Shown: piece by piece, positions 1 to 64,000 of the stretch
Layout of the letters: the number at the start of each line of letters is the position of its first letter
Position numbering within the stretch: the first letter of the stretch is position 1
Program-made: the position numbers and the translations under genes
Virus record (IMG/VR): IMGVR_UViG_3300044846_005229
Location: 215,340-279,339 of that record
Reading direction: 5' to 3' (one strand)
Length of the DNA: 64,000 nt
Notes under the pieces: model-generated
What the model was told of the DNA's origin: nothing
Seen by the model: the letters and a program-made list of their open reading frames with translations, nothing else
Databases searched by the model: none

Positions 1-513
1 GTTCCCTGCCAAGGTGGTCCCACGGCTATTTACCCTCGACTCCATCATTCCCACCTGAAAACTATCCCAAGTGAATGGCAATGGCGCAACATTCGTAGTT
101 TCCTTAGCAAATACCTTCTTCAAGGCCATAGCCCATTCTTCTGGGGTACGATTATCCTTGCAATTGTTGCATTCCAGGCAGCTAGTAACTAGGTTTTGCC
201 AAGTGTCTTGGCCACCTCTGGACTTTGGAATTACGTGGTCGATTGTAAGATTAGGACCTGAATACCCGCAATATTGGCAAACATGCCTATCTCGCTTCAG
301 GATCAAGGAACGGGAGGGTTTCCCGGCAAAGAGTTTAGATTGGGGGACTTTGACATAGTGCTTTAGGCGGATAGTACGCTTGGACACAACGTGTGCTTTA
401 TTTTTCAACACCAAAATAGTCGCCCTCTTCCAACTCAACATCGTCAAAGGTTGATATGTAGCATTGAGTAATAAAATAGTCGAACCAACTTTGACAGGGA
501 TTTCTTTAGGCAT
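1..513 (-). CDS. HNH endonuclease (McrA-like), 3' end runs off window
   Basis: Own translation (absent from ORF track): MPKEIPVKVGSTILLLNATYQPL...RDRHVCQYCG...TIDHVIPKSRGGQDTWQNLVTSCLECNNCKDNRTPEE; CxxC...DH...GG...N...CxxCN HNH signature. Confidence 0.9.
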   Translation of the reverse strand, partial: MPKEIPVKVGSTILLLNATYQPLTMLSWKRATILVLKNKAHVVSKRTIRLKHYVKVPQSKLFAGKPSRSLILKRDRHVCQYCGYSGPNLTIDHVIPKSRGGQDTWQNLVTSCLECNNCKDNRTPEEWAMALKKVFAKETTNVAPLPFTWDSFQVGMMESRVNSRGTTLAGN

Positions 514-580
514 TCTTCGAGGTCTTTTTCAAATAGTGAGCATGTGGTTCTATTGCGCCATTAGTCCCATGTTCTTAAGG

Positions 581-835
581 CTATACAACAGGGTCCTTAA
601 CTTCCCCAATGTCAAGGTCTACCAATCGTGTAAAATCATTGGCTTCCATTTGGGTAAATGGATTGAACCGAATTTCCCTACGGTTACCAACCTCATCAAT
701 GCTAAAATGCCTGTAGTATTCAACAGAGTCCTCATACTCAACATCAAACTGATACCCAAACATTGAGCCATTGCGCCCAGTAATTACGAATTTGCAATTT
801 GCGTAACGAAAGTTGGATACGTCTGGGATTTCCAT
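581..835 (-). CDS. hypothetical protein
   Basis: 84 aa ORF with the A/C-rich leader typical of genes in this window. Confidence 0.6.
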   Translation of the reverse strand: MEIPDVSNFRYANCKFVITGRNGSMFGYQFDVEYEDSVEYYRHFSIDEVGNRREIRFNPFTQMEANDFTRLVDLDIGEVKDPVV

Positions 836-1250
836 TTGGTTGGTTGTTGGTTGTTGGTTATTGGTAGTCGGTTGTTGGCAGGTGTCTAAATAGCAATGAG
901 TCAGAAACCGGTAGCAATCTATTGGCGGCCACTCCCGAGGTTTCTAAGGTTCTTCAAAGCCATGGCGGCCAATGGCAAGACTATAATTCCCACAAGCAGG
1001 AAATTGACTACGGGGTCTGGCAAGTTGACGGGGTCGTTGATTGTTGTGGGTTGGATTGTTGTGGGTTGGATTGATGCAGTTCGTTGGGTGGCCATGATGG
1101 GTTGCTTGGGGGTTGTTTGGTGATTGCTGGAGGGGGAAAGTTGTCCAGTTATGGACCCACTCTAGCCTGATGCCTTGTCAATGTCAACCCCCCCCCCCCC
1201 CGAATCGCGCCAGAATTTGCGCCAAAATGGCGGGGTAGGTCCCCATCTAA

Positions 1251-2744
1251 TCAAGAGAGCAACCGACTCCTGATATTAGCCAGACTGTTTACATCTTCGC
1301 CATATACGCGACCGTCCAGGAAAACCGTTTTTAATTCCCCTAGTCCTTCCTGCTCATGGGTTTGCTGCTCATGGAGGACAAAGTCATCTCCTTCTTTTTC
1401 AACGCGGAGTAAACCCTTGGCCGATTTTTTCGTTCCAGAGTCAGTGATTGGATCCTTAAAAATTTCTACACCTTGACCATCAACTTGACCCCAAGTGGAT
1501 TTGAAAGCCATGCCAAAAGTATCGCGAGTGTGATATTGATAGGAATAAGATCCTACACCAAGAACAACGTTGCTGCTGGCCCACTTGTTACGGTTCATAT
1601 TTTCCAAGATAGAAAAAGCCCGTTGCAAGGTAATGGAATCACCGTAAATCAGACCAACCCTCGGATTAATTTCCCTGAAGCCACTTTCATTCACGGTGCC
1701 GCCAAACTCATCCCAAAGCAATTGCAGAGATCCCTTATGGGCAGGGCTGCCAGGTTCGGCATCAGGATTACCGCAAAGGATATGTTCGGGGTTACCGCTA
1801 TCACCCCTGAGTACAACCTTAGCAAGTCCCATAGCGTCCGGTTGACGGCTTAAGATAACATCCTTAAGTTGAACAGCAATTTTAGTCAAGACATTCCAGT
1901 AATCCCAAGTGTCACTAACAATACTGACGATACCACTGGGGTACCTGTCTTGAATAAGGCGCCGGTAAGTTTCCAACTCATTATCTTTACCGCCAATGCA
2001 CATTACACTGTGCTCAGTAGCAGGGACACCGCCCGCGATAAACTCAGAGCCAACATCATAGTAGTCTTCTAGGAAGTCGATCGAGGGGATATTGTCCGAA
2101 CCTGTAAACGAGAAAAGATGACCAATACCATGGGCAGCCCCATCATGAATTCCACCAACACCCCTCAACGAAAAGTCGTGCGCCTGGAAATTAACAAAGC
2201 TGGGGTCAGCTCCCGTCAATGCAGCATAACGATCTAGCAAACGACGAAACTCGTAAGCAACGGTAGCGATATTGACTGTTTTCCAAATTTCCGACGAAAG
2301 GGCAGTTTCCACGTAGTTAGTCAACCAGTAGAATTCGTGAATAGTATTCTGGATCGTCAAAAATGGTACTCTCAAATTGACTCGGCTTCCCTCAGGCAAA
2401 GCTTTAACCCTAAGGGGCATATAGCCGAGGTCATGTAAATCAGCCAGGTGATCTACTCCAACCGCCCCTGGGCCGAGGGCCGAATCCATACGCCTACGGT
2501 ACTTTTCAAGTACTTGATCCTTTGGTTTATTGAAAAAGGAGTCATTCCACAAGTCTTGAAGATACCATTTAAGAGTGCCTTGAATCCCTGCCACTACGAT
2601 TTTATGATCGAAATCCGGTAGCATCTTAGCCAGACGGTCAGATCTAGCGGTTTGATTGGTGTATACGATTTCGGTTTTGTCAGGGTATTGGTAGATATGC
2701 CCAGTCTTGTAAAAGTCGGTTGCGTGGGGGGCAAAAAGTTTCAT
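1251..2744 (-). CDS. nadV: nicotinamide phosphoribosyltransferase-family protein (NAMPT-like; probable Namat of NARP1)
   Basis: TDFYKTGH, HDFSLRG, PATEHSVM, SIVSDTWD, RGDSG, GLIYGDSIT, KDPITDSGTKKSAKG motifs; adjacent to Prs-like gene. Confidence 0.93.
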   Translation of the reverse strand: MKLFAPHATDFYKTGHIYQYPDKTEIVYTNQTARSDRLAKMLPDFDHKIVVAGIQGTLKWYLQDLWNDSFFNKPKDQVLEKYRRRMDSALGPGAVGVDHLADLHDLGYMPLRVKALPEGSRVNLRVPFLTIQNTIHEFYWLTNYVETALSSEIWKTVNIATVAYEFRRLLDRYAALTGADPSFVNFQAHDFSLRGVGGIHDGAAHGIGHLFSFTGSDNIPSIDFLEDYYDVGSEFIAGGVPATEHSVMCIGGKDNELETYRRLIQDRYPSGIVSIVSDTWDYWNVLTKIAVQLKDVILSRQPDAMGLAKVVLRGDSGNPEHILCGNPDAEPGSPAHKGSLQLLWDEFGGTVNESGFREINPRVGLIYGDSITLQRAFSILENMNRNKWASSNVVLGVGSYSYQYHTRDTFGMAFKSTWGQVDGQGVEIFKDPITDSGTKKSAKGLLRVEKEGDDFVLHEQQTHEQEGLGELKTVFLDGRVYGEDVNSLANIRSRLLS

Positions 2745-2809
2745 TGTTTGTTAGGGGTTTGGTTGCGTTTGGTTGCGTTTGGCGGTAGTTGCGTCCGGGT
2801 TAATAAGGC

Positions 2810-3730
2810 CTAGTTCACCCTGAGACAAGTCAAGTTGGCGGGTAGTTCCCGATAAAAGTCTCGATTCGGCAACATGTTCGCCACATAGAAGTGATCGATA
2901 AGGCCATCAAAAACCTCAAAACCCTTCGAGAAGATTCCATGGGTGATATACAAGTCGATGCGGGATGGCTCGTATTTTTTCAGAACCTTGGCAAGTTCAA
3001 TAAAGGTCCGACCACCATCGCAAATATCGTCAACAATAAGAAGGTTCTTCCCTTTGTAATCGCCGTCTTGGATCTCCGTTCGCAGGATTTCCCCATTTTC
3101 AGGGTTACGGACCTTAGTGGCATACTTGACTTCAGTAGACCCTCTAAATCTAGCAGCTACTTCCGCCCGTGGCACTGCGCCTTTATCAGGGGCAATGATT
3201 ACGGTGGTGGGGTCCCACTCCATGCCTGAAGGTATCAATTCAAACTTACTCAAAAGGGAATCAACCTGATCGTTAACAAAGTTGGTGAATTCCCCAAAGA
3301 TGCCCTCAGCTATAGGGCTATGAACATCCCACGTTGCCAAGAGGTCGCACTCGCCCAAATACGGCCTGAGGGAATTAGCAAACACCGACAGGGAGAAAGC
3401 TTCGCCTTCAGCACAAACTCTATCCTGGCGGCTATAGGGGAGATAGGGGATAAAAAGTTCCAACTTCCAAGGCTTGGGGAGCCCATCCCTCACTCTTTTA
3501 ATCGCATCCAAAATAAGCAAAAGTTTCACCCATTCTTCGCCTTTGCCGTCGATGTCAGCAGTGACGAAGATTTCGGAGTATTCAGACAGACTATCAAGGT
3601 TAACTCCGTCTAAGATTCTAACTTGATGCTCTCCAGCCGAGAAAGTGAAGGTTGAGTAATTGATCTCTGTAGGAGGTTTCCCCTCGATTAGATCCCTCGT
3701 TAGATTGGTTGCAGTTATGTTGATTGTCAT
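2810..3730 (-). CDS. prs: ribose-phosphate pyrophosphokinase-family protein (probable Adps of NARP1)
   Basis: FSAGE, PYLPYSRQDR, DVHS, APDKGA, IVDDICDGGRTF (PRPP loop), THGIFS. Confidence 0.92.
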   Translation of the reverse strand: MTINITATNLTRDLIEGKPPTEINYSTFTFSAGEHQVRILDGVNLDSLSEYSEIFVTADIDGKGEEWVKLLLILDAIKRVRDGLPKPWKLELFIPYLPYSRQDRVCAEGEAFSLSVFANSLRPYLGECDLLATWDVHSPIAEGIFGEFTNFVNDQVDSLLSKFELIPSGMEWDPTTVIIAPDKGAVPRAEVAARFRGSTEVKYATKVRNPENGEILRTEIQDGDYKGKNLLIVDDICDGGRTFIELAKVLKKYEPSRIDLYITHGIFSKGFEVFDGLIDHFYVANMLPNRDFYRELPANLTCLRVN

Positions 3731-3881
3731 TTTGTTAGTGGTTTTAGTTGGTTTAGTTGCAATGATGTCTCAACTGGAGCAACTATAGCGTTTTTGCCCT
3801 ACAGAAACAAGGGGGAAAGCCGAAGGCTTAGGTTCGGTTCCCCCCCATACCTCTAGTTCCTATTGGTTTGAATGATATATG

Positions 3882-3909
3882 AAAAGAAAGAGGGGGTGAG
3901 GCACCCCCC
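3882..3909 (-). terminator. intrinsic terminator after SLH-porin gene
   Basis: minus strand GGGGG-loop-CCCCC hairpin followed by TTTCTTTT. Confidence 0.6.
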
Positions 3910-3917
3910 GGCCGCAA

Positions 3918-4766
3918 TCAGAACTTAAAGCCGAGACCGATAGTGCCGACGGGGGCGTAAGCCGTTCCAGCAACACCGTTTTCCTGAGTCGGGAACTTCA
4001 GATCAGCGAAACCAACCAGGGACGATGTAAAAGCACGCTCCACACCGGCAACGAATACAAACTGAGAACCTTGACCAATGCTGGTCTGGTAGTTGGCTTC
4101 CCCATCGTTCGTCAATGCCCATTGGCCACCGGCACCGAGGTAGAGGTTAGTGCCACTAACGAAAGTACCACCGATGGTACGCCCAGCCAGGGAAACGTCT
4201 ACGGTCCCCAGAACACCGATAGCAGAACCAATTTGGCTATCAGGGCCCGCAGCGAAGTTCACATAGGGACGAGCTGAGATGGCAGTACCGTAGACTTCAG
4301 CCACTGGGAAACGTCCCTGAAGGGTACCACCAGCGATAGTACGATTGTTGCTATAGGTGTCGCTGCTAACGCCTTGGCGATTCAGGTTAACGCCTACGCC
4401 AACATAATTACCAACTCCAACTGCTTTCCGAGTTGCCGTATCTTCAAGGGCAGAAATACGAGCGTTGGTAACTGCGATAGCCGCACGAGCCTCGTCTGCA
4501 ATGCGACGATCTGCTTGGCTCAGTGTGTCATAAACCCGGTCAACGCAAGCACTCATGAGAGCTACGCTTTCGTAGCGGGTGGTGGGATTGCTACCACGGA
4601 AAGTGCCATCGGGATAACCAGCAACGCAACCATACTTTTCAGCTAGGTTTTGAAGGGCACCGTAGGCCCAATTTGTAGGAGAAGAGTCCGTAAACCGTGG
4701 TGCGGCGAACGCAGGGGTGGTAAAGGAAGCGATAGCTGCTAATGTAGCAATAATTCGATTTTTCAT
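3918..4766 (-). CDS. SLH-domain outer-membrane porin-like protein
   Basis: signal peptide (PAFA), SLH motif FTD..PTNWAYGAL..L.EKYGCVAGYPDGTFRG...TRYE, amphipathic beta-strands, C-terminal GLGFKF. Confidence 0.85.
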   Translation of the reverse strand: MKNRIIATLAAIASFTTPAFAAPRFTDSSPTNWAYGALQNLAEKYGCVAGYPDGTFRGSNPTTRYESVALMSACVDRVYDTLSQADRRIADEARAAIAVTNARISALEDTATRKAVGVGNYVGVGVNLNRQGVSSDTYSNNRTIAGGTLQGRFPVAEVYGTAISARPYVNFAAGPDSQIGSAIGVLGTVDVSLAGRTIGGTFVSGTNLYLGAGGQWALTNDGEANYQTSIGQGSQFVFVAGVERAFTSSLVGFADLKFPTQENGVAGTAYAPVGTIGLGFKF

Positions 4767-4789
4767 TTTCATTTTGTTTGTGTTTTGTC

Positions 4790-4905
4790 TGTACAGATCC
4801 GGGTTACAAATCCCGGAATGTGATTGTGGGGTTATGAACCCCGGTGCAAATAGCACTTTGCCCTCTCAGGGTTACAATCACCTTGCTATTGGGTCGTTTA
4901 TTGGG
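4790..4905 (-). promoter_or_regulatory. structured 5' leader of SLH-porin gene (possible pseudoknot)
   Basis: crossing pairings AATAGCA/TGCTATT and GTGATTGT/ACAATCAC plus three local hairpins. Confidence 0.4.
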
Positions 4906-4937
4906 AGATTTACCATGGGAGATTATACCATAGTTTC

Positions 4938-5927
4938 TCATATAGGGCCAAACTCATAGGTCGTTGTCCGTGAGCAATGAAAAACTTCCCCCTTCGGATA
5001 GACTTTTTGGACTTCCTGGACGACCCATTTCCTTGTCTCTTCGTTGGCTTTGAAATCCGTTAAACTGTTTTTCAGGTGGAAAAGTCTTCTAGTTACATCT
5101 TCTAGGATTTTTTTAGCTTTCCCGACGAGGATCACGTCCGTGGTACCCCGTGAGTCAAATTTTGGATATACATTGGGGGATACAAGGTCTAGAAAATCCA
5201 ATGCGTCTTGAAAAGTGTTCATTGCCACACCAAGTGGCTGATAGGGATATAGCGTGCTATATGCCATGCAATAATTTCGCAATATCGGGAAAAACAAAGT
5301 CTTCCCGTCTTTTTTAGTAATCTCTAGGATTTTACGATTCACTGGCATGAAGAAGGGGTTTTGTTTCCTAGCTTTAGACTCCGCCCGCTGAATCATGAAG
5401 GGGCTTGTAGGAGAAAGTGTTGTAACACAACGGAAGCTATCCCCCATGTCATGAACTTTGTATGAAGCTTCGAACTTACACACTTTGCTAAAGTAACGGT
5501 CATTTTCGGTATTTTGCCTTTCCCGTAAGAATTCCCTTTGTAATTCCAAAGCTTCTGAGGAACAACATTCTGGAAGCCGTCTAATTAAAAACAGAATTGC
5601 GTCTACCAACTCGAAGTCATCCCTGCAAGGGTGGAAATTTGTCTTAACCTCGGAAATGAACTTTTCTAATAAAACCTTCTCACGGAAAGCTACATACATA
5701 ATTGGTTCATAATAGCCCAATTCCGGCTTCCCTACTATAAACATTTGAGTGTGGGGGAAGTGATTTCCAGTGCCAAATCCTAGATCAACCGGGTCAAAAT
5801 TTTGCCATCTAGTCCCAGGCGGAGGGCACGGCCTCTGATGGTAAAGGGGGAAATAAACCTCTTCTCCCCCCCCCCAATCTGTAACTTTCAAGTACTTGAA
5901 AAGAGTTTCTATTTTGAGTTGGGACAT
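4938..5927 (-). CDS. hypothetical protein
   Basis: 329 aa ORF, no recognised motif. Confidence 0.75.
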   Translation of the reverse strand: MSQLKIETLFKYLKVTDWGGGEEVYFPLYHQRPCPPPGTRWQNFDPVDLGFGTGNHFPHTQMFIVGKPELGYYEPIMYVAFREKVLLEKFISEVKTNFHPCRDDFELVDAILFLIRRLPECCSSEALELQREFLRERQNTENDRYFSKVCKFEASYKVHDMGDSFRCVTTLSPTSPFMIQRAESKARKQNPFFMPVNRKILEITKKDGKTLFFPILRNYCMAYSTLYPYQPLGVAMNTFQDALDFLDLVSPNVYPKFDSRGTTDVILVGKAKKILEDVTRRLFHLKNSLTDFKANEETRKWVVQEVQKVYPKGEVFHCSRTTTYEFGPI

Positions 5928-5947
5928 TGTAGTTTGGATTATTGAAC

Positions 5948-6166
5948 TTATTTACCGGAGTCATAGGTGCAAAGTGCGGTGTAATGCCCTAGTTCATAAC
6001 CTTCAGTCCAACTTCCCCCGGACCGAACACAATCACTCATTCTGTACGGACTTTTACCAGAGAGCACCCCGGCAGTAATTGAAGCAAGGATCCCCAAAAT
6101 CGCCCCACAAATTAAAAGTTCAATCAGGATGAAGCCGTTAGGGGTTTGAAATTTTAATCGTGTCAT
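5948..6166 (-). CDS. small prepilin-type N-terminal cleavage/methylation domain protein
   Basis: NG|FILIELLICGAILGILASI type IV pilin motif (Glu at +5), two C-terminal Cys; start reassigned to MTRLK. Confidence 0.75.
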   Translation of the reverse strand: MTRLKFQTPNGFILIELLICGAILGILASITAGVLSGKSPYRMSDCVRSGGSWTEGYELGHYTALCTYDSGK

Positions 6167-6220
6167 TTTAAGAAGTAAAGGAAAGAAGGGTGAGTACCAG
6201 CAAGGCATCACCCATGGCAA

Positions 6221-6568
6221 TCAGAGACGAGAAATGCAAACGTTGGCTAAACCACTGACCCCCAGGCGTTGAGCAGCTCCGTGAGCAAGGTCAATGATAC
6301 GACCTCCGATGTAGGGTCCCCTATCTGAAATCCTAACATCAGCAACAAGGCCATTGTCACGATTTACTACTCTGACCCAACTTCCAAAGGGGAGTGAAGG
6401 ATGTGCTGCTGTCATTGTGTTAGGGCGCAATCTTTCACCACTAGCAGTTAAGTTTCCATATAATCCTGGCCCATACCAACTGGCTTGGCCACACTGCTTG
6501 GCTTGAGCTGGTTCCCCAGAAAGAAGTCCGGCAGCGAGAAGGAAAGAGGATAATTTGGAAAAACGCAT
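6221..6568 (-). CDS. rlpA: RlpA-like lytic transglycosylase (DPBB)
   Basis: GQASWYG...TASGE...TAAHPSLPFGS.VRV.N...DRGPY..GRIIDL; start reassigned to MRFSK. Confidence 0.92.
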   Translation of the reverse strand: MRFSKLSSFLLAAGLLSGEPAQAKQCGQASWYGPGLYGNLTASGERLRPNTMTAAHPSLPFGSWVRVVNRDNGLVADVRISDRGPYIGGRIIDLAHGAAQRLGVSGLANVCISRL

Positions 6569-6696
6569 GAAAACATTAGGATCCAACATTATTCTAGGTT
6601 TTTGCGGTTGGCAACCACGGCCTGGTGCCTGATTACTCGGGCTAGATACCATTGTAGCTTGTTGCGGTGAGCAAGTAAAGTTCGGGAAACCGCCCA

Positions 6697-7374
6697 TCAG
6701 CTTGCCTCTTGGCGAAGATTTGCTAGGTTTTCTTCATAGAAGCGCCGCAGGTCCTCATACCTTTTAACCGGCTGACCGTAATAGCTGTTGCCGCCATAAG
6801 TCGGAAGAGATGCCCATTCCGGAGCAAGCTTTGCAATTAGCGTAGGAGTAATCTTCCCGGAATCAGCTAGGCTCAAGGCATTGCGCTTTTCGACAAGGTA
6901 CAAGGCTGCTTGGTCTTGGCTTCCGGGGCCAAAGTCCGAAAGGTTAAGTTTCTTGGATGCTTCATCCCAGGTCCCTGGCAAGAACTGATAGGCCCCAGCA
7001 GCTGCACTCGCGTAGCTCACCGAGTATTGAATTTGGTTTGGATGTTTTTCTAATGAGGATACCATGCGCCCCCCAAACAAAATCCGGTAGCCATCTCGGC
7101 TATTTTCAGTCCAGGTTCCTTCGGCAAAGCGAATGGTATTTAAAAGGGCTCTGCGTTCTGGCGTAAGCTCATAGGCAGGGGCCGGTAAAAACTTTGTAGG
7201 ATCGCAGCCTGTGCAGATGGGGTCGAGTCCTAGTGGTAGACCTGGGGAGAGACCCATGATTGCGACTTTCTGAGGTATAGGGTATTCCAGTCTGTTAAAC
7301 TCAGTAAGTCCGTTTAGCGGGGTTGCAACAGTTCCAACCAGGGAAACAGCCACAAGTGTAGTGAGGTTAAGCAT
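6697..7374 (-). CDS. lambda-type lysozyme/muramidase (GH104-like) with N-terminal signal region
   Basis: RALLNTIRFAEGT, Y.ILFGG, SAAAGAYQFL..TW, DFGPGSQD, EWASLP. Confidence 0.88.
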   Translation of the reverse strand: MLNLTTLVAVSLVGTVATPLNGLTEFNRLEYPIPQKVAIMGLSPGLPLGLDPICTGCDPTKFLPAPAYELTPERRALLNTIRFAEGTWTENSRDGYRILFGGRMVSSLEKHPNQIQYSVSYASAAAGAYQFLPGTWDEASKKLNLSDFGPGSQDQAALYLVEKRNALSLADSGKITPTLIAKLAPEWASLPTYGGNSYYGQPVKRYEDLRRFYEENLANLRQEAS

Positions 7375-7545
7375 TTAATTAGTTAGATACAACATCCGAT
7401 TAGGATAAGGAGAAGTTCCCCGTCTCAGGGGCGAATCCCTCGGCACATTTTGTTTAAGGGCACATTATCATGCCCCGATCCCCACTTTGCGGTTTGCAAA
7501 GAACCCCCTCATAAAGGGCGACGTTTTAGGTTCCGTCATGGGTCG
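7372..7545 (-). ncRNA. structured cis-regulatory leader, resembling the cyanophage manA RNA motif
   Basis: 170-nt multi-hairpin leader between promoter and lysozyme start containing GCCGAGGGATTCGCCCCTGAGACGGGGAACTTCTCCTT...CGGATG; family assignment from memory only. Confidence 0.45.
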
Positions 7546-7550
7546 TTTCT

Positions 7551-7578
7551 ATTATAGCACCCTAGATCAGAAAGTCAA
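7551..7578 (-). promoter_or_regulatory. sigma70-type promoter
   Basis: TTGACT-16 nt-TATAAT with extended -10 TG. Confidence 0.75.
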
Positions 7579-7624
7579 TGGGTAAGGGCGGATGGATAGG
7601 TGGATGGGCGAATGGTGACGATCC

Positions 7625-7810
7625 TTATAGGAAGTCGGAGCCAGGTGTATTACCAAAGTCTAAACAATATTCTCTAAACATCTCCTTGACTAATTGCCAA
7701 TTTTCCCCGCTGGCATCTAACCCAAGTTTCTCAGTGGCTTGGGGGACGTTCCATTTTGCCCCATATAATTTTCCCATCGCAATTTCATAGTCCCCCTTTG
7801 AAAAAGTCAT
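7625..7810 (-). CDS. hypothetical protein
   Basis: 61 aa ORF, TAATG-coupled to upstream gene. Confidence 0.6.
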   Translation of the reverse strand: MTFSKGDYEIAMGKLYGAKWNVPQATEKLGLDASGENWQLVKEMFREYCLDFGNTPGSDFL

Positions 7811-8247
7811 TACTTGTTGCCAGGATTTTTATTGTTATTTTTCCGTTTATTGTCATTTAACAAATTATTTATCATCTTAGTGAGAATCTTATTGACAGGC
7901 TCTGGGACCTGGTAAACGGGGATTTTTGGTTTTTTGCCGGGAGCTTTCGCTGCAGGGGCTTTCGTTTCGGGTTTTGTCACCGGGGACTTTGCTGCTGGTG
8001 ACTTTGCTGCGGGTAACTTACGTTGGGCCAATATCTGATTAGCAACTTTGGTGATCGCTGGATTTAAAGCCCAAGGAATATCAACCATGCAAACATGGTA
8101 ACCCGGGATGCAAGAAGCCCCGCAAGATTTCCCCTTTTTGCATTTCTTTCTTTTTAGTTTGGGTAAATTGAGACCACCTAGCCTAGCTATTTGACCACGT
8201 TTAGCGGCATTAATTTGGCCCTCAGTTCTTCTTTCAATTAAAGGCAT
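7810..8247 (-). CDS. basic protein with CKKGKSCGASCI...C motif
   Basis: Lys/Pro/Ala-rich, four-Cys cluster; GGGTAAAA motif upstream. Confidence 0.7.
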   Translation of the reverse strand: MPLIERRTEGQINAAKRGQIARLGGLNLPKLKRKKCKKGKSCGASCIPGYHVCMVDIPWALNPAITKVANQILAQRKLPAAKSPAAKSPVTKPETKAPAAKAPGKKPKIPVYQVPEPVNKILTKMINNLLNDNKRKNNNKNPGNK

Positions 8248-8272
8248 CTAGGGTGGATCGCTTGGTCTTATT

Positions 8273-8677
8273 TTACCCCGTTACCTTTCTTTCCTTACCC
8301 CGATAATTACCCCTAAGGGCCCTATGAATCCCCTCAAACCATCCTACCTTATGAGGATCCCCACACTTCCACAACGGTAAATGAGATAGCAAATATCGTT
8401 TTTCCTCATTAACCAAACAAGCGATTGCGCTAGGGTCATAACCTTCATAGTCGGGGTCATAGAACTTAACTACCGGTATAGAGTGGTACTCTAATGATAA
8501 GAGTAAATCTATCAGGTGCCATCTCCCCTCAACTGTTAGCCAAACGAAAGAGGGATGCTCGCCCTCAGGAACTCCCCGTAAACGGCAATACTCCAGCTGA
8601 GCATGAGCAGATTGAATAGCTTGCTGATGGGTAGGGAGATCACGCCTAGAAATGGCGTAGAAGTGTTTTGGGCTCAT
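8273..8677 (-). CDS. peptidyl-tRNA hydrolase 2-like protein
   Basis: YAISRRDL...QQAIQSAHA N-terminal motif, F.DPD....SAIA, C-terminal LSHLPLW, typical of phage PTH2-fold proteins. Confidence 0.7.
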   Translation of the reverse strand: MSPKHFYAISRRDLPTHQQAIQSAHAQLEYCRLRGVPEGEHPSFVWLTVEGRWHLIDLLLSLEYHSIPVVKFYDPDYEGYDPSAIACLVNEEKRYLLSHLPLWKCGDPHKVGWFEGIHRALRGNYRGKERKVTG

Positions 8678-8682
8678 ATTTC

Positions 8683-9114
8683 CTAGGTGGGTATACTAAC
8701 GGAATTATCACTCTGGGTTAAGTCCACATCTGATAAATTAAAAAGTTCTTTAAAGAACTCGACTTCACCTGAGAATTCAACTGGTACAGTAGCCAAATTA
8801 GCAAAAATTGCTGCAGCTAAGCGGTGATTACCGTCAGTGAGTATCCAATCCATAGAGTAACCCATAGAGGGGATTCCTACGTCTAAGGAAATTGGATCCT
8901 TAAACCCATTCACAATGAAATAAGCTATTCTTGCTGCGTGGTCATTGGCCGTTGGTTTTCTACCGTTAGCCCTAAGATTACTGATAGGAATCTCTAGCAA
9001 ATTCCCGCAATTGACGGCCTTTTGTACCTTGGACTTTGGGACCTTGACACCCCAAGGATGATATAGGTATGGGTCGCAAAGTTCTTTAAGCTTACTCACC
9101 GGGACATGGATCAT
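8683..9114 (-). CDS. ParB/Sulfiredoxin-like domain protein
   Basis: GFKDPI...LTDGNHRLAAA...TVPV. Confidence 0.7.
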   Translation of the reverse strand: MIHVPVSKLKELCDPYLYHPWGVKVPKSKVQKAVNCGNLLEIPISNLRANGRKPTANDHAARIAYFIVNGFKDPISLDVGIPSMGYSMDWILTDGNHRLAAAIFANLATVPVEFSGEVEFFKELFNLSDVDLTQSDNSVSIPT

Positions 9115-9137
9115 GTGTTTCTGAATACAAATGGCAT

Positions 9138-9845
9138 TTACTTATGGGGCTTCCCACGGAATGACACCTTAGCATCAAACCCCTTCTGTGTCAACCGGTC
9201 CTTGTCTGAAATGTCAACTGGTGGCAAACTGTCGGGGTTATCTCTGAGGGAGGTCAAAAACATAGCAATCTCCTGGTACATTTGTTCAGCAGTGAACAAG
9301 GATGCAAACCCCAGTTCCCCCAAGTTTGGTACCGTTCGATTTAGGGTTATGTGGAATGGTTCCCTAAGGTGCTTGTAGTGGGGGTCTTCCAGAATGAAAA
9401 CAGGAATTTGTAACTTTTTGGATACTTCAACGCAGGCTGAGTTTGGAACTCCAATTAGGTCTTTGATGTCTGGTTCTTTGTACCAATTTCCAGGAGATCT
9501 GCTGTAGACTAGGTCCAGGGAGGGGTGAGCCTCGGTAATTAGTTTATATTTGGGGAGATACACTCCGGGTTCATCAGACACCAGTAGGTACAACTTTCCA
9601 CATACCGAGCACCATTTGTATGCCCAGGGGAATACATCTGGGTTTCTTTTCCAGAATATGCCATCTTTTGGCGACGGTTTAGCTGGTATCCCTCCTTTCA
9701 CCCCAATAGAAAAGCATTTATCACTATACTCGTCCCTACCTTCCACGTCTCTACGAACATAAGTGTTAGCCGGATCCCCACCTTCTTGGCTATACAGGTA
9801 TTCTACATAGTCGTAGTAATCTTTGAACTTTGATAGGATTTTCAT
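9138..9845 (-). CDS. conserved phage hypothetical protein
   Basis: MKILSKFKDYYD...SDKDRLTQKGFDAKVSFR terminal motifs. Confidence 0.8.
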   Translation of the reverse strand: MKILSKFKDYYDYVEYLYSQEGGDPANTYVRRDVEGRDEYSDKCFSIGVKGGIPAKPSPKDGIFWKRNPDVFPWAYKWCSVCGKLYLLVSDEPGVYLPKYKLITEAHPSLDLVYSRSPGNWYKEPDIKDLIGVPNSACVEVSKKLQIPVFILEDPHYKHLREPFHITLNRTVPNLGELGFASLFTAEQMYQEIAMFLTSLRDNPDSLPPVDISDKDRLTQKGFDAKVSFRGKPHK

Positions 9846-10174
9846 TGTTTTTGGGGTGAAAGGTGAATGAGTTTTACTTATCCCGTAAATCAGAACAATT
9901 TTCTATGGGACCTTAAGGGTTTGCAAAATCCTCCGTATGAATAGCCAGTATAGCAAACTTGCCCAAGCTGTCGTAGGTCTGGCTAACCCATTGCATCCCA
10001 GATTGTTCAAACCACCAATCGGAGGGTAATTCACAAAGATCAGCACTAACGCCAAACTCTGTGACCAACCAGCTTTCCCTATCGTATGCCCATGGAACAT
10101 TTGAAAGCTCTGCTTTCCTGGCAATGTAAGTTCGACCGTCAGGCCCCTCAAGAAGTAGGTGCGTCATTTTTCAC

Positions 10175-10555
10175 TCAGTCCCAGTCCCCATCCAAACGTC
10201 TGCTAACCCTCCCCGCAGTTTCAGCAGCGTCTTCAATTTGGTTTCTTAAACTGATTATAATTTTGGCAATGTTCGTGTAAATCGTTACTTCATTATAACT
10301 AAGGTTGTCAAAACCGCATTCGTATTCATCATTCTCTTCAATTCCAGACCCATCAAAAAATTCTCTGAGAACCTTGTGGGTATTCCACTTATCCAGGAAC
10401 TTGTAGTAATCTTTATCCAGGAACTTGTAGTAATCTTCTCCCTTTTGGAAATCACTCCAAGCTAGACCACTGTAGTCTGGGGGACCGCACTCTGATAGGA
10501 TTTTCTTAACTTTCTTCTTTCCGGAAGAGGTCAATAATTTAGGGTCGATTTCCAT
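10175..10555 (-). CDS. hypothetical protein with internal 24-nt tandem duplication
   Basis: DYYKFLDK repeated twice. Confidence 0.7.
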   Translation of the reverse strand: MEIDPKLLTSSGKKKVKKILSECGPPDYSGLAWSDFQKGEDYYKFLDKDYYKFLDKWNTHKVLREFFDGSGIEENDEYECGFDNLSYNEVTIYTNIAKIIISLRNQIEDAAETAGRVSRRLDGDWD

Positions 10556-10579
10556 TTTTCTATTAGTGTTTGGGGTAGC

Positions 10580-10805
10580 AAGGGGACCGAAGCCCCCCGC
10601 AATGAGTCAGAATGCTATCGCTCAAACGGCGACGGCAGTCCTCTCGAATTTGACGATTTTGTTAGCGTCTATGTTGTGCTTATGCAAGCGGCTTTCGGTA
10701 ATTGGCTTGCTGTCGGTCGATTCCAGAGCGGACCCTCGAAAGGGAAATGGATCCGGGGCGATTCGAACGCCCGTGTCGCGCAGTAGTGACAACTACCTAC
10801 ACCCA
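10580..10805 (-). ncRNA. ssrA: circularly permuted (two-piece) tmRNA
   Basis: 3' acceptor/T-arm GGGCGTTCGAATCGCCCCGGATCCA (to 10748) precedes 5' acceptor GGGTCCG (10735); G3:U70 pair; tag frame 10666-10622 reads ANKIVKFERTAVAV*. Confidence 0.92.
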
Positions 10806-11323
10806 GTTTTTAGCCGTATGGTAGGGCTTTAACAATTATTACCCGTTACAGTTAAAAGTCGATGTAATCTCATACTGCCTAAGTAAGTTAAACAACTCAG
10901 TTTGAAGGTCTTCGAAGCCGCCCACAAGTTGATCCTGAGTGACCGCATAGCAAGGACCCACTTTAGAGCCAGCCCAAGGTATGATTTGTTTGTGCTCTAG
11001 AATCTTGTTCCTGTACTTAAGAAGTAGGGAGTTAATCCCGGAGGCTAGCTGAACTTTATCGGATAGAACTATTTGTTTTAACATGGTGGGGGGGGTGTTG
11101 GTTACGGTGAGGGGTGGCAATAAAAGGTGATGTTGCAGGAGGGGTTGGGTCCGGGCATCGCCTGCGGCGCCCGTCCCTGGTCGGGGGCTAACGCCCCCTC
11201 CCGAAATTTTCGGGCCATACCCCTATTGTAGCGCGTTTACTAGGGGAGGCAAGGCGGCTAACCCCCCCACAACCCAGCAAGCTGCCTGGAGTCCACCCAT
11301 TTAACATATATGGCTAGGCAGGT

Positions 11324-12892
11324 TCACCCTAGGGGGACCATCCGCCGTCTAATCCGAGTCGATGGAACTTCGATATAAGTCAAATGTTCTTTGGCTCTTG
11401 TCACTTGGACATAACATAAGTTGTTTTCTTGAATAATTTCCCAATCTTTTCTCGCCCACTTACTTGGGCTATAAGCATTCATACCTAGTGCATAAACATG
11501 ACCCCATTCTTTGCCTTTAGAGCGATGCACTGTGGACAGGGTCAAAATGGACTGGCCCTTTGACGAATCGCTATCTCCAAACAACTCTTTAATTTTATCG
11601 ATCAATACACTGATTGGATCATCCAGTTTGCATTGTTCCATCAAAACCCTTAAGGTTTCTGCTTGGTCTTCAATGTCATCGCATTTTGTATAATCCTCGT
11701 CGTCCCTGGCTTTGGCCATGGCTTTTATGTACCAGTTGGCTACTTTGGACTCTAGTTCGGACACCTCATCACAATCCCATCGGTTTATTAACTTAATTAG
11801 ACCATCTCCAATAGCCCGTCCCTCTACCCTGCATGAAATACCCTTCTTGATAAGCTTAAAAGCCAACTCAACCAGGGGCTTCGTTACTCTGCACAAGATA
11901 GCATCGCTCGGGCTAAGGTTGGGGCTCTTCAATAAATCTTCCAACTTTAGGGAATCTACAATGCCGTCAGGCGCACCATCAAATGCCTTAATGTGGGGCA
12001 CCCACCTTTGGGCCTCCTTGACAATGAGCTTTGGACAACGGAAAGTTGTTGTCAGCGGGAGATTGATGGTGTTGAATTCTTTAGCAATTAAATCCATTGC
12101 ATTGTGGTCAGCACCAGTGTACGCATTGATCGACTGATGGCTATCCCCAACAGCAATTAGACGCCCATTAGGGGCAAGCATCATCTTAATGAGCTTACGT
12201 CTTACGGGGTTAGTATCCTGTGCTTCATCTAGGAGGACCCAGTCGTATTGCTTAGATTTTAACCCCAAAAGGACTGGCCCATATACCATGTCATCGAAGT
12301 CAATTATTTTCGGGATAGCCCTATTACTTTCTTTTAGGACAGCACGAGCTTCTTTGATTCCGTCACTTAGTGATGCAAACTTAGGGAGAGCCAAATCCAG
12401 GGAAAAGTGATCAACCATGTGGTTCCAAGCCTGGGTATCATCAATGTTTGAAAAAATACCTATCCCAATTTGTTTGGCTTTTGATGCAGTATTTATGGCA
12501 AATGTGCGCAAATAAGGGTTTTTAACGACAGAGTCTGCAATTTTTTTGAGTTTTTTGTACCCGTCTAGCTCTACCCTTGGGTAAGAAGAGCGTAAAATTT
12601 TATACCCGAAACTATGAACGGTGCCAATATTAAGTCGATCCCCGATTTGCATTGGGCTAGATCTTACTTCAAGTTCTTTGACAATGGCTTTGTTATAGGC
12701 GCAAAAACCCACATCGCCCTTAGTTCGAGGGAGAACTCCAAGTAAAACCTTAGTTTTTCCTGACCCTGCCACAGCTTCAACAAGTGCAGATCCTTCACCT
12801 TTGACGGCCCATTCTGCTACTGCATACTGCTCAGGGGATGGGGTTGGCCCTTTGGTTGTGGTTGAATCGTCAGTAGGTTGGGGTATTAGCAT
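11324..12892 (-). CDS. UvrD/Rep-family SF1 helicase
   Basis: EAVAGSGKT, DFDDM, LDEAQD, VGDSHQSI, TFRCP, STVHRSKGKEW, YVQVTRAK. Confidence 0.93.
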   Translation of the reverse strand: MLIPQPTDDSTTTKGPTPSPEQYAVAEWAVKGEGSALVEAVAGSGKTKVLLGVLPRTKGDVGFCAYNKAIVKELEVRSSPMQIGDRLNIGTVHSFGYKILRSSYPRVELDGYKKLKKIADSVVKNPYLRTFAINTASKAKQIGIGIFSNIDDTQAWNHMVDHFSLDLALPKFASLSDGIKEARAVLKESNRAIPKIIDFDDMVYGPVLLGLKSKQYDWVLLDEAQDTNPVRRKLIKMMLAPNGRLIAVGDSHQSINAYTGADHNAMDLIAKEFNTINLPLTTTFRCPKLIVKEAQRWVPHIKAFDGAPDGIVDSLKLEDLLKSPNLSPSDAILCRVTKPLVELAFKLIKKGISCRVEGRAIGDGLIKLINRWDCDEVSELESKVANWYIKAMAKARDDEDYTKCDDIEDQAETLRVLMEQCKLDDPISVLIDKIKELFGDSDSSKGQSILTLSTVHRSKGKEWGHVYALGMNAYSPSKWARKDWEIIQENNLCYVQVTRAKEHLTYIEVPSTRIRRRMVPLG

Positions 12893-12953
12893 CTTGGTTG
12901 CGGTTTGGTTGCGGTTTAGTAGTTGGTTGGTAGTTGGTTTATTGCTGGGTGTG

Positions 12954-13160
12954 TCAAATTAACTTATGGCAATATGGCAATGTGGCAATGTCCCAGTGGG
13001 GATCTCCTGAAAGATCCACCCATGCGCAGTATTTGCCGTTAACTGAAACGAAGAATACTTTAGTGCCTTTCCGCTGTTCGATGTTGATGTTGGGGTTTCC
13101 ACCCATTGAATTTATCAGGCGGTTCCTGGCTTTGTTTGAGATTGGAATTGCTCGGGCCAT
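12954..13160 (-). CDS. hypothetical protein
   Basis: 68 aa ORF directly behind consensus promoter. Confidence 0.7.
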   Translation of the reverse strand: MARAIPISNKARNRLINSMGGNPNINIEQRKGTKVFFVSVNGKYCAWVDLSGDPHWDIATLPYCHKLI

Positions 13161-13183
13161 TTTCGACTTTGGAACTTACTTCT

Positions 13184-13212
13184 ATTATAGTACATGCCTG
13201 CCGTAAAGTCAA
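13184..13212 (-). promoter_or_regulatory. sigma70-type promoter
   Basis: TTGACT-17 nt-TATAAT. Confidence 0.8.
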
Positions 13213-13233
13213 TGGCCCCAAGGTTAACTACCT

Positions 13234-13719
13234 TTAGTTAAAACTAGGCTCTAGCAATAGTGCCAGCATTTCCTGAATAGTTTTGTAGACGGGGTCTTCA
13301 GGTGAGAAGGAAAACTTTTGAGTTGCTTTATTGTCGATCCATTCGCGGATGCCGGTTCCAAACTCAGTTGACCTTGCATACCAATCACATACCATCTCAG
13401 CAACATAGACTTTCGGCATGTCGTGGATGCTACCCCAGTATTCGGGGTGATGTGGGTTCACGGACTGATGATGTTTGATGACTTCAGAAAGTAAAGGGTC
13501 TGAATGAAAAAGGTGGGCAAACTCTATACCTTTGAATTTAGAATTATCATGGATTTGCCCGTTGGCAATTAGGTTGCGACCAAGCTCAATTTCACCACGC
13601 TTTATTAGTTTGAGCCCCAGCTTATAGCAGCCCCTTTGAACATTCTGAATGTGGTTAAAAACAAGTTCTATTTTGTCGATGGATTCAGTTTCGATTGTCA
13701 TTTGGGGAGTGCCTGGCAT
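13234..13719 (-). CDS. HD-like phosphohydrolase (DUF5662-like)
   Basis: H...V, HDNSKF, HH...NPHHPEYW, EMVCDW. Confidence 0.75.
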   Translation of the reverse strand: MPGTPQMTIETESIDKIELVFNHIQNVQRGCYKLGLKLIKRGEIELGRNLIANGQIHDNSKFKGIEFAHLFHSDPLLSEVIKHHQSVNPHHPEYWGSIHDMPKVYVAEMVCDWYARSTEFGTGIREWIDNKATQKFSFSPEDPVYKTIQEMLALLLEPSFN

Positions 13720-13760
13720 TCATCATTGATACCTAAGCTATTACCCTGCTTTACCGGGCT

Positions 13761-14885
13761 CTAGCAATGATAGTGATAGAATTTTTCTATGGTATCACCA
13801 CACAAATAGTTGATTAATTCGTCATCAATCGTGTTTGGTAAAACGCACTCATTTTTCATTACGTGGTCGGCTTCGTCAAATAGTCGGTTTACAATAGAAA
13901 TAAGTTCGCTATAGGTGACCCTACCATACTTAATATCAAGAAGGAACTCTGCGTCACCGACCAATTTTCTATCTACGAATAACTTACCGGCCCGCATCCC
14001 TTCAATAGCCATTTTCATAAGCCTCACGCAATGACTAGCATTCTTACCATCATACCCACAAGCCCGTTCAATTTCAGATCGCTTGACATTTCTATTCGTC
14101 AACCAATCTTGATAGTTGCCCCATCTTTTTAGGTCTGCCCGGTATTGCTGACTGGAATGAAGCAAGGCCATGTATTCATCACTTGCCCTTGTGATTTTTT
14201 GTGTTTCGTCAAAGCATTGCGTTGGCAGAACACTCTGTTTCAGAATACCTTTCCAATCAATCTGGTTGTTAAGTAGCTCATACAGCTCTGTTGAGGGTTG
14301 ATAGTATTCAATTCTATCTTTAATCAACAGATACAAATACTCAATAAACGACTCGATCTGCGACGGTGTTAAGCTCGGTGAAGGAACTCCGTAGTCTTCC
14401 CACTCTGGTTTCCTTGTTGGTGGATCCCGCAGCCATTTACGGTGAGTTTCCATCTTTTTGATTTGAGACTTTGCATACTGGACAAATGTGCCAGAGATTC
14501 TTTTGGAGATTAGTTTTGTTCGATTGTTGATCAGGGACTGCCCAAGGTAATCAAGGTAGATATAGCTATCGGGGGTCTGCCAAAGCATCTCCAGGATGTT
14601 GGGGTTTTGCGACCGTAACAGGCTGAGGTATCGCCTGATGCCATAAACTACTGAGTCGGAATTGTCTAATTCAGGAAATCTTGTCCTAAAAGTTGGTTCC
14701 CCGTCATGCACCCACCCTTTATCCTTTTGCTCAAATGTTTCTAATGTAGTATAAAATCTCCTTGGTGCAACACAGATACCTTTAAAGTCAAGGTCTGACA
14801 TTTCAGTATTTAGGCCATAGGCGTGACTACCTGACTTACAGAATAGAATCATTCCATCTTCAATTTCCTTTCGTGTAATTGTCAT
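13761..14885 (-). CDS. predicted nucleotidyltransferase (Pol-beta superfamily, RlaP/YcgL-like)
   Basis: GSHAYGLNT..SDLDFKG, NPNILEML, GYDGKNASH.VRL. Confidence 0.88.
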   Translation of the reverse strand: MTITRKEIEDGMILFCKSGSHAYGLNTEMSDLDFKGICVAPRRFYTTLETFEQKDKGWVHDGEPTFRTRFPELDNSDSVVYGIRRYLSLLRSQNPNILEMLWQTPDSYIYLDYLGQSLINNRTKLISKRISGTFVQYAKSQIKKMETHRKWLRDPPTRKPEWEDYGVPSPSLTPSQIESFIEYLYLLIKDRIEYYQPSTELYELLNNQIDWKGILKQSVLPTQCFDETQKITRASDEYMALLHSSQQYRADLKRWGNYQDWLTNRNVKRSEIERACGYDGKNASHCVRLMKMAIEGMRAGKLFVDRKLVGDAEFLLDIKYGRVTYSELISIVNRLFDEADHVMKNECVLPNTIDDELINYLCGDTIEKFYHYHC

Positions 14886-15924
14886 TTTGAGGGGGAGTCT
14901 CGTTAAGCAGGATCGTTAGCTTCTAGGAGGTACTCTGATCGGATCAAGTGCTCGTCAACTTCGTAACAAGAAAGGATAGTAATTTTGTCGTGAGGTCCAT
15001 CAGAGCCAAACTCTTCTTGTACTGCAGCCCTCAGAGCATTTACAAAGGAGTCTAAACAGTCTAAATTTCCGCAAACTCCGGTATTTGTCCTGAGGCACTG
15101 GATTTCGATGGTGGCCCTATAACGTTTGATTCTCGATGCTTCGACTGAAGCAATGTCAGCTTTTAGTTTCCGAATTTGGAGGTCGGTTAGTTGAGCTAGA
15201 TCAATCAATTCCATTGGGTTTTCACTTTTTTGTGTAATTGTCATTTTTCGTGTAATTGGTTTTAAGGTTTACCCCTTGAATGAAGAACATGACAGTAAAA
15301 CAACTAGTCATAAACCACCTGAAAAGTTCTGTGGAGTGCCCCATTTTCAACGCTTGTGAGTATGTCCCTAGAAGGAAGCAACCCGCGCCGTAAAACAACA
15401 AGCTCAAGGTACTAGGCATAGCGCCAATTTGATTTATTTAAAGGCAAAATGTAAATCATTGGGTCCATTCTCTCAAGTCCACAATTTCATACCAATCATA
15501 TTCCCGATTGGGGTCTTTGCTATCGCTAATGGTATAACATATTTTATTGCTTTTTAGGTGACCCTTCATTTTACCTGAGTTGAAGAATGTCGGATAGTCA
15601 ATATAATTAATTTTTTCTCGGGCTTCTGCCACTGATTCGTAGCACTTTATCCAATCCTGATCTCCGGCTGACGGGTAAAGGTTGTCTCCAGCAATCAGCA
15701 AATAGGGTCTATTCATAGTAACACCAAATCTTCAGGGCAGCAAGATTGGGATGTGGTCCCAGCCCAGCCCAGCCTCGATACTGCTTTGTCAAACTTTACA
15801 AATACGTTTTTGCCATTATTGGATGATACGGTGCCATGTTCAACGTCAGGGTGGTTGATTTCCCCGTGGGCGTGCCCCGGAATATAAGCCACTTTGACTC
15901 CGGGTGTTGCAAGTTTGATGTCAA

Positions 15925-16173
15925 TCATTGGTTTTTAGTGTTATTTAATTTGATTTCTAATGATAGGACTCTTAGGGTCATCTCCTCTGCCCTGGTAGCC
16001 ATCTCCTCGGCTCTGAGAGCCATGCGTTCAGCTTTGTAAGCCATTTCCTCAGCCTTGAGCGCCATTTCCTCAGCTTTGAGCAACACTTCTTCGGCATTAA
16101 GAGCCGGGGTACGTTTGTTTATGGGCGGCAATGGTTGCTTCATCCACAATGGCAGATATGCTGGGCTCCACAT
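15925..16173 (-). CDS. heptad-repeat coiled-coil protein
   Basis: six (K/R/N)AEEMAL-like repeats. Confidence 0.6.
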   Translation of the reverse strand: MWSPAYLPLWMKQPLPPINKRTPALNAEEVLLKAEEMALKAEEMAYKAERMALRAEEMATRAEEMTLRVLSLEIKLNNTKNQ

Positions 16174-16194
16174 GGGTTTAAAGGTAAGTTATAA

Positions 16195-16803
16195 TTAGTT
16201 TGAACCCAGAACGAACCGAGCGAATCGCTTCACAACGATGTTTTCTCCCACAGTAGCAGCGAAGTTCTTGGTATAAGTTTCGATAGTCATCGTGCCATCT
16301 TTGATATAAGGTTGGTCCATCAGGGACATTTCCTTAAAGCGTTTGGCTACACGACCTACAACAATTCTGCTACGCATTGCTTCTGGCTTTTTGGCAAGGT
16401 CTTCTTTGCCCATTTCGATTCGAGTCTCGTCCAATAGGATAGACTCAGGAATGTCGGATATTGAGACATAGCTTACAGAAGGGCACGCCGCAACTTGCAT
16501 TGCCAAAGTGCGAACGAACTCTTGGAATGGCCCAGATTTTGCCACAAAATCAGTTTCGCAATTCACTTCGATGAGTACACCGATCTTGCCACCTGTATGG
16601 ATATAACTGGATACAGTCCCTTCCAGGGTTGTACGGCCAATCTTTCCATCAGCTAAGACAATACCTTTTTGACGTAGCCAAGTGATTGCCCCGGCTTCGT
16701 CGCCTTGGGAGGCTTCCAGTGCTTCTTTGCAAAGCATCATGCCTGCCCCGGTTTTTTCACGGAGCGCTTTAATTTGTGGAATCGTGGGTTGGGTGTAAGT
16801 CAT
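16195..16803 (-). CDS. tsf: translation elongation factor Ts (short cyanobacterial type)
   Basis: IKALREKTGAGMMLCKEAL, EG.VSSYIHTGGKIGVLIEVNCETDFVA, LMDQPYIKD, GENIVVKRFARF. Confidence 0.96.
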   Translation of the reverse strand: MTYTQPTIPQIKALREKTGAGMMLCKEALEASQGDEAGAITWLRQKGIVLADGKIGRTTLEGTVSSYIHTGGKIGVLIEVNCETDFVAKSGPFQEFVRTLAMQVAACPSVSYVSISDIPESILLDETRIEMGKEDLAKKPEAMRSRIVVGRVAKRFKEMSLMDQPYIKDGTMTIETYTKNFAATVGENIVVKRFARFVLGSN

Positions 16804-16863
16804 TTTGTTTTAGGTACTTATTTGAAGAGTGGGGCATTGGGATCCACTTCGGTGCCTGTTAAT

Positions 16864-17202
16864 TCAAGCTGGGCAGGGACCTTCGGGTCCCTCATAGTCA
16901 TCATCACCGTAGTCATCATCTTCCCAGTCATCGTCCTCAATATAATCAAAGGGACAATACCCAGAAGATAAATCGTGGTCTTCAAAAAGCTTTACAAACG
17001 CAAGATCATCGGATACCATTGTGATTTCGCCTTCGGTTATGACACCGGAAATTTCACTGTGCTTCCCAAGGACTTCGCCAAAGTAGATTTCTTTTTGGCT
17101 GTTAATAAGTCGCTTTACTTCTTCAGGGTCAGCTACGAAGATTCCTTCGAGGCTACCCATCCGGCCGTGGTCTTGGTGAAACTTGTAGATGGCTTTATTC
17201 AT
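16864..17202 (-). CDS. conserved phage hypothetical protein
   Basis: GRMGSLEGIFVA...YFGEVLGKHSEI, acidic tail. Confidence 0.75.
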   Translation of the reverse strand: MNKAIYKFHQDHGRMGSLEGIFVADPEEVKRLINSQKEIYFGEVLGKHSEISGVITEGEITMVSDDLAFVKLFEDHDLSSGYCPFDYIEDDDWEDDDYGDDDYEGPEGPCPA

Positions 17203-17630
17203 TTGTTTGTGTATGGTGGTACTTCAACCGCTGACTGTTAGTAAGCTAATTGAATTAGATGGGGATGACTCTGACAGCAGACTGTAGAGTAAGAGGCATG
17301 TATTCATACAGGTGACGGGAATTAAGGCTTGAGTTCTCTACTCCAGCTTCTTTCCAAACATTTCCGTCCCAATAGGCCCATACACAAAAAGTGCCCAAGG
17401 AACCAGAAGTATCACCCCAAATATACCCCTTAGCCCAAATAGGGCGGCCATCTTTCGGGGCCAGTTCAATTTTAAGGAAGCAAATAGGACGCTCCTCCGA
17501 TGTTGTTTCGTGGCTTAAAGTGTCGTGTTGTTCGTCTTTCATGGAATAAGTTTAGCGTTTCTAAGTTGCAGTAACAAGCCGGAGAACCGAACCGGGCGGG
17601 AGGGTTAACCGTCGTTTTATAAAAGTCGGA

Positions 17631-18533
17631 CTAGGTAAACTTCGGTAAGTTCCGGAAGTAGGTGATTAAGTCCATTTCCTTGAACGAGGTTCGTTTAATA
17701 CTCCGGCTGGTCTTTGCGTAGGTGCCTTCGACAGCGTCGATATACATGGTGAATGTGCCGTCATTGCCCATATAGAACTTGGACCACCCTGCGTTTGTCA
17801 ACAATCTCCTAATGTTAAGTTGTTCAACGGCTAGATTGTCGAACGACAAGTGGGTCTTTCCAAGGAAAGATGGTATAGTTCGATACCATTCGGTTAGCAA
17901 CTGTTTGGTTTTGTCGCTATAGTACTGAATCCCTCGTCCGAACGTTTTGTACCCTAGGACCAAAGTTTTGCTGTTTTCCAGAGCGCTAAGATCCGACAAG
18001 ACTTCCGGGGAATGAACCCCTGCGATCACGTGGAACACAGTGTGCGGATTGTTTTCTAGAAATTGCTTGAGAAGAGGTAAGTTTGTACCTGTGACAGAAA
18101 CTCCGATTCCTTTGACCAAGCCTTTCCTACTTAGGGTACTCAAAAGAAACTCGTAGGGTTTCAAGTGTCTTTCGTTCACAGTTAGATTTGATACTAACCC
18201 CCTGTCGCGTACTTCGGTTAAAAACGGAATGAGTTCAGGATGGGAAAGCGGGTTACCACCACCTATGGCCAGCTCCACTCCTGCTGGCAAGGGCTTCAGT
18301 ATGGAAAGCAAACGGTTCAGATCCCCAGGCTTCCCCCCAAGGGTGGAATTTTCGTGACAGTAGGGGCACGCTAGATCACAAAAGTTTGTAATTTTCACGT
18401 CAATACTCTCCGGGTGTCTCGCCCACGGGGGGTTGTTGTCAAGGGTTTCTCGGATCTTAGTCCCATTCGAGCATAAGGTAACTTTGCAGTTGCCGTTTTT
18501 GTAACTGTGAAGAATTGACTCAGTAGTTGTCAT
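17631..18533 (-). CDS. radical SAM protein
   Basis: KITNFCDLACPYCHE (CxxxCxxC), AIGGGNPL, NLTVN; start reassigned to MTTTES. Confidence 0.92.
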   Translation of the reverse strand: MTTTESILHSYKNGNCKVTLCSNGTKIRETLDNNPPWARHPESIDVKITNFCDLACPYCHENSTLGGKPGDLNRLLSILKPLPAGVELAIGGGNPLSHPELIPFLTEVRDRGLVSNLTVNERHLKPYEFLLSTLSRKGLVKGIGVSVTGTNLPLLKQFLENNPHTVFHVIAGVHSPEVLSDLSALENSKTLVLGYKTFGRGIQYYSDKTKQLLTEWYRTIPSFLGKTHLSFDNLAVEQLNIRRLLTNAGWSKFYMGNDGTFTMYIDAVEGTYAKTSRSIKRTSFKEMDLITYFRNLPKFT

Positions 18534-18981
18534 TGTCGGTGTGAAGGACGCTGCGGGGGTTGAAGATAAACTGTCGCAAGAGTTCGGGGTCTTCAAACAA
18601 GTAGTCTAACTGACCTCCTTCTACAGACTGGTGGTCAATGTAGGAAGGATCTTTACCTTCCTCCCACGACGTGTTAAGGTCATATACAACACTGAAGCAA
18701 CCGGTTTGCTGTTTGATCACCGAATTTAGAACTTCCCTGTATTCCTCACTTTTCTCTCCTGCCCAAGATTCAACATAGATAGCCGCGTAATTAGCCTTAA
18801 TGTCGGCGTCAGTGTAGTCTTCAATTCCCCAACCGAATTGACCTCCGATGAGTACAACGTTTCCCTCTTCGTCCAATGGCAGGGTGCTTAGTAGATCAGT
18901 AGAGTCACCTGAGGATATACTGAGTGAGTGAGTGCTTGAGCTATTGGTCTCAAATACTGCTTGTCGAATTTGTGTAGTCAT
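18520..18981 (-). CDS. FETNSSSTHS-motif protein, overlapping the radical SAM gene
   Basis: IRQAVFETNSSSTHSLSI, YIDHQS, C-terminal TDNDN. Confidence 0.8.
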   Translation of the reverse strand: MTTQIRQAVFETNSSSTHSLSISSGDSTDLLSTLPLDEEGNVVLIGGQFGWGIEDYTDADIKANYAAIYVESWAGEKSEEYREVLNSVIKQQTGCFSVVYDLNTSWEEGKDPSYIDHQSVEGGQLDYLFEDPELLRQFIFNPRSVLHTDNDNY

Positions 18982-19315
18982 TTTGCTTTGGTGTTTGATA
19001 AGAAATTGGAATGTCTATATCCTTGGTAAAGGAAATTTCGGATTGAACTCAGGAAGACCCAACCCATCCTGGAAGTTGCAAGACAATTAGCTGATCTGAC
19101 TTCTCAAGAATTGTCAGGCAGTAGTTTCTCCAAAACCCATAATCAGAAGGCAGTTCAACACCACAGTCAAAGCAAAAGTGCATGAGCAACGGTGAGAAGG
19201 CCACCAGTCCTTTCGAGGCAAGGTCGGCAAGTTCATAGGTGACGGCATCCATGCGGGTTTGTGTGACTGCAGGATTGCTATCGCCGTATGGTGCGGCTAG
19301 GTGGATTAAAGGCAT
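18951..19315 (-). pseudogene. DUF1937/nucleoside deoxyribosyltransferase-like gene interrupted by in-frame TGA at 19049-19051
   Basis: HLAAPY...FSPL...W...LPGWVGSS*VQSEISFTKDIDIPI continues family pattern GW..S.GV..EI past the stop. Confidence 0.65.
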
Positions 19316-19903
19316 TTTGCTTCTCAGCTTCTAATCTTCATGTCGGTCATAATTAACTCCCAGGAGACTACAAAGCTCACGGGCAAAGTCAATCTCACCT
19401 ACCCGGGCACCATCGTTAAAGGCATCATCATAGCTACCTGCATCTATCGGGCAGTATTCGTCTTCGTCGGACGATCGGTCTAAAGCGTGCCGCTGAGATG
19501 CTCTGAATTTAATTTTCGTGATTAAGCGGCTGATGACTAAGCCGTCAATTTTATCGCTGAAGGACAGAAGTTCAGGTTGGTTTTCCATTTGCGTTTATTG
19601 TGATTTGAGAATGATGCCAATGCCATGTTCGGTAACTACAGGTTCGTAACTCCGGAGATCCACAGGTTCTACGGTGTCCTCCTTGAGTGTTACCTTCCCG
19701 TCATTAAGAAACCTGAGGAAAGTTCTAGCCCTACTAATAGTCGCATTGGCTTGTCTAACTGCTTTTCTAGCCCCATAATGGTAAAGAACCCGTTCACACT
19801 CCTCCAGGCTAAATAGCATGTCAATAAACAAAGAATGGATTTCCTCTGGGGTGGCAGGTTGTTTGGTGCGTTCAGGCACGGAATTGGTTTCTGGCACACC
19901 TGT

Positions 19904-19932
19904 AGTATAGCATGTTAGACCCGGAAAGTCAA
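19904..19932 (-). promoter_or_regulatory. sigma70-type promoter
   Basis: TTGACT-17 nt-TATACT. Confidence 0.7.
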
Positions 19933-20031
19933 CGGGGATCACACCCTGGTGGCACTATGGTGGGAGTCCGTGTAAATGGTTTCCATTGCAGGTTTTTTCG
20001 TACGCGGGGGCAATGCGTGTGGTGTCATGAC

Positions 20032-20115
20032 TATCGTAGGTTGTTTGCTTCCGGGTGTGGGTGCGGATTCCCGTACAAAAAGGTTCGGTAATTACACCAT
20101 CGGGAGCCGAAGTCA
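20032..20115. repeat. intergenic promoter-cassette repeat, copy 1
   Basis: near-identical to 32765-32859 and 33231-33325. Confidence 0.9.
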
Positions 20116-20922
20116 ATCAGAAGCGAAGGGTCTCTTCACCGGGTTGCATCGTTTGCGGTGGGGCGGTCATCGTCTGGGCCGAATCGGTCATCGCAGGTAA
20201 TAGCAAGGCGCCCAGTAACCGGGGCTTGACCCAGATCGAGCCGGAATCCATACCCAGCGAGGCAATTGGATTGGCGTTGACGCTGGTGTGGGTTGATAGG
20301 TGTATTGGCTGCTCATGGCTATGCCCCCTCGGCATGGGGCAGCGGGATAGCGTGGGCGGTAATGAACCGCGCCTGAGCATTGTTCCATCGGCATATTGCG
20401 CGATGAACCGTTCCGCATTCCTTAGTTGAAGTGTGGCCGTTGTCACAATAAACCCGCCACATATCACGAAAATCCCAATCAAGAACCTTACCTTTTGCAT
20501 TACACCTTGCACAATTAGCTATTGCCGGGGTGTGTACTTTCTGCTTCACGCTTCCACCTCCCCGGCCTGGGGCGTCAGGATAGAGAGAGTACTTACATGC
20601 TCGTTCCATGCAGCTCGCAGATAATCTTTGTATACCTGGTAAGGGACACCCTTTTTAGAGCACGCTTCGATTACACTCTCTGCTTTTACGCCAGGGCCCC
20701 ATCTGTGTTGACAGCGACATTTAGCATAGTTACCATTATTAAAGACCCAAGTACGTGGAAACTCTCCGCAATTAGGGCATAGATCCCACCCGGCTGTGGA
20801 TTTAAGAGGTTCGTACCATTCGCCACAGCTGTCTTCCCACCTGTAGGTTTCAGTCATTGCCTGTGCGGTAGAGGTTGAATGTCGGTCAGTCATTTGGTTG
20901 GTTTTATCGCTAATAGGATTTA

Positions 20923-21480
20923 TCACGACCGCACCTCCCTGGCTTGGGGAATGGTAACAAGACCAGTAGGCGCAAGTCCACGGGCTATGCTGCCTATGAC
21001 TCGCAGCACAGAAAGATCCAATTCTTCCTGGGGCCCATTATTGTCGAAATAAATATCAGCATCACCTACTACAAGCTCCATTGAATATGCGCTTTCCGGT
21101 GGCCTGCGCTTTGAGGCGTCAACCCAGATAACGTGATCAAACAACCCAGCCTCGCGGCAGGCGTTAAATTCATCCCGTTTTCGCATTCCAACATACACAT
21201 CATACCCACGGCTCAACATTGTCTTGGCCGTTCTCGTCTTGTCGGGGGTATTGTATTCGGAAATTAAGTCTGCCCATGTTTTTCGGTGGTTTACTCGATC
21301 GGCAAACATCTCATCAAAGGTTTTGTAGCGCTGGCGGCCCCATGTGGGCCAAATAAATTCCTCTCCGACAAAAAGTGAAGAAGAGGAAAACGAGAGGTCC
21401 ATTTTGCCGCAGATTTTTTCGGCGACGGTATCCTTGCCGTGGCGGGCGTGGCCGATGATTAGGAGTTTGGGTTTAGTCAT
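20923..21480 (-). CDS. dNMP kinase-like P-loop protein
   Basis: LLIIGHARHGKDTVAE; start reassigned to MTKPK. Confidence 0.75.
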   Translation of the reverse strand: MTKPKLLIIGHARHGKDTVAEKICGKMDLSFSSSSLFVGEEFIWPTWGRQRYKTFDEMFADRVNHRKTWADLISEYNTPDKTRTAKTMLSRGYDVYVGMRKRDEFNACREAGLFDHVIWVDASKRRPPESAYSMELVVGDADIYFDNNGPQEELDLSVLRVIGSIARGLAPTGLVTIPQAREVRS

Positions 21481-21502
21481 TTTGGATAAGTGGTGTGGTC
21501 GC

Positions 21503-22392
21503 TCATGGCTGGGACTCCACGGCATGGGGTAAAGGAATGGCATTGTGAGGGAGCGTGTGGGTTTCTTGACCGTTTGACCGGCTATAGCTCCAGTTGCTAT
21601 ACCTTGAGTCACTCTCCGGGTGAAACCTCCAGCACTGCCCTTCCGCATCGTAATACTCCTCCTCTAATGGCTGTTCACTCGTTGCCACCGGCACCCCGCC
21701 GGGGCGGGCTTGGCTATTGCCAGGCGAACCTCGGTAGCCACGTCCAGTAAGAACGAGTCCGAGCAGCTCTGATTCACTAGCCCGCCAACGGCCTGGCCGC
21801 AGTCAATCAAAACATATCGAAGAAAGGCAGCACGCGATTCCTGCTGCTGAAGCAACGTGGCGGCGCGGGCGAGCTTGGCGCTTGCGTCGGGGTACTCATC
21901 AGCGGTCTTGGCAACCCCTTCCCCTAGCCACGTCACCAACTCCCTTACCTCCGCAGCGAGCACCTCTGGCGCTGGCAAGGTGGCGGGACGGCCCCAATGC
22001 TCCAGCGCCTCGCCGATCAGCGCAGTTAGCTGGCTCTGGGCCACGGCGGGCCAACCATCGGGCCAGTCAGGGCGGCTTTCAATCCCCCGATCAATAGCAA
22101 CATCGCCGTCGTCTGTTTCCGGCGCTGGTGGGGTGGCGGGGGTACGGTTCAGCGCTCGGACAACCTCCTCGATCGGAACCATCGCCCCATCAAAAAGAAT
22201 TGCGGCGCCGTCTCCGCAGACACCTTCAGACCAGCGACCCTCCCCCCCCGGCTGAGCCAGGGCGGCTCGGGCGCGGGTGATCAGATCGCGGTATTCGTGA
22301 TAGGGGTTGGCGCCGTCGTATTCAGCCAACGGTTGCAATAGCTCGGCACACAGTGCGCGAAAGTCAGTGTTAATGTCTGGGTTAGTCATCAT
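21503..22392 (-). CDS. mosaic phage protein, probable frameshift near 21695
   Basis: DFRALCAELL...RARAALAQP modules; C-terminal PVA.SE...DAEGQCW module lies in another frame after a G-run. Confidence 0.55.
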
Positions 22393-23513
22393 AGTAAGTT
22401 TTCGGGTTCCAGGGGTGGAACGGTAAGGTTTCCCCAACGGGCGAGAATGGCGCGGGCAAAGGCGATCACGTGGTAACTGTGCGTTGCATGGCTCCACGTA
22501 GCAAGCCACAAAGCGTCTAGCTCGGCTGTAGTCGGCATCTCCCCCTCCGGCTCGGCCAAAGCAGCGGGCGGCACCAGCCACTCCAGGTTGCACTGCTCGC
22601 ACTGGGAGATAAATGCTTCCAGCGATTCGGCCCAAACGTGGCCGATCCCGCGTGATCCAACCTGCACAAGCTCGGGAGACCATTCGGGTGAATGAACGGT
22701 TCTGGCTATGTCTCGGCAAGTGTCAGCCTTGCCATGATCCAAGTCAACAATACAGACGATTGCTGCGGTATGGGCCAGTTCCCAAAGCTGGCGATAATCG
22801 CGTGAGGTTGGGTAGTTGGCAGTTGGGACGATCATGGTGCCTCCGTTGCGGTGATTTGCTGTTGCTCTAATCCTGAGGCAATAAATACCCCCCTCAACTT
22901 ATCAACTACATCTGTTTTGAACGTCTCAACCTGCGAACGCAACTCTTCCAAAGAGTCGCATTCAAACGGTTTCTCTTGCATTTCTTCGCCCAGGATCAAT
23001 ACAGTCACGGTGCCATCCCATTTTGGTCCGTAGTGGGTCTTTGGGGGATAGAAGCGACTGCTAAAACTAACCACTGGCCCGTCATAGTCCAATTTAAATC
23101 CGCAATCCCATCTCCAGGTCGGCTCATGCAGCTTGTAACTATTGGTGTTGGCCTGTGATTCCCATTGGTAGGCCTGGTCCCAACTGGTTGGGCAATCTCC
23201 CAAAGGTTCACCGCCATCGAAAATAATTTGGTTGTTTGTGGTGGGCATGTCAATGTGGTTGGTGCTCATGTTGCCTCCTTAATTGGAATACACAGCCAGT
23301 AGCGATGCTGTTCGTTGACGCGGTGGCTAGGCCTTTCTGGGTCGATATCCCAGGTTGTACGCGCCTCCATCAATGGATAGTCAGCGCCGGGAAAGCCATA
23401 GCTAGTAAACATATCGCATTCAAATGATGCTGTGCCAAATGGCACAAGCTCAGGGTGCCGAGCGCGAATCGCTGCGAAGACTCTGAGGCTGGTTTCGATT
23501 GTTCTGTAGTCCT

Positions 23514-24569
23514 TCATCGGTCAACCTCCCGGCGAAGATCATTGGCGCTGCCTTTGTTCCCGACAAGATCAAGCCAGGCCGCTACCTCGCGGATTGCGGC
23601 GCGGGTTGCCTCTTCATCGCTGGTCGCCATGCCTTTCCAGAAAGAGTGTAAGGCACTCTTCACCAATCCCCCGGCAGGCAAGACCGGTGAAGCAGGTTGG
23701 GCGACAACATCAGATTGCCCCCACCGATTGATTTCGGCCCACTCTTGGTCAGTGTATTCGCTCTCGCCATTCACATGGGGGGCGGCAAGTTGGGTAACTG
23801 GCGGGGCAAGCTCCCGTAGGTCAACCAGGGACTGCGCCGCAGGATCTCCCCACTTTGCTTGCTTGTTTATGAAGGCCCACGCCTTTGCGTCCAGATCTTG
23901 TTCTGAATAGGGGCCAGGCGGGATTTGCTCCGATTCGGGCTGGGTCAGGGCACCCCGCTCTTCCCCCGGATACGGATCGCAAACCTCCAACCGTGCGCAT
24001 GTCATTGCAGTCTGCTCCAAAACATCACCCCAGGGGATACCGGCGTTTTCCGTAATCGACATTAATACCAGCAAAACATCAGCAGCTTCACTGAGCGGAT
24101 CGCCATGCTTGCCCCGGAGGGCTTCGGTCAACTCGGAAGCTTCCAGGTGAAGGTACACGCCTCGGCTAGACCAACTAAGGTCCCACCCGCGCTTTTTGCA
24201 CATGGCCAACACACGGGCTGGCAGTGCGTTTGGGGGCTGAGCGGCTCCGAAGTCGTTTGCCTCTATTAAATCAATGGCGTCCAGAATCCGAGAACAATGC
24301 CATACTCGTTCGTTATAGTCCTCTGATTCGTCTGCCAACACGGCACGCAAACCGATAACAATTCCTTCCCATGTCATTCCAGTTCCCCCAGGGGGCTGAG
24401 TGGCGGCCTCTGACGAGGCCAAAGCGTCTTCAATCTCAGACAAAGTCTTCTGTACGTCAAGCAACTGAGCGTCCTTGGATTCTGCTGAGACGCAGCAAAG
24501 GCCCTCAGACACCTCATTCAATGCCTCTTTAACCTTCTCGGAGCATAGTGCCATAAGATTGCTATTCAT
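23514..24569 (-). CDS. mosaic protein with MazG-like NTP pyrophosphohydrolase domain
   Basis: LHLEASELTEALRGK.GDPLSEAADVLLVL. Confidence 0.7.
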   Translation of the reverse strand: MNSNLMALCSEKVKEALNEVSEGLCCVSAESKDAQLLDVQKTLSEIEDALASSEAATQPPGGTGMTWEGIVIGLRAVLADESEDYNERVWHCSRILDAIDLIEANDFGAAQPPNALPARVLAMCKKRGWDLSWSSRGVYLHLEASELTEALRGKHGDPLSEAADVLLVLMSITENAGIPWGDVLEQTAMTCARLEVCDPYPGEERGALTQPESEQIPPGPYSEQDLDAKAWAFINKQAKWGDPAAQSLVDLRELAPPVTQLAAPHVNGESEYTDQEWAEINRWGQSDVVAQPASPVLPAGGLVKSALHSFWKGMATSDEEATRAAIREVAAWLDLVGNKGSANDLRREVDR

Positions 24570-25402
24570 GGTTTTTCTGATTGGTAATTGGTGGTTGATT
24601 GTTGATGGTTTAATAAAGCTTTCAACTCAGCTATTTCAGCGGCCTGTCGTTGTTCAAGAGTGGGGGGCTTGGGTATCGCACGGTACGCGGCTAGGGCGTC
24701 TTCTTTCGTGGGCCAACTGAATTTATTTAGGAATTCTAGGTATGTAAGGGAGTTGGGCAACCACCATTCACTTTCTTTATTTAAATAGTGGTTCCGGTCT
24801 CTTACTACCCACTTTGTGTTCCCACGGTCACACGCTTCAATATAAATTTCGCTGTGATGGTGTGTATAATGGAACCTAAAAGGTACTGGCTCCGGTATGG
24901 CCCCCGAAAAAGAAGGCTCTTTGATCCAACGGACTAAGCCCAAAAGGGTATCCGTAGCATCCATTGATTCCCAATCGTCATCTCCGTCGTACCTATTGAG
25001 TCGTTCAGTGTAAACCCAGCGTAGTGTACCGTCCACATTTTGTTCTAAATCACCATCAATAAACCCCTGACCAGCCAAAAAGCGTAGAATCTCGTCGTCA
25101 GTCCTAGTATATTTGGTACCACCAGAAAGCTCAGAAATTCTATCATCTTGCTTCGAGATGAATTCAGAGGCTCGGCGAAGTAGGCCAGGAGAAACCTCGT
25201 GGCACTGACCAAAGTAATCTAAACTGTGGGCCGTCACCCATAGAGAAGACACGAGATCTATTAGCTCCTTTTCATCTATTGGGTTCGTTTGGTTTGTGGT
25301 GTTGTCAATCTCGCTTAGCAAGGCAGTTCTATACTGCCCCATTGATTGAAAACTCATAGCGAAATCATCGTCAGCGATTAGGCTTCGAATATCGTTTGTC
25401 AT
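24566..25402 (-). CDS. hypothetical mosaic protein
   Basis: long ORF, ATGA-coupled to downstream gene; start taken at MTNDIR. Confidence 0.7.
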   Translation of the reverse strand: MTNDIRSLIADDDFAMSFQSMGQYRTALLSEIDNTTNQTNPIDEKELIDLVSSLWVTAHSLDYFGQCHEVSPGLLRRASEFISKQDDRISELSGGTKYTRTDDEILRFLAGQGFIDGDLEQNVDGTLRWVYTERLNRYDGDDDWESMDATDTLLGLVRWIKEPSFSGAIPEPVPFRFHYTHHHSEIYIEACDRGNTKWVVRDRNHYLNKESEWWLPNSLTYLEFLNKFSWPTKEDALAAYRAIPKPPTLEQRQAAEIAELKALLNHQQSTTNYQSEKP

Positions 25403-26625
25403 GTTTGTTTTAGGGGTTACAAGGTTTGTCAGAAAAGGTTTAATGCCATCGCCTGGGCCCAATACAGGATCAGGGTCTAAAGGGCAATTATGACGTTGAG
25501 TTTATTACCAGTGGGGACATCAAAATAAATTTCAAAGTCCGGGGAGTGTTTAGTTGCCATTTCCCCAAAGCTCTTCATAAGTTTGCTTGATGGTGTCTTC
25601 CTTATTAAGTGGGTGATTGTCACTCCATTCGCCAATTTCTTTTGATTGAATAGACATTATCTTTGGGTAGAGGTGCCTTATGTTTTCAATGAAATACACA
25701 ATATCATCTTCAGGCATGTCCTCAAAACCCAATACTAAAACTTCAACTTTGTATGCTTTCATTGTCCCCCGGTTGCTTCGAAACACCCCTGATCGTAACC
25801 TTCGTCGTACATTTCTTGGGCAAATTTTAGAAGTCCATGGAGGAGCTTAGATTTTACGACGAATGACGATGGTTCAATTCTTACTAGGTCACCCATGCCA
25901 TCTATAGCTGACCCCTTTCTGATAAAGTTGAAGTGTTGACTAGCAATCTCAAAAATTTGTTCGTCAGTCATTATCGAAATAGTGTAGGTTGGTTTGGGGG
26001 GGGGGGGGGGGGGTTCCCCATGTAGCTATGGTACTCTAATCGATGGGCCAGGTAAAGGCCGGTTAACCGCCCTACCCGTCAAACTCTGAAAGTTCTTTCT
26101 TAGCGGCTTCCTTCCCAAGCAATCTCCTTTCTTTTTTATGCAAGACCTTTCCATGAGAACAAAGTTTGCATCGTGGGTTTCCGCAATCGAGTGGGTCTTT
26201 GCTATAGACCTTGCCAAAAGTGATGCAATCAGGGTTAATGCCGTTATTCAAACTACCTAGCAATCTTAACCATTTATTCCTCAAACGTTCCGCATGGTGG
26301 CGTCTTCGGGCTGACTTTGCCATTTTGGTTCTAGGGCCCTGGACAATTGATTAAACTACTGGGGCTATGGACGAAGAGGACCAGCTCGTCCTGATCCAAG
26401 TAACCAGCCACCAATAAGACTAAAAAAATGTGCCAAAAAAATGTGTCAGGGAAAGGTCCTGGAATTGCGAAGCCAATGGAGACTAAAAGGGTTGCGACAG
26501 TGAGTAGAATGTAAGGGTTAGGCATTGGGTTTTGTAGAGGGGTGATCCGATGCCATTATAGGGCAAGTTTTCCCTGGGGAAACGGTCGGTTTTCCGAACC
26601 CATGGTTAAAACTCCGAAGCCAAAA

Positions 26626-26707
26626 TACCGAATGTCGGACTCGAACCGACACGCCTTGCGGCAATCGCTTTTGAGGCGGCCATGACTACCAATTCCATCA
26701 ATTCGGC
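26626..26707 (-). tRNA. trnL: tRNA-Leu(CAA)
   Basis: cloverleaf with long variable arm, loop CT-CAA-AA, GTTCGAGTC T-loop. Confidence 0.88.
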
Positions 26708-26835
26708 ATTTGCCCTGAGTAGCCAGCTCAAGGACTTTTTGGATGTTTGAACCGTCGCTCATTTCACCCTCCATTTTGATATGGGAGATGGGCTCCTTTA
26801 AGGAGTTAACTCCCGAGCAAGTTACTGATTGCTCA

Positions 26836-26949
26836 CCGATAGAATTTTGCTAACCTAAGTTAACAATGCACAGGTATTAATACCTGAGGGGCTATCTCCC
26901 AAAGTCTCAAGAATTCTTGAGACGCTTTTTACCCAGATATTCCGGGCAC
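26836..26949. repeat. 114-bp exact repeat, copy 1
   Basis: identical to 42372-42485. Confidence 0.95.
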
Positions 26950-26986
26950 ACCGTCTCTTTTTGGCTGGCCCAGAGAAGACGGGCTA

Positions 26987-27067
26987 TGGGGGCAGGGGGA
27001 CTCGAACCCCCACGGCCGAAGCCAGAAGTTTTTAAGACTTCCGTGTCTACCATTCCACCATGCTCCC
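26987..27067 (-). tRNA. trnL: tRNA-Leu(TAA)
   Basis: GAAGT-CT-TAA-AA-ACTTC, long variable arm. Confidence 0.92.
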
Positions 27068-27424
27068 TTGTGTGCCCCATCATAGCACCCCTTGGGTAAA
27101 AGTCGGGGCCTTTGGGGTTAGTTCGTGGCTAAATCCGAAGATGAACTAAACCCAAAGCAAACCCCTAGCCAATCAACCAATACTCAAGTAAGCCCTAGCC
27201 TCTACAATTTCCAAGCCATCCCCACCAAAGGTAAACGAAGTTTGGACTCCCCTGTGATTTGAAAATGGGCTAGAGATTGTCACCGTTAGGGAATTAGGGT
27301 TATCTAACTCCCCATAGGAAACTCTGCCCAGGGTCAACCAGTTAGATTGGAATCTATTGATGATAGACTCTTTTGAAAGTCGTGGGTATTGGAATTGCAT
27401 TTGTTTGCTAAGGCTGCCCCTAAA

Positions 27425-27868
27425 TCAGGCAGTGAGTACACATGGGGTAGATTTACCCAACTTGCTGAAATTGGCTGTTGTCACTAGTTTTACTGATTGA
27501 CTGCCGGACATCTTGGCATCCGATTGAGCACCAGCCAGCAATTTCATTTGCTTGAGGGTAGCCAGCATTTCGGTAGCTTCCTTGGCGCCATCACGGTTGG
27601 CGATAGCAAGTTTGGAATGGTTTTTGCGGGCAGAGCCATAATCACTCCCATATTGCGCCCACCAAGCATCTTGCTGCTCGATGTCCCAATCATAGGAAAA
27701 CACAGGCACATCAGAGACGGCGTGTTGGTTGGTGCGGATTTGATTTTTGCGGTTGCGTTGGCCCTGGCTGAGTTGGCTGTAGGCTTGTTTCCAGTCGGCA
27801 ATGGCTTGAAGGTAGGTTTCCTTAGTAGTGAAGGCGGTGAAGGTGGTGAATGCGGCTAGAGTTGTCAT
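27425..27868 (-). CDS. hypothetical protein
   Basis: 147 aa ORF behind promoter-like sequence. Confidence 0.7.
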   Translation of the reverse strand: MTTLAAFTTFTAFTTKETYLQAIADWKQAYSQLSQGQRNRKNQIRTNQHAVSDVPVFSYDWDIEQQDAWWAQYGSDYGSARKNHSKLAIANRDGAKEATEMLATLKQMKLLAGAQSDAKMSGSQSVKLVTTANFSKLGKSTPCVLTA

Positions 27869-27963
27869 TGTTTTTGTTGTGTGTGTGTGTTTCGGTGTGG
27901 GCTATCGACCGAGTTAGTGTAAGATGGGCCCGTGGTCGGGGCAATACGGTAAACCGACCAGGT

Positions 27964-28518
27964 TCATTTAGGGTGGGTGTCTGCTGATCTAAAACCCACT
28001 TGAGTGGGCCTGCTGTTCGGACCCTTGAACGGCACATTAACTCTGTGATCCACTATCGTTACCGGTGAATCTAAACTCAAAGTGTTACCCCCCAGATTAA
28101 TTCTTTTCACTTGGACATACTCTGCAACTTTTTGCAGATCTTCAAGTACCGCGCCACCGTTGGCCACGACCATGTCAGCAACTGCCATCAGGCTCCGGTA
28201 CTGCTTATCGTCAAACTTTAAGCCGTTGGCTTCTTTGAGAATACACAGAATAACTTTTTCTGGCCTTTTATTACTATCATCTACTACCTCAGCAATAGAG
28301 TAAAACCCTTTTATTTCAGGCGTAATGACATAGAGGCAAAAATCGCAATTTTTTCTTTGCTCAATTTCCTCAAGCCGTGCCCTGTCTGTCCATTCTTCGA
28401 CTACGGGGTTAAAATATCCCAGCAGCCGCTGCTCCAGTAGGATTATAAGTTCTTCGCGCCAAGTGGATCCATTACAAGTGCCCCCAAGGAACACTTTTGT
28501 TTGATTGTCTGAAGTCAT
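27964..28518 (-). CDS. nucleoside 2-deoxyribosyltransferase-like protein
   Basis: KVFLGGTCNGSTWRE, YFNPVVEEW, LYVITP..KGFYSIAEVVDDSNKRP. Confidence 0.8.
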   Translation of the reverse strand: MTSDNQTKVFLGGTCNGSTWREELIILLEQRLLGYFNPVVEEWTDRARLEEIEQRKNCDFCLYVITPEIKGFYSIAEVVDDSNKRPEKVILCILKEANGLKFDDKQYRSLMAVADMVVANGGAVLEDLQKVAEYVQVKRINLGGNTLSLDSPVTIVDHRVNVPFKGPNSRPTQVGFRSADTHPK

Positions 28519-28627
28519 TTTGCTGGTGTTTGTATGTTGGTGAACTTGCTGTTAAAGCTGTGTTTGTTACGAGCCTATTGTAGCTTAAAGGGGGAGCTGA
28601 GTCAAGGGGGAGGCCAAACCCCGACCA

Positions 28628-29860
28628 TCACTCAATCCAATGGGGGACCACTCGGCTTGTGTCAAGGACAATCGGCCGGTCATGATCCCTAATGATGATG
28701 CCTGCGGGTTCATTACCGACAACCCAAGACCCGATGACTGCCCGATTGTCGCCGTCCTGGAAAAGATCGGCTTTTTTCTGGTAGATGCGGGGTCCATCAT
28801 ACATGCCAGTAGTTCTAGAGGTTACCACACCTGACTCAACAATGTCAATGTTGGCCCCTTCCCGGCTCAGCATAGGCTTTACCACGTAGGATGTGGGATT
28901 TAGTTTTCCGGATGAAAACGCCTCTAATTGTTCTGGTGTTCCATGCTCCCGGAGATTCAGCCAATCCCAATCATCCACCGGGATGCCACCCTCAGTGAAA
29001 CTGGCTGGAAGGATGTTAGGGTGGTCTGGAAACATCTCATGGAGAATAGGCAAGATGCCCTTATTGCTCAGGATTGATTTCCAGATTGGCTCTACAATTC
29101 CAGAGGAACCTTTAATAGTGTGTAATCCAAACTCATCTCCCATCATCCATTCCCATGGGTATAGCTTGAACCAATACTTAATCGGATTCTCTTGGATGTC
29201 AGTGAAGTTTTCTCCATTCCAGCCAATGTCCCCCAAATCAATAAAATCTGTAGTTAACCCAGCCTGAGTAGCTAAATCTTGGAAGTAAACCAGGGTCTGA
29301 TACTCCTCTAGGCTTTCAGAATAACCTGCAAATACAAACTTGTGGCCGAACGGTACCCTTTGCCTGATTTCCTTGAATTGGTCAATAAGTTTTTCATGCA
29401 AAGAGTTGAATTGGTCTTTTCCGGGCTTAACATCCTGCAACCAGAACCATTGCATTAGCGCCGATTCAATAACCATTGTAGGAGTGTCTGCATTGTATTC
29501 CAACATCTTAGGTTGGCTGTCCCCCGTATATGCAAAGTCAAACCTGCCATATAAAGATGGGTCGCATTGCTTCCAGGATTTGGAAATCGCGGAGTGGTAT
29601 GCTGAGGGAATTCCGATTTTTGCCATTAACTCTGAATCACCCACAACCTTGTCCACAGCATCGAGGCACCGGAGTTGGCATTCCCGTGTGGCATCTTCAA
29701 GTTCGTCAATTTCAGCCATAGAAAACTCATAGGCCACAGATTCATCCCAATAGGTTCCCTCCCCATCTTTTGATGAGGTACCCGATGTGTGGTAGGTGAA
29801 CCCAATCTCTTCAGCTTTTTCTTGCCAATTAACGCGAGGTTGTAGGGTGTGACGTTTCAT
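28628..29860 (-). CDS. glutathionylspermidine synthase-family ATP-grasp ligase (YgiC-like)
   Basis: YWDES, LYGRFDFAY, KMLEYNADTPT, DQFNSLHE, FKLYPWEW, EPIWKSILSNK, KPMLSREGAN, IGSWVV. Confidence 0.93.
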   Translation of the reverse strand: MKRHTLQPRVNWQEKAEEIGFTYHTSGTSSKDGEGTYWDESVAYEFSMAEIDELEDATRECQLRCLDAVDKVVGDSELMAKIGIPSAYHSAISKSWKQCDPSLYGRFDFAYTGDSQPKMLEYNADTPTMVIESALMQWFWLQDVKPGKDQFNSLHEKLIDQFKEIRQRVPFGHKFVFAGYSESLEEYQTLVYFQDLATQAGLTTDFIDLGDIGWNGENFTDIQENPIKYWFKLYPWEWMMGDEFGLHTIKGSSGIVEPIWKSILSNKGILPILHEMFPDHPNILPASFTEGGIPVDDWDWLNLREHGTPEQLEAFSSGKLNPTSYVVKPMLSREGANIDIVESGVVTSRTTGMYDGPRIYQKKADLFQDGDNRAVIGSWVVGNEPAGIIIRDHDRPIVLDTSRVVPHWIE

Positions 29861-29944
29861 TTTGCTGTTTGGGTTGGCGGGTTGGTGCCCGGTATGATAA
29901 TTTGGGAGTCTACCCAGCCACTATAGCACAGCTTAACCCTGCAA

Positions 29945-30709
29945 TCAACTCCCACTGCCAAACCCTCGACCGCCCCCACCGAATCCGCTCCGGGCAGATG
30001 CTGACCGAGACGACGTAAACGATGAGCGTCCATAACCTCCCACAGAGCCCCTAATCGATGCACTACGGGCAGATGGCACATAGTTGCTGCTTAAGGCCAA
30101 AGATCGCCCACTAGATGGGTTGGCGCGAATGTAGGAGGTTCGCATTCCTTCCGTCAGGGAATTGGATCTGATTCCGGAGAACCCATACGAGTAATAATAA
30201 GGAGTCGGATACCAACCGCCAAGAACAACAACTGAGGTTCGATCATAATCGTCGTCCTGATTATCAAAGACCGATGGCCCCGCAACTACGGCTCGCTCCT
30301 TAAGCTCATCAGCAGTAAGGGGCCGCTCGTTGATATAGCCTTCTTCATCTTCGTATTCTGCTGTTTTTTGATCGTAGCCTTGGAGATATACAGGGCGACT
30401 ATTCGCCATGAAACCAACCATTTTAGGCAACCAAACTGTGGCACCGTCTAAAGTTACTTCGGAACATTCCTGATGACCTGCCGTCTTGCAATTAGCAGTG
30501 CTGGGGTAGCGAGGTGCCTTGAGCAGGTGGCTAAATGCTGCCCGATCATAATGCTGCTTGCAATCTTTGGTTCCAAACTTTTCACATTCTTCTATAGTTG
30601 AAAAAATCTTCTGACCTTCCAAGCTGGGTTGGGGTTTGGAGCAAGCTGTCAATGTGATGGCCGTCATGGATGCAATGAGGACCAAAGAGATGGATTGTGT
30701 GTGTTTCAT
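29945..30709 (-). CDS. DUF1190/YgiB-like lipoprotein
   Basis: lipobox LTAC, Cys pattern, APRY, W.PKMVGF, C-terminal RSGFGGGG; upstream of GSP synthase. Confidence 0.8.
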   Translation of the reverse strand: MKHTQSISLVLIASMTAITLTACSKPQPSLEGQKIFSTIEECEKFGTKDCKQHYDRAAFSHLLKAPRYPSTANCKTAGHQECSEVTLDGATVWLPKMVGFMANSRPVYLQGYDQKTAEYEDEEGYINERPLTADELKERAVVAGPSVFDNQDDDYDRTSVVVLGGWYPTPYYYSYGFSGIRSNSLTEGMRTSYIRANPSSGRSLALSSNYVPSARSASIRGSVGGYGRSSFTSSRSASARSGFGGGGRGFGSGS

Positions 30710-32279
30710 TGGTGGTGTTTGGACTTTGTATGTATGGTAAGGCCTATAGGGGGTTTAGAAACCCATTGAAGTTAGGCGCTAAACCAGCAAGTACCACCAT
30801 GGCGAAACTCAGCTTGAATCTGCTTGTAGGTGCAGCGTTTATTGTCCGCAGGACTAACCCTTGACAACCCTTCAGGAAGCTCCGTATACTCGGAGAGAAG
30901 TTTGACTTCAATGTCTTTGGTACTAATGTCAGGAATCATCTTGGTTTTAATGTCAGGAATTGCTTTTTGGACAAGCTTTTTTTAAAGCCATGATGGCGGA
31001 AAGGGTGTTTCGAACTTCAGTCGGGGTTCTGCACCACCCTAAAGCATTGGAAACTTGTTTGCGGCTGGAGCATAACTCTTCGGCCCAAAATCTAAACAGT
31101 TCGGCATCTTTGTCATCGTTGGGGGCATCCATATTTAGTCTTTGTGTCCTGAATCTGCATTCCGCTCAAAACCCGAAGCAATAGATCTGATATAACTTTG
31201 AGTCTTCTCAGTCACACCAAAATTACAGATGTTTGGAGGGGCACCTGCCGCCCAGCGTGCAATCAGTTCGTCTTCCAATTCCGGGGTGTGGCGTGAGCGG
31301 GTACGCAAGTACCAAACATCATGAGCACAATTCACGGAAACACCAAGTTCGGTTGCTAGGTCTCTCATGTATTGCTCCAACTCCTCGTAGTATTCGTTGA
31401 GAATGTCCTCGTCAAATACGGTGGAAGCTTCGTTGGAGATTTGCTCAGGTGTCATTTTGCGGTTGGGTGATGATTGGTTAGCTGAAGGTATCGTATTGGT
31501 TTTGGCCTAAAGGGTCAAGGTTCGGGAACCCCGCCTTCAACATTGTTTGGCGTACTTTCCTTCGGTATGAACTTTGGTTTTGATTCCAGAATAGACGGGC
31601 ATATAGATTTGTCCACCGATGAAACCCAATCTAAAATAGTTCCTAACTAGAAAATTTTCAAAGTTTGTTTCTGTTAGGGACGTAACTTGGTGCATTGTTT
31701 CCAAGGTGCTGCATTGGGTTTGAAGCCGTGTGTTTTGGCACCGGAGTTCCTGGTTAAGGTCGTCCCAATTCAAAAGATAAGGTTTCGTGTGCTTCATGAC
31801 TGATTGCCACGGGAGATTCTCGCAAGGATTGCCTTACCGATTTATTGCCAAATAGTTAAGGGTTTCGGTGGCTAGGGTACCCATTGGTTTTGGGCTTTGC
31901 AGTTCCAGTCAAAATTTTGATAAGGGGGGAGGTTAACTTCTATGCAATAGGCCCCGCAAAGGTTGCAAAACCTCCATTTATCTTGTAATTCTCGGGAGCT
32001 AAAGTCACCAGGGGTGCTGTGGCCGCATGTAGAGCAGTTTTTGATTGGGAGTTCGCTCATTGTTCTTAGTGTGGGGAATCGAATGCGGGACTTTGATTGG
32101 CCCTGATGGTCTGTGGCGGGGTAAATTCTTAGCGCCTTAACTTAGCTACTATAGGTTGTTTTCTCCGGGGTTACCAGGGCGGTTATCCCTACTAAAAGGG
32201 ACGGTAATTACACCATCGGAAGGGGGGAGCACCCTGCCGCATGGGGGACGAACCCTGTGCATCATCACCGATAAGGCAA

Positions 32280-32738
32280 TCAAAGCCCTAGAAGTTTACG
32301 ATCTTCGGGGTCGAGTTTTGAAAGGGCAGCTTGTCGTTTACGGTGGTTTTCTTCTACTTCAAGACGAGAGCGTCTAATGTACTCAATCACTGAGAAGGCA
32401 TTATCGATTTCGTATACTAAATTACAGTAGTCAGAGTAAGAGTAGCTATCTTGATACAACGCAAGATTAAGGCTGTTACCTGAGAGGCTGAAGTTTGAAT
32501 TATGGATGGTAAGTTTGAATATATTGGGTTCCGGTTGTTTTAGGGTATAATCAATGACCTCTTTATCTAGTTCTGAGAGCAAATTAAGGATAATACCAGG
32601 AAAAGCATGGAAGTAGGAATCCATTTCCTTCTTTTGAATCTGAGCAGCGGCGGCCTTTAATTCAGCTTCTTTTTCCAGACGTTGCTGCTTGCGGAGAGCT
32701 TTTTCTTCGTCGGATAGTGGTTGCTTGGGGCTTGGCAT
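32280..32738 (-). CDS. hypothetical protein (ALSKLDPEDRKLLGL-tail family)
   Basis: shares C-terminal motif with 33322 and 33742 ORFs. Confidence 0.75.
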   Translation of the reverse strand: MPSPKQPLSDEEKALRKQQRLEKEAELKAAAAQIQKKEMDSYFHAFPGIILNLLSELDKEVIDYTLKQPEPNIFKLTIHNSNFSLSGNSLNLALYQDSYSYSDYCNLVYEIDNAFSVIEYIRRSRLEVEENHRKRQAALSKLDPEDRKLLGL

Positions 32739-32764
32739 AGTCTGCTTAGGGTTTGGGGTCGGGG

Positions 32765-32859
32765 GTGTTGGTGCTATTATAGGTCGTTTACTTTCGGGTG
32801 TGGGTGCGGATTCCCGTACAAAAAGGTTCGGTAATTACACCATCGGGAGCCGAAGTCAA
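32765..32859. repeat. intergenic promoter-cassette repeat, copy 2
   Basis: runs from stop codon of upstream gene to TATAAT box. Confidence 0.92.
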
Positions 32860-33209
32860 AACCCTGGTAGGCCACATTCCTTAAGCCAACCATCATACCA
32901 AATCTGAGCCGAACCACGGATCACTTCGTCAACCATGTCCGTCAGGATCCACTCTTGGCTTGAATGAAATGGTGCGCTTCTTAGATGCACATACCGGTGA
33001 CCTGCCCAGTAGTCTAGAAACGTCCGGTCTTCGTTCGGGAAGATATCAAAAAGTAGCTGACTCATGAGCGGACGCTTATCGATGCCTCGACTCATTTTGT
33101 CAAGCGTAACTTTGACGGCCGCTAGTTGGTCTTTGGTAAGGGTGTTTTTCGGGATTGCATCAAGGTTGACTTTTCCGGTAGGGGTCGTTGCTAGTGGATG
33201 ATAAGGCAT
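32856..33209 (-). CDS. hypothetical protein flanked by direct repeats
   Basis: 117 aa ORF between repeat copies 2 and 3. Confidence 0.75.
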   Translation of the reverse strand: MPYHPLATTPTGKVNLDAIPKNTLTKDQLAAVKVTLDKMSRGIDKRPLMSQLLFDIFPNEDRTFLDYWAGHRYVHLRSAPFHSSQEWILTDMVDEVIRGSAQIWYDGWLKECGLPGF

Positions 33210-33230
33210 TGGCTCGGGGGTATGACGGGA

Positions 33231-33325
33231 GTGTTGGTACTATTATAGGTCGTTTACTTTCGGGTGTGGGTGTGGATTCCCGTACTTTTAGGTTCGGTAA
33301 TTACGCCATCGGGAGCCGAAGTCAA
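33231..33325. repeat. intergenic promoter-cassette repeat, copy 3
   Basis: near-identical to 32765-32859. Confidence 0.92.
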
Positions 33326-33690
33326 CGAATCCCAAGTGCGTCCCTTTGCTCAGGAGTCAACGCTTCCTTTGCTACCCTCCTTGCTTCCGCCTTAACTTTT
33401 TCCGCTTCCTTTTGTTTTCGGTGGCTTTCACGCCGCTTCTCATATTCCTCGTCGGTCTCCTCTCTAATTTTGTAATACTTAGTTTCACACATTGCGTACT
33501 CATGGCCGTAGTCGTTATCGATCCACTTTTCGCTATCTATGTGGGTGAAACCCTCGTTTAAGATATCTTGAAGATACGCAATAACTGCTGAAATTTCCCT
33601 ACTGAAAACATCAGTGGCATTATCCGTGTATTGCTCTTTTTTAGACTGCATTTTGTAGTCAGTTACAGTTAGCCTTTTGAGTTTTGCCAT
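33322..33690 (-). CDS. hypothetical protein, paralog of 33742-34101
   Basis: EGFTHID...REETDEEY...LTPEQRDALGI. Confidence 0.8.
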   Translation of the reverse strand: MAKLKRLTVTDYKMQSKKEQYTDNATDVFSREISAVIAYLQDILNEGFTHIDSEKWIDNDYGHEYAMCETKYYKIREETDEEYEKRRESHRKQKEAEKVKAEARRVAKEALTPEQRDALGIR

Positions 33691-33741
33691 TTTGCCTTTG
33701 TTTTTGTTTTCAAAAGAACTTTAAAGGAATGCCATAACAGA

Positions 33742-34101
33742 TTATTGACTAATACCCAAAGCCTCTCTTTGCTCCTGAGATAGTCCCGCAATAGTCACCC
33801 TCCGTCTTTCCGCTTTTTCTTCCCTTTCTAATTCAACTTTCAGTCGTGCCTGATACTCTGCGTCAGTTTCCTCTCTTTCTTTGAAATAGGAAAGATAAGC
33901 TGTACCGAGTCCATCCCATCCAGAGATGTCTACGTCTAAGGTCGTAAAACCTTCATCTATGAGAGACTCGATATAGTCCGCAAGTTCCCTTAGGTTTCTA
34001 GGGAGGTACCTCAAGTCATCTTCAAGTTTTTCTTGTCTGTGGATGTTGTGGGTGAATAACCCTAACTTGTATTCTTTAATTAGTTTCTTTGTTTTTTCCA
34101 T
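33742..34101 (-). CDS. hypothetical protein, paralog of 33322-33690
   Basis: EGFTTLD...REETDAEY...LSQEQREALGI. Confidence 0.8.
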   Translation of the reverse strand: MEKTKKLIKEYKLGLFTHNIHRQEKLEDDLRYLPRNLRELADYIESLIDEGFTTLDVDISGWDGLGTAYLSYFKEREETDAEYQARLKVELEREEKAERRRVTIAGLSQEQREALGISQ

Positions 34102-34319
34102 TTTGGTTTAGTGATTTGTTGTGTAGGGAGCCTATCCCTTTGTGTCCCAACCAGTGTAAAGCACCCTGTACATGACTTAATGGGAACCTAGTGGCATGCA
34201 ACTTTAAGCAACCAAATGGAATGGACGATGCCAAACACAAATGCCACGCCAATTAGTCCACTGACCCAACCAACTCTGCGCCCATGTTCGTGAATTTTGG
34301 TGTCCGCTGGGGTTGGCAA

Positions 34320-34574
34320 TTAGCATCTCATGATGGGACCATTTTGTGGGGGCCTTTGAGCAGGGTTTGTTGGCGGGACAGGCACTGAAGACCCTGAGTG
34401 AATCTCATTCAAGGCACCCTGAGCCTCAGGACCCCCAAAGCTCGGGTCAATCTCATGGTAGAAAACCATGTTGAGGTGGTTGCGGATAACTTGGATTTGG
34501 TCCGGAGTAAGAGATTCAGGGTTCCCAAGTTCAAAGAGCCCTTGTAGCCAATAGCAAAAGTTGCGGGATGTCAT
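34320..34574 (-). CDS. FCxWLQG-family small protein
   Basis: MTSRNFCYWLQGLFE...GPIMRC*. Confidence 0.8.
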   Translation of the reverse strand: MTSRNFCYWLQGLFELGNPESLTPDQIQVIRNHLNMVFYHEIDPSFGGPEAQGALNEIHSGSSVPVPPTNPAQRPPQNGPIMRC

Positions 34575-34590
34575 TTTGGTTGCGGGAAGG

Positions 34591-34683
34591 TTAATGGTTG
34601 GTGTAGCAGTTGAGACCAAGGGATTTAGGGTCATCAAGTTCAAAGAGTCTTTGAAGCCAGTAGCAAAAGTTATGGGATGTCAT
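34591..34683 (-). CDS. truncated FCxWLQG-family mini-ORF
   Basis: own translation MTSHNFCYWLQRLFELDDPKSLGLNCYTNH*; nucleotide duplicate of the start of 34320-34574. Confidence 0.6.
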   Translation of the reverse strand: MTSHNFCYWLQRLFELDDPKSLGLNCYTNH

Positions 34684-35069
34684 TTTGGTTTTGGTGGTTG
34701 ACGGCCACCAAGGGATTCAACTTGCCCTGACATACCTGTGGGCCCCAGTGAGCTGCTCCCTCTAACGACCCTCCATGTGGTTGTACCATCGGGTTGTCGC
34801 TGCTCGATCTGAATGGCTTGATCTGGGTCAAACCCGTGCTTGGCTATGAATGCTTGAAGAACCTCTTCGCGCTGAGATAGGATTGGGTTTACTATGTTTT
34901 GTAAACTGTTGTGAAACTCTTGTAGTTCCTTATTGTCTGGGCTCTTCCTCGGTACCCCATACGACCCGGCCACGGCGGCGATGACTTCAGCTTGGTCTGA
35001 GTTGAGTTCAATTCCTGTTATACTGAGGATGTAGCCTTGCAGCCAGTGGCAAAAGTCGCGTGATTGCAT
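34680..35069 (-). CDS. FCxWLQG-family protein
   Basis: MQSRDFCHWLQGYIL. Confidence 0.75.
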   Translation of the reverse strand: MQSRDFCHWLQGYILSITGIELNSDQAEVIAAVAGSYGVPRKSPDNKELQEFHNSLQNIVNPILSQREEVLQAFIAKHGFDPDQAIQIEQRQPDGTTTWRVVRGSSSLGPTGMSGQVESLGGRQPPKPK

Positions 35070-35120
35070 TGTCGTGTTTAGATTGAGTGTGAATTTCAAT
35101 AGGATTATATTCGGGTCCAG

Positions 35121-35312
35121 TCAGCAGCGGGCGATCTCGCCGTTCGGGAATGTCGGTTGGTGCCACCCTGGTTTAGTTGGCTCTGGGCCTTGAACCAAGT
35201 GGACTTTTTCAAGATTGTTGCGGACCCTGTCAATTTGGTCTTGGTTAAGTTCGGTTCCAGTAACGCCTAGGATGTAGCCTTGAAGCCATGTTACAAAGTC
35301 AGTTTTGTTCAT
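35121..35312 (-). CDS. FCxWLQG-family small protein
   Basis: MNKTDFVTWLQGYIL...GEIARC*. Confidence 0.75.
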   Translation of the reverse strand: MNKTDFVTWLQGYILGVTGTELNQDQIDRVRNNLEKVHLVQGPEPTKPGWHQPTFPNGEIARC

Positions 35313-35332
35313 TTTGTGAGTGGGGAGTGAAA

Positions 35333-36271
35333 TTAAGAGCAGTAGAGGGGCCAATTATCGTTGCTGCGGGAATTTTCTTCGTAGTCAATAGCACCCTGAA
35401 CAACAGAGAGGAGAATCTTGTGCCCATCAACATCAATATTCTGACTACCCTCGTGACCTCCGGGGGTCCACAGTTTTCGGGTCCTATCCATGAAGGTGCC
35501 AATAAAGATTCCCTTTAGGCAATCAGAAAGAAATTCCCTTAAGTTGTGCAGTCTTTCATCAACTTCGAGAATTTTTCCTGTCGCGATACTAAACGCAATA
35601 TCATTGATATTAACTGAAGAGGCACTCTCATAACTATCAAATGCCCCGATCAAGATTTGTTCTGTGAAAGACCCTGCTGAATCTAAAGCGTATTTGATTT
35701 TGTTAAGCCCTAGGGCAGGATAGCTCACGGGGGTTGATTCACCTTCACTATCAGACATCGATAATCTACATTTTAGTTTATCAATGATGTCTCCGAGGTG
35801 TTCTAGGCAATCACCGTATGAGTATGACTTTGAGTCCATATAGTTGTACATTGTGAATTTAATAAGAATCTCATCTACGACATCCTTACGCATCATTGTA
35901 AATTTAACCGGGATCTTGCGTGGAGAACCTACAAAGAGTCTATCCTCATGACAAGCCTCAAAGAATTTGTCAATGTTAAAGTCGTCTCGCTTAACGGCAA
36001 TGTCGTGGTATCTATTGTCACGGACTTCTAACTCTACTAAGTTTTCACGGAGAGCGTCCAAAATGTATGGTAAACCCACCCCAGAGGAGTTCTCTCCGCC
36101 GCCATAATCATCGTATTCGCTGTAAAAGGGAAGAAGGCAAGGTTTGAAAAGACATGTTGAATAGCAGTAGTCGCTTTTATCGACTTTTTCCTCCAACACA
36201 AACACATAGACCGGTTGCCCAACGTAGATGTGAAGGTTGGAGATTCCGCAAGTTTTGTTCCAGCAGCCCAT
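35333..36271 (-). CDS. conserved phage hypothetical protein
   Basis: MGCWNKTCGISNLHI...YDDYG motif. Confidence 0.8.
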   Translation of the reverse strand: MGCWNKTCGISNLHIYVGQPVYVFVLEEKVDKSDYCYSTCLFKPCLLPFYSEYDDYGGGENSSGVGLPYILDALRENLVELEVRDNRYHDIAVKRDDFNIDKFFEACHEDRLFVGSPRKIPVKFTMMRKDVVDEILIKFTMYNYMDSKSYSYGDCLEHLGDIIDKLKCRLSMSDSEGESTPVSYPALGLNKIKYALDSAGSFTEQILIGAFDSYESASSVNINDIAFSIATGKILEVDERLHNLREFLSDCLKGIFIGTFMDRTRKLWTPGGHEGSQNIDVDGHKILLSVVQGAIDYEENSRSNDNWPLYCS

Positions 36272-36336
36272 TTTGAAGTTGTTTTGGTTTTAGTATTGGT
36301 TTTAGTTGAAGGTAATAGATGATGGTCGCAGGGCAA

Positions 36337-36672
36337 TTAGCAATTTATTGCCGGGGGCCACAACCTACCGGGTCCCTCTGGCTGATAGTGAGGGTAGCGA
36401 CCAGGAATGGGGGGACCTTCGTAGGTCCATTTTTGGTGTTCCCACAACTTTTTCAAAATCTCATCAGGGAGTTGCCGACCGATATCGGTGGTTGGGTCAA
36501 CCTCAGGCCGCTCTGTCAGTATAGCACGGTCAGAGTCAGGCTCAGGGTGGGTGAAAACCGTATCGAGCTTTGTCTTTAGAGTAGTTAGTTGCTCCGGGCT
36601 TAGGCTGGTACCGCAACCTTCGAGAAAGCCCTGTAGCCAAATGCAGAATGTTGCTGGTGTTTGTGTGGTCAT
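36337..36672 (-). CDS. FCxWLQG-family protein
   Basis: TPATFCIWLQGFLE...PAINC*. Confidence 0.8.
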   Translation of the reverse strand: MTTQTPATFCIWLQGFLEGCGTSLSPEQLTTLKTKLDTVFTHPEPDSDRAILTERPEVDPTTDIGRQLPDEILKKLWEHQKWTYEGPPIPGRYPHYQPEGPGRLWPPAINC

Positions 36673-38692
36673 TGTGTTGTGATGTCCGGGAATTTAAAGA
36701 CGTTTTTGGAATCCATACGGATAGATTTCAGAAATTTACAATGCTTTACATATTCAATATCGAAGCTAGTTGCGTAAGCATCAATATCATTTTGATCGGC
36801 CACAAGGAGCCAACCTTCCGGGTCTATAATCCCCTTTCGTAGAGCAGCTAACCTCCACCATAGGGATGGGTGTTTTGCCATGGACATCGCCCAATGGTAT
36901 TTAATGAAGTATTCACCTTCTTCGAGACTAATTTTTTCAACTCTACCGAAACCGCCAACTGTTTTGCTACGGTCACCGACCGTAATAGAAAATGTATTTT
37001 GTGGTTCTCCGTGGGAGATGTTGTCATAGGTCAAAAAGCCAACCCCGAAGCAAGGGTTCTTAAAGTCCATAGGGCAACCTTCTGTAGTTGAAGCTAAAAC
37101 ATAGTCATCAATTTCTGGTATGGTTGTGCCTACGAGGTGTTCGTGATTCCAACTTACAGTTATCTTTTTGGCTTGATTGAGGGTTAATTTTCCTTTTTCA
37201 ATCGCACCCACTAGCTCTATTGGGAGTGAGTCAATCATTGTGGGTTCGGTCCGGGCCCCGGCCATGTAATTACTTTGCAGTTTTTGAAGCAATCTGGGTA
37301 GTTGGCCTGCATGAATTCATATGTTTTGAGACCTATGAGTAATGGTGTTCGTTCCCTAGGCATTAATGCGTGTCTTAGGATGTCCTCTTTAAGTTTTTCG
37401 AGGTCTTTGATGGGGTCTCTTTTCGGTTGTTCCCAGCTTTGATGGTTCTTACTCATTGTCAATCATTGTCAGATTGAGTGTGATTTGTTATTTGCCACAG
37501 TCAACGGTAACCTACAGCAATGTAGTCTTTCATATGCGACTCAGGGATTTCTTTTGTGGCACCATCGGCGTAAAACATGCGCTCTGCAACGAACCAACTA
37601 CCAGTGTACATTCGCGGACTTGAACGGTAAATGTGGTACAAGTTCCCGTCTCGCAGATTGCGAAAGATTGTCTCGGTACGATCACCAGACTTTCGATCTA
37701 ATTCGAAACCGAAACCTTGTTCAACCAATTGCTTGAGGGTGACTTTTAACATTTTTGATTTATTGAGGAGTTGGAAAGGTTACAATGACCCTGTCACGAC
37801 TGCTAGAATGTCTTCTTCACTTCCAAATGGGCACTTACCGTTAGCGTAAACGGAAATACGATTGTAACCTTTGTAATCATTTCTATAAGAAATTTGCCAC
37901 AAGTCACCATCCCAGCTTACCTCGTGAACGGTAATAATCCTATTGTCTCGAAGAATTAGGCGGTCCCCTGGCTTGACGATGTGGCCGTCAATGGTTACGG
38001 GGGGTGTCTGAGGTAGTCTTTTTATGTGTGTTTGCTGACATTTCGGTTGGAATCAATGCTACAACACGACGAAGCAAAGCAACCTGTTCAGAGCTGAGTC
38101 CTGTATCTCCGTCATCTAAGACGGTTGGCAGGATTTGGTTAAGTAATGCCGCTCTTTCTCGCTTCAGGGCCAGCTTAGGGTCGGGCACCCAGTCGGGGGT
38201 GTGGAGCCAAGGCAACAGGTCTGGCCTGTTTCCGTAATTCTTGAGTGCTCCGGCGTGGTTTGAAGCAACGGACGTCCAGTGCGTGTTTCTCCAGTATCCG
38301 TATTCAAGAATCTGCACCTGCCCTCGCTGGTCCCCATCCGCCTCAGTCGGTGGCGCGTTCCGGATACCATCGGTCGGCATTTGGTATTTCAATGCTTCGG
38401 CTGCCTGGGCAGCACCCCACCGGGCCCAGAAGGTTGCAGATTGAAGCTCATTGCCGTATGTTCTTGCGACATAGTTGACAAAATTCTCGGAAGCAGTGAT
38501 GCTGTTTGGATTGAATGCCATGATTGTTTTTAGATGGGCGAGGAATGGTGACAAAGCAACTATACTGCCTTCGCCCCGCAGAAACAAGCCGGGGAACCGA
38601 ACCGGGTGGGGCGGTTATCCGACTTTGCCGTGTTGGTAAAAAAGTTTTTTACCATTGCGTTCATACTTTTTGAAATTTTTCGAGTGTTAAAA

Positions 38693-38763
38693 ATCCCCTA
38701 GACAGAATTGAACTGTCGTCTCTCGCTTACAAGGCGAGTGCATCACCACAATGCTTTAGGGGC
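38693..38763 (-). tRNA. trnT: tRNA-Thr(TGT)
   Basis: CTCGC-CT-TGT-AA-GCGAG; G1.A72 mismatch. Confidence 0.85.
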
Positions 38764-38773
38764 AAGCGTTTCC

Positions 38774-38801
38774 ATTATAGCATGGCTTGGCAAAAAGTCA
38801 A
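38774..38801 (-). promoter_or_regulatory. sigma70-type promoter for tRNA-Thr
   Basis: TTGACT-16 nt-TATAAT. Confidence 0.75.
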
Positions 38802-38891
38802 TGCCCCCAAAGTCAGGGTGCCGGTTTTGACACCCCGCGCCTCTAGATTACGGACTGTAAGGGCCAATAAACGGGATGCCCCCCCTCTCTC

Positions 38892-39323
38892 CTACACCAC
38901 AACCAAGTTATCACGAACCCAATCAGATGAGTAAGAATACACCTCATCATCAATACCAATAGCAACATAGTCAGGGTGTGAGACCGTGGTATCGCCTTCC
39001 CTTGTTTTAAGGATTACGGTGACCTCAAGGGGGACGGGGACAAATTTGCACAGGGCACTGCGGCGATACATGCCAGAATTAGGCTCAGTTTCTTCCCAGG
39101 AGCCAGGAAAAATATCAACCTTACACGGGTACGGCTGTGACCCATCGACCGGCATCAGTACATAGTCAATGCCTTCGACGGCAGTTAAATCACCCCTTTC
39201 TCGGGGGAAGACTTCGGTACCGACCGTCGGGCGAATGCGGACCAGGGTTTTTCGTCTTGCAGTCAAGGGTTGCCCGAAAGCTGCGATGACTTCGGTTCCG
39301 GTTGTGAATGTAAGGGTTGTCAT
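38892..39323 (-). CDS. hypothetical protein (two-repeat PGDYG-like)
   Basis: T/E.RGD...DYV...G..Y repeated twice. Confidence 0.6.
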   Translation of the reverse strand: MTTLTFTTGTEVIAAFGQPLTARRKTLVRIRPTVGTEVFPRERGDLTAVEGIDYVLMPVDGSQPYPCKVDIFPGSWEETEPNSGMYRRSALCKFVPVPLEVTVILKTREGDTTVSHPDYVAIGIDDEVYSYSSDWVRDNLVVV

Positions 39324-39545
39324 TTTTGATGTTGGTTTGGGTGGTGGGTTTAGGTTTGGAGCTAGACGGTTAGACCCCCGTAGTTTAGCAGGCCACTAGG
39401 GCAAAGTCAAGGGTGGTTCCAGGTCCGTGAGGGAATTTGGAATGGTAACTCTTCGTCAGATTTCCTGGTATGTCGTCCCTCCTGGCAATGAGATACCGCA
39501 TCAACGCATCACAAATTGTGCTAGGGGGAACCAAACTGGGTACAA

Positions 39546-39962
39546 TCAGTTCCGATTGGTCGGAGCAGTCAGGATTGGTAACCCGCCTTGGTTGGGCGCT
39601 ACGAAATAGGTCTTGTTTCCCTTTTCCGCCCCTTCCTCAATGTGTTGAATCTGCAGGAACGTCAAATACTCAGGGTTATCCTTAAGGCTGGCACCAATAA
39701 TTTTATTGGATTCTGCGATACCTTCAGCTTCTTTGATGCGAACTTCTTTCAGCTTTTCGGCACTATCGAGTTTAGCTTGGGCTTCCAAAACTGCTACTTG
39801 GCGCGTATATTCGGCCTTTTGCAACTCGGCTTTTCCTTCCAGGGACTGCTGCCAGACTCCGTATTGGGGAAGTACAAACATTGCGGTCGCAATGATGGCC
39901 GCCAAAAGGAATGCCAGGATGCCAAAAATGACGCCGCCTGAGTAACTGTCTGAGTGCTTCAT
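39546..39962 (-). CDS. membrane-anchored SPFH/prohibitin C-terminal-like protein
   Basis: TM helix, PQYGVWQQ..EGKAEL, AEGIAESNKIIGASL..NPEYL; start reassigned to MKHSD. Confidence 0.7.
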   Translation of the reverse strand: MKHSDSYSGGVIFGILAFLLAAIIATAMFVLPQYGVWQQSLEGKAELQKAEYTRQVAVLEAQAKLDSAEKLKEVRIKEAEGIAESNKIIGASLKDNPEYLTFLQIQHIEEGAEKGNKTYFVAPNQGGLPILTAPTNRN

Positions 39963-40037
39963 GGTGCGATTGGTTGTTGGTGGTTGGTTGTTTGAGGTAG
40001 TGATTTGGCCTAATCGGGGGGGGAACCCGGTAGGCAA

Positions 40038-40113
40038 AGTTCCAGGCCGGATTCGAACCGGCGAAAATGCGAGTTTTGCAGACTCGTGCCTTAGACCACT
40101 TGGCGACTGGAAC
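40038..40113 (-). tRNA. trnC: tRNA-Cys(GCA)
   Basis: CGAGT-CT-GCA-AA-ACTCG, U73. Confidence 0.93.
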
Positions 40114-40836
40114 ATTCGATTGTATTATAGGGTGCCCAATGGGCGAGTAAACCGATTAGACTCGGATCGTGTTGAAGCCATTCTCAAAACCGTCACCGTA
40201 CCCTTGGCTATAGGCTTTTGTGTCGATTATTCTGCACCACTCCAGGAAGTGTTCGAGAGATAAGTCCCCAGCGGCTACTGTTTCAAAGATCTCAGTGGCT
40301 GTGGGATAGACCACAAACAGTTCGTCAAAGGTTTTCATAGTTGTTGATCTGTAGAATGGTTCTTTTGTTGGAGTCTACGTGCTTTCCTAGCAAACCTTTT
40401 CCAAATTTGTTTGGCGACTTTCGTAGGAAAGTCTCTCATCTCCCTAAGGTATCGGCTCTGATTTCGACTTACTGGTTTTGCCATTTCTCTTCAAGAAAAT
40501 CGGTGTCTTGCTGAGTTATCTTGTGAAGCCTTTCGTAAAATTGTTCTAACTTTTGATCGACCTCTTCTCTGTCTACTGTCATTGGCATGTTCAAGCGGGC
40601 GTCTTCTAATGATGACAAGGCATCACGAACTAAAGTTTTGAGGGACCCTACTTGTTTTCCAAGATGGTGCATCTCGTCTCGCTGCTGTTCTAGGGGGGGG
40701 GGGTCAATGTTTGCCATTGTGTTGGGAATTTGAAGCCGTGGATACTATAGCACCTTACACAGGGTAAGGCAAGCCCCGGAACTGGCCTAGACAGGGAGGC
40801 AAACCACCCTTAACCAATTTGTAGACTCCCATGGTT

Positions 40837-41202
40837 TCAGAGTTGGGAAAGAGTAAGCCCCAAGTAGCAAAATTGATGAAGGAGCTGATCAAAACCGATC
40901 AAAACCCAAAAAGCTTTGTCAGTAGTGGACATTCCAAGCTTTAGGGTGATATTCTGCTTTGACCAATCGATGTGGTAGTGGAGCATACCGTCAATGGCCC
41001 CTAAAACTAGGGCCACACTTGGCAGAAAAGGAAAGGTAACCAGCACTGTTGCCAATGCGTGTTTTATCGAGTGTTGGATTCCAATTGGATGCAAGTAAGT
41101 GCCTTTATGCTTCACTTCGTCTTCCGTTTGTAGACACCAATCTACCGCGAAGTGTTTAATAAGGAGTAATGAAAGCAAGGCTAAGGCTTTTTGAGGGTCC
41201 AT
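40837..41202 (-). CDS. DUF3307 membrane protein
   Basis: KHFAVDWCLQ, HSIKH, HYHIDWSK, IGFDQLLH. Confidence 0.85.
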   Translation of the reverse strand: MDPQKALALLSLLLIKHFAVDWCLQTEDEVKHKGTYLHPIGIQHSIKHALATVLVTFPFLPSVALVLGAIDGMLHYHIDWSKQNITLKLGMSTTDKAFWVLIGFDQLLHQFCYLGLTLSQL

Positions 41203-41250
41203 GGGAACTTGTAAGGCAAGTTTACAACTTGGGTGCGTATCTTAGTGTAA

Positions 41251-41322
41251 TGGGGGATATCGGGCTTGAACCGATGGCGGCCTGTTTGTAGGACAGGTGC
41301 TCTACCACTGAGCTAATCCCCC
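41251..41322 (-). tRNA. trnV: tRNA-Val(TAC)
   Basis: CCTGT-CC-TAC-AA-ACAGG. Confidence 0.88.
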
Positions 41323-41703
41323 AATAAAGACCAACGATGACCACCCCTACTTCAGTCCAAGACAATAAAAACGGAATTTTGTATCACATTGGGGCCGAAA
41401 TACACGGAACCTTCCTCAGTTACACAAAAGTAGTACTTAAGATCCTCCAAGTTAGTAGTCAGCATTTCTTCGAGCGCTTTCCTTTGGGACTCTGAGAAGG
41501 GTTGCTCCACAGAGACAAAAGTTCCAAGAGGGGTGATTGCTTTGATTTTCATGATTGGGTGGGTAGGGTTCAGGGAGCAAGTTGAGGGGGAATTCAACTT
41601 TGTTTTCCATGGGCCAATCATAGCGTTTCTGCGCGGCAGAAACAAGGGAGAGAACCGAACCGGATAGCACGGTAGACCGACCCTCCCTAGAGCAGTGACC
41701 GCC

Positions 41704-42303
41704 TTAGATAGCAACCGGTGTAAATACTCCATAGTATGCCCTGCCATAACAGCCGGATTCAGCCAACGTAGTAACACGACCTGTCTGCCCTATCCACCCA
41801 TTAAGAGCATCTTCGGTAAGTTCATGGGGGTGGCCATCATGAGCAGGAATGTCGATCCACTCGAAAATTCTAAAAATCGGTGCAGCTTTTAGGGCGTTAT
41901 GAACGATTTTGGCAGGGTCTACCGTATGTTGTAAACAGTTATACATCCATACCTCATCCCACCCCGTGTCTTCAATATCCTCACCCATCGAAACTGAAAC
42001 TGAGACGTTATTACTCGCGTATCGATCAACGGTCCATTTAGGGTAGGATACCGGGTCTACGACTTTGCCTTCAGTTAAGTTGATGGTTTTAAGCAAAAGG
42101 CTGCTGGGACCACCACCGATATCAAGGATTCTTTTGCCCCCCACATCAAAACTATAATGGGTCCGATGCAATCCCATTAATCTCCCGTAGACGAATTGCT
42201 TCTGTTCCTCGTCAAAGGTATTGCAGCAGTTACCCCAGTATGACCTTTCAAAGTCGTAGTCGTTGCTGCGATCGTTATGGTTGCCGTAGTCGTTATGGCT
42301 CAT
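41704..42303 (-). CDS. class I SAM-dependent methyltransferase-like protein
   Basis: KRILDIGGGP, VVDP, DEVWMYNCLQHTVDP. Confidence 0.8.
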   Translation of the reverse strand: MSHNDYGNHNDRSNDYDFERSYWGNCCNTFDEEQKQFVYGRLMGLHRTHYSFDVGGKRILDIGGGPSSLLLKTINLTEGKVVDPVSYPKWTVDRYASNNVSVSVSMGEDIEDTGWDEVWMYNCLQHTVDPAKIVHNALKAAPIFRIFEWIDIPAHDGHPHELTEDALNGWIGQTGRVTTLAESGCYGRAYYGVFTPVAI

Positions 42304-42343
42304 TTCAGTGGGTTAAATTTGTGATATTTGCGCCAGCAAATTA

Positions 42344-42575
42344 TGGCGGACCGGAGAATTGAACTCCTATTCCGATAGAATTTTGCTAACCTAAGTTAAC
42401 AATGCACAGGTATTAATACCTGAGGGGCTATCTCCCAAAGTCTCAAGAATTCTTGAGACGCTTTTTACCCAGATATTCCGGGCACCATGTTGGCAGTAGA
42501 TGCTAAGCTACTGGCCTTAGTATTAAAACTGAGGACTTAGACCTGTGCGTCTTACCTGGATTTCTCCAACCCGCA
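42344..42575 (-). ncRNA. expanded tRNA-like RNA A
   Basis: GCGGGTT/GGTCCGC acceptor, GGAG-TTCAATT-CTCC T-arm, about 190-nt structured interior with GCACAGGT/ACCTGTGC helix. Confidence 0.6.
42372..42485. repeat. 114-bp exact repeat, copy 2
   Basis: identical to 26836-26949. Confidence 0.95.
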
Positions 42576-42606
42576 GTGAGGTAATGAACTGAAGAAGCAA
42601 CCTTCA

Positions 42607-42723
42607 GACTTAAGGGAACCTTAAGATTTGAGTTATGGCCAGAAGGTCATACAAGATGGTTGGGTTTCTATAGCAAAGAAATTTGTAAATTGCTGAACCA
42701 TCTTAGTTTTGTGCTAGCAAAAC
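42607..42723 (-). ncRNA. CAGCAA hairpin RNA motif, copy 1
   Basis: AAGATGGTT-CAGCAAT...TTTCT-TTGCTAT-AGAAA...AACCATCTT; similar to 43144-43262. Confidence 0.65.
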
Positions 42724-42724
42724 A

Positions 42725-42796
42725 TGGCGGAAGCTGGATTTGCACCAGCGATCTTCAGGGTATGAGCCTGACGAGATTCTACTTCTCTACTCCGCG
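42725..42796 (-). tRNA. trnM: tRNA-Met(CAT), initiator-like
   Basis: TCAGG-CT-CAT-AC-CCTGA, C1 unpaired. Confidence 0.85.
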
Positions 42797-42824
42797 TTAT
42801 TGTACCGTGTGTTAATTACGGTAA

Positions 42825-42895
42825 TCGGGATGGAAGGTACTGCCCCTTCTATTCTGCTTCCCAAAAGCAGTGTGATACTTTTCTACTACACCCCG
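42825..42895 (-). tRNA. trnP: tRNA-Pro(TGG), atypical T-loop
   Basis: CTGCT-TT-TGG-GA-AGCAG; C1-G72, A73; T-loop GGCAGTA. Confidence 0.8.
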
Positions 42896-42919
42896 ATGTC
42901 TACCTAATGTTACCCTTCC

Positions 42920-42973
42920 GGTTCCATGCCCATGCTTGCAAAACAGGTGCCCCCCCAATTGAGCTATGACCCC
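42920..42973 (-). pseudogene. degenerate tRNA-Ala(TGC), 3' half lost
   Basis: GGGGTCATAGCTCAATTGG...CCTGT-TT-TGC-AA with no T-arm or 3' acceptor strand. Confidence 0.65.
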
Positions 42974-42977
42974 GTGT

Positions 42978-43118
42978 TCATCTAATGCTTTCTAACATAT
43001 AGGTTTTACCCTTGAGTGTGACAGTGAGCGAAGGGTTAGCTATGGCAGCAGCCAGTTGCTTCCTTGCCTTAGGGTCGTTTAATATCCCCTTAATTAACCT
43101 GGTTGGTTCTACTTTCAT
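42978..43118 (-). CDS. 46 aa ORF inside tRNA array
   Basis: own translation MKVEPTRLIKGILNDPKARKQLAAAIANPSLTVTLKGKTYMLESIR*. Confidence 0.45.
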   Translation of the reverse strand: MKVEPTRLIKGILNDPKARKQLAAAIANPSLTVTLKGKTYMLESIR

Positions 43119-43143
43119 TTTATCAGGGTTTGTGTGGCCATCC

Positions 43144-43262
43144 GACTTGAGGGAACTTTAAGATTTGAGTTATGGCCAAAAAGTCATACAAGATGGTTGT
43201 TTTTTCTACCAAAAAGAAAGTTTTTAGATTGCTGAACCATCTTAGTTTTGCTATCGCAAAAC
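43144..43262 (-). ncRNA. CAGCAA hairpin RNA motif, copy 2
   Basis: AAGATGGTT-CAGCAAT...TTTCT-TTTTGGT-AGAAA...AACCATCTT. Confidence 0.65.
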
Positions 43263-43264
43263 AA

Positions 43265-43341
43265 CCGGAAATCGCAGAATCGAACTGCGGACCTCTCGTT
43301 TTTCAGACGAGCGCTCTTCACCAAGACTGAGCTAATTCCCG
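43265..43341 (-). tRNA. trnF: tRNA-Phe(GAA)
   Basis: CTCGT-CT-GAA-AA-ACGAG. Confidence 0.9.
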
Positions 43342-43402
43342 TTTTTTACCCGGGTTTGATCTCCCGGTAGTTATTACCCCCAGACTTTCACCTGAGGGCA
43401 AA

Positions 43403-43474
43403 TTGAACGCACGGGACTCGAACCCGCATCCTCCACCAACCCGGTGGCGCTCTACCACTTGGAGCTAACGTCCA
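43403..43474 (-). tRNA. tRNA-like gene with shrunken anticodon loop (isotype undetermined)
   Basis: intact acceptor, D and T arms; CCACC-GGGTT-GGTGG has only a 5-nt loop. Confidence 0.65.
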
Positions 43475-43609
43475 AATCCCTTTGAATAAACCTGCAAGTT
43501 ACTTTTAAGGGCCGGGTATTACAATTGCAGTTGCTTTCCCCTCGGGACTTTCACCCGTATATGCAACTCTGTTAATTCGTGGTTGCTAACGATTTCCCGT
43601 TTCCGGAAA

Positions 43610-43680
43610 CGGGGTATAGGGGACTCGAACCCCCCTTTGCGAGTAGACAGCCCGCAGCCTTCCCTGACGGCAAATACCCT
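43610..43680 (-). tRNA. trnD: tRNA-Asp(GTC)
   Basis: GCGGG-CT-GTC-TA-CTCGC, G73; A1.C72 mismatch. Confidence 0.8.
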
Positions 43681-43746
43681 ATTTGCCCCTGCCCTGGCTC
43701 ACTTGCTTGTTCCGAAGAACCGCACTAGCAAACCTGCTGGAGGCAA

Positions 43747-43819
43747 CACCCAATGAGGGAGTCGAACCCCCGTATTCTAATTCGTAGCCAGACGCTTTAA
43801 TCCACTAAGCTAATTGGGC
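43747..43819 (-). tRNA. trnR: tRNA-Arg(ACG)
   Basis: TCTGG-CT-ACG-AA-TTAGA. Confidence 0.9.
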
Positions 43820-43874
43820 AGTTTTCTGCCGAAAACTTTCAGAGTGTTCTCGTAAGTTTCTCGTTAGAGAAACA

Positions 43875-43955
43875 TGGCCCCCAAGGGACTTGAACCCTTA
43901 CAGCTTTCGCTGGGAGTTTTTAAGACTCCTGTGTCTACCCTTCCACCAGAAGGCC
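43875..43955 (-). tRNA. trnL: tRNA-Leu(TAA), second divergent copy
   Basis: GGAGT-CT-TAA-AA-ACTCC, long variable arm. Confidence 0.9.
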
Positions 43956-44014
43956 ATTTGGTGTTAAATTTTCAAGTTGCTGGTTGAGAGTTTTGACTCT
44001 GCCAACCTGTCACT

Positions 44015-44058
44015 ATTATAGCGTCTCTGCGGGCAGAGACAAGGGCGGTTAACCGAAC
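44015..44058 (-). promoter_or_regulatory. promoter with upstream CGGTTAACCG palindrome
   Basis: GTTCGGTTAACCGCCC-TTGTCT-16-TATAAT. Confidence 0.7.
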
Positions 44059-44128
44059 GTTTGCTGAGCAAACGACACCGGAGAGATGGCCCCCCGAGAT
44101 TTATCTTAAGTTTCCTCGTCAGAGAAAA

Positions 44129-44200
44129 AGCGGGTAGGGGTAGTCGAAACCCCGTCTACTGCTTGGAAGGCAGTCATATTGGCCGTTATACGATACCCGC
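44129..44200 (-). tRNA. trnG: tRNA-Gly(TCC)
   Basis: ACTGC-CT-TCC-AA-GCAGT, U73. Confidence 0.9.
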
Positions 44201-44240
44201 ATTTTGTATGTTGCTTCGGTAATGTTTACGTCAGCAAAAG

Positions 44241-44313
44241 GGTGATGAACGGGAATCGGACCCGCGCTAGTCTGGCTCACAACCAGATGCCTTACCACTT
44301 GGCTACCACCACC
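44241..44313 (-). tRNA. trnH: tRNA-His(GTG) with encoded G-1
   Basis: TCTGG-TT-GTG-AG-CCAGA; G-1/C73. Confidence 0.9.
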
Positions 44314-44411
44314 ATGGTGCCCTAGGTTTGTATCCAACGGTAATGAAACTTTAAGGTGATGGTCTCCCATTTCCACCCTAAGTCATATTACCCAGACTCA
44401 ACCGTAAGCAA

Positions 44412-44567
44412 TGCCCCAACCAGGGGTTCGAACCTGGAGGCAAAAGAATCTATTTTCAATAAGAAGGTTTGATTTCAAGGCCACACCTTATCAACGTAGG
44501 TTCAATACGCCTATCAGCATTTACTCGTAGATTTGAACCCTGATGCCTGTTCCAACTACTTTGGGAC
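44412..44567 (-). ncRNA. expanded tRNA-like RNA B
   Basis: GTCCCAA/TTGGGGC-A acceptor, CCAGG-TTCGAAC T-arm, interior closed by AGGCA/TGCCT with GGTTCAA/TTGAACC and further hairpins. Confidence 0.6.
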
Positions 44568-44604
44568 TTTTTTCGTGTTTTGAACATTCCTAACAAAGTT
44601 AGGC

Positions 44605-44671
44605 TAGATGATTGTTTTTCCAATTTCGAAGGAGTTGATCGCTGAATCATCTAAGTTTGCAACTGCAAAAC
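44605..44671 (-). ncRNA. CAGCAA hairpin RNA motif, copy 3 (divergent)
   Basis: AGATGATT-CAGCGAT...AATCATCT, compensatory change versus copies 1-2. Confidence 0.55.
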
Positions 44672-44680
44672 AATGGCAAA

Positions 44681-44761
44681 TGCCCACCGGGGGACTCGAA
44701 CCCCCACGCCTTTCGGCACATGGGCCTAAACCATGCGTGACTTCCATTCCACCAGGCAGGC
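44681..44761 (-). tRNA. trnL: tRNA-Leu(TAG)
   Basis: CATGG-TT-TAG-GC-CCATG, long variable arm. Confidence 0.9.
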
Positions 44762-44792
44762 TTTTTTCTAGGGGTTTTTCAAAGAAAAACAT

Positions 44793-44948
44793 TGAAGTGG
44801 AGAGGCTTGAACTCTCAATGTTAAGATTGCGTCTGGCTGCTACTTAACAGGTGGTTTCAACCATGAGCCAGGAAGTTGCTATTAGCATTTACAACCCCAT
44901 CCGTATCGGCTGATTCCACACCCCCGTATACCAGTTCCGGCACACTTC
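44793..44948 (-). ncRNA. expanded tRNA-like RNA C
   Basis: GAAGTG/CACTTC acceptor, type-II D-arm CCG-GAACTGGTATA-CGG, T-arm GAGAG-TTCAAGC-CTCTC, extended anticodon and variable arms. Confidence 0.7.
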
Positions 44949-44967
44949 TTCTTTCCTTAGAAAGAAA

Positions 44968-45048
44968 CTGGAGCGGAAGGACTCGAACCTTCATTGTCTT
45001 TCGACACTCGTTAACAGCGAGTTGCATTTCCAATTATGCTACACCCCA
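44968..45048 (-). tRNA. trnN: tRNA-Asn(GTT) with long variable arm
   Basis: ACTCG-CT-GTT-AA-CGAGT then GTC-GAAA-GAC; G73. Confidence 0.85.
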
Positions 45049-45209
45049 TTACACCCTGCGTTACGGCAGGGGACAGTAGGAAACACTCTGGGGTCGCATT
45101 GCGTCCCGGTGTGAGTACGAATCGTTACTTAAACCGGTTATTACTGACCCTTAGCTGCAAACCGGAAACCTGTGCTAAAGGACTTTTTCCTTTCCCGTTA
45201 GGGAAAGAA

Positions 45210-45283
45210 TGGGAGCGGTCGGGATCGAACCGACGACCTATCGGTTATCAACCGAGTGCTCTAGACCGCTGAGCTACGCTCCC
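45210..45283 (-). tRNA. trnI: tRNA-Ile(GAT)
   Basis: TCGG-TT-GAT-AA-CCGA. Confidence 0.9.
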
Positions 45284-45489
45284 TTGGTGTTAAATTGTCT
45301 AGTTTCTGTCAATGGCGTAACCAGTGGCGTTACTACCAGCGACACCCTTAGTATAGGGTCTTGCCCCGGTAAAGTAAAGGACGGTTTGCCGCCCCCACCT
45401 TACGGACTTTTTCGCGTTTTTCGCTTAGCGAAAGTTGCCTTGCGATTAAACCTTACCAGGGTTAGCTGGTGGGTTAATCTTAGAGCAAA

Positions 45490-45616
45490 TTGACTACCGA
45501 GGACTTGCACCTCGACCCCCTCTGTCCAAAACTACTCGCAGGTACGGAACTTGGCCTTCGTTCTATCTTACTGCTTTCGCCCAAAGGGACATGCTGACTT
45601 CTAACACTCGTAGTCA
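45490..45616 (-). ncRNA. expanded tRNA-like RNA D
   Basis: TGACTAC/GTAGTCA acceptor, D-like arm, TGTCC/GGACA anticodon stem enclosing about 60 nt, T-arm CGAGG-TGCAAGT-CCTCG. Confidence 0.7.
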
Positions 45617-45778
45617 AAGTCCATTTTACGTCAGGGCGGACACACCCCGTTTGCCTTTGGAAAACCAAAGATTTAACCTACCTAGATTTACCCTCTTACA
45701 CGATAACTCGTTTTGATGCAATCTCCCGATCTGCAGAGGCAAAGTAGGCTAGCCCCGTGGATTAATCCCATAGGGCCA

Positions 45779-45852
45779 TACTCTAGAAGGGATTCGAACC
45801 CTCGATTTCCTGCTTGAAAGGCAGGCGACTTAGACCGCTTGTCCACTAGAGC
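45779..45852 (-). tRNA. trnE: tRNA-Glu(TTC)
   Basis: CCTGC-CT-TTC-AA-GCAGG. Confidence 0.92.
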
Positions 45853-45943
45853 CTATGCCGCATTGCTCCGGATACCGGAGTTACGGCTTTTGGCAATTAG
45901 GTTGTCAAGTTGCGTTGCTCGGGGTTGTGTCCCTTACCTCTGT

Positions 45944-45989
45944 ATTATAGGTTGCTGGCCCTGGCAAGTAAAGGGCGGTTAACCGAACC
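45944..45989 (-). promoter_or_regulatory. promoter with upstream CGGTTAACCG palindrome heading tRNA array
   Basis: GGTTCGGTTAACCGCCC-TTTACT-17-TATAAT. Confidence 0.7.
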
Positions 45990-46159
45990 TTGCGCATGGG
46001 GAAAATTTCGGGAGGGGGCGTAAGCCCCCGACCTGGGACGGGCGCCGTAGGCGATTGCCCGGACCCAACACCACCCAGCATCATGGCGCCAAGGGTAATA
46101 CCCACTGATGCCACAACCTTCCAGGTATTATACCCCCCCCTATAATCAGCATTATACTA

Positions 46160-46933
46160 CTAAGCAACAAAATCCCCTAGCTGAATCCTGCCCTCCGGCA
46201 CCCATTCTTTGACAATGGCCCTAATTATGGGCTTATTCGGTCTATACTGGGGGGGAATATCCGACATGTCCAAACTCTCGGGTCCAACCAAAACCCGTTG
46301 ACGCTTAATGTAGGTCCCATGGGTGAATGCCCTAGGGAGTTCTTCCCATGGTTTCCCTATTTGTTTCAGCAAGGTTTTCATTTCTTCGCAAGTTACCCCT
46401 TGAAGGTCCTTATGTGAAAATAAACTCTGGGCATACATTGACACTGAGTTTTTCGTAGCGTCATTGAGCCTCCATAGGAAGTTCTTATAGACGTATTCCA
46501 AATTAGGGACATTCCATACCCTGCAGTCAAATACGGGGTACTGGCCTACCTTTTCAGGGAGATATTCAGGTAAGTTTCCTGTGAAAAATGCCCCCGCTGT
46601 CGAGGCCAGTATTGATGTCAGCTTCTGGTATTTGCCCCTAAATAGAAATTCCCTATTGGAGTAATTCCGCTTGTCAAGATGCCAATACAAAGTTATCTCA
46701 TCGGATTGGCAATACCCTAGTAAAGCCTCACTTTCGGTAACAAGGTGCCTTGTGGTAGCAACCATTAGGTTAACGAATCGCTCATCAAACGGCTTTTGGA
46801 GGTTATGGGTAAACGAACTAAAGGTCCTCCCATCGATGCGGCACATTAAAGGGCGGAAGGGATTTGCAGTCCTGCCTGCCTCTTTTTGCTCTTGTTCTTT
46901 TAGGGTGTCGCCCAGGGTGTCAGTGTGTGGCAT
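46160..46933 (-). CDS. Thg1-like protein (tRNA-His guanylyltransferase / 3'-5' polymerase family)
   Basis: RIDGRTFSSFT..LQKPFD, YCQSDEITL, FRGKYQKLTS, FDCRV, WRLNDA.KNSV. Confidence 0.92.
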   Translation of the reverse strand: MPHTDTLGDTLKEQEQKEAGRTANPFRPLMCRIDGRTFSSFTHNLQKPFDERFVNLMVATTRHLVTESEALLGYCQSDEITLYWHLDKRNYSNREFLFRGKYQKLTSILASTAGAFFTGNLPEYLPEKVGQYPVFDCRVWNVPNLEYVYKNFLWRLNDATKNSVSMYAQSLFSHKDLQGVTCEEMKTLLKQIGKPWEELPRAFTHGTYIKRQRVLVGPESLDMSDIPPQYRPNKPIIRAIVKEWVPEGRIQLGDFVA

Positions 46934-47793
46934 TTTGTTTTGCTGTGAGTTTTTCTATGGTTGGCTGGTATTAGTAATTTGTATCTTAGGTTAATTTCAA
47001 CGTTAAAGGATATGTACATTGTGCGGTTTAAGGTTGGTTGCTAGAGAGACTTGCTGTTGAAAAAATAACGTTGTCTTGAGAAGGTTTGAGTTTCATGTAT
47101 ACCCTAGTGAGAAACTCCTGGGGTTCAGTGGGGTTGTTCCAGTATATGGGTTTGTACTCGTTATAGATCAAGTCGCCCCGTGAGTGGAATCTAACGTACC
47201 TCTCAAGAATCTCAAAATTAAAATTAAAATAACTGGATAGGATTTCCTCCCCGTCTTGTTCTCTGACTTTCAGTTTGCGGTCTCTTCGAATGTAGTACAC
47301 CAAATAATCACTCTTTCGGGTGAAAAGCCTGCGAAGAAACCCGGAATCTCTAAACTCAAATGCCACTTCATAATTGTAACGGTCGAAGTTGAAATTGCTG
47401 AGGCTTACGTTTATCATTTTTATCCCCTACGAATAATATTTAAGATAGCCCACATCATCGTAGGCCTTAAACCAATCCCTCACCCAGAGTTCAGGGTTTT
47501 CCTGGTTTTCTGGCACCATTACGTTGAGTAAGCCACCCCTCAGTAATGCCCTACCATACACCCCCCCAACATAAGCCCAAGCGTGTCTTGGATCCCCCTT
47601 AAGCATAGCATGGAGCTTATCCACGGCTTTCTCTAGGTTGACGCAACCACGTCTGTAGCAAGGTTTCATTTCTTCTTGAGTCACGTATTTTAGAAATAAA
47701 TCTGAAGCATTGGCAAAGGTTTCAGGGTCCATGTTGCTATTTTAGCATGGGTATCGGCAAGCTGTCAAAAAAAGGGGGGGCAAGGGCCCCAAC

Positions 47794-48921
47794 TTAAAAT
47801 CCCCCCTTCTCAGTCTCCCTGAGGGCCACTCCGACCGGGAAAATCGGGACACCACTTGCACTCAGTTCTTGATACCGGACTGTAAGGTACTTTGTTGTTG
47901 ACAATATGTCCTCACGATTTTCGTAAAGAGACCTGCGGTATTCCATATCGCCTTCTGGCACGACAGTAAAGGTTTCAGTCTCAGTGGCTTTACATACAAA
48001 GATCGAAGCACTTTTGAACCGGCCACCCCCTTCGATAATGTCAAGGACTTCAAACTCACCGTCCACGAAATCCTTCACCTTTTGCAACTGGTTGTTCCGG
48101 TGTCCGATATCATACCCGCCAAGGTCGAACCTGACCATCGAACCCTCGTACCCGGAGTCAACGAATTGACTGTGGTGAAAAATAACGTCAGATGGGGACT
48201 CCACCTCGGCAGTAGGGGTTAGTATAATGTGTGATTCTCCCAAGGGAACCAGACTCTTCAAAATTTCAAACCGTTCGGAGAAAGGTCTCGAAGGATCAAC
48301 AATGTCGTAGACCCAGTATACAAGCGTGGGGGACAACTCGGGACGAAACTTCTTGATCGCAGTCATTGTCTTTTGTAACAGAGGGTTTCCCGGCAGAATG
48401 AGTTCCCCGTCCAGGATCACCCCTGGTGGCAATTTTCTGATTTCCTCTTTAATATGTGCGATACACTCCGGAATAATCAACTTGCCACCGCGAGACCACC
48501 CCCCACTATTGTCGAGTAGCATCCGTTGTCCGTTCAGTTTAGGTTGCACGAATGCGGGCCAGGTTACCTTGTGGCCACGGTCCGAAAACTTATGGGCTAG
48601 CATTGGTAAGGGCAAAACCTCGGGCTCCTGCCCGATTTCAGCATATCCTTTATCAATTTGCTTTTTAAAGTCGCGCTCAATTTCTAGGTGGGCTTGTTGC
48701 TCCGCTGTGGTTGCGTTGGCCCGTCCGACATTTTTGGGATACACACAGTAAGGATCACTAAATTGCAAGGCTGAGCTTGAGCCATCATTATTTGTTTGCC
48801 AATAGGACGATTGTGTAAACCACCTATCCACGCTACTAAAAAGGACGTGCCCTTGCCAGAACTTGGCTTTACCGGTGCGGGTTGTTGACTGGAGGACTGG
48901 GGTGCTGTGTACGATTTTCAT
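47794..48921 (-). CDS. ATP-dependent DNA ligase with WGR-like N-terminal domain
   Basis: PMLA, QPKLNGQR (motif I), LDGEL, YDIV, EGSMVR, LQKVK, TVRYQELS..GVPIFP. Confidence 0.92.
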   Translation of the reverse strand: MKIVHSTPVLQSTTRTGKAKFWQGHVLFSSVDRWFTQSSYWQTNNDGSSSALQFSDPYCVYPKNVGRANATTAEQQAHLEIERDFKKQIDKGYAEIGQEPEVLPLPMLAHKFSDRGHKVTWPAFVQPKLNGQRMLLDNSGGWSRGGKLIIPECIAHIKEEIRKLPPGVILDGELILPGNPLLQKTMTAIKKFRPELSPTLVYWVYDIVDPSRPFSERFEILKSLVPLGESHIILTPTAEVESPSDVIFHHSQFVDSGYEGSMVRFDLGGYDIGHRNNQLQKVKDFVDGEFEVLDIIEGGGRFKSASIFVCKATETETFTVVPEGDMEYRRSLYENREDILSTTKYLTVRYQELSASGVPIFPVGVALRETEKGGF

Positions 48922-49215
48922 TTCTTTTGGGGGGGTTTAACTCGCGTTGTGGATCAGTTCCGGGTAAATCATTCGCTGTCATCAACCTCGAAGTAGTCGT
49001 TAAGTCTCATGGACAGTTCACGGGGAATTTTCACTTCCTGCCCATACCGCATATCCGCTAACCATACCTCTTCAAGAAGATCCTTGGCCTTTTGAAGATC
49101 TTGAATCTCTTCAACCAGCTTAAGTAACGAGTCAATGTTCGGGTGATTTCTCATGGCTCTAGGGTCGTTTCTTTGGGGGGTGCAGTAGCCGCCTTTCAGC
49201 GACGATTGTCTCATA

Positions 49216-49600
49216 CTAATACTCTTGTTTGTCGCCAAGGGTCACATTTGTGCCGTTCAGAGCAATGAAGGGTCTACCGCACACTCCCCAGTCTGCTATC
49301 CAGAGTGGCGTGGTGGGGGTCATCTTATACTCTCCGCCTTTGTACCCAACGAAAGTCCTTCCTACCAGTTTTTTACACATTGCAAGAAGGGTCTTGGATG
49401 GGACTTCCCCAGGCTCTTGCTCAAAGGCTAAATCGGAATAATACCCACGGTAAGAGTGGGGGGGAAGTCAGGTTGGCAACTGGGTGGTCATCTGTGTACT
49501 CCAAGTAGGAAATTAAGTTGCCAAGTGTAAGGTGAGTTTCTGAGCGAAGCGCTGCTGCATCACGTAGAATTCCTTCTGCAGGGCTATCGAATCGGTTCAT
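49216..49600 (-). pseudogene. conserved phage hypothetical gene frameshifted in a G7 run (49458-49464)
   Basis: removing one base gives a continuous ORF: ...LTLGNLI...SPHSYRGYYSDLAFE...FVGYKGGEYKM...TPLWIA. Confidence 0.7.
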
Positions 49601-50054
49601 TTTGTACGGTAGAATTTTGCTAGATTAGGGGGGGCTTAAAACTATACAAACTCGTGAAGGAAATAATCAATGGAAATCCCACAGCAGGTAGAATTGCTCC
49701 TCAGTCATTGCTTTCAAGCATTTTAATGGCGTTCACGAAGGTTTCTTCACCGATGTCACCGCTGTACAGGCGATCAATATGCCTCATTACTCGTGCAGTC
49801 TCTCGAATGATGAGCAGTTTGCTACAGAGGATCGAAAGAACTTCACGCGATAGGTGCGCTCCGCCGTTTTCATCGTACTCGTTGAAGTCGATTGCGTTTT
49901 CTAGCTCGTCGGCAAATTGCTCGACTTTGAAGTAAATGTAACCGTTTTCGTTAAAGTGTCCACCTGACATGTTGTTGTTTTGATAGTTTTAACTGACTTT
50001 AGAGTTTTCCGACAGATTCGGATTTTTCTGTGGGGGGGTTCTACCCCCTTATCA

Positions 50055-50348
50055 TCAAACTTCCGTAAATCCTTTTTTCTTTTGCTTTTTAACGTCCCGC
50101 TCAATTTCCAAATATGCTTGCTGCTCAGCAGAGATTTCAGTGGATTTACCTACGTTTTTGGCCTCTACGGGGAAAGCTTCGCTCCATTGTGTAACCGACA
50201 TAGTGCCGTCAACTTTCTGTCTCCAGAAAGACACTTGGGTAAACCACCCTCCGGCGTCATTGGAAATGATGTGACCTTGCCAAAACTTGGGATCACCTGA
50301 ACGGGCGATTATTGCTTGGAGGACTGGTGTGCTGTGTACGATTTTCAT
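50055..50348 (-). CDS. stand-alone paralog of the ligase N-terminal domain
   Basis: MKIVHSTPVLQ...KFWQGH...WFTQ...KNVG...AEQQA.LEIERD.KKQ..KG shared with 47794-48921. Confidence 0.8.
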   Translation of the reverse strand: MKIVHSTPVLQAIIARSGDPKFWQGHIISNDAGGWFTQVSFWRQKVDGTMSVTQWSEAFPVEAKNVGKSTEISAEQQAYLEIERDVKKQKKKGFTEV

Positions 50349-50473
50349 GGTTGGGGTGGTAATGGGGATAATGGGAAGGATAAGGGGAGATAACGGGAAG
50401 GACAGGATGCAGTGCAAGGACTAGATGGCACAATACCATCTCCATACCCAGTGTAGCACACTTTGCGGCCCTG

Positions 50474-51391
50474 TCAAGACAAGGCAAGCATCTTCTCAAG
50501 GGGCTTCAAAGCCTTCAATCTTAACCCCCCTTCAAGTTTAATCTCGGGTGTCAAATCCCGCAGACAATTGCGAACTTTTTCCAGAGTGCTTAACTTCATC
50601 CATGGGCAGTCATTACAACTACAGCCATCTCGGCCAGGGACATCTAGGAATACCTTGTTGGGTGCAACCTGACTCATCTTGTGGATAATTCCTGGTTCTG
50701 TCAGGACGATGAATGTTTCTGCCGGGCTATCTTTCACCCTTTGCAGTAAAGCACTGGTAGAGCCCACAAAATCAGCAAGGCGCAATAACGCTTCTTCGCA
50801 TTCCGGGTGGGCAATAACTTCGCAGCCAGGGTTGGCTGTCCAGAGATCCATCAACGCTTCTTCGCTGAAAGCTTCGTGTACCTGGCAGCTGCCATCCCAT
50901 AAAGTCAAATTTCGACCTGTTTGCTCAGCTACCCATCGCCCCAAATTTCTATCCGGTGCGAACAAAATGGGCCTGTCAGCGGGAATCTGGTTTACCAGGC
51001 GCACCGCATTACTGCTAGTGCAGATAAGATCGCTCTGGGCCTTAATCGCTGCTGAACAGTTTATGTAACTGACTACATAGTGGTCGGGGTGCTCTGCACG
51101 AAACTTGGAAAAGTCACCCGGTAAACAAGCATCAGCCAAGCTACAACCTGCATTGATATCAGGAAGTAAGACGGTCTTCGATGGGTTAACAATCTTGGCA
51201 GTTTCAGCCATGAAGTGAACACCGCAAAACACAATCGTGTCTGTATTTGTCCCAGCAGCTTGGCGGGCAAGCTCAAGGGAATCCCCTACAAAATCCGCAA
51301 TTTCCTGAATGGCTGGTTCCTGGTAGTAGTGGGCCAGGATTACTGCGTTACGTTGCTTTCTCAGCTTAAGAATCTCTTCGACCGGGTTCAT
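50474..51391 (-). CDS. nadA: quinolinate synthase
   Basis: [63 protein letters not shown]. Confidence 0.96.
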
Positions 51392-53238
51392 TGCTTTTTG
51401 GGGTTATGTGTCAGGTTGTTCAACTGAACGGTCACTAAACGGGGTAGAACTTGTCATGGTAATTAGAACCGATTTCAGTTCGTTCCCCTGGTTTATTAAT
51501 TCTAGACCCCCATCAGATTCCCACCGAGGTGCAATCCGATAGTATACATAAGGTTCCGTTAGAGCTTCCAAGCTATATTCTTTCCTCCCTTTAAGGTAGT
51601 CTAAGATAATCTCCTCTATTTGATTAGAGGTTAGGCAGATTGTTTTCATGTAACGCGGGTTTGGCGTTAGCGGAAATTGGGGTGGGTACATTTATTGGGG
51701 CTCTGTGGCTATGTGCTAGATTGTCAAACTGAACGAGAATTAAATGGGGGTGGAGCCTAACAACACGTTCCGCTCCGCCGTACGCACTAAATCAATCCGT
51801 ACATTCCTCCATGGTAATCTCAAATCCGGAAAATTCCCGCTGCGAAGGGAAGCGATCCTCGTAGTATCCGATTGGGCTCTCATACAGAGCTTGAACACTG
51901 GTAACCCTGTGGTCCGGGTATTGTGTTTCTAGAGAAGAAACCATGGCTTCTTTCACAGCTTCGAGATCAAGTTTGACTTTGGCGAAGTGCCTGAGTTTAG
52001 TCATCGGTCCCAGTAAGAAGAATTACGAGTTTCTGAAGGTTTCAGAACGATCTCAACCCCTTCGAAAGTAGTGCCGCTAACTTCGTGCCTCATGTCGGTT
52101 TGTGTGGAAGCGTTGAATGAGATTTGATCCGCAACAAAGTTAGGGAAAGATTTCCCAACTTCTTGCCTAATAAGTGCCTCAATTTGAGTTTTTGTAAGAG
52201 ATACCCGTACCGGGGTGTTATTAAAAAGGTTGCTCATTGATGTGTGTGTTCAGGGGGGGGGGGGGGATTAAGTGCAGGGTCGATCGTAACGTACAAGCTG
52301 CTCATCGTTGGTAACGTAACTCTCACCTAAATAATGAAAGCATCTGTTACGGATGAGAAACCACTCAGTTGTGTTGTCGTCGTCACTCTTAGCTAGTAAC
52401 AGGTCATGATCAAAACCTACATAGTAGTTGTGGTTGTAGTGGCTAATTTCCTCAATTCTTTTGAATTGCTCCATTTGCAATCCGTTTGGGTACTTTTCTA
52501 CGGGGTTCATAAATGAAATGTCGGTGATCAAACTAAGCCTAACGTCTTTACAGGGGGGAAGGCAAGCCGGAGAACTGGGCCAAAAGATTCGGGTAACCGT
52601 CCTACTTGTCAGGGCAATCACTCAGTCTCCCCATAGCCAATCAGCGGCGGTAAGGGGAAGCCCAATAAACCCGCCAAACGCTGATGCAAATAGCAAGCGT
52701 CGAAATAATGCCGATAAGACCTAGGAAAGTGGTAGCGTTGCCGGTGAAATCTAGAGAGTCGGGAGCCATGGTTGATTGGTTGGTTGGTTGATTGTCAACT
52801 AAAGCAGGGTCAAAATCACATACGACTCAGGACAAACTCAACTTCTTCTAAAGTTGCTTTTTCAGGATCTACGAATTCCGCATAGATGTAATCTACAGGG
52901 AGACCATAAAAATCAGCCATTTTCTCACAAAGTACATACTTTAGGAGTTCTGGTTCAATAGAAGAGTCAATTAGCATGGGTCTCAAGGCGATTTTGAACA
53001 TGGGCTTGATCGCAGGAACGGCGAAGAACCCGGTACCAACCCCGTGAACCATAGTACCATACAGAAAAAGGGGAGTGTCAACCCCCCGTGATTTACCGGT
53101 TCCTGCGACCCGCGCTCAAATCAGTTATCATCACAACGGTTTCTCGAAGCTTCCCTGAGGTTGATTTCTGTCTCTAGGTCAATTAGTTGTTTCAGATACA
53201 GTCCATACTCCGACGAAATGAGATCCGCCAGGGAAGAA

Positions 53239-53421
53239 TCATCCAACTTTTCTAAATATGATCCTCCCAGCAAAGAGTTCGATTCCAAGTGTATCTCCTT
53301 CTTTCCAATTAACCGCTTGTAAAAGCTCATCAGGGAAGTCAAGAATGAGGTTGCCATTTTCATCGGATGATAGTTTAGTAGTTAGCTGAGTGTTTTCAGT
53401 GGTTTCTGGGTTTAGGTTCAT
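53239..53421 (-). CDS. AbrB/MazE-like small DNA-binding protein
   Basis: DENGNLILDFPDELLQAVNWKEGDTL. Confidence 0.65.
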   Translation of the reverse strand: MNLNPETTENTQLTTKLSSDENGNLILDFPDELLQAVNWKEGDTLGIELFAGRIIFRKVG

Positions 53422-53906
53422 TTTGCTGCGGGGTTTACGATTTAATGTTAAACAGCAAGGTCACAATCTCATGACAAGCACCCATTTTCTATAATTTGTA
53501 GGTTTAACTTAGGGTCAGCCATTAGTAGATCATTCCTCATGTTTTGGATTCGTAACCTGTTTTTAGAAGTTGCCTGAAGTTTGGCGTGGCTTTGAACGAC
53601 TGTTTTACCATCCATCTCCACTAATTCCAATGTACTTTCTGGGAAATTTCTGGGTGGGATCATTGGGTTCTCGTATTCTTTTCGGTTGGCACTATGGTAA
53701 CGCCACTATCGTCTTCACCTTCTTCATGAAGGGATCTTGTAGCAGAGGCTACGGAAAGGAACTCCCTCGCCATGGTACTCCAACTTAAACCATCCCAATA
53801 GCAACCATCGGCTCTAACAACTAGAAACATCGGGTGACCTCCACTCTGTCACCAGTATAGCAGGACCGCCAGAAAAGTCAATGGGTTAGCCGAATGCTGT
53901 CAGCAA

Positions 53907-54341
53907 TCAGTGTCCTAAGGCTTGTTGAAGCAAGCTTTGGTTGTGCAAAATTTCGCTAGACATTGATTGCAAGTAGTCTGCTAAGCCTACCATTCTCGGG
54001 TCCCCTTTGAAAGAACTTGTGTATTCAAAGAATAATGAGACCATACCATTGACTGCCATTGTGTAGTCTAAAGTTAGGGCCAGCAACGACAAGCAGTCAT
54101 AGGTTTGCATGGAAATAGCGGGACCAGAAAATTCGGGGAAATCTGGATTGTAACCACAACCACGCAACCTTTCGATGAGGCCGTCCATTAGGCCGTTAAG
54201 GGAATCATATACCCGGTCAAACAGCAAATGACATTCATAGAAATTACTACCACGTACATTCCAATGAGCCATGTGCAACACAATGGTTGCATCATTCAAG
54301 AGTTTGACAGTTTTTTTAGCATAGACAGTGAGTTCTTCCAT
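53907..54341 (-). CDS. dps: Dps/ferritin-like protein
   Basis: HMAHWNVRGSNFYECHLLFD.VY......D.LIERLR. Confidence 0.85.
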   Translation of the reverse strand: MEELTVYAKKTVKLLNDATIVLHMAHWNVRGSNFYECHLLFDRVYDSLNGLMDGLIERLRGCGYNPDFPEFSGPAISMQTYDCLSLLALTLDYTMAVNGMVSLFFEYTSSFKGDPRMVGLADYLQSMSSEILHNQSLLQQALGH

Positions 54342-54633
54342 TGGGTGCTTCAGGGTGCTTAGGGTGCTTTTAGATACATTTCAATAGCAACTTGATCATC
54401 TGATGATTCACATAATGCCAGGAATTCTTTGTCTGGATTATAATTAGCTAGACTTGTAATCAAGCTGTTTTCAAACTCAAAATAATCCCCACCTTTATCG
54501 AAATTTTTTAAAAATTGTAGCACATCAGCCCAGGACAAAAATTTACAGTCAGACGACGTATAGAAGTGAGCGCCCCTTTGGCCCAAGTGTGCCTCAAAAC
54601 TTTCCATTAGGTAGGGATTATCCATAGCAACCA

Positions 54634-55260
54634 TCAGTAACGAATCTGCCATTTACCGTCAGACTTTTCGCTGATTTTGAATGGGAATTTTTTAGAAGTT
54701 GCATCCGGGGGTGAATCATAGAAGATTCCAGCAAAAGACTTCCCATCTTCGGCCATCAGATAATTATTGGCTGCATTAGGGGGATTGCCGTTACGGTCGG
54801 TAACATTAGTTACCCCATCAAGATAGACAGAGGAAATTACTTTCTTAAAGAAAAGCTCCATTTTGCTAGATAGACCTTCGTCATCTTCGGCAAAGTCAAA
54901 ATCAAATTCATCTTCGGCAAAGTCGGCGTCTGGCTCTATTTGATGCAGGAGTTTAGAGGATTGAATTTCTTCGGTGAACTCTGGATTTGGCCACTCATCG
55001 GGGTTAGTCCTAATTAGGGATTCAACTACTTTGATGTAGTCTTCATAGGTAGTTCCCTCGGCAAAGTCAACTTTGCTAAGTTGGGACAAAAGGGACACAG
55101 TACCATCTGAATATGAGTGATCCAGGGATGACAAATAGGATTCTGGAACCGTGGAAAAATCTCCACCGGTCGCTTCCCATAACACATCGACTGCTTTTTT
55201 AGCTGCAGCAGTGAATGTATCGTCCTTGTCAAAATAAGGGTTTTTATCTATATGTAGCAT
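54634..55260 (-). CDS. acidic hypothetical protein with repeated DFAE/DFS motifs
   Basis: 208 aa ORF downstream of GGGTAAAA motif. Confidence 0.7.
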   Translation of the reverse strand: MLHIDKNPYFDKDDTFTAAAKKAVDVLWEATGGDFSTVPESYLSSLDHSYSDGTVSLLSQLSKVDFAEGTTYEDYIKVVESLIRTNPDEWPNPEFTEEIQSSKLLHQIEPDADFAEDEFDFDFAEDDEGLSSKMELFFKKVISSVYLDGVTNVTDRNGNPPNAANNYLMAEDGKSFAGIFYDSPPDATSKKFPFKISEKSDGKWQIRY

Positions 55261-55317
55261 GATAGTTAGATGACCGGTTGATTTTACCCGAAGGTTATCC
55301 TAGTTTTACCCTCTCGA

Positions 55318-56391
55318 TCACTTCAGCGTATACCACCCTTCCCCCCAGAGATTATCCAAATCTGTGAATACCTTGTCGTACCTCCTGCCGCAAGCTTCAA
55401 GGCTGTAGCGACCCCGAGCAATTTCTGCTATTTTCTGGCGATCCAGGTCTCCAGCATTGTGGCAAGCATCGACCCAATCTTGTAACGTATGGCAACGGAA
55501 CCCGGTAGTCCCCTCAATGACGGTTTCTGTAAAGGCCCCGTAATCTACTCCGATAAGGGGTGTCCCACACAACATACCCTCAACACCAGACCCACCAAAA
55601 GGCTCAGTAAATATCGTGGGCATAAGGCAAGCACGGGCATTTCGTAGGAAGTCATTTCGTTCTTTACCTTTTAGGGGACCAACATAGCGAATGTTAGGGT
55701 GTTGCCACGGGGCAGGGTCCCCCTGACCAGCCAGGAAAATAGGGTATGGCACATGGTCTGCAAGTGCTTTGATTGTGTCTAGGCCCTTGAGGGGTGTTAT
55801 CCTGCCGAGGAACGCCAAGTATTCTCCGGTCTCAAATGATGGTTGCCAATCCTCAAGGTCGAAGTAATTAGGGATGACCCACTCATAGTTATGGCCATTC
55901 CGATTCCCTTTCCCTTGGTGATAGTGCATCCATGCATATGACTCATATATTTTTTTTGTTCCGGGCATTGTGGTCGGATACCCAATTCCCGTCTCAACGT
56001 GTGTGTTTTTAGGAAATTCACCCAACAGCATAGAATGGGCATGGCCGAATGGGTGGCAAATTATGTCACGGGTTTGAACACGTTCGTGTAATGCTGGAAT
56101 CAGTCGAGATTCAAAAAGCTGGTGTCCCTCGGTGCCAACTGTAGCATCGTCCCCATGGAAACTGGTACCGGGGCGGTTGCCGTATAACCGGCCAAATTCT
56201 GGTTCCGTAAGCATAGTAACATGCTCAGAAGCGTTGGCTTCGGAACCCTCGTTGGCGTATTCGATTACGGTGTAACCCTGCGCCATCATCATCTTTGCAA
56301 AGCGTAATGCCTTGCCAGTGAATGCACAATGGCTATATTGTTGGGTAGGTTGAGTGTGGAAAATTCCGATGAGGTGTAGGGTTGGTTTCAT
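55318..56391 (-). CDS. glycosyltransferase (GT4/GT-B)
   Basis: FLGRITPLKG, EPFGGSGVEGMLCGTPLIG.DYGAFTETV.EG.TGF. Confidence 0.9.
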   Translation of the reverse strand: MKPTLHLIGIFHTQPTQQYSHCAFTGKALRFAKMMMAQGYTVIEYANEGSEANASEHVTMLTEPEFGRLYGNRPGTSFHGDDATVGTEGHQLFESRLIPALHERVQTRDIICHPFGHAHSMLLGEFPKNTHVETGIGYPTTMPGTKKIYESYAWMHYHQGKGNRNGHNYEWVIPNYFDLEDWQPSFETGEYLAFLGRITPLKGLDTIKALADHVPYPIFLAGQGDPAPWQHPNIRYVGPLKGKERNDFLRNARACLMPTIFTEPFGGSGVEGMLCGTPLIGVDYGAFTETVIEGTTGFRCHTLQDWVDACHNAGDLDRQKIAEIARGRYSLEACGRRYDKVFTDLDNLWGEGWYTLK

Positions 56392-56498
56392 TTTGTGGTT
56401 ATTGGAAGTTTTACAGTAAGGTGCTTAAAGTTAGTTGGTGCCCATGGTTAGGTGGGGTTCTGGGTGTGGCATGGCAGAGGCAGAAGGGGCCCAGGGTG

Positions 56499-57365
56499 CT
56501 ACACCGTTGGAGCGTTAACCTTGTACGGGTGGTCTGCGGCTAGGATGCTTTGTAAATTCCACCCCGCCACCGGACCGGCCAAATAACCCTCCACTAGCTG
56601 AACGGTGACAAGGCTAGTGCCAGGGGGAAGAATAACAATCTCATATATCTCCCCAGTAAGTGGAATCGTGTTGTTGCCAAGCGCCCCGAGTTGCATCTGG
56701 AATGAAGCATTCCCAGTAGCAGCAGCAAATGTTTCTATGTTATTCTGGATTGAGACACCATTGATTCTGATTATTGACCGGTTTGCAGCTATTGCGCTGC
56801 CGGGGTTACCGATATGCGAAATTATGACAGGCGTACCGCCTGGGTGTGCGTTGTCTGCTGTCTGATTTAATGCCGTGCTCTGACCCGAGGTTCCTCTTGA
56901 TATTAGGACAAGCGCTCTGTCGTTCCGGGAAGAACTAACTCTGTCATCGTAAATTAAGTAGAAACCCGTGTTGGCGGACACGCCAGCATTTGTTCCCAGT
57001 AAACCGTAAACTGCATTAGGGTTACTGCTGTTTCCGGCTTTCCACACAGCCACAATAGTTGCGCCTGCGCCAGCTGCAGTATGCAGGAAATTCCACGTTG
57101 CTGCCGAACTGGCAGAGGTAAGCCATTGGCTCCCGTTAAAAGTCAGACCGGCTTTACCGTTCAACGCATTTGGCGTAATGGTAGGCTGAGTTCCGCTAGT
57201 TGCTTGGTCAAAATTGCGCCCATTCCCTTTTCTGTCCCGCAGCTGAGAAACCCCTGTTGCGATCGTAGTTGTGGCCGTGTCATACGGCGCCCCCCACCAC
57301 TCGGTGGCAGTTTGGGTTGGGGTCCATGGAGTTGTCCCCACCCTCCGCCTAGGAACAATAATCAC
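56499..57365 (-). CDS. virion/tail-associated beta-sandwich protein
   Basis: WTP...DRKGNGRN..Q....QP...LNGK.GL.FNG...GEIYEIV...VEGYLA...HPYK; GTG start assumed. Confidence 0.65.
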   Translation of the reverse strand: MIIVPRRRVGTTPWTPTQTATEWWGAPYDTATTTIATGVSQLRDRKGNGRNFDQATSGTQPTITPNALNGKAGLTFNGSQWLTSASSAATWNFLHTAAGAGATIVAVWKAGNSSNPNAVYGLLGTNAGVSANTGFYLIYDDRVSSSRNDRALVLISRGTSGQSTALNQTADNAHPGGTPVIISHIGNPGSAIAANRSIIRINGVSIQNNIETFAAATGNASFQMQLGALGNNTIPLTGEIYEIVILPPGTSLVTVQLVEGYLAGPVAGWNLQSILAADHPYKVNAPTV

Positions 57366-57432
57366 CGGTTGCACCTCACGATTTGATAGCCCAGCGGCAG
57401 GGGTGATCCATGGGGGAGGGAAACGCAATCCA

Positions 57433-58098
57433 TCATTCCTCGATTCCATTAACCCAACCCGCGAGTTGCTGCCCGTTGGCGTCGCTTGTGGCCACTTGGC
57501 TAACCACAAAGTCAATAGGACCGGCATCCCCGGCGGCTTCGATCTCGCTGTACAACTGGGCTAACCTGGCGTCGTTGTGGAACGATGCTTGTAGCAGCGC
57601 TTCGTGTCTTGCGATTAGATTTGTGAACTGCGGCAAACGGTTATTTGCTGCCACCTGCTTCTCCGCGTATTGTAACTTCTCGGTGTAACCGTTCTCCTGG
57701 GGCCATAACATCGCGTTGTAGCGGTCAGCATAGCCTTTGGCCAGTGTTTTCAGCTCAGCTATTGTGCGACGCTTAATGTTTTCGGAACGTACATAGGTTC
57801 CTTTGGGATGACCATCGGGAGCCCCGCCAGGTTTCAAAACCAGGTTCCACCCTGAAGTCGTATCGTCAACATGGAATAGTTCTGGGTCAAATGGGACGGG
57901 TGTGAATGGCACTAGCTCGTAATAGTCAGCAGGTTGGTCATGGGGGCGGCCATATAGAAATGGCCATCTACTACCAGCGGGGTTACGAACTTGACCGTCA
58001 GTAACAGCCACAAAAAGCTTAACACTTTGGCCCTCTTGAGGGCCATCTTCGTAATACTCAATGCCGGTGATGGGATTAGTGGTGATAGCTGAGGTCAT
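57433..58098 (-). CDS. hypothetical (likely tail fibre-associated) protein
   Basis: 221 aa ORF in structural operon. Confidence 0.7.
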   Translation of the reverse strand: MTSAITTNPITGIEYYEDGPQEGQSVKLFVAVTDGQVRNPAGSRWPFLYGRPHDQPADYYELVPFTPVPFDPELFHVDDTTSGWNLVLKPGGAPDGHPKGTYVRSENIKRRTIAELKTLAKGYADRYNAMLWPQENGYTEKLQYAEKQVAANNRLPQFTNLIARHEALLQASFHNDARLAQLYSEIEAAGDAGPIDFVVSQVATSDANGQQLAGWVNGIEE

Positions 58099-58100
58099 GA

Positions 58101-60449
58101 TTAGGAATAACGAACAATAACTGTAAAAATGTGACCAGAAGAGCCAGTGCCGACTGCGTTAAGGTTGAGCCCAAGAGTGTCCCCGGTTGTAAGGGTCAAG
58201 GGAGCGATTAAAGTAGATGTGACATCAGTGAAGTAACCAGCTACGGTACTTACTGCCGCCAGAGAAGCGTCAGCACTTAAGAGGTTTGACCTTGTGCCGC
58301 TGCGACGGGCGTAGAGCATTGCCTGACTTGTACTGCTGCCAGTGGAAACTGGAGAGCATTCCCAGTAAGCTGCTATAACCGTACACGCACGGAGAACTGT
58401 TGTTTCAACGTAGTTTGCCCCTGGGGTTGCAGTTTCACCCCTATTGGAAACAACAAGCTTAATAATGTCTGAGGGGACGAAAGTTCCACTCTGGATGGAT
58501 AGTCCCCCGGATAAAGTTGCTCCAGCAGCAACGCCGCCATTGTTGTAAATAACTTGGCCCGTGGTACCAGCGACTGGGCCTGTTGCCCCGGAAACCCCGA
58601 TGACGCCTGTTGCCCCAGTAGCACCGATTGGGCCTGACACCCCAGTTATACCCTGGGGCCCAGTTGCTCCGGTGGTTCCGATCCCAGTGGCACCGATGAT
58701 ACCAGTTGCCCCTGTCACCCCGATAGGGCCAGTTGCTCCCGTAGATCCCTGGGCACCGTTCACTAGTGCTAGGAATAATGAATGGTTATTACTGAAGTTG
58801 GTTGTCCCTGACCCGGAAGAATTCAGCAGGGATACAGGATATTGCCAGTAACTATTTGGGGTGCTAGGGTTTATGTTGGACGGTGTGCCATTAATCACCC
58901 AAGTTTGGTAATTTGAACTATCGTTTCTATCTTGTATAGTAATTTTTTCAGTCTGAGTTAAACTCGATAAGAAAATATCGATGTCTGTGTTGTCATCCGT
59001 TAAATGACTAATGTTTAATGCGGTTGAGTTGATTTGTGTGGCATTGTTCCAGATTAAGTTGCCCTGGCCGGGATCTCCCGTAGTGGCCGTAGTTTTGGCG
59101 CTGTACAGGAATAGACTAGAAGAATACCCTTGGGGACCAGTGGCCCCTGTGCTACCCGATAAACCAGTTGCTCCCGTGGTTCCAACAGGCCCAGTGGCCC
59201 CCGTGGTTCCAACCCCGGTAGCTCCAGTTGCCCCTGAAACTCCAACAACGCCAGTTGCCCCTGTACTTCCTATTGCCCCTGCTACACCTGTAGCACCAGT
59301 TGCCCCGAAACCTGTTGCCCCGGTTGCTCCTGTTGCCCCGGTCGCACCCGTTGTGCCAACAACGCCAGTTGCCCCGGTTGCCCCGGAAACCCCAATTCCT
59401 GCAGGTCCAGTCGCCCCCGTTGTACCAACAACGCCAGTTGCCCCGGTTGCCCCGAAACCTGATGCTCCCGTTGCCCCGGTCGCCCCATCTGCACCGGTAG
59501 CCCCGGTTGCTCCTGACGCTCCAAAACCTGACGCCCCAGTTGCTCCTATCGCACCGGTAGCTCCGGAAACTCCAATTCCGGTAGGTCCAGTTGCCCCCGT
59601 TGTGCCAACAACGCCAGTTGCTCCTGACGCTCCAGTTGCTCCTGACGCCCCGAAACCTGATGCTCCGGTAGCACCGGTTGCTCCAGAAACCCCGGTAGCT
59701 CCGGTAGCACCTGATGCCCCAAAACCAGTCGCACCATCCGCGCCGGTAGCTCCGGTAGCACCTGATGCCCCGGTTGCCCCAGACGCCCCGAAACCGGAAG
59801 CCCCGGTTGCTCCAGTCGCACCATCCGCACCGGTCGCACCGGTCGCTCCCGACGCTCCAAAACCAGTCGCACCAGTTATACCAATCGGCCCAGTTGCCCC
59901 AGTTGCTCCTGATGCCCCCGACGCTCCGAAACCGGAAGCTCCAGTTGCCCCGGTCTCCCCGGCAGCCCCGGTCTCCCCAATTGGGCCCGAAGCCCCAGTC
60001 GGACCGGCTACTCCAGTAGGTCCAGTATCCCCACGGAAGCTAGACACCCATTGGCCACCTGCCAGACCAACATACCAAACCGAAAGATACGACGACAAGG
60101 TATCAAACCATAGGGCGCCGTTTACAGGGTTCGGTGGGGCGGATGCCGATACGGAAGCACACGGGGTGCATCCACTAGAGGACGAAGTAACTTCCTTCCA
60201 CTGCCCAAGGGTTCCAGGTTCTAGGACCCAAATATATAAAATTTCGCTTACAGTATTAAACCAAAAAGACCCTTGGAGAATTGGTGGCGCAGGTTGAGAA
60301 GCAGAGACGTAGATCGGGACTGTAGTCGGTTCAGGCTCAGATAGGTTAATCCATTGCCTCCCGTTCCAACGATAGTCAGATCCCTGCCATGTGAAAGTTT
60401 CACCTGGTGTGGGATTTGGTGGAAAATTTGTTGGAAAATTATTGGTCAT
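58101..60449 (-). CDS. collagen-like (Gly-X-Y) tail fibre/virion protein
   Basis: long G-A-T/G-A-S triplet arrays with periodic 2-residue breaks (GF, GI, GV); N-terminal [11 protein letters not shown]...YRWNG.QW domain. Confidence 0.88.
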
Positions 60450-60450
60450 T

Positions 60451-60681
60451 TTAGACTTCAGGGGGTAGTGACCGTGGGTTCAAAGTACCGCCACTCGGTT
60501 GTATTTTCTGTATTAAAACACCAAGGTCATGATACACGTCAAAGATATCGACCATTTTGTAAGCTCGGACAACATCAACAATACCATCTTTTCGAATAAC
60601 CGTGTGACAATCCGAAGTTAATTGCCCAGGGATAATGTCATAGAGCTTAACATCTTCAGCAACGACTTTCACCTTTGACAT
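60451..60681 (-). CDS. hypothetical protein
   Basis: start MSKVK lies 27 nt below GGGTAAAA motif. Confidence 0.65.
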
Positions 60682-60707
60682 TTGATTTGGGGTTAAACCT
60701 TTGGATA

Positions 60708-60838
60708 CTTTTACCCTACTCTTTCCACAACTCACAAAAGAAGCAGCGTCAGCAATGGTACAACCATCGTCAAAAACGCAATTAGAAAGCCCCCCACCTC
60801 ATTGGCAAGGGGCCACAGACTATCAGGTTCCATGTTTG
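60708..60838. repeat. 131-bp exact repeat, copy 1, containing 33 aa hydrophobic ORF (60732-60833, minus)
   Basis: identical to 61766-61896. Confidence 0.95.
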
Positions 60839-60884
60839 ATTGCTCGTTTATCTTTTCGTCTTGGTTTCACAATTTCTTGAAAAT

Positions 60885-61634
60885 TTAATTTTTTGTACCT
60901 AGCATCCAAACTTTTAAACCGGTTCCAGCATTTGTACTTCCGATCTGATTTATAAATATAGTGATTTCAGCGTCTACTGAGAGGCTAGTGGTGGACAATA
61001 CTGCACTGTTTCCGCCTACTTCACTACCGGCCGCAATTACCGGAAGAACGGAGAAAATCGACACTCCTTGGGATTTAATGTCTACAATTAAGCTTGATCC
61101 AGTCGGTGCTGTATTGGTGCTTATTTTAACCCCGCTAAGGGTCATCGAGTAAGGGATACGAAAGGTGAATCTTAAGCCCGTTGTTAAGTTAGATGTTTCG
61201 TCTGAGCAACAAAAGCCAATGTCCGCACCAGTATTTCCAGCAGGACCGATAACGCCAGTGGGTCCCGTCGCACCCGCCGCCCCTGTCGCACCAGTTAGTC
61301 CTATGGGGCCTGTTGCCCCGGAAATCCCAACTCCCGTCGCACCGGTATTACCCCCAGGGCCCGTTGGACCCGTGCTACCACTGGGGCCTGTTGGACCTGT
61401 TGGACCCGAAACAGTACCTACAGACTTTTCAACGAAGTCAGTGTTTAAAATTCCGCCTTGAAACCAGTATTCTGTGAGTGAACCCCCAACAAAGACCCCA
61501 ACGGTTAGACCCAGATAGCGCACAATAGGTTCAATAGTTGCTAGCGCTTCAGCCTCGCTATTATACGGACCGTAACGTTCGTCAGTGGCTTTCGGAGCTT
61601 GAACTATTAGGTTGTCATTAAGATCGATTGCCAT
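60885..61634 (-). CDS. short collagen-like virion protein
   Basis: about 20 G-X-T triplets, C-terminal [10 protein letters not shown]...TAPTGS.LIVDI...AGTGLKVW domain. Confidence 0.85.
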
Positions 61635-61765
61635 TGTGACTAGTTAGTTATAAAAAATTGAACTTTTGCTACGTTATTGAATTAAAGAGCCCCAGTACAA
61701 GTAAAGTCTTTGATCTTATCCCCATACACATTGGGGCTGCAATCTTTCCCAAAGAGATTCGCCAT

Positions 61766-61896
61766 CTTTTACCCTACTCTTTCCACAACTCACAAAAGAA
61801 GCAGCGTCAGCAATGGTACAACCATCGTCAAAAACGCAATTAGAAAGCCCCCCACCTCATTGGCAAGGGGCCACAGACTATCAGGTTCCATGTTTG
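61766..61896. repeat. 131-bp exact repeat, copy 2, containing 33 aa hydrophobic ORF (61790-61891, minus)
   Basis: identical to 60708-60838. Confidence 0.95.
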
Positions 61897-62043
61897 TTTG
61901 TTTGTGGTGTCACTTTCATTTGGGTCTTCACTGAGAGAGTTTTTACCCCTCCCCATTTTTTTTTTTGGTACGTCAATCTGTGGCCGATTCTCCTCACTCA
62001 ATGTATACATTGCAATATAGAGTTGAGATGTTGGCGCGTTGAT

Positions 62044-64000
62044 TTATAGCTCCTCATTGTACGGCGTAAACCCGAATTTTCCGTCGTTTTCATAAAAGAA
62101 CATTGCTCCGAATTCCACGTCGTAAGTCTGTGATTTGTCATCAAAGTAGAACTTTAATAGAGCATTGGAAGTGTATGGATCGACAAGGGTTAGATCCAGG
62201 TCTGGTGCTTCAATGGCGAATGTATATTTTCTCCAGAATGGAGGCACGTTGAACTTAGTGTGAAAGCCCCCGTCAACCTTGAAATTGTTGCCGCTTGTTC
62301 CGGCGTAGAACTGGGTGAACAAAGTGACCGAGTTTTTTCTGTTTGATCTGGCCCAAAGGCATAAAAACATCTTTTTGCCTCTGAGCTTGTCTAGTTCTTC
62401 AGGGTAACCCACTCTTGCTGCCCATGCTCTAAACTCGCAAGTTTGGAAAGTATATGACGTTACCCCCGTCTCAGCCGCCTTTTGGAACCTATAGATGTAG
62501 TAGGATGGGTTTATCTGCCCTGCAGTGTAAGACCCCTGGCCAGCTCGTAAATCAATAACAACATCATTTTTTGTTCGTCTGATTATATATATTGGCTTCT
62601 GAATGGAGGCACTGGGGCCCAACTTTATAGAATTGGAGCGGTCGGCAAAGAAAAACTCCGTTTCTGCAGCAGCAGGGGAATATACAAGGGTGTCCGGCGG
62701 CAGGGGCCCTAGATTTACAATACTAAATGCGCGAGTTTGGGGCTTCAATATTGTTAGCAACCCGTACCTGGAAACAGGTTTAGTTATTCTAATCTGCTGC
62801 ATGTACCCTTGGAAGAAGTCGGTTGCCCCCGAAAACCCCCCGCGACCCATGATTGGTCTGTTAAACCCGGAAATTATAAACCTTCCGCTAAACGAAATAG
62901 TTAGGCTTGGTTCGATGATATCGTCAATATATACCCTTGCCATACCCCTGGTTATGGTCATAACGAGTTTGGTGAAGATGTTGATTGGAATTGTGCGCAA
63001 ACTGGTGGCGTCTATGGTTTGACCGCCTGTGCTACGATTCCTGGCCAGCGCTAACTTCCCATTCGCGTCAAGGATGAGTGCAAACGGCGCAGATTCAGAC
63101 GTGGCTCCAAAGTCGATCAAGGTTTGACTTACATTGTTCCTAAGTGGATAAACTAAAAACTCTAAAGTGAGATCATCCGAACCAAAGTAAAACGGAGCAG
63201 TGGGATTGTTATTATCAGCTACTCCCGGGGTTAGCAGCGCGTTCGTTCCATTAAAGAAAAAACTACCCGTACTAAACCTGAAGATGGAGTTGTTGATTGT
63301 GACGTTTGTGTTATTTAAGGTTAAGGCCCTTGTGCTTCTATCGACAAACTCATTTCCTTGAAGTAAAAGTACATTGCTAGGGAAATAAGTATCTATGTTG
63401 TCCTCGGTTCCTTCGGGTGTGAAATTAGCCTTAGAAGGGTTTTTTAGTAAATTTATAACGGGTTGTTCATTCTGTGAGAAGGTCTCAAATTGATTTTTTC
63501 TTTGGACAGTATTCCCACTTAAGAGGGCATCATTGTATTCAAATTCAAACTCACTATTAATTGAATATACAGACTCTCTTGTGCAGCCGTCTAGACCGTT
63601 ACCGGTTATCTTGAATCCCGTGCAACGCTCCAGGACAATAGAAGCGTAAGGCCTGATGTAAAGCCTTCTGCCGTTTGATTCGTACCTCCTAAGGTAAGTT
63701 GAACTTGACCCCCCGTTGTCGCATCCTCGCACCATGTTATTGGTGCCGATAACCCAATCTTTGCAGCTAATAGCTTTAATGTGAGTAGAAATATCCACGG
63801 GACTATCGGGCATATAGTATTTGCCCCTTGGCGGGACGCGCCGCCCACCTCGAAAAAAGAAGCAGCCGCTCACTGTCCAGTAATCGGAGCGATCAGCGCT
63901 TATTGCAGCGTACCCGCAGGTATCCCAGTAGACAGTGCTCCATACATTGTCTGGAGAGAACAAGGCGGTAACACCATGCTCATGAATGTATTCAATTCTT
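62044..64000 (-). CDS. large tail/receptor-binding protein with LamG/concanavalin-like domain (5' end outside window)
   Basis: SNVLLL.G..FVDRS...GSFFFNG...FG.DDLTLEF.VY...FQGYMQQIRITK.VSRY. Confidence 0.8.
   Translation of the reverse strand, partial: RIEYIHEHGVTALFSPDNVWSTVYWDTCGYAAISADRSDYWTVSGCFFFRGGRRVPPRGKYYMPDSPVDISTHIKAISCKDWVIGTNNMVRGCDNGGSSSTYLRRYESNGRRLYIRPYASIVLERCTGFKITGNGLDGCTRESVYSINSEFEFEYNDALLSGNTVQRKNQFETFSQNEQPVINLLKNPSKANFTPEGTEDNIDTYFPSNVLLLQGNEFVDRSTRALTLNNTNVTINNSIFRFSTGSFFFNGTNALLTPGVADNNNPTAPFYFGSDDLTLEFLVYPLRNNVSQTLIDFGATSESAPFALILDANGKLALARNRSTGGQTIDATSLRTIPINIFTKLVMTITRGMARVYIDDIIEPSLTISFSGRFIISGFNRPIMGRGGFSGATDFFQGYMQQIRITKPVSRYGLLTILKPQTRAFSIVNLGPLPPDTLVYSPAAAETEFFFADRSNSIKLGPSASIQKPIYIIRRTKNDVVIDLRAGQGSYTAGQINPSYYIYRFQKAAETGVTSYTFQTCEFRAWAARVGYPEELDKLRGKKMFLCLWARSNRKNSVTLFTQFYAGTSGNNFKVDGGFHTKFNVPPFWRKYTFAIEAPDLDLTLVDPYTSNALLKFYFDDKSQTYDVEFGAMFFYENDGKFGFTPYNEEL

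Follow-up and report, generated by a model that had tools for sequence, protein, structure and literature searches.

Identical modules in a lake-water jumbo phage genome as very probable orphan right ends of an IS607-family transposon

Introduction

Transposons of the IS607 family, such as ISXfa1, ISFba1 and CboIStron, combine TnpB with a serine-recombinase TnpA that carries a MerR-type HTH. They terminate in GG, integrate at or after GG, and possess neither terminal inverted repeats nor target-site duplications (PMC13565253; 10.1101/2023.11.20.567912). Insertion follows G-rich RRGG motifs (known TAMs are AGGAG and GAGGG), and the right end encodes a structured RNA, which in ISFba1 is a RAGATH-18-derived reRNA lying entirely downstream of the gene. 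Known reRNAs contain a pseudoknot between a loop and the flank of the guide, and the 'Pro-Fanzor' TnpBs of this family have a DPG motif and a shifted catalytic Glu (10.1101/2023.08.09.552727).

ISDra2 and other IS200/IS605 elements rely instead on a HUH Y1 transposase and differ in their AT-rich TAM and end structures; their omegaRNA scaffold overlaps the 3' end of tnpB, finishes at the right end, and takes its guide from flanking DNA. In cryo-EM work this scaffold measures about 100-130 nt. IS200/IS605 derivatives of the MITE or PATE type are short and gene-less; what they retain is the transposon end with the guide scaffold, and they occur as multiple copies in various contexts. Stand-alone omegaRNA loci were reportedly described by Altae-Tran et al. 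in 2021. In phage tRNA clusters, a selfish DNA-cutting system is represented by the T4 gene segB, which encodes a free-standing homing endonuclease protein and whose presence varies between related phages.

Here we analyse two copies of one module in a 64,000-nt stretch (the window) of a complete phage genome of 279,339 bp. We conclude that the module is very probably the right end of an IS607-family insertion sequence (IS) carrying a TnpB guide-RNA scaffold, and that the window holds orphan copies devoid of tnpB. The parent element shares with known IS607 transposons its two genes, its GG end, its insertion after G-rich motifs, its lack of repeats and duplications, and a structured right end with a candidate loop-to-guide-flank pseudoknot. 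It is unlike them in its hosts (lake-water jumbo phages), in having copies without either gene, and in a scaffold that lies almost wholly inside the tnpB frame, with 19 nt non-coding. That scaffold is similar in size and position to the ISDra2 omegaRNA, to which it has no sequence similarity, and its guide would likewise come from flanking DNA. The window copies recall MITE/PATE-type elements but keep the right end only, and recall SegB in their tRNA setting and variable presence, except that the RNA-guide part alone remains here and its activity is putative.

Results

The stretch 26836-26949 is 100% identical to 42372-42485 across 114 bp, as a preliminary description of this DNA had reported, and the palindromes noted there are both present and perfect: a 20-mer at 26904-26923 and 42440-42459, and a 16-mer at 26871-26886 and 42407-42422. 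Sequence and covariance-model searches of the whole genome recovered exactly these two copies, both on the minus strand. An exact 114-mer repeat cannot arise by chance within 64 kb, and misassembly, which the preliminary description had proposed to check with reads, is excluded because independent assemblies show each locus again with its own flanks: the 42-kb locus type in L006/L016, L010/L017 and L049, and the 26-kb type in L027, L028 and L048. The likelihood of a chimeric or collapsed repeat is thus negligible; its sole support is the exact identity of the copies, while both sets of junctions are seen again in IMG/VR and metagenome contigs of independent origin. In a separate lake DNA run (X4), too, the module is linked to the 26-kb flank, and depth is about twofold over the module.

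Beyond being identical to each other, both copies are identical to the end of a 1762-bp element found at full length in related lake-phage contigs. Copy A (26836-26949) equals positions 1649-1762 of the element in L005, whereas the match of copy B continues 3 nt past the 114 bp and covers positions 1646-1762 (42372-42488, 117 nt). In L005, L011, L008, L033/L036 and L052 the module forms the 3' end of this 1.76-kb element at differing insertion sites. The tnpA of L005 and L008 is a 197-aa ORF (Resolvase 3e-17 and 8e-19, MerR 1e-7); the tnpB ORF matches OrfB_IS605, HTH_OrfB_IS605 and Cas12f1-like_TNB, and lies directly upstream of the right end, which it overlaps. The last ~115 nt of the element start just past the RuvC-III motif of tnpB and finish at the terminal GG, so that the module comprises the final 31 tnpB codons, the stop codon and 19 nt leading to the right end ...CTATCGG. 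Translated in frame, it yields the conserved TnpB C-terminus, with the stop 19 nt short of the element end, and by tblastn the window copies match TnpB residues 505-536 only (507-536 for copy A). The module is conserved at 91-93%, against only 77% for the whole element. Left flanks read AGAGG, TAAGG, AAAGG or GAGGG, and neither inverted repeats nor target duplications were seen at the six insertion sites examined. In the related contigs, the TnpB of the full-length element resembles 'Pro-Fanzor' TnpBs at the level of motifs, with DPG in RuvC-I and the catalytic Glu 6 residues before the zinc-finger position; unlike in those proteins, the zinc-finger cysteines are mostly lost.

By analogy with known elements, the right-end segment would be where TnpB guide RNAs (omegaRNA/reRNA) are encoded, and the module has a conserved secondary structure, supported by covariation, at the 3' end of tnpB. 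Four hairpins are read on the minus strand. H1 (26930-26948; 42466-42484) is paired in 78% of cells, a figure depressed by non-homologous rows of a second family, and shows a G-C to A-U double change in the L029/L035/L056 lineage. H2, the 20-bp palindrome (26904-26923; 42440-42459), is 100% paired, with changes on both sides in 6 of its 8 pairs; H3, the 16-bp palindrome (26871-26886; 42407-42422), is 98.6% paired and has one pair that is G-C in six distinct sequences and A-U in six; H4 (26847-26866; 42383-42402) is 99% paired, changing only to G-U or U-A. Over the whole alignment 94.8% of cells are paired, with double changes in 13 pairs, a value reached by none of 500 shuffles, while slid controls gave 30-51%. 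The suggestion that the module is an RNA domain is probably right, because compensatory substitutions maintain all four hairpins.

Between H2 and H3 a small hairpin, GGG-AGAUAG-CCC (26889-26900; 42425-42436, minus strand), can be read from the sequence. The CUAUC at 26838-26842 and 42374-42378, 2 nt before the element end (positions -7 to -3), is complementary to the loop of this hairpin, GAUAG. These strands, both invariant across 14 of 14 aligned copies and hence without covariation, can pair as a candidate pseudoknot beside the guide position, an arrangement matching that of known reRNAs (10.1101/2023.08.09.552727). Pairing between the module and 42541-42548, as proposed earlier, was found in the single-sequence fold only, where it competes with the covariation-supported H3. 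The scaffold matches no Rfam family and is covered by no current RNA family; RAGATH-18 gave no gathering-score match to the window or the loci, nor did a scan of 42200-42750 at E<=10 bring one up.

Copy A lies, as described previously, between two tRNA-Leu genes, in a spacer that measures 278 nt. The order on the minus strand (26625-27067) is tRNA-Leu(UAA) at 26987-27067, a 37-nt hairpin flank, the module, a 127-nt flank, and tRNA-Leu(CAA) at 26625-26708. The 20 nt that adjoin its right end (26816-26835, minus strand), where a guide would be read, are unique in the genome. A search of relatives for empty sites, as had been proposed, found none for this copy.

For copy B an empty site does exist, in an intact initiator-type tRNA-Met gene of the relative L018 (2342-2415), which reads ...CCCAGAGG|AATAGGAG... 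where the window has ...CTATCGG|AATAGGAG... The 28 nt at 42344-42371 (minus strand) are 100% identical to nt 47-74 of this tRNA and comprise variable loop, T arm, acceptor strand and discriminator base; the first 20 of them (42352-42371) occupy the position equivalent to an omegaRNA guide. The terminal GG of copy B (42372-42373) doubles as the GG of the target, so that only nt 45-74 of the tRNA are present at the locus, and its 5' 44 nt are absent from the whole genome. Comparison of the two alleles shows that copy B marks an insertion after AGAGG, at AGAGG|AAUAGG in the variable loop, that destroyed the tRNA-Met gene; we infer that the tRNA 5' part, tnpA and the bulk of tnpB, with all that lay between, were lost afterwards. 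The tRNA-like scaffold once suggested here is thus real insofar as it is a true tRNA 3' fragment, but neither ARAGORN (introns up to 400 nt) nor the Rfam tRNA model (E<=10) detected a tRNA spanning 42343-42600.

The 5' flank of copy B (42486-42600, minus strand) is hairpin-rich and locus-specific, being found only in orthologous loci; apart from 42486-42488, which belong to copy B, it lies outside the IS. A TGCGGGU stretch within it (about 42570-42576) resembles the 5' end of the lost tRNA. The 5' junction is a replacement and not a clean insertion, which counts against the explanation we favour. Flank, module and tRNA fragment together (42343-42616) differ from L017 at 1 of 274 nt, compared with 5-7% nearby, and such conservation could point to a function beyond that of a relic.

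Among related phage contigs the module occurs with sharp ends in at least eight differing flanking contexts, its presence differs between close relatives, and the flanks of L005, L011, L008, L033 and L052 are all different. The natural variants include the full element, a 188-bp mini-element, and solo copies of 171, 117 and 114 bp. In L009 the element is MITE-like, with 40 nt of left end and 148 nt of right end, and in a second family only the last 70-96 nt are held in common. One relative, G001, harbours a full element, a mini-element and a solo copy, whose guide positions all differ. No copy was found among 185,579 species-representative bacterial and archaeal genomes. The empty site of a sister solo copy, L010a, corresponds to 45853-46000 of the window; L010a itself resembles a TnpA-mediated insertion of a sub-element starting at an internal left-end mimic.

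Discussion

The idea of a mobile RNA domain, put forward in the preliminary description, thus holds as to mobility and probably as to RNA. The modular shuffling of ncRNAs invoked with it does not hold, since the module is the end of a DNA transposon (the tnpB 3' end and terminal 19 nt) and not a free RNA module; nor is gene conversion between the loci needed, because both copies are identical to L005. We propose that an IS607-family IS circulates among lake-water jumbo phages, with tnpA coding for a MerR-type HTH serine recombinase and tnpB for an RNA-guided nuclease, and that its last ~115 nt would form a guide-RNA scaffold of four hairpins plus a loop-to-tail pseudoknot, the guide being the 16-20 nt past the element end. 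Copy B arose by insertion into the variable loop of tRNA-Met, after which the tRNA 5' part, tnpA and nearly all of the tnpB gene upstream of the scaffold were presumably lost.

The complete genome has no cognate tnpB (its sole TnpB is 23% identical), and the window has no serine-recombinase tnpA. Without a cognate TnpB the copies are unable to move or cut alone; they are non-autonomous remnants, at most guide genes needing TnpB in trans, and if transcribed with the tRNA array they might act only with TnpB from a co-infecting relative. Neither window copy has left-end sequence nearby, and with the right end only they are not mobilisable MITE-like elements. They are most probably remnants of recent origin, which abortive double-strand-break repair or homing may have produced. 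The near-equal 5' breakpoints (IS 1646 and 1649), set in unrelated flanks, are not predicted by simple random decay and count against this explanation.

That the solo copies are instead maintained as working guide-RNA genes, transcribed with the tRNA operon, released by tRNA processing, served in trans by TnpB of a co-infecting relative, and cutting the module-free allele of rivals, for instance the intact initiator-type tRNA-Met gene, so that the tRNA region next to it is co-converted or excluded, we consider rather unlikely. The copies do retain exactly H1-H4 and the tail and nothing else, they are oriented like all tRNAs and genes, and G001 holds full, mini and solo forms, each with its own guide position; moreover, the intact tRNA allele of L018 offers a suitable AGAGG adjoining a 28/28 match to the guide-side flank, and a precedent for homing is T4 SegB, an endonuclease favouring the phage tRNA region as cited in PMC13565253. 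Their identity to the active-looking L005, while flanks differ by 3-10% between phages, also speaks for such guides, but is equally well explained by recent arrival. Against such guides stand the absence of a cognate TnpB from the complete genome and of any empty target found for copy A, and no promoter-like site was found near the copies. In addition, the RNA-run contigs at the 42-kb locus stem from a ~92%-identical relative that contains the copy B 5' flank sequence but has 174 other letters in place of the module. It is more doubtful still that scaffold-only copies are selected trans-acting guides in a phage tRNA operon, released by tRNA processing and cutting rivals whose allele is uninterrupted, such as the intact tRNA-Met gene, via the TnpB of a co-infecting relative; were this true, one nuclease would serve many dispersed guides in phage-phage competition, a natural step from transposon guide toward CRISPR-like trans guides, and the near-equal 5' limit at the base of H1 would mark the functional minimum of the scaffold.

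The palindromes might also act as DNA, being TnpA-dimer or regulator sites at the right end or an antisense terminator, with solo copies persisting as recombination or regulatory sites. They are perfect over 20 and 16 bp, TnpA sites are required in IS607 right ends, the reRNA stem-loops of ISXfa1 overlap TnpA repeats, and L010a looks TnpA-inserted from its left-end mimic. Yet in the second family the H2 stem sequence is wholly replaced with pairing still at 100%, and H3 changes from G-C to A-U on both sides, which fits structure and not a fixed protein-recognition sequence. On the plus strand H2 followed by a T-run has a terminator-like hairpin score, but there it would have little to stop, because all window genes are on the minus strand. 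We regard this account, which is compatible with the RNA reading, as improbable. The preliminary model, in which two unrelated ncRNA genes exchanged an RNA domain by gene conversion and one gene encoded a tRNA-like RNA with the module built into it, is largely refuted and now very improbable. It could draw on the closed fold of the 42-kb region (a 13-bp helix between 5' flank and tRNA fragment, z = -3.3), the fold of the 26-kb spacer (z = -5.6) and the unusual conservation of 42343-42616; the module alone, however, supplies much of the fold signal (z = -4.3), it derives from a protein-coding transposon end, the tRNA resemblance comes from a piece of a gene that a relative has intact, neither ARAGORN nor Rfam recognises a tRNA or another family spanning the locus, and identity to L005 makes conversion superfluous.

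As the very probable orphan right ends and guide scaffolds of an IS607/TnpB transposon, what had been a shared RNA module becomes annotatable. Such elements appear to be active in freshwater jumbo phages, inserting in phage tRNA genes and leaving scaffold-sized remnants in genomes without the nuclease. Their natural variants form a deletion series from which the smallest guide scaffold of a Fanzor-like TnpB could be defined, and would allow orphan guides to be tested for action in trans. The window has no match to Intron_gpI; in L009, about 1 kb separates the group I matches from the module, and the two do not overlap.

Two copies of the repeat in a complete genome

The two 114-bp copies, 26836-26949 (copy A) and 42372-42485 (copy B), are identical at every base, and the two palindromes noticed in the preliminary description are present at both loci. 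The virus record to which they belong is 279,339 bp long, has direct terminal repeats and is rated complete; the window is its final 64 kb. Searching the complete genome by sequence, and again by covariance model, recovered exactly two copies each time. Because every long open reading frame and all 17-19 tRNA genes within 24-46.5 kb are on the minus strand, the module is read on that strand. Misassembly of one copy is ruled out: independent assemblies from IMG/VR and from metagenomes contain the 42-kb locus (L006/L016, L010/L017 and L049) and the 26-kb locus (L027, L028 and L048), each between its own flanks, and in an independent lake DNA sequencing run the module is joined to the 26-kb flank, with roughly double depth over the module.

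Copy A begins 37 nt after tRNA-Leu(UAA) and ends 127 nt before tRNA-Leu(CAA). Orthologous copies with two substitutions are found in L027 and L028, and L025 and L026 lack tRNA-Leu(UAA), the module and the module's 3' flank; the join in the latter two is not clean, so the search of relatives for an empty site identified none for copy A. Copy B lies in a dense, minus-strand array of 15-16 tRNA genes (including tRNA-His at 44240-44312), after which comes a Thg1-like tRNA-His guanylyltransferase gene (minus strand; Pfam 2e-27); array and gene together take up 38693-45852 and 46160-46933. A spacer repeat of about 125 nt (85-88% identity) occurs at 42601-42724 and 43138-43263, directly after tRNA-Met and tRNA-Phe, and in part at 44628-44673; the spacer after tRNA-Phe (43138-43263) was considered as an uninterrupted paralogue of the 42-kb locus and rejected, as the similarity ends before that locus. 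A 55-nt inverted repeat (11157-11211 and 46001-46055, 95% complementary) flanks a 34.8-kb segment containing the tRNA genes and both module copies.

A probable parent transposon of the IS607 family

The module very probably derives from an IS607-family transposon with TnpA and TnpB that moves among these phages; it would be the right end of that element, where the guide-RNA scaffold is encoded. When viral contigs were searched with the 20-mer palindrome, five further contigs proved to carry the module, at identities of 91-100% and with flanks mostly unlike either window locus. In the related loci L005, L011 and L008 an open reading frame extends into the module; it matches OrfB_IS605, HTH_OrfB_IS605 and the Cas12f1-like TNB domain, and is therefore TnpB. 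The 197-aa protein encoded directly upstream of tnpB combines a MerR-HTH with a resolvase domain and is the IS607-type serine recombinase, TnpA. Comparison of insertion sites delimits an element of 1762 bp, 99% alike between L005 and L011, with those of L008, L033/L036 and L052 about 77% alike to L005. The window copies correspond to element positions 1649-1762 (26 kb) and 1646-1762 (42 kb) at 100% identity to L005, and in frame the module encodes the last 31 TnpB residues, beginning three codons beyond the RuvC-III Asp; its stop codon falls 19 nt short of the element end, ...CTATCGG. The terminus is GG, the left flanks are AGAGG, TAAGG, AAAGG (twice) and GAGGG (twice), and neither terminal inverted repeats nor target duplications were seen at the insertion sites compared. 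Ends and flanks of this kind are published hallmarks of IS607 elements, which terminate in GG, integrate at a GG or after one, and have the G-rich TAMs AGGAG/GAGGG (PMC13565253, PMC11061315, 10.1101/2023.11.20.567912).

The TnpB of the full-length element (L005 6863-8023, L008 1659-2819) has DPG as its RuvC-I motif, and its catalytic Glu has moved to 6 residues ahead of the zinc-finger position, which is largely cysteine-less; DPG together with the shifted Glu is the 'pro-Fanzor' signature, reported for <1% of TnpBs (10.1101/2023.08.09.552727). In L005-type copies a perfect TTGACA-N17-TATAAT lies antisense to tnpB just within the module boundary (element positions ~1600-1640). An early idea that the module is an operator upstream of this divergent consensus promoter was dropped, the promoter being inside tnpB and not conserved in L008-type copies. 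No relatives were found in species-representative bacterial and archaeal genomes with a TnpB profile and an 18-mer pattern (the two 18-mer matches fail to extend), five of the metagenome 19-mer matches (L044, L045, L051, L055 and L058) are due to chance, and blastn of the 26.7-27.0 kb region against GenBank phages gave no match.

A probable, conserved RNA scaffold

TnpB guide RNAs are encoded at the 3' end of tnpB and the right end of the element, with the guide taken from the flanking DNA. In an alignment of 14 copies, 12 of them distinct, a structure of five helices was scored pair by pair: 94.8% of cells are paired, against 30-51% in slid controls, and 13 pairs have changes on both sides, a number reached by 0 of 500 shuffles. 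Hairpin H2, the 20-bp palindrome, is 100% paired, with six of its eight pairs compensated, including in copies with an entirely different stem sequence; in the 16-bp palindrome, H3, six distinct sequences have G-C and six have A-U at one and the same pair; the only changes in H4 give wobble or U-A pairs; and H1 carries a G-C to A-U double change made by two synonymous codon changes. The pairing of the module with 42541-42548 given in the preliminary description appears in a single-sequence fold and competes with the covariation-supported H3. A small hairpin has the loop GAUAG, the complement of CUAUC at -7 to -3 from the end, and neither sequence varies among the aligned copies. This candidate pairing mirrors the pseudoknot between the apical loop and guide-flanking nucleotides that is required for ISXfa1 activity (10.1101/2023.08.09.552727). 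Conservation of the module is 91-93% between element lineages with an overall likeness of 77%, as expected for a segment coding for both protein and RNA. Rfam searches returned nothing for the module (the window at gathering score, 42200-42750 at E<=10, and seven related loci), and neither the RAGATH-18 class nor any other Rfam model covers it.

A family of right-end derivatives

The right end is exact in every copy and the 5' limit varies: 171 nt are kept in L010a and its orthologues, ~165 nt in L007, and 117 and 114 nt in the window copies, while in L009 148 nt of right end are fused to 40 nt of left end as a 188-bp mini-element. Two Rfam group I introns (L009 5067-5319, 58.9 bits; 5438-5719, 83.1 bits) lie about 1 kb from that mini-element. 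A second, gene-less family (L031, L034, L046 and L054) has only the last 70-96 nt in common with the module, with a conserved 5' domain of its own (GTTGAGCCNTNTGGAAGC) and hairpin H2 replaced with covariation. L010a is a clean insertion after TAAGGG, its empty site being window 45853-46000, and at least some solo copies (right ends without genes) therefore come by insertion and not by decay in place. Its inserted piece starts at GGTTCTAAAA, an internal sequence that mimics GGTTCTTAAA, the true left end. One-sided, aborted copying in break repair or homing would also fit the nesting of the copies at a fixed right end. The 55-nt inverted-repeat sequence of the window also occurs directly upstream of the L010a insertion.

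Copy B and the disrupted tRNA-Met

The empty site sought in relatives exists for copy B. In the related locus L018 the neighbourhood is the same, but where the window has its specific 5' flank and module there are two intact tRNA genes, tRNA-Tyr and tRNA-Met, upstream of the 199-aa gene; the tRNA-Met is of the initiator type, since its anticodon stem contains three G-C pairs and 1:72 is mismatched. It reads ...CCCAGAGG|AATAGGAGTTCAATTCTCCGGTCCGCCA, where the window reads ...CTATCGG|AATAGGAG..., and the two are identical across 28 nt (30 nt with the shared GG). The right junction of copy B therefore has exactly the form of an IS607 insertion, placed after AGAGG within the variable loop. On its 3' side, the 'tRNA-like scaffold' described at 42 kb is the stump of a tRNA-Met gene intact in L018; the 5' side (42486-42600) is not recognised by tRNA models; ARAGORN, with introns allowed and the tmRNA search on, reports no tRNA or tmRNA at 42.4 kb, and nothing supports a tRNA-like RNA with the module as a domain. 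The first 44 nt of the L018-type tRNA-Met are absent everywhere in the window's genome. The module flanks lie outside the element, since their BLAST matches among all the related loci compared are limited to orthologous loci.

In two metatranscriptome runs (X19/X20), contigs of a ~92%-identical relative contain the 42-kb flank and the stump, with 174 other letters, starting with a tRNA-Tyr anticodon arm, replacing 42374-42488; scans of viral contigs did not recover this allele. From a 30-nt loose end, these letters are probably the 3' part of tRNA-Tyr, a spacer and the 5' part of tRNA-Met, which by L018 lengths would take ~170-174 nt. From this allele we infer that the element would have inserted into tRNA-Met and that a deletion from inside tnpB (position 1646) leftwards would then have removed tnpA, the 5' portion of tRNA-Met, the spacer and some of tRNA-Tyr.

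Probable remnants, or possibly guides used in trans

The window copies are non-autonomous. The full element matches the window only at the two modules, and its left-end region (30-nt flank plus the first 400 nt) gives only chance matches, so neither copy has a left end. Related records differ in content. A full element, a mini-element and a solo copy, one of each, occur in G001 (48% complete); the available sequence of G002 (46% complete) contains two solo copies, with no cognate full-length tnpB; a single full element is present in G003 (complete), and G005 (98% complete) contains none of these. In the window's genome there are the two solo copies, and a cognate tnpB is absent. The only TnpB of that genome is a canonical 416-aa protein encoded outside the window (~6.4-7.7 kb of its contig; L014 1285-2535), with strong OrfB_IS605, TNB and HTH matches and no adjoining transposase found. 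This protein is 23% identical to the element's TnpB, its 3' region is unrelated, and it is not likely to work with the module scaffold.

The copies are most likely recent remnants without activity of their own, a reading we hold with modest confidence. That they are instead guide genes used in trans during co-infection seems rather unlikely, yet three features lend it some weight: both stop no more than 3 nt from the base of H1, so that exactly the full scaffold is kept; both are identical to L005 although their flanks differ; and across 42343-42616 only 1 of 274 positions differs from L017, against 5-7% in the surroundings, a low divergence that could also mark a co-conversion tract. The 20-mers at the guide position are each unique in the window's genome. 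No promoter-like site was found near the copies, so the copies could be transcribed by read-through from the tRNA array if at all. The exchange by gene conversion that the preliminary description had offered as an explanation is not needed for copies that both match the L005 element exactly.

Other features of the window

At 10582-10844 (minus strand) an Rfam cyano_tmRNA match (72.8 bits, barely above the gathering score), overlapped by a permuted-tmRNA match, suggests a phage-borne two-piece tmRNA and gives a hint, and only a hint, of a possible cyanobacterial host. A glutathionylspermidine synthase gene (28628-29860, minus strand; Pfam 1e-128) has its best phage relatives in jumbo phages of proteobacteria at 37-45% identity, and the protein search was uninformative as to host. 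A 50-80-nt motif with GCAGAAACAAG...GAACCGAACCGG recurs at minus-strand gene starts (3775-3824, 17531-17616, 38552-38626 and 41599-41684) and may be a shared promoter or 5' leader, and a 100-nt repeat family (82-92%) lies by small minus-strand open reading frames at 20017-20116, 32179-32222, 32760-32859 and 33226-33325. Finally, long arrays of 9-nt period at ~58579-60000, rich in CCNGTNGCN on the plus strand, suggest a collagen-like Gly-X-Y repeat protein encoded on the minus strand.

What the first reader, a model, noticed from the sequence alone, without database searches (positions are those of the whole stretch)
42344..45616. Family of four 'expanded' tRNA-shaped RNAs lacking a normal anticodon arm
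Seen: 42344-42575, 44412-44567, 44793-44948 and 45490-45616 each have a 6-7 bp acceptor stem stacked on a T-arm; two also have clear D-arms. The anticodon region is replaced by roughly 60-190 nt of unrelated, internally paired sequence. They are interspersed with and co-oriented to real tRNAs, so RNase P and 3' nucleases could release them. The inserts are too short for group I introns and show no tmRNA tag. Inference: an undescribed class of phage ncRNAs using a tRNA elbow as processing/stability scaffold for cargo domains, as decoys for tRNA-targeting defences, EF-Tu or synthetase binders, or Y-RNA-like adaptors. This is the best candidate for a new system in the window.
Basis: partly seen in the sequence, partly recalled or inferred. 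Interest (0 to 1): 0.88.

Follow-up and report, generated by a model that had tools for sequence, protein, structure and literature searches.

The report
tRNA-framed small RNAs in phage tRNA operons
A large cyanophage-like phage carries, between its real tRNA genes, RNAs that keep the top half of a tRNA but have a conserved foreign domain where the anticodon arm should be. Two are conserved, phage-only RNA families of unknown function, resembling the unexplained "species 1" RNA of phage T4.

Summary
All four loci (minus strand) have an acceptor stem stacked on a T arm and no normal anticodon arm. ARAGORN and Rfam call none of them. They are not one homologous family.

- **C (44793-44949)** has 13 distinct homologues, including one in an unannotated gap of Synechococcus phage S-CRM01. 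96% of cells pair and 23 of 39 pairs show compensatory changes. It looks like a class II tRNA. A covarying pseudoknot links the insert to the long variable-arm loop.
- **D (45490-45616)** has 6 homologues. 99% of cells pair and 6 pairs are compensatory. It has a long arm with a loop-E-like internal loop and an invariant tip.
- **B (44412-44567)** occurs only in four near-identical phages, so it is unproven.
- **A (42344-42575)** is a chimera. The 3' end of a tRNA-Met(CAU) gene and a 40-nt tRNA-like 5' end flank a copy of a dispersed structured repeat.

Every C and D copy lies in a tRNA array, co-oriented with the tRNAs. Conservation stops at the acceptor-stem ends, and the insert is more conserved than the tRNA frame.

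Best reading: natural tRNA-scaffolded stable RNAs released by tRNA-processing enzymes. Their partner is unknown. The closest precedent is T4 RNA C, so this is a new variant of a known kind.

The parts
44793..44949 (-). RNA C: class II tRNA-like RNA. Features: acceptor stem 44949-44943 with 44799-44793; D stem 44940-44938 with 44926-44924; anticodon-position stem Pa 44921-44916 with 44854-44850; hairpin H1 44898-44872; pseudoknot strand 44871-44866 pairing with 44838-44833 in the loop of hairpin H2 (44848-44820, at the variable-arm position); alternative hairpin Pb 44863-44852; T arm 44816-44800.
   Evidence: 13 distinct homologues (A9). 96.4% of cells paired; 23 of 39 pairs have compensatory change, against 4-7 in slid controls. 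The pseudoknot pair splits A-U 7 / G-C 6. Model R2 hits class II tRNAs as its best non-family matches.
45490..45616 (-). RNA D: tRNA-like RNA with an extended arm. Features: acceptor stem 45616-45610 with 45497-45491; D-like arm 45607-45591; 8-bp stem 45589-45582 with 45524-45517; internal loop with GAA opposite AGUA (loop-E-like, my reading); 4-bp stem 45574-45571 with 45541-45538; invariant tip 45570-45542; T arm 45514-45498; discriminator A at 45490.
   Evidence: 6 homologues (A10). 99.4% of cells paired; 6 compensatory pairs, against 0 in slid controls. The minimum-energy fold gives the same cloverleaf-like shape. Model R1 hits ordinary tRNAs with the middle deleted.
44412..44567 (-). RNA B: acceptor stem 44567-44561 with 44419-44413; T arm 44437-44420 (8-nt loop); discriminator A at 44412. 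Candidate helices: 44512-44508 with 44442-44438; 44544-44540 with 44517-44513; 44539-44533 with 44505-44499 (pseudoknotted).
   Evidence: Found only in four closely related contigs at about 90-95% identity. One candidate helix shows one compensatory change, one wobble and one mismatch. No independent support.
42344..42575 (-). Locus A, a chimera: a tRNA-like 5' segment of about 40 nt (42574-42535; acceptor 5' strand 42574-42568), a diverged 5' part of repeat R (about 42534-42486), the R core (42485-42372), then T arm 42367-42353 and acceptor 3' strand 42352-42346.
   Evidence: The last 48 nt plus the downstream flank match the 3' part of an intact tRNA-Met(CAU) in relative L055. 114 nt are identical to window 26836-26949. 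The fold prefers a 13-bp terminal helix, z -4.45. Full-length A occurs in only three near-identical contigs.
26836..26949 (-). Second, free-standing copy of the repeat R core, lying between two tRNA-Leu genes.
   Evidence: Exact 114-nt identity with 42372-42485. Further copies lie at other sites in related contigs, with compensatory changes in two hairpins.
45944..45972 (-). Sigma-70-like promoter upstream of tRNA-Glu and D.
   Evidence: 10 of 12 consensus matches. This is a consensus match only.
45350..45378 (-). Sigma-70-like promoter upstream of tRNA-Ile, tRNA-Asn, C, tRNA-Leu, B, tRNA-His and tRNA-Gly.
   Evidence: 9 of 12 consensus matches. This is a consensus match only.
46160..46933 (-). 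Context gene: Thg1-like 3'-5' nucleotidyltransferase immediately upstream of the tRNA array.
   Evidence: PF04446, E 2e-27. Homologues in related phages lie near tRNA arrays, CCA-adding-type nucleotidyltransferase genes and ligase genes.

Best explanation
The four loci are tRNA-derived genes in which the tRNA 'top half' (acceptor stem, T arm, usually a D arm) is kept and the anticodon arm is replaced by another RNA domain. They are transcribed as part of the phage's minus-strand tRNA operons.

Inferred maturation: the tRNA frame lets the tRNA-processing machinery cut them out. RNase P would make the 5' end, 3' nucleases the 3' end, and CCA would be added, since none of them encodes CCA. The frame would also protect them from decay. 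The result would be discrete stable RNAs of about 125-230 nt. This is how engineered tRNA scaffolds behave in E. coli.

The working part is the insert. In C it is a pseudoknotted domain tied to the long variable arm, possibly with two alternative pairings. In D it is a long arm with a loop-E-like internal loop and an invariant tip. I infer that each insert binds a specific partner, most likely a protein of translation, tRNA metabolism or RNA repair, or a host factor that acts on tRNA. The partner is unknown.

C and D are two separate, conserved, phage-restricted RNA families. B is probably a young third example. A is most likely a tRNA-Met gene rebuilt around a dispersed structured repeat, and it may or may not be functional.
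For: Shown:
- Exact tRNA-like ends, and no ARAGORN or Rfam call.
- C: 13 distinct homologues, 96.4% paired, 23 of 39 pairs compensatory against 4-7 in slid controls, and a covarying pseudoknot.
- D: 6 homologues, 99.4% paired, 6 compensatory pairs against 0.
- Every one of the 15 C loci and 5 D loci examined lies in a tRNA array with 100% of its tRNAs on the same strand. C usually sits between tRNA-Asn and tRNA-Val, and D lies downstream of tRNA-Glu.
- Mean column identity falls at the acceptor-stem ends: C 0.79 inside against 0.42 and 0.52 in the flanks; D 0.90 against 0.47 and 0.45.
- The insert is more conserved than the tRNA frame: C 0.82 against 0.74; D 0.94 against 0.85.
- Models of C and D hit class II and class I tRNAs respectively with the centre deleted.
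- Promoter-like sites lie upstream of the operons, not next to the elements.
- Neither family was found in 185,579 bacterial and archaeal genomes by pattern search.

By analogy:
- T4 RNA C lies in the T4 tRNA cluster and has a T arm on an acceptor-like stem.
- tRNA scaffolds with the anticodon arm replaced are recognised by cellular factors and used to produce RNAs in E. coli (PMC3753655).
Against: - No expression data exist. Transcription, processing, CCA addition and stability are all inferred.
- No partner is identified. No complementary target occurs in the window.
- C has only 6 clean acceptor pairs in the window, and some homologues (S-CRM01, L072) have only 4-5, which could weaken RNase P recognition (helix 1 is 90% paired).
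- B has an 8-nt T loop and no diverged homologues. A has a weak T stem and a competing 13-bp helix.
- D is missing from two of the closest relatives, so it is dispensable.
- The homologues came from pattern searches built on conserved motifs, so the apparent invariance of those motifs is partly circular.
Confidence: 0.7

Rival explanations
1. They are intron-containing tRNA genes. The insert is removed by self-splicing or by phage ligase and nuclease, and an ordinary decoding tRNA results.
For: The inserts sit where tRNA introns sit. C keeps a 5-bp stem at the anticodon-stem position, and in some homologues the first insert bases resemble the 5' side of an anticodon loop (my reading of A9). 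The phage encodes ligase and Thg1-like enzymes. ARAGORN at lowered thresholds models D as tRNA-Ser with a 54-nt intron.
Against: No group I, group II or small-ribozyme match at E<=5. The inserts (about 60-190 nt) are shorter than known group I introns (my knowledge). The putative anticodon and position 33 are not conserved across C homologues. In D no anticodon loop can be assembled. The inserts are more conserved than the frames, and C's insert pairs with the variable-arm loop.
Confidence: 0.05
2. They are decaying or disrupted tRNA genes (insertion scars, recombination products) with no function of their own.
For: A holds a copy of a dispersed repeat, and in a close relative the same site has an intact tRNA-Met. 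The array also holds degenerate tRNAs (42825-42895 is Rfam-only; a fragment lies near 42900-42975). B is lineage-restricted. D is absent from two close relatives.
Against: For C and D this is excluded by compensatory covariation in both the frame and the insert, across phages whose neighbouring Thg1-like proteins are only about 65-70% identical, and by inserts that are more conserved than flanks.
Confidence: 0.15
3. They are chargeable tRNA mimics. With CCA added, one or more is aminoacylated and used outside normal decoding. For example, C could be charged by LeuRS, which in E. coli relies on A73 and the tRNA core rather than the anticodon (my knowledge). Alternatively they titrate a synthetase or EF-Tu.
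For: C has a class II architecture and its model's best non-family hits are tRNA-Leu and tRNA-Ser. The base after the acceptor stem is A in B, C and D. The phage also encodes EF-Ts and a tmRNA.
Against: No G3-U70 pair and no tag reading frame. The terminal acceptor pairs of C are poorly conserved. No identity element was tested.
Confidence: 0.07
4. They are Y-RNA-like partners of an RNA quality-control or repair machine (Ro60/Rsr type), as YrlA is.
For: [quoted passage not shown] The window encodes an RlaP-family RNA-repair nucleotidyltransferase, a Thg1-like protein and a ligase. The window's D contains a string that fits the YrlA motif GNCGAAN0-1G.
Against: No RF02553 match at E<=5. No TROVE or Ro60 domain among the 36 window proteins scanned. 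That motif is not kept in the other D homologues. In YrlA the RNA ends lie in the Ro-binding stem (per the paper and my knowledge), whereas here they lie in the acceptor stem, which is the opposite topology.
Confidence: 0.04

Closest known systems
Phage T4 RNA C (species 1 RNA) and RNA D (species 2), small stable RNAs of the T4 tRNA gene cluster
   Same: Encoded inside a phage tRNA cluster and co-oriented with the tRNAs. They are 119-139 nt long. RNA C folds with a canonical T arm stacked on an acceptor-like stem, a long arm and a second hairpin before the T arm, and no anticodon arm. Their function is unknown (PMC3014915, PMC9697503). They have no Rfam family.
   Different: No sequence similarity to A-D. 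RNA C's acceptor-like stem has two U-U mismatches, and I saw no D arm. RNA D shows no tRNA-like fold. The host and phage group differ.
Engineered 'tRNA scaffold' for recombinant RNA expression in E. coli (Ponchon and Dardel; PMC3753655)
   Same: Acceptor stem, T arm and D arm are kept and the anticodon stem-loop is replaced by a structured cargo. The frame is recognised by cellular factors. This is the same architecture as C and D.
   Different: It is artificial. The natural RNAs have conserved cargo that in C also pairs with the variable arm.
YrlA / bacterial Y RNAs (RF02553)
   Same: Non-coding RNAs with a tRNA-like module (T arm, D arm). They are substrates of tRNA enzymes, present in some phages, and linked to RNA repair loci.
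   Different: No model match, no Ro60 gene seen, and opposite topology of the ends.
tmRNA
   Same: A tRNA-like acceptor/T-arm domain joined to pseudoknotted non-tRNA sequence. The window has its own permuted cyanobacterial-type tmRNA at 10582-10844.
   Different: No tmRNA model match at A-D. No tag reading frame, no G3-U70 pair, and they are much smaller.

Membership tests
Canonical tRNA (RF00005) | Acceptor stem of 7 bp stacked on a 5-bp T stem with a 7-nt T loop | tested here: met
   Met fully by D. C has 6-7 bp, B has an 8-nt T loop, and A has a 4-bp T stem.
Canonical tRNA (RF00005) | 5-bp anticodon stem closing a 7-nt loop with U33 and an anticodon | tested here: not met
   No ARAGORN or RF00005 call. 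The loop is replaced by about 60-190 nt, and candidate anticodon bases are not conserved in C.
tRNA with group I intron | Match to the group I intron model; exons that rebuild an anticodon loop | tested here: not met
   No intron or ribozyme family at E<=5 in 38000-47000. No conserved anticodon halves.
tmRNA | Match to tmRNA models; tag reading frame | tested here: not met
   The only tmRNA hit in the window is at 10582-10844. There is none at A-D.
YrlA / Y RNA | Match to RF02553 | tested here: not met
   No hit at E<=5.
YrlA / Y RNA | Ro60/Rsr gene nearby on the same strand | tested here: inconclusive
   No TROVE domain among the 36 window proteins scanned. The rest of the 279-kb genome was not examined.
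T4-type stable RNAs of phage tRNA clusters (RNA C) | Encoded within, and co-oriented with, a phage tRNA gene cluster | tested here: met
   for A-D and all homologues; for T4.
T4-type stable RNAs of phage tRNA clusters (RNA C) | T arm on an acceptor-like stem, no anticodon arm, about 120-140 nt or more | tested here: met
   compared.
T4-type stable RNAs of phage tRNA clusters (RNA C) | Sequence or model homology to T4 rnaC/rnaD | tested here: not met
   nhmmer and models R1 and R2 hit only T4 tRNAs, not rnaC or rnaD.
T4-type stable RNAs of phage tRNA clusters (RNA C) | Accumulates as a discrete stable RNA processed from the tRNA precursor | not testable with these tools
   Needs RNA from infected cells.

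The most novel reading that the evidence does not exclude
Freshwater cyanophage-like phages may carry a whole, uncatalogued class of tRNA-scaffolded regulatory RNAs. These would arise repeatedly from tRNA genes (C, D, B, plus the 'E' type and the L002 elements in relatives). Their conserved cargo domains would act in trans on host translation, on tRNA-targeting defence, or on the phage's own RNA-repair enzymes. C might work as a two-state switch: one 3' strand has two alternative partners, and both changed together in one lineage.
Probability: 0.3. Interest if true: 0.8.

Novelty: new variant of a known kind. Interest (0 to 1): 0.6.

Why it matters
Phage tRNA arrays are usually read only as codon-supply or anti-defence tRNA sets, and the gaps between tRNAs are ignored. 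Here two such gaps hold RNA families with strong covariation. They are absent from Rfam and, by pattern search, from bacterial genomes. One of them sits in a cultured phage (S-CRM01), where it is not annotated.

They give the 50-year-old puzzle of T4 RNA C and RNA D a comparative footing. The same design, a tRNA frame plus cargo, has evolved repeatedly, which argues that the design itself is useful to phages. They also show that nature uses the 'tRNA scaffold' trick that was invented for RNA production.

If a partner is found, it could reveal a new way for phages to manipulate translation or tRNA-directed immunity.

Tried and rejected
- **Rfam:** gathering and E<=5 searches gave nothing at A-D.
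- **ARAGORN with introns:** mostly chimeras of neighbouring tRNAs, and only a weak call for D.
- **Hammerhead-like string in C:** rejected by eye because the core G is missing.
- **Alternative pairing of the 5' AGCC segment of C with the pseudoknot strand:** rejected by eye on A2 and A9, because mismatches appear where the pseudoknot partner covaries.
- **Thermodynamic z-scores:** uninformative for B, C and D. One of my own shuffle scripts timed out.
- **Antisense targets:** complements of the invariant C and D segments have no target in the window.
- **B homologue hunt:** blastn against phages, nhmmer on all loci and a two-block pattern scan found only near-identical copies.
- **A's 5' part:** no convincing similarity to tRNA-Tyr or other neighbours.
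- **Pattern-scan false positives:** 6 of 16 metagenome hits and all 3 genome hits to the C pattern were chance matches in GC-rich DNA.
- **D's 21-mer:** absent from genome contigs.
- **YrlA motif in D:** not conserved in the homologues.
- **Literature:** searches on S-CRM01, cyanophage non-coding RNAs and viral structured-RNA surveys found no description of these families. I could not check the supplementary catalogue of 10,006 viral candidates.
- **Not done:** a third covariance model, for B.

Full report
**1. What is at the coordinates**

The window carries a minus-strand tRNA array from about 38.6 to 45.9 kb. ARAGORN finds 17 tRNAs in the window, 15 of them in this array, and Rfam finds one more. 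The four reported intervals lie in gaps of that array on the same strand, and their ends are exact.

- D (45616 to 45490) starts with a 7-nt strand that pairs perfectly with the 7 nt immediately after a 5-bp T stem carrying a 7-nt T loop.
- C (44949/44948 to 44793) has 6-7 acceptor pairs, a canonical T arm, a 3-bp D stem and a GG-containing D loop.
- B (44567 to 44412) has 7 acceptor pairs and a 5-bp T stem, but its T loop has 8 nt.
- A (42574 to 42345) has an acceptor stem with three G-U pairs and a 4-bp T stem. The minimum-energy fold merges these into a 13-bp terminal helix.

None is called by ARAGORN or by any of 4227 Rfam models, even at E<=5.

**2. Setting**

The window comes from a 279-kb viral contig (IMGVR_UViG_3300044846_005229). 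Several findings point to a freshwater cyanophage-like jumbo phage:
- A relative carries psbA.
- The window's tmRNA is of the permuted cyanobacterial type.
- One family is shared with Synechococcus phage S-CRM01.

The gene directly upstream of the array is a Thg1-like 3'-5' nucleotidyltransferase. An ATP-dependent ligase follows it. The window also encodes an RlaP-family RNA-repair nucleotidyltransferase and EF-Ts. Relatives have a CCA-adding-type enzyme, and one also has an RNA ligase and a cyclic phosphodiesterase, near the same gene.

Sigma-70-like promoter matches on the minus strand lie at 45972-45944, 45378-45350 and 44042-44015. D would therefore be transcribed with tRNA-Glu. C and B would be transcribed with tRNA-Ile, Asn, Leu, His and Gly. 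This is a consensus match only.

**3. C is a conserved RNA family**

A blastn search found 83% identity between the core of C and an unannotated 376-nt gap between tRNA-Val and tRNA-Ala of S-CRM01. Pattern scans of viral and metagenome contigs, filtered with nhmmer, gave 13 distinct sequences.

I read a structure off the alignment with seven helices:
- acceptor stem,
- D stem,
- a 5-bp stem at the anticodon-stem position (Pa),
- hairpin H1,
- hairpin H2 at the variable-arm position,
- T arm,
- a 6-bp pseudoknot between the strand after H1 and the 17-nt loop of H2.

On this structure 96.4% of cells pair. 23 of 39 pairs carry changes on both sides, against 4-7 when the partners are slid by 1-3 columns. 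No shuffle in 500 reaches any measure. The pseudoknot covaries: one pair is A-U in 7 sequences and G-C in 6.

The 3' strand of Pa can instead form a small hairpin, Pb, with the segment just upstream. Both alternatives fit the data. In the one lineage where that strand changed (L002), both possible partners changed with it. This hints at a switch, but it rests on a single event.

A covariance model of C has class II tRNAs as its best non-family hits (Leu and Ser, including those of T4). C therefore looks like a class II tRNA whose anticodon loop was replaced by about 60 nt.

**4. D is a second, unrelated family**

I fetched contigs that encode homologues of the Thg1-like protein (65-90% identity). 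This brought in diverged arrays and D homologues in L059, L063 and L064. A 21-mer scan added L069 and a partial copy, L068. L068 lies on the same 277-kb contig as a C homologue.

The structure is: 7-bp acceptor stem, D-like arm, an 8-bp stem at the anticodon-stem position, an internal loop, a 4-bp stem, an invariant tip of about 29 nt containing a 4-bp hairpin, a 2-nt variable region, and the T arm. On this structure 99.4% of cells pair, with 6 pairs changed on both sides against none in the slid controls. The internal loop has GAA opposite AGUA, the signature of a loop-E / sarcin-ricin motif. That reading is my own, from the sequence, and is untested. The D model hits ordinary tRNAs with its central 73 positions deleted.

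**5. What C and D share**

- All 15 C loci and 5 D loci examined lie in tRNA arrays in which every tRNA is on the same strand.
- Column identity drops at the acceptor-stem ends: C 0.79 inside against 0.42 and 0.52 outside; D 0.90 against 0.47 and 0.45.
- The inserts are more conserved than the tRNA frames: C 0.82 against 0.74; D 0.94 against 0.85.
- Neither family was found in the 185,579-genome collection by pattern. The three pattern hits for C there were chance matches.

**6. B**

B occurs in the window's contig and three close relatives at about 90-95% identity, with a variable central stretch. One candidate helix next to the T arm shows one compensatory change, one wobble and one mismatch. 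A 7-bp pseudoknot-type pairing never varies. By my own estimate, an acceptor match of this quality within 400 nt has about a 0.1 chance. B is a plausible third example but is not demonstrated.

**7. A**

A 114-nt stretch inside A (42372-42485) is identical to 26836-26949, which lies between two tRNA-Leu genes. This repeat, R, has a core of about 113 nt and a full form of about 165 nt. It occurs at different sites in at least seven related contigs. Two of its hairpins covary in the most diverged copies.

The last 48 nt of A, with the downstream flank, match the 3' part of an intact tRNA-Met(CAU) at the corresponding place in relative L055. A is therefore a tRNA-Met locus whose 5' two-thirds were replaced by a 40-nt tRNA-like head and an R copy. 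It is conserved only among near-identical contigs. It could be a scaffolded copy of R or a scar.

**8. Not one family, but a recurring design**

nhmmer finds no similarity among A-D. Relatives hold further examples:
- An 'E' type in L057 and L059 has a 7-bp stem plus a 30-nt hairpin in the anticodon position. A short form in L064 is called tRNA-??? by ARAGORN.
- L002 has two unannotated tRNA-like elements next to its C homologue.

The design seems to arise repeatedly from tRNA genes.

**9. How it most likely works**

Shown: tRNA-like frames under purifying selection, conserved cargo, operon position, and restriction to phages.

Inferred: co-transcription with tRNAs; 5' cleavage by RNase P; 3' trimming and CCA addition, since none of the four encodes CCA; and stabilisation by the tRNA fold. 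Engineered tRNA scaffolds behave this way in E. coli (PMC3753655). M. smegmatis YrlA is likewise cleaved by RNase P and receives CCA (PMC4201824).

The cargo then binds a partner. The invariant single-stranded stretches and the loop-E-like motif suggest a protein or a structured RNA rather than simple antisense. No complementary site exists in the window. Which partner is unknown. Translation factors, tRNA enzymes, the phage RNA-repair set or host tRNA-directed defences are the candidates. I cannot rank them.

**10. Rivals**

- Spliced tRNAs are unlikely. There is no intron model, no conserved anticodon, and the insert is better conserved than the frame.
- Pseudogenes are excluded for C and D by covariation, but remain open for A and partly for B.
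- Chargeable mimics and Y-RNA-like partners are not excluded, but no tested feature supports them.

**11. Comparison with what is known**

The nearest precedent is T4 RNA C (species 1), together with RNA D. They are encoded in the T4 tRNA cluster. RNA C folds with a T arm on an acceptor-like stem and has two arms instead of an anticodon arm. Their role is still unknown, and they have no Rfam family. There is no sequence or model homology between them and A-D.

C and D are therefore new families of a kind that has been known but not understood since the 1970s (the dating is my knowledge). I found no paper describing them.

**12. Limits**

- There are no transcript data.
- The homologue sets were gathered with motif patterns, which biases them toward conserved motifs.
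- The D alignment is shallow, with low divergence.
- Structures were derived from the same alignments on which they were counted. The slid controls and the many double changes reduce that concern for C.

Noticed in passing
window 26836-26949 and 42372-42485; L087, L089, L090, L091, L093, L094, L095: A dispersed, highly conserved structured repeat 'R' (core about 113 nt, full form about 165 nt) sits at different sites in related phage contigs, usually in or near tRNA arrays. Two of its hairpins covary. It has no Rfam match. It may be a mobile or independently functional RNA module.
   Followed up: partly
window 42601-42724, 43138-43263, 44590-44673 (minus strand): A repeat of about 125 nt lies immediately downstream of tRNA-Met, tRNA-Phe and tRNA-Leu(tag). 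It contains a long hairpin. Its function is unknown.
   Followed up: no
window 10582-10844 (-): A permuted, cyanobacterial-type tmRNA gene is encoded by the phage (Rfam RF01851, 72.8 bits).
   Followed up: no
window 16195-16803 (-), 13761-14885 (-), 46160-46933 (-), 47794-48921 (-): The phage encodes EF-Ts, an RlaP-family RNA-repair nucleotidyltransferase, a Thg1-like enzyme and an ATP-dependent ligase. Together these form a translation and tRNA-repair toolkit around the arrays. NAD-synthesis genes (NadA, NAPRTase family, PRPP synthetase-like) are also present.
   Followed up: partly
window 42825-42895 (-) and about 42900-42975 (-): There is a degenerate tRNA (Rfam only; Pro UGG-like with an odd T loop). 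Next to it is a tRNA-Cys-like 5' fragment without a T arm. This shows tRNA gene decay inside the array.
   Followed up: no
L057:14412-14535, L059:14762-14870, L064:13956-14050: Another expanded tRNA-like type ('E') lies downstream of tRNA-Glu in relatives. It has a 7-bp stem plus a hairpin of about 30 nt at the anticodon position. L064 has a short form that ARAGORN calls tRNA-???.
   Followed up: partly
L002:3369-3496 and L002:3969-4137 (-): Two unannotated tRNA-like elements (about 108 and 150 nt) lie next to the C homologue and tRNA-Tyr. Their acceptor stems resemble that of tRNA-Tyr, which suggests duplication and expansion.
   Followed up: no
L083:526-610 (-); L054:11215-11290 (+): ARAGORN calls a suppressor-type tRNA (anticodon UUA, 'tRNA-Stop') next to a C homologue in L083. 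L054 has an uncalled tRNA-like gene with a similar anticodon-loop string.
   Followed up: no
window 44863-44850 and 44921-44916 (RNA C): One 3' strand can pair with two different 5' partners (Pa or Pb). In homologue L002 both partners changed together with it, which suggests two alternative conformations.
   Followed up: partly

What the first reader, a model, noticed from the sequence alone, without database searches (positions are those of the whole stretch)
42607..44671. Three-copy CAGCAA RNA motif displaying anticodon stem-loop mimics
Seen: each copy starts within 10 nt downstream of a tRNA (Met, Phe, Leu). The layout is a GTTTTGC hairpin, then an 8-9 bp helix AGATGGTT/AACCATCT (compensated to AGATGATT/AATCATCT in copy 3), an unpaired CAGC(A/G)AT, and an inner stem-loop. 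In copies 1 and 2 the inner element is a 5-bp stem with a 7-nt loop TT-GCT-AT or TT-TTG-GT, which is anticodon-arm geometry with U33 and purine 37 for Ser and Gln. Neither isotype has a canonical tRNA in this window. Inference: anticodon decoys or sponges for host anticodon nucleases or modification enzymes. They complement the expanded tRNAs, which keep the elbow but lose the anticodon.
Basis: partly seen in the sequence, partly recalled or inferred. Interest (0 to 1): 0.82.

Follow-up and report, generated by a model that had tools for sequence, protein, structure and literature searches.

The report
Cyanophage Y-RNA-like modules in tRNA array
The three repeats are real, conserved small structured RNAs in a giant cyanophage's tRNA cluster, and related phages almost always encode them beside a Ro60-like RNA-binding protein gene, so they are most likely a new kind of "Y RNA" partner for that protein and not free-standing anticodon decoys.

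Summary
Three about 54-nt modules lie on the minus strand (42652-42705, 43189-43244, 44604-44654), each behind a tRNA and a trailer hairpin. Each has a 9-10 bp helix, single-stranded CAGC(A/G)AU, a weak inner hairpin and an A-rich return strand.

No Rfam family matches. The module is nevertheless widespread: 83 exact-pattern matches in 58 viral loci, over 130 distinct members, and cultured Synechococcus phages B3 and B23. The helix covaries strongly (98% of cells paired, 6 of 9 pairs with double changes).

The decisive finding is genomic coupling to a 490-aa DUF2828/DUF7788 protein. Its AlphaFold model matches Ro60 best. In 53 of 58 loci found through that protein, modules lie just before or after the gene, and all 155 hits are on the gene's strand. 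The window's own genome carries this gene about 55 kb away. Homologous phage proteins elsewhere sit beside YrlA Y RNAs.

The same module is also inserted into tRNA-like genes next to their anticodon arm.

The anticodon-arm look holds for copies 1-2 and their orthologues but not family-wide, and the missing-isotype argument fails.

Best reading: Y-RNA-like partners of a phage Ro60 homologue. Protein binding is inferred, not shown.

The parts
42725..42796 (-). tRNA-Met(cat), with no encoded CCA. Copy 1 lies in its 3' trailer.
   Evidence: ARAGORN; Rfam tRNA 53.6 bits
42706..42723 (-). Trailer hairpin GUUUUGCUAGCACAAAAC. This is a generic feature of the array's tRNA trailers.
   Evidence: sequence; fold
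42652..42705 (-). CAGCAAU module copy 1: helix 42704-42696 / 42661-42653, single-stranded CAGCAAU 42695-42689, inner hairpin UUUCU-UUGCUAU-AGAAA 42681-42665.
   Evidence: R1 61.5 bits; R2 60.3 bits; fold
42604..42651 (-). Two further hairpins behind copy 1 (AUGACC..GGCCAU and CUUAAGG..CCUUAAG). The first is conserved with compensated changes in the window's clade.
   Evidence: alignment; fold; relatives
43265..43341 (-). tRNA-Phe(gaa). Copy 2 lies in its 3' trailer.
43245..43262 (-). Trailer hairpin GUUUUGCGAUAGCAAAAC.
43189..43244 (-). CAGCAAU module copy 2: CAGCAAU 43234-43228, inner hairpin UUUCU-UUUUGGU-AGAAA 43219-43203.
   Evidence: R1 70.1 bits; R2 68.6 bits
43143..43188 (-). Hairpins behind copy 2, homologous to those behind copy 1.
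   Evidence: alignment
44681..44761 (-). tRNA-Leu(tag). Copy 3 lies in its 3' trailer.
44655..44671 (-). Trailer hairpin GUUUUGCAGUUGCAAAC, starting 10 nt after the tRNA.
44604..44654 (-). CAGCGAU module copy 3: compensated helix AGAUGAUU/AAUCAUCU, CAGCGAU 44644-44638, inner element UCC-UUCGAAAUU-GGA (9-nt loop).
   Evidence: R1 60.3 bits; R2 58.7 bits
44589..44603 (-). Hairpin CCUAAC-UUU-GUUAGG abutting copy 3.
   Evidence: fold

Best explanation
The three copies belong to a previously uncatalogued family of about 50-60-nt structured RNA modules of freshwater T4-like and jumbo cyanophages.

Each module has four parts:
- a sequence-constrained 9-10 bp helix (5'-N-AGAUGRUU ... AAYCAUCU-N-3')
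- an invariant single-stranded CAGCAAU immediately 3' of the helix's 5' strand
- a variable hairpin
- an A-rich return strand

I propose that the helix plus CAGCAAU is the binding handle for a phage-encoded Ro60 homologue. This is the DUF2828/DUF7788 protein, with a TROVE-like helical ring domain plus a vWA domain, encoded about 55 kb away in this same genome. On this reading the modules are Y-RNA analogues.

They are transcribed as part of tRNA polycistrons, and in relatives also from their own sigma70-type promoters. They would be released by the enzymes that trim the flanking tRNAs.

The variable hairpin would be the displayed, effector-facing part. In copies 1-2 it looks like an anticodon arm. 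In relatives a whole tRNA body takes this place. This parallels the tRNA-like domain of bacterial YrlA.

Copies in the 5' UTR of the Ro-like gene, ending right at its Shine-Dalgarno sequence, suggest that the protein also represses its own translation.

Shown here: the structure, conservation, strandedness, transcript context, genomic coupling to the gene, and the Ro60-like fold. Inferred: physical binding, processing, and the downstream role. That role is probably surveillance, turnover or protection of tRNA-like RNAs during infection, by analogy with Ro60-Y RNA-PNPase complexes.
For: Structure:
- On 101 distinct sequences, 98.4% of helix cells are paired, 6 of 9 pairs show double changes, and 118 cells are compensated. 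None of 500 shuffles reaches this, and slid controls pair only 30-48%.
- Many other compensated helices occur (AGAUAGUU, AGGUAAUU, AGUUAAUU, AGAUCAGU and more).
- CAGCAAU columns are 91-100% invariant.

Distribution:
- 83 exact-pattern matches in 58 viral loci and 193 model hits.
- Cultured Synechococcus phages B3 and B23 carry it.
- Only 2 convincing hits occur among 185,579 cellular genomes.

Coupling to the protein gene:
- About 35 of the motif loci encode a 55-70% identical 490-aa protein next to the modules.
- In the reverse test, 58 loci were found through the protein, and 53 have modules. All 155 hits are on the gene strand, either within about 130 nt upstream of the start or just downstream of the stop. 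This includes 21 of 26 contigs that were not selected through the motif.
- A cyanobacterial chromosome (Nodosilinea) keeps the gene, the module and a tRNA-like stub together among ordinary cellular genes.
- The window's own genome has the gene with a 5'UTR module, two downstream modules and module-bearing tRNA-like genes (L116).

The protein:
- Pfam gives DUF2828 plus DUF7788 and a weak VWA_2 hit. PHROG 850 is named 'RNA-binding protein'.
- The five best PDB matches of the AlphaFold2 model (pLDDT 70) are all Ro60/Rsr over about 500 columns, E 1.8e-6 to 1.5e-4.
- Homologues in mycobacteriophages (41% identity) are annotated 'Ro-like RNA binding protein'.
- YrlA (RF02553) hits, below the gathering threshold, lie directly beside the homologous gene in a mycobacteriophage and an Enterococcus phage.

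Literature:
- Y RNAs lie within 4 kb of Ro60 on the same strand, and Ro60 contacts mainly the 5' strand (PMC4201824).
- A phage Ro60 binds phage Y-like RNAs and host PNPase (PMC12135203).
- The Listeria phage homologue was called Rsr-like, with abundant ncRNAs nearby (PMC12282133).

RNA-level evidence:
- Lake metatranscriptome assemblies contain the region.
- In relatives, promoters sit 7-9 nt upstream of the helix.
Against: - No binding data exist. The coupling could partly reflect that the Ro-like gene simply sits inside the tRNA/ncRNA cluster.
- The three window copies are 55 kb from the gene, not adjacent to it.
- The known Ro-binding motifs (GGUCCGA, GNCGAAN0-1G) are absent, and the Rfam YrlA and Y_RNA models do not match the modules.
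- At about 54 nt the modules are shorter than known Y RNAs (80-130 nt).
- The structural match to Ro60 has a modest TM-score (0.33-0.43) from a medium-confidence model, and a sequence-profile search of the PDB found nothing.
- The metatranscriptome evidence consists of unstranded contigs of 90-95% relatives and cannot exclude DNA carry-over.
Confidence: 0.6

Rival explanations
1. Anticodon stem-loop decoys. The inner hairpin mimics an anticodon arm and soaks up host anticodon nucleases or modification enzymes. The helix and CAGCAAU are only a scaffold.
For: - Copies 1 and 2 and many relatives can form a 5-bp stem with a 7-nt loop U-U-NNN-R-N.
- The triplet changes between orthologues at one syntenic position while the geometry is kept.
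- In module-bearing tRNA-like genes the equivalent hairpin is the anticodon arm. Near-identical genes differ only in the triplet: GCA, CCA, GUA.
- Thg1-like and ligase genes flank the array, which suggests pressure on tRNA integrity.
Against: - Only 46 of 121 distinct members have 7-nt loops, the range is 3-13 nt, and U33 is present in 30 of those 46.
- Copy 3 and its orthologues have 8-9-nt loops.
- The hairpin is thermodynamically marginal and is not the minimum-energy fold.
- The strongly conserved part is the helix plus CAGCAAU.
- Relatives hold canonical tRNA-Gln and tRNA-Ser alongside the UUG and GCU modules.
- The idea does not explain the 5'UTR copies or the coupling to the Ro-like gene.
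Confidence: 0.15
2. A protein-independent RNA processing or stability element. It would be a punctuation signal recognised by host RNases (RNase P as a minihelix-like substrate, RNase E, RNase III). Or it would be a 5'-terminal hairpin that protects processed transcripts. It sits near the Ro-like gene only because that gene lies in the tRNA cluster.
For: - The modules always lie at junctions: 0-2 nt after tRNA or tRNA-like 3' ends, 3-10 nt before the next tRNA, 7-9 nt after -10 boxes, or directly before a Shine-Dalgarno sequence.
- Some members contain a T-arm, giving a minihelix-like shape.
Against: - A generic hairpin would not need an invariant 7-nt single strand and a sequence-constrained helix.
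- The same module is inserted inside tRNA-like genes, where cleavage would destroy them.
- The gene, module and tRNA-like stub moved together into a cyanobacterial chromosome that has no tRNA array there.
- The other tRNAs of this array manage with plain trailer hairpins.
Confidence: 0.15
3. Functional armless mini-tRNAs. The helix would be the acceptor stem, CAGCAAU a D-arm replacement, and the inner hairpin the anticodon arm. They would supply Ser and Gln decoding.
For: - The layout resembles armless mitochondrial tRNAs.
- The triplets fit the usual rule for position 37: G after anticodons ending in G, A after those ending in A or U.
Against: - No tRNA model recognises them.
- The helix is 9-10 bp, not 7.
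- Loops are often not 7 nt.
- No discriminator or CCA logic is evident.
- Bacterial EF-Tu and ribosomes need the tRNA elbow (established knowledge).
- Relatives already hold the cognate canonical tRNAs.
Confidence: 0.03
4. Decayed spacer, a segmental duplication remnant, or a small mobile repeat with no RNA function.
For: - Copies 1 and 2 share about 120 nt including their flanks.
- The modules occur at many kinds of site, like a dispersed repeat.
Against: - Compensatory changes at six helix pairs occur across more than 100 distinct sequences.
- Strand asymmetry is strict: 59-69 bits against 11-15 bits, and 155 of 155 hits lie on the gene strand.
- Conservation spans protein identities down to about 35-60%.
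Confidence: 0.04

Closest known systems
YrlA / bacterial and phage Y RNAs bound by Ro60 (Rsr) (Rfam RF02553; Chen et al. 2014, PMC4201824)
   Same: - Small structured RNAs encoded next to, and on the same strand as, a Ro60-type (TROVE plus vWA) protein gene, often in several copies.
- A stem formed by the RNA's 5' and 3' ends carries a short conserved sequence on the 5' strand.
- A second part mimics tRNA.
- Homologues of the cyanophage protein in mycobacteriophage and Enterococcus phage have YrlA-like hits beside them.
   Different: - The conserved element is CAGCAAU, not GNCGAAN0-1G.
- The YrlA model does not match.
- Standalone modules are about 54 nt and display only a hairpin.
- In the tRNA-borne form the handle is a capped hairpin inserted at the anticodon stem of an otherwise normal cloverleaf with open acceptor ends. 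This is the circular permutation of YrlA, whose ends lie in the Ro-binding stem and whose acceptor arm is closed.
- Copies are also scattered through the main tRNA array and in the gene's 5' UTR.
Thermus phage phiLo Ro60 with Yrl1/Yrl2 (PMC12135203)
   Same: A phage-encoded Ro60 homologue with phage-encoded Y-like RNAs next to its gene, proposed to recruit host PNPase.
   Different: - The RNA is different: it has a CGAA motif.
- phiLo Ro60 was recognised as Ro60 by its authors (PMC12135203), whereas the cyanophage protein matches only DUF2828/DUF7788 in Pfam and is recognisable as Ro60 only by fold.
- No tRNA-array context is described.
tRNA anticodon stem-loop, and armless mitochondrial tRNAs
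   Same: Copies 1 and 2 can form a 5-bp stem with a 7-nt loop having U at 33 and a purine at 37. The equivalent hairpin in module-bearing tRNA-like genes is their anticodon arm.
   Different: - The geometry is not conserved across the family.
- No tRNA detector recognises the modules.
- There is no T or D arm.
T4 stable RNAs C and D (species 1 and 2) in the T4 tRNA cluster
   Same: Small stable RNAs of unknown function co-transcribed with phage tRNAs in a T4-type phage. This is recalled from the literature and serves only as a lead.
   Different: Not compared here. No sequence or structure test was run.

Membership tests
Y RNA (Ro60 partner RNAs, including YrlA) | Encoded close to a Ro60 orthologue on the same strand | tested here: met
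   53 of 58 protein-anchored loci have modules within about 130 nt upstream or just downstream of the gene, and all 155 hits are on the gene strand. The three window copies themselves are 55 kb from the gene in the same genome.
Y RNA (Ro60 partner RNAs, including YrlA) | The partner protein is a Ro60 (TROVE ring plus vWA) | tested here: met
   The top five Foldseek matches are all Ro60/Rsr over the full length, E 1.8e-6 to 1.5e-4. The match is by fold only: TM is 0.33-0.43, the Pfam TROVE model does not hit, and there is a weak VWA_2 hit.
Y RNA (Ro60 partner RNAs, including YrlA) | A stem formed by the 5' and 3' ends with a conserved Ro-binding sequence (GGUCCGA or GNCGAAN0-1G) | tested here: not met
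   The terminal stem is present and covaries. But the conserved sequence is AGAUGRUU-CAGCAAU, and no CGAA-type motif is present.
Y RNA (Ro60 partner RNAs, including YrlA) | Matches the Rfam YrlA or Y_RNA covariance models | tested here: not met
   No hit at E<=10 in the window region or at E<=1 in L023, and none in L116 or L068.
Y RNA (Ro60 partner RNAs, including YrlA) | Physically bound by Ro60 | not testable with these tools
   Needs EMSA, RIP or CLIP.
YrlA subtype | tRNA-like domain (T and D arms) | tested here: not met
   The three window copies have none. Relatives have T-arm-bearing modules and whole tRNA-like genes carrying the module.
Anticodon stem-loop mimic | 5-bp stem, 7-nt loop, U33 and R37 in the window copies | tested here: inconclusive
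   Possible for copies 1 and 2 (UUUCU/AGAAA with UUGCUAU or UUUUGGU) but not the minimum-energy fold. Copy 3 has a 3-bp stem and a 9-nt loop.
Anticodon stem-loop mimic | Geometry conserved in homologues | tested here: not met
   Loops range from 3 to 13 nt. Seven nt is the commonest length but holds in only 46 of 121, and U33 in 30 of those 46. The geometry is conserved only within subclades.
tRNA | Cloverleaf recognised by tRNA models | tested here: not met
   ARAGORN and Rfam tRNA do not call the modules.
Intrinsic terminator | GC-rich hairpin followed by a U run | tested here: not met
   No terminator-like site at any copy on the minus strand. The helix is followed by UGUAUGA or AGCCUAA.
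Small ORF | Conserved start codon and reading frame | tested here: not met
   The AUG inside AGAUGG is lost in many compensated variants (AGAUAGUU, AGGUAAUU, AGUUAAUU).

The most novel reading that the evidence does not exclude
A phage Ro60-like ribonucleoprotein carries exchangeable tRNA-type displays on one common handle. The display may be an anticodon-arm-like hairpin, a T-arm, or a complete cloverleaf with the handle inserted in its anticodon stem. The complex would act as programmable bait. It would either capture or neutralise host enzymes that attack tRNA anticodon arms, or escort damaged phage tRNAs to repair or decay, with Thg1-like, ligase and host PNPase as possible partners. It would also make these cyanophages the first case of a multi-member, anticodon-diversified Y RNA set.
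Probability: 0.2. Interest if true: 0.85.

Novelty: new variant of a known kind. Interest (0 to 1): 0.62.

Why it matters
Ro60-Y RNA complexes are conserved from bacteria to humans, but their RNA partners are known in few lineages and their roles in phages are barely explored.

This finding has four consequences:
- It assigns a likely RNA partner to a very widespread phage protein family. DUF2828 / PHROG 850 matches 705 cultured phage records, most annotated as hypothetical.
- It defines a new, easily searchable RNA module.
- It accounts for part of the 'tRNA-Pseudo'/'tRNA-OTHER' annotations in cyanophage genomes.
- It shows that a Y-RNA handle can be transplanted into tRNA scaffolds and spread through tRNA arrays.

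It also turns a long-standing question, what phage tRNA clusters carry besides tRNAs, into something directly testable in a culturable system: Synechococcus phages B3 and B23.

Tried and rejected
Known RNA families:
- Rfam at gathering and at E<=10 gave no family on the modules.

Other readings of the sequence:
- A coding reading (the AUG in AGAUGG opens short ORFs) was rejected because compensated variants lose the AUG.
- The terminator reading was rejected.
- Hammerhead, HDV, pistol, k-turn, T-loop and BHB-intron readings were considered by eye. Each was dropped because its signature nucleotides are absent. None was run as a formal test.
- A pseudoknot between CAGCAAU and the loop is possible only in GCU-type loops such as copy 1, so it is not a family feature.

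Literature:
- Searches for tRNA-like or phage tRNA-array motifs and for the literal strings CAGCAAU and TTCAGCAAT returned only unrelated papers.
- A search for 'DUF2828' gave five irrelevant papers.

Protein searches:
- A sequence-profile search of the PDB found nothing. Only the fold search did.
That row was dropped and the job re-sent.
- A translation of L116:2501-3995 failed because the tblastn end overshot the ORF. The intact ORF ends at 3967.

Limits of the models and data:
- Models R1 and R2 do not find the more divergent modules of phage BUCT-ZZ01 (CUGCAAU, other helices), which were seen only by eye.
- The metatranscriptome contigs give presence only, with no strand and no ends.

Not done:
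- Comparison with T4 rnaC and rnaD.
- A scan of metagenome contigs.


Full report
WHAT IS THERE. All genes and tRNAs of the window are on the minus strand. Read on that strand, the finding is accurate.

Behind tRNA-Met (42725-42796), tRNA-Phe (43265-43341) and tRNA-Leu-tag (44681-44761) there is first a trailer hairpin of the GUUUUGC...GCAAAAC type. Then comes a module of 51-56 nt, at 42705->42652, 43244->43189 and 44654->44604.

Each module has four parts:
- a 9-10 bp helix, (U/A)AGAUG(G/A)UU ... AA(C/U)CAUCU(U/A)
- an unpaired CAGC(A/G)AU directly after the 5' strand
- an interior that can form a weak hairpin
- an A-rich return strand

Copies 1 and 2 can form UUUCU/AGAAA with the loops UUGCUAU and UUUUGGU. 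Copy 3 offers only a 3-bp stem with a 9-nt loop.

Two corrections apply:
- The trailer hairpin is a general feature of this array. Nearly every tRNA is followed by a GTTT..AAAC hairpin, and none has an encoded CCA.
- RNAfold does not select the 5-bp/7-nt inner hairpin as the best fold for any copy.

A filter-free covariance-model scan finds exactly these three copies in the 64 kb. They score 59-69 bits on the minus strand and 11-15 bits on the plus strand. No terminator-like site coincides with them. They are not ORFs, because compensated variants elsewhere lose the AUG.

IT IS A REAL, WIDESPREAD RNA FAMILY. Rfam 15 has nothing for it, either at gathering thresholds or at E<=10.

An exact pattern (AGATGRTTCAGCRAT, a gap, then AAYCATCT) hits 58 stretches of IMG/VR, giving 83 matches of which 51 are distinct. 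In all but one obvious chance hit, the R and Y positions are compensated, although the pattern did not require this.

A model built from these (R1) finds 193 hits in the fetched loci. On 101 distinct sequences:
- the helix is paired in 98.4% of cells
- 6 of 9 pairs show changes on both sides, covering 118 cells
- none of 500 shuffles reaches this
- slid controls pair only 30-48%

A model-free search for any 8-bp helix in front of CAGCNA recovers many further compensated helices, including AGAUAGUU, AGGUGAUU, AGGUAAUU, AGUUAAUU, AGAUCAGU, AGAUGAGU and GAGAUUAUU.

The seven nucleotides CAGCAAU are 91-100% invariant.

Cultured phages carry the family. Synechococcus phages B3 and B23 (Kyanoviridae, 244 kb) have a promoter, two modules, a 110-nt gene annotated 'tRNA-OTHER / tRNA-Pseudo-GCA', another module, and then tRNA-Arg.

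Among 185,579 cellular genomes the pattern gives only two convincing hits. One is a 3-kb contig, probably viral. The other lies in the chromosome of the cyanobacterium Nodosilinea.

TRANSCRIPT CONTEXT. The modules are found in five settings:
- 0-2 nt after the 3' end of a tRNA or tRNA-like gene
- 3-10 nt before the next tRNA
- 7-9 nt downstream of strong sigma70-type -10 boxes, for example TTGACA-17-TATAAT in L003
- in tandem with another module
- immediately in front of a Shine-Dalgarno sequence and start codon

Lake and freshwater metatranscriptome assemblies contain 90-95% identical relatives of the array. One contig covering copy 1 and the element behind it has eleven-fold higher depth than its neighbour. 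These are unstranded contigs without end information.

THE SAME MODULE INSIDE tRNA-LIKE GENES. Many loci have 'expanded tRNAs' of 110-120 nt. The Rfam tRNA model matches them at 42-51 bits, with about 52 nt where 11 are expected.

They read as follows: acceptor and D arm, an A-rich linker, a capped hairpin (..AUCUNG-loop-NAGAU..), 0-5 nt, CAGCAAU, a spacer, a 5-bp stem with a 7-nt loop, a variable region, the T arm and the acceptor.

The loops of that 7-nt hairpin mostly read N-U-NNN-R-A. Examples are UGG, UGU, GUU, UAC, UCC and GCC.

In one type the insertion splits the anticodon stem between positions 29 and 30. The flanking triplets covary there: ACG/CGU against ACA/UGU.

The junction AUCUAG-UUU-UAGAU is literally the 3' end of a standalone module fused to the 5' start of one. 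The embedded form is therefore a circular permutation of the standalone form. The standalone module's inner hairpin corresponds in position to an anticodon arm.

Some standalone members carry a T-arm instead.

THE DECISIVE LINK: A Ro60-LIKE PROTEIN. In Nodosilinea the module lies directly behind a 496-aa ORF with Pfam DUF2828 plus DUF7788, among ordinary cellular genes.

tblastn shows 55-70% identical full-length homologues right beside the modules in about 35 of the viral loci. The gene whose 5' UTR holds a module is this gene.

As a reverse test I fetched loci through the protein (58 loci, of which 26 contigs were not selected through the motif) and scanned them with R1:
- There are 155 hits, all on the gene's strand.
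- All lie either in the last ~130 nt before the start codon or just after the stop.
- 53 of 58 loci have at least one hit, including 21 of the 26 new contigs. R2 adds one more locus.
- The loci without hits encode the most divergent proteins (33-43% identity).

The window itself is the last 64 kb of a 279-kb contig. That genome has the intact gene about 55 kb from the three copies. With it come a CAGCUAU module in its 5' UTR, two modules downstream, and two module-bearing tRNA-like genes.

Evidence on the protein's identity:
- It has no PDB relative by sequence.
- Its AlphaFold2 model has pLDDT 70 and pTM 0.63, with a helical N-terminal domain and an alpha/beta C-terminal domain.
- The five best Foldseek PDB hits are Xenopus, Deinococcus and human Ro60 over about 500 columns, E 1.8e-6 to 1.5e-4, followed by vWA domains.
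- The ESM Atlas links DUF2828 clusters with TROVE and VWA_2.
- PHROG 850 is named 'RNA-binding protein'.
- Among 705 cultured phage records with a homologue, mycobacteriophage ones (41% identity) are annotated 'Ro-like RNA binding protein'.
- Next to the homologous gene in a mycobacteriophage and an Enterococcus phage, Rfam's YrlA model gives clear hits below its gathering threshold, at 39-48 bits.

This matches the literature:
- Y RNAs are encoded within 4 kb of Ro60 on the same strand, mimic tRNA, and are contacted mainly on the 5' strand of their stem (PMC4201824).
- A Thermus phage Ro60 binds phage Y-like RNAs and host PNPase (PMC12135203).
- The Listeria phage homologue was called Rsr-like, with abundant ncRNAs nearby (PMC12282133).

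A more distant cyanophage, BUCT-ZZ01 (39% protein identity), has CUGCAAU and CAGCAAA variants with other helices around its gene. This hints that the RNA and the protein change together.

INTERPRETATION. The best-supported reading is that helix plus CAGCAAU is the handle for the phage Ro60 homologue. The modules would then be Y-RNA analogues. They occur free, in tandem, in the gene's own leader (probable autoregulation), or grafted into tRNA scaffolds. The three window copies would be trans-acting members placed in the main tRNA array and released by tRNA processing.

What the particle does is inferred only. By analogy it would be surveillance, decay or protection of structured or tRNA-like RNAs. 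This fits a genome that invests in more than 19 tRNAs in this window alone, a tmRNA, a Thg1-like enzyme and a ligase.

The anticodon-arm resemblance is real for copies 1 and 2 and their orthologues, and it has a homology argument behind it. At one syntenic site the triplets vary (GCU, GUU, UUG) while the geometry is kept.

It is not a property of the family, though. Loops range from 3 to 13 nt, 38% have 7 nt, and U33 is present in 65% of those. Copy 3 lacks it. The hairpin is thermodynamically marginal. The missing-isotype argument fails. A decoy function of the displayed hairpin remains possible, as the effector side of a Ro-type particle.

NOVELTY. Ro60-Y RNA pairs, including phage ones, are known. 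New here are:
- this RNA module, which is absent from Rfam and which none of the six literature searches turned up
- its permuted insertion into tRNA-like genes
- its dispersal through tRNA arrays and the gene's leader
- the assignment of an RNA partner to the cyanophage branch of DUF2828

I file it as a new variant of a known kind. The confidence that it is a Ro-homologue partner RNA is 0.6.

Noticed in passing
window 46160-46933 (-) and 47794-48921 (-): A Thg1-like 3'-5' nucleotidyltransferase (PF04446, 2e-27) and an ATP-dependent ligase lie just upstream of the tRNA array. This suggests phage-encoded tRNA repair.
   Followed up: partly
window 42344-42600 (-): A structured element of about 260 nt lies directly behind copy 1. 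It ends in a T-arm plus an acceptor-like 3' end and a trailer hairpin. One metatranscriptome contig over 42489-42781 has depth 71, against 6.5 for its neighbour. Its identity is unknown and no Rfam family matches.
   Followed up: partly
window 26836-26949 and 42372-42485: An exact 114-nt repeat. The second copy lies inside the element behind module copy 1. The first lies between two tRNA-Leu genes.
   Followed up: no
window 44813-44946 (-): An element with a tRNA-like 3' part is 83% identical to an unannotated stretch of Synechococcus phage S-CRM01, which lies between that phage's tRNA-Val and tRNA-Ala. It has the highest RNA-contig depth in run X1. RNA-derived contigs of three runs join 44946 to 45133, skipping 186 nt that include tRNA-Asn, with CCAT between the two sides. 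This is either a variant genome or a processing product.
   Followed up: partly
window 10582-10844 (-): A permuted (two-piece) cyanobacterial-type tmRNA is encoded by the phage (72.8 bits).
   Followed up: no
window 42825-42895 (-): A tRNA found only by Rfam (36.6 bits) and missed by ARAGORN. Other oversized tRNA-like stretches lie in 44313-44560.
   Followed up: no
window 42700-45300 (-), all tRNA trailers: No tRNA of the array encodes CCA. Nearly every one is followed within 1-10 nt by a GTTT..AAAC hairpin, which may be a shared 3'-processing or protection signal.
   Followed up: partly
L001:10095-10240, L010 and L029 (same gene): Near-identical module-bearing tRNA-like genes differ only in the loop triplet: GCA, CCA, GUA. 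All three triplets read codons adjacent to stop codons.
   Followed up: no
L065 (Nodosilinea sp. chromosome CP089923.1, 3608001-3616000): A Ro-like gene, a module and a truncated tRNA-like stub sit in a cellular chromosome beside an AAA_33/KTI12-like kinase and a WCX-domain protein. This may be a captured RNA-repair or defence cassette.
   Followed up: partly
L128 (Listeria phage List-36, 102394-106842): A ROOL RNA (88 bits, truncated by the locus edge) and an RtcB-type 'tRNA splicing ligase' lie near that phage's Ro-like gene.
   Followed up: no
window 1251-2744 (-), 28628-29860 (-): Auxiliary metabolic genes: an NAPRTase-family enzyme and a glutathionylspermidine synthase.
   Followed up: no

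What the first reader, a model, noticed from the sequence alone, without database searches (positions are those of the whole stretch)
50474..51391. De novo NAD precursor enzyme NadA in addition to NAD+ salvage
Seen: intact nadA with all three cluster cysteines, among phage hypothetical genes, without nadB or nadC in the window. Established: NadA is the oxygen-sensitive Fe-S step of quinolinate synthesis. Inference: a second, de novo route to refill NAD(P), extending known NARP strategies. The nearby Dps could protect Fe-S chemistry in an oxygenic host.
Basis: partly seen in the sequence, partly recalled or inferred. Interest (0 to 1): 0.6.

Follow-up and report, generated by a model that had tools for sequence, protein, structure and literature searches.

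The report
Cyanophage carries quinolinate synthase NadA
A complete 279-kb lake phage, most likely infecting picocyanobacteria, carries an intact and long-conserved NadA (the iron-sulfur enzyme of de novo NAD synthesis) but no other gene of that pathway, so it probably reinforces one host step rather than supplying a route of its own.

Summary
ORF 50474-51391 (-) is a full-length quinolinate synthase. It passes the Pfam and two NCBIfam equivalog cut-offs. All three cluster cysteines and eleven active-site residues are present. The AlphaFold model fits solved NadA at TM 0.93.

It is not host contamination:
- The genome is complete (279,339 bp, 124-bp terminal repeat).
- nadA has phage-like GC (49%, against 63-68% in Cyanobium nadA).
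- The gene recurs in the same neighbourhood in at least 10 independent assemblies.
- dN/dS is 0.03-0.16.
- The phage copies form one clade (99/96), sister to picocyanobacterial NadA.

The genome has no nadB, nadC, nadD or nadE, so this is one step and not a route. In the likely host family, 39 of 41 genomes have nadB and only 1 of 41 has any nicotinate/nicotinamide phosphoribosyltransferase.

The window also holds a true NARP1 pair (Namat and an Adps-like gene) and a Dps-like protein with an intact ferroxidase site.

Best reading: an auxiliary metabolic gene that replaces the host's oxygen-labile bottleneck enzyme. A counter-defence role remains speculative.

I found no report of phage nadA. 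PHROGs has no such family. All 41 NadA-bearing IMG/VR records lack nadC.

The parts
50474..51391 (-). nadA: quinolinate synthase, 305 aa, intact. Cluster ligands C83, C169 and C262.
   Evidence: Pfam and NCBIfam above cut-offs. PDB alignment. Residue conservation. Model TM 0.93 to 5f35. dN/dS 0.03-0.16.
51404..51691 (-). ORFan of 95 aa ending 12 nt before the nadA start. Probably co-transcribed. Not conserved in relatives.
53907..54341 (-). Dps-like mini-ferritin, 144 aa, with ferroxidase residues H26, H38, D42, D53 and E57.
   Evidence: Pfam Ferritin 33.4 bits. PDB Dps matches and alignment to Listeria Dps 1qgh. PHROG 3636. Conserved upstream of nadA in L003, L004, L010, L095 and L097.
50055..50417 (-). 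ORF directly downstream of nadA. Residues 24-120 are a duplicated N-terminal fragment of the phage DNA ligase (54% identical).
47794..48921 (-). Intact ATP-dependent DNA ligase, a conserved downstream landmark of the nadA region in relatives.
1251..2744 (-). Namat (NARP1 nicotinamide ADP-ribose transferase) homologue, 497 aa.
   Evidence: 456 bits to solved Namat 9W5X/9W5W against about 200 bits to Nampt. NCBIfam NF006629 516 bits. More than 2000 phage records hold a homologue.
2810..3730 (-). PRPS-like gene adjacent to Namat: the Adps candidate of NARP1, 306 aa.
   Evidence: Pfam Pribosyltran with the N-terminal and synthetase-associated domains. TIGR01251 114 bits against cut-off 113. Only 63 bits to housekeeping PRPP synthetases.

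Best explanation
nadA is an auxiliary metabolic gene of a lineage of large freshwater phages of picocyanobacteria (Cyanobium / Synechococcus subcluster 5.2 type). An ancestor of the lineage took it once from the picocyanobacterial stem, and the gene has been kept under strong purifying selection as an ordinary quinolinate synthase. During infection the phage enzyme would receive its [4Fe-4S] cluster from the host SUF machinery. It would then condense iminoaspartate (from host NadB) with dihydroxyacetone phosphate to quinolinate, which host NadC, NadD and NadE convert to NAD. The phage supplies only this step because it is the weak link. The cluster has three ligands and a free catalytic iron site, and it is inactivated by oxygen and reactive oxygen species. 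That inactivation is chronic in an oxygenic host and likely worse once host protein renewal stops after infection. These hosts also have no nicotinamide or nicotinate phosphoribosyltransferase, so all pyridine-ring supply passes through NadA. Shown: identity, integrity, fold, phage residence, single old origin, purifying selection, absence of the other pathway genes from the phage, and presence of nadB and nadC with near-absence of salvage phosphoribosyltransferases in the host family. Inferred: that NadA limits flux in infected cells, that the enzyme is made and matured, and that more NAD(P) benefits the phage. The Dps-like protein may buffer iron or peroxide for this and other phage Fe-S enzymes; that link is weak.
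For: Enzyme identity and integrity. Phage residence: the record is complete with an exact 124-bp terminal repeat. nadA has GC 49% and GC3 50%, against 46.5% for the genome and 63-68% (GC3 75-92%) for Cyanobium/Synechococcus nadA. The same stretch occurs in 20 lake-water DNA runs, and an independent run bridges the nadA start. Eight IMG/VR contigs and three further metagenome contigs carry nadA at 72-95% identity among phage genes and in the same gene order. Selection: dN/dS is 0.03-0.16, with synonymous sites saturated between subclades. Only five conservative clade-specific substitutions were found. Origin: the phage clade has support 99/96, the picocyanobacterial clade 98/98, and the two are sisters (89/52) inside Cyanobacteriota. 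Only one step is present: for this genome. The 98%-complete relative G003 also lacks nadC while holding nadA, a Namat-like gene and a Dps-like gene. Host dependence on the de novo route: nadC in 5 of 5 close hosts, nadB in 39 of 41 and a NAPRTase-family gene in 1 of 41 genomes of the host family. Host identity: terminase 54% identical to Synechococcus phage S-CBWM1. Generality: all 41 NadA-bearing IMG/VR records lack nadC, including 8 that are at least 90% complete. Their NadAs fall into at least four deep virus-only clades. Precedent: over-expressing nadA alone raised NADH content in E. coli, P = 0.03 (PMC10084859). Oxygen lability of NadA is established knowledge, cited from memory (Gardner and Fridovich 1991). 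The three-cysteine [4Fe-4S] cluster and SUF-linked maturation are described in PMC9981529.
Against: There is no direct evidence of expression. Contigs from three lake metatranscriptome libraries lie on nadA and the Dps gene at 90-97% identity, but such libraries can carry DNA and the contigs come from relatives. Whether NadA limits NAD synthesis in picocyanobacteria is unknown. The E. coli precedent is small, and its NAD+ and total-pool changes were not significant. The phage brings no Fe-S carrier, SufE or NAD kinase, so a new apo-NadA competes for the same stressed host machinery. De novo synthesis is slow and needs four host enzymes to stay active. The closest isolated relative by terminase, S-CBWM1, gave no nadA match in the GenBank phage search, so the gene is not needed by every phage of these hosts.
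Confidence: 0.6

Rival explanations
1. Counter-defence: NadA works with NARP1 to refill NAD+ after host NADase defence systems (TIR, SIR2, SEFIR and the like) deplete it. It would supply new pyridine rings when nicotinamide or ADP-ribose is lost or further degraded, acting in effect as a fourth, de novo NAD-restoring strategy.
For: A bona fide Namat plus an Adps-like pair sits in the same genome, and also in the 98%-complete relative G003 and in fragment G004. Defences are known that degrade NAD+ to products NARP1 cannot reuse, such as the aRES system (abstract of 10.64898/2026.01.28.702374). The hosts lack their own nicotinamide salvage.
Against: nadA lies 47 kb from the NARP1 pair, so they are not one operon. 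One enzyme of a five-step pathway cannot match NADase turnover unless all the host enzymes keep pace. None of the NARP papers or the two broad surveys of viral NAD systems mentions NadA or de novo synthesis. No defence or anti-defence gene was recognised beside nadA. This reading does not exclude the main one; it differs in the selective pressure proposed.
Confidence: 0.2
2. Changed function: the protein keeps the NadA fold but serves another purpose in the infected cell. Examples would be an Fe-S or iron sink, a partner that sequesters host NadB, or a catalyst with a different substrate.
For: It stands alone, without pathway partners, in every viral genome examined. About half of the phage copies have an extra cysteine at position 190, where cyanobacteria have alanine or serine.
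Against: All substrate-binding, catalytic and cluster residues are invariant across 57 phage sequences. Only five conservative clade-specific changes separate the phage clade from the host clade. dN/dS is as low as or lower than among the host genes. The model superposes on substrate-bound NadA at 1.4 A.
Confidence: 0.07
3. Artefact or passenger: a host fragment mis-assembled into a viral contig, or a recently captured gene with no function that is on its way to decay.
For: In the GenBank phage collection the only nadA matches (at most 41% identity) lie in nine records that are mostly unannotated metagenome-derived or draft contigs, some possibly contaminated. nadA is rare in viruses overall.
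Against: Composition matches the phage and not the host. Gene order is conserved in independent assemblies from many samples. The genome is closed by a terminal repeat. The phage clade is deep and monophyletic. Purifying selection is strong, with saturated synonymous divergence.
Confidence: 0.03

Closest known systems
NadA of freshwater picocyanobacteria (Cyanobium, Synechococcus subcluster 5.2; family Prochlorococcaceae)
   Same: 67-71% identical over the full length. Same ligand cysteines, the same CxCxxC motif at 257-262 and the same catalytic residues. Sister clade in the tree.
   Different: Encoded on a phage. GC3 is 50% against 75-92% in the host genes. Called length is about 305 aa against 304-350 aa in host proteins, whose start codons are uncertain. 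No nadB or nadC sits in the same genome.
Phage NAD+ reconstitution pathways NARP1 (Adps + Namat), NARP2 (Nampt + Nmnat) and NARP3 (PnuC + NadR)
   Same: Phage-encoded enzymes that raise the NAD+ supply of the infected cell. NARP1 is present in this same genome.
   Different: All three rebuild NAD+ from breakdown products or imported precursors, and each is complete in itself. NadA makes the pyridine ring anew, is a single step and needs four host enzymes. No counter-defence activity has been shown or tested for it.
Solved quinolinate synthases of Thermotoga maritima (4p3x, 5f35) and Pyrococcus horikoshii (4zk6, 5ktn)
   Same: Same three-domain fold (TM 0.92-0.94, rmsd 1.4-1.7 A), 37-40% identity and the same active-site residues.
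   Different: A six-residue insertion precedes the third ligand cysteine; it is the only region with lower model confidence, residues about 251-260. This insertion is shared with cyanobacterial NadA.
Cyanophage auxiliary metabolic genes that replace short-lived host proteins (for example psbA/D1); comparison from memory
   Same: A host-derived gene for a damage-prone bottleneck protein, kept under purifying selection in phage genomes and forming its own phage clade.
   Different: A cofactor-biosynthesis enzyme rather than a photosystem subunit. This genome has no psbA. Turnover of host NadA during infection has never been measured.
Plant plastid SufE3, a SufE-NadA fusion (mentioned in PMC9981529)
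   Same: In an oxygenic compartment, NadA is coupled to dedicated Fe-S supply or protection. This parallels the NadA plus Dps-like pairing proposed here.
   Different: No SufE domain or gene occurs in the phage. The Dps link is only neighbourhood, and only in part of the clade.

Membership tests
Quinolinate synthase NadA (PF02445; TIGR00550 / NF006878) | Full-length match above the curated family cut-offs | tested here: met
   PF02445 391 bits (cut-off 27), covering 1-295 of 295. NF006878 437 bits (cut-off 294). TIGR00550 369 bits (cut-off 263).
Quinolinate synthase NadA (PF02445; TIGR00550 / NF006878) | Three cysteine ligands of the [4Fe-4S] cluster, one from each domain | tested here: met
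   C83, C169 and C262 align with T. maritima C81, C168 and C254. They are invariant in 83 sequences.
Quinolinate synthase NadA (PF02445; TIGR00550 / NF006878) | Active-site residues (T. maritima H19, Y21, D35, S36, Y107, N109, S124, H171, H193, E195, S209, T210) | tested here: met
   All are present and invariant. The T. maritima numbering is checked against the PDB titles naming the Y21F and S124A variants. The residue list itself is from memory.
Quinolinate synthase NadA (PF02445; TIGR00550 / NF006878) | Three-domain pseudo-threefold fold | tested here: met
   Model pLDDT 95.8. TM 0.93 and rmsd 1.4 A to 5f35.
Quinolinate synthase NadA (PF02445; TIGR00550 / NF006878) | Binds a [4Fe-4S] cluster and makes quinolinate from iminoaspartate and DHAP | not testable with these tools
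   Needs anaerobic purification with an enzyme assay, or complementation of a nadA mutant.
Complete de novo NAD pathway (NadB-NadA-NadC-NadD-NadE) encoded by the phage | nadB and nadC (and nadD, nadE) present in the same genome | tested here: not met
   No match above noise for PF01729, PF00890, PF02540 or PF01467 in the complete genome, with positive controls giving hits.
NARP1 (for the genes at 1251-3730) | A Namat homologue closer to characterised Namat than to Nampt | tested here: met
   456 bits to 9W5X/9W5W, the SPbetaL1 Namat as confirmed in PMC12774641, against about 200 bits to Nampt.
NARP1 (for the genes at 1251-3730) | An adjacent PRPS-like Adps | tested here: met
   A PRPS-like ORF lies 65 bp upstream on the same strand. 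ADP-ribose specificity could not be tested.
NARP1 (for the genes at 1251-3730) | Aromatic residues of the selectivity clamp in Namat | not tested
   No residue-level alignment to SPbetaL1 Namat was made.
NARP1/2/3 (for nadA itself) | The gene is a described component of the pathway | tested here: not met
   The pathway descriptions list Adps and Namat, Nampt and Nmnat, and PnuC and NadR only. The founding NARP paper contains no occurrence of 'nadA', 'quinolin' or 'de novo'.
Viral auxiliary metabolic gene | A host-derived metabolic gene inside a bona fide viral genome, flanked by viral genes, conserved among related viruses and under purifying selection | tested here: met
Dps (for 53907-54341) | Ferritin-like four-helix protein with the inter-subunit ferroxidase residues | tested here: met
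   Pfam Ferritin above cut-off. H26, H38, D42, D53 and E57 align with the Listeria Dps site (Listeria numbering from memory). Below the NCBIfam Dps cut-off. Dodecamer formation and iron oxidation are not testable here.

The most novel reading that the evidence does not exclude
'nadA alone' is a recurrent viral strategy. Several unrelated lineages of large phages have each kept a NadA of different ancestry and never nadC. This would mark the oxygen-labile Fe-S step as the general weak point of NAD supply in infected cells. In picocyanophages NadA would combine with NARP1 and a Dps-like protein into a three-part kit: new pyridine rings, recycling of NAD breakdown products, and iron or peroxide buffering. 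That would make it a fourth, de novo-based way for phages to hold up NAD+, possibly also against NAD-depleting immunity.
Probability: 0.3. Interest if true: 0.75.

Novelty: new variant of a known kind. Interest (0 to 1): 0.58.

Why it matters
Phage manipulation of NAD+ is an active field, but every described phage pathway (NARP1, 2 and 3) salvages or rebuilds NAD+. This finding would be the first documented case of a phage investing in de novo synthesis, and in only its iron-sulfur, oxygen-sensitive step. It gives a testable prediction about what limits NAD supply in infected oxygenic cells. It points to hosts (picocyanobacteria) that largely lack salvage phosphoribosyltransferases, where the pressure should be strongest. 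It also adds a cofactor-biosynthesis gene to the list of cyanophage auxiliary genes. The gene is easy to test by complementing a nadA mutant and by enzyme assay, and a cultured relative of the phage lineage (S-CBWM1, with its host) exists as an entry point.

Tried and rejected
- **Host contamination or chimera.** Rejected on composition, conserved gene order, independent assemblies and runs, and the terminal repeat.
- **A hidden rest of the pathway elsewhere in the genome.** Not found. nadB, nadC, nadD and nadE are absent by family search with positive controls. NadX-type aspartate dehydrogenase was not searched.
- **Fe-S helper genes or NAD kinase that would make a larger module.** None found in this genome or five relatives.
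- **Function for the small ORFs around nadA.** No Pfam or PHROG family.
- **RNA elements near nadA.** Only tRNAs in 44-58 kb.
- **Near-identical GenBank phage.** None by megablast.
- **Prior reports.** No paper holds both 'quinolinate synthase' and 'cyanophage'. Other searches returned only author names or the NADAR domain. Subscription journals and supplementary gene tables are not covered, so a listing of nadA in some catalogue of viral metabolic genes cannot be excluded.
- **Expression.** Only contigs of RNA libraries could be laid. They touch nadA and the Dps gene but do not prove transcription.
- **psbA as a marker of a cyanophage.** Absent. Host assignment rests on NadA ancestry and the terminase instead.
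- **Limits of the protein word search.** It sees only proteins of 0.55-1.75 times the query length, so NadA fusions such as SufE-NadA would have been missed. No claim here rests on their absence.
- **Tools and rules.** The large representative search and complex prediction were not used.

Full report
**1. What is at the coordinates**

The ORF at 50474-51391 on the minus strand starts with ATG and encodes 305 residues. It matches Pfam NadA over the whole model (E 3e-117). It passes two NCBIfam equivalog models for quinolinate synthase: 437 bits against a cut-off of 294, and 369 against 263.

Aligned with Thermotoga maritima NadA (4p3x, E 6e-64), the three ligands of the [4Fe-4S] cluster fall on C83, C169 and C262. 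The known active-site positions fall on H21, Y23, D37, S38, Y109, N111, S126, H172, H195, E197, S211 and T212. An AlphaFold2 model built on a 26-sequence alignment has pLDDT 95.8.

**2. The replicon**

The window is the last 64 kb of a 279,339-bp IMG/VR virus record that CheckV rates 100% complete. The first and last 124 bases of the record are identical.

All genes of the window run on the minus strand. They include:
- 17 tRNA genes;
- an HNH endonuclease, a UvrD-type helicase, an RlaP-like protein, an EF-Ts homologue and a radical SAM protein;
- an ATP-dependent ligase and a Thg1-like protein;
- collagen-repeat and lectin-fold proteins, and a virion structural protein.

The large terminase, outside the window, is 54% identical to that of Synechococcus phage S-CBWM1. 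The next best matches are the S-TIM5-like cyanophages at 34%. No GenBank phage is close at the DNA level.

**3. Is nadA really part of the phage?**

Five independent lines say yes.

- *Composition.* nadA has 49% GC and 50% GC3, like the genome (46.5%). nadA of the nearest cells has 63-68% GC and 75-92% GC3.
- *Independent assemblies.* Eight IMG/VR contigs of 25-277 kb carry nadA at 72-95% protein identity. Three further metagenome contigs at 72-75% identity show it among phage lysozyme, tail-fibre, ligase, Thg1, RlaP and ORFan genes. Gene order around nadA is shared: Dps-like gene, small ORFs, nadA, ligase, Thg1.
- *Sequencing runs.* The 5-kb stretch around nadA occurs in 20 lake-water DNA runs from different studies. 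In one run that is not the source, a contig bridges the nadA start into the upstream gene without a difference.
- *Selection.* Pairwise dN/dS within the phage clade is 0.03-0.16. Between subclades synonymous sites are saturated while the proteins stay at least 72% identical.
- *Phylogeny.* In a careful maximum-likelihood tree of 68 sequences the phage-type NadAs form one clade (ultrafast bootstrap 99, SH-aLRT 96). Picocyanobacterial NadAs form another (98/98). The two are sisters (89/52) within Cyanobacteriota. Other cyanobacteria are only 53-63% identical.

The gene therefore entered this phage lineage once, long ago, from the picocyanobacterial stem. One caveat applies. Phage origin was checked by gene context for eleven members of the clade. 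For the other metagenomic proteins it is inferred from clade membership.

**4. Has the enzyme changed?**

No sign of it. All 15 ligand and catalytic positions, and the CxCxxC motif at 257-262, are invariant in 57 phage-clade and 26 picocyanobacterial sequences. Only five conservative substitutions are fixed between the two clades.

**5. What the phage does not have**

Six-frame family searches of the complete genome found no nadC (only an 11.5-bit noise match), no nadB-type flavoprotein, no NAD synthetase and no nicotinate-mononucleotide adenylyltransferase fold. The same searches gave hits in 12-14 of 14 control genomes.

The 277-kb relative, 98% complete, likewise has NadA, a Namat-like gene and a Dps-like gene but no nadC. 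There is no A-type Fe-S carrier, SufE or NAD kinase in this genome or in five relatives.

The phage thus contributes one step of five and needs the host for the substrate, the cluster and everything downstream.

**6. The host side**

The nearest cellular NadAs are from freshwater Cyanobium and Synechococcus (67-71%), followed by Prochlorococcus (about 61%). Five of five such genomes have nadC.

In a sample of 41 genomes of that family, 39 have nadB above the curated cut-off. Only one has any member of the NAPRTase family, which includes both nicotinate and nicotinamide phosphoribosyltransferases. In the genomes searched, pyridine-ring supply therefore runs through NadB, NadA and NadC alone, and nicotinamide released from NAD cannot be reclaimed by that route.

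**7. The other NAD genes in the window**

At 1251-2744 lies a 497-aa protein that scores 456 bits against the crystal structures 9W5X and 9W5W. The paper that deposited them identifies these as Namat of phage SPbetaL1. Against human and rodent Nampt it scores about 200 bits.

Directly upstream (2810-3730) is a divergent PRPS-like protein, as expected for Adps. With no Nmnat fold in the genome, this is a NARP1-type pair and not NARP2. It lies 47 kb from nadA.

**8. The Dps-like gene**

ORF 53907-54341 passes the Pfam Ferritin cut-off. It finds only Dps proteins in the PDB, and it has the five ferroxidase-centre residues in register with Listeria Dps.

It sits 2.5 kb upstream of nadA here and in the same relative position in L003, L004, L010, L095 and L097, at 48-99% identity. 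It is not within 10 kb in L005-L009 and lies about 19 kb away in the 277-kb relative. A good terminator-like hairpin (53087-53070) lies between it and nadA. The link is suggestive at most.

**9. How it most likely works**

Established knowledge, from memory except where a call is cited:
- NadA uses a [4Fe-4S] cluster held by three cysteines, with one free iron site that binds substrate (PMC9981529).
- The cluster is destroyed by oxygen and reactive oxygen species, which makes NadA the oxygen-sensitive site of de novo NAD synthesis.

An oxygenic host exposes NadA to this damage continuously. A lytic phage that shuts down host gene expression would stop its renewal. Supplying fresh NadA keeps quinolinate, and hence NAD(P), flowing for what is probably a long infection cycle. 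This is the usual logic of cyanophage auxiliary genes that replace short-lived host proteins.

A small study reports that over-expressing nadA alone raised NADH content in E. coli (P = 0.03), although the NAD+ and total-pool changes were not significant. This fits NadA being limiting but is weak support.

I give this reading a probability of about 0.6. The steps from 'intact conserved enzyme' to 'limits flux' and 'benefits the phage' are inferences.

**10. The rival readings**

- *Counter-defence, together with NARP1.* This is possible and does not exclude the main reading, but nothing here speaks for it specifically (about 0.2).
- *Changed function.* Unlikely, given the invariance of the active site (about 0.07).
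- *Artefact or passenger.* Refuted by the tests in section 3 (about 0.03).

**11. Expression**

Contigs from three lake metatranscriptome libraries lie on parts of nadA (50700-51394) and on the Dps gene (53309-54500) at 90-97% identity. They come from related strains. Such libraries can contain DNA, so this is only a hint.

**12. How unusual is it?**

- PHROGs version 4 (38,880 phage protein families) has no family that matches NadA.
- Among 50,697 GenBank phage records only nine have any NadA match, all at 41% identity or less, mostly unannotated metagenome-derived or draft contigs.
- A profile-guided scan of 2.9 million IMG/VR contigs found 44 loci. This is a lower bound, because it needed one of two exact motifs.
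- In a tree with cellular sequences these loci need at least six changes between virus and cell. They include three further deep virus-only groups: L127-L134 on 120-446 kb records, L137-L150, and L154-L158.
- All 41 NadA-bearing viral records lack nadC, including eight that are at least 90% complete. For fragments this says little, because nadA and nadC are not linked in cells either.
- Neighbours of NadA in two of those other groups again include a Thg1-like gene and an ATP-dependent ligase. This hints at a conserved genomic neighbourhood across distant large phages. I did not resolve this.
- The NARP papers and two broad surveys of NAD systems in viruses and jumbo phages do not mention quinolinate synthase or de novo synthesis.

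**13. Verdict**

The gene is an ordinary NadA in an unusual place. It is a new variant among phage strategies for NAD supply: a single de novo step rather than a salvage pathway. It is conserved in a lineage of large freshwater picocyanophages and possibly recurs in other large phages.

Noticed in passing
window 50055-50417 and 47794-48921: The ORF directly downstream of nadA carries a 97-residue copy (54% identical) of the N-terminus of the intact ATP-dependent ligase 1.1 kb further on. In relatives the same piece aligns to the start of an uninterrupted ligase. The stretch between nadA and the ligase differs in length and content between strains, and an independent DNA run shows alternative joints there (50348>49500; a loose end at 50317). 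It looks like a recombination scar or variable cassette site.
   Followed up: partly
L127-L134, L137-L150, L154-L158 (IMG/VR): Three further virus-only NadA clades (53-55%, 39-43% and 30-32% identical to this one), some on 268-446 kb records, and none with nadC. NadA neighbours include a Thg1-like gene (L128) and an ATP-dependent ligase (L138), as in this window. Two of the largest records are flagged as provirus, so their viral status is not certain.
   Followed up: partly
window 26625-45852, 16195-16803, 46160-46933, 13761-14885: A translation and RNA-repair set: 17 tRNA genes, an EF-Ts homologue (202 aa), a Thg1-like tRNA-His guanylyltransferase and an RlaP-like nucleotidyltransferase. Relative L095 adds a poly(A) polymerase/CCA-adding family gene.
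   Followed up: no
window 28628-29860 and 29945-30709: A full-length glutathionylspermidine-synthase-like preATP-grasp protein (E 1e-128) sits next to a DUF1190 protein. This is an unusual pair for a phage. It might relate to thiol or redox chemistry.
   Followed up: no
window 20001-24000 and 58001-60000: Two GC-rich islands (54-57% against about 46%). The second is the collagen-repeat gene 58101-60449. The first holds ORFs without any Pfam family (20923-23269) and could be a more recent import from a GC-rich host.
   Followed up: no
window 17631-18596: A radical SAM protein with only weak family matches. It is a second phage enzyme that needs a [4Fe-4S] cluster, which is relevant to why a Dps-like gene might be kept.
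   Followed up: no
window 58101-60449, 60885-61634, 62044-63999, 3918-4856: Two collagen-triple-helix repeat proteins and a Laminin_G_3 lectin-fold protein, likely fibres or receptor-binding proteins. An SLH-domain protein is also present.
   Followed up: no
window 49500-54500 in runs X21, X22, X24: Lake metatranscriptome libraries contain contigs 90-97% identical to parts of nadA, the small ORFs and the Dps gene. This suggests related phages were active in those samples. It is not proof of transcription.
   Followed up: partly
window 27964-28518: A nucleoside 2-deoxyribosyltransferase-like protein (184 aa). Members of this fold also act on NAD- or nucleotide-derived substrates in conflict systems. 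Not examined.
   Followed up: no
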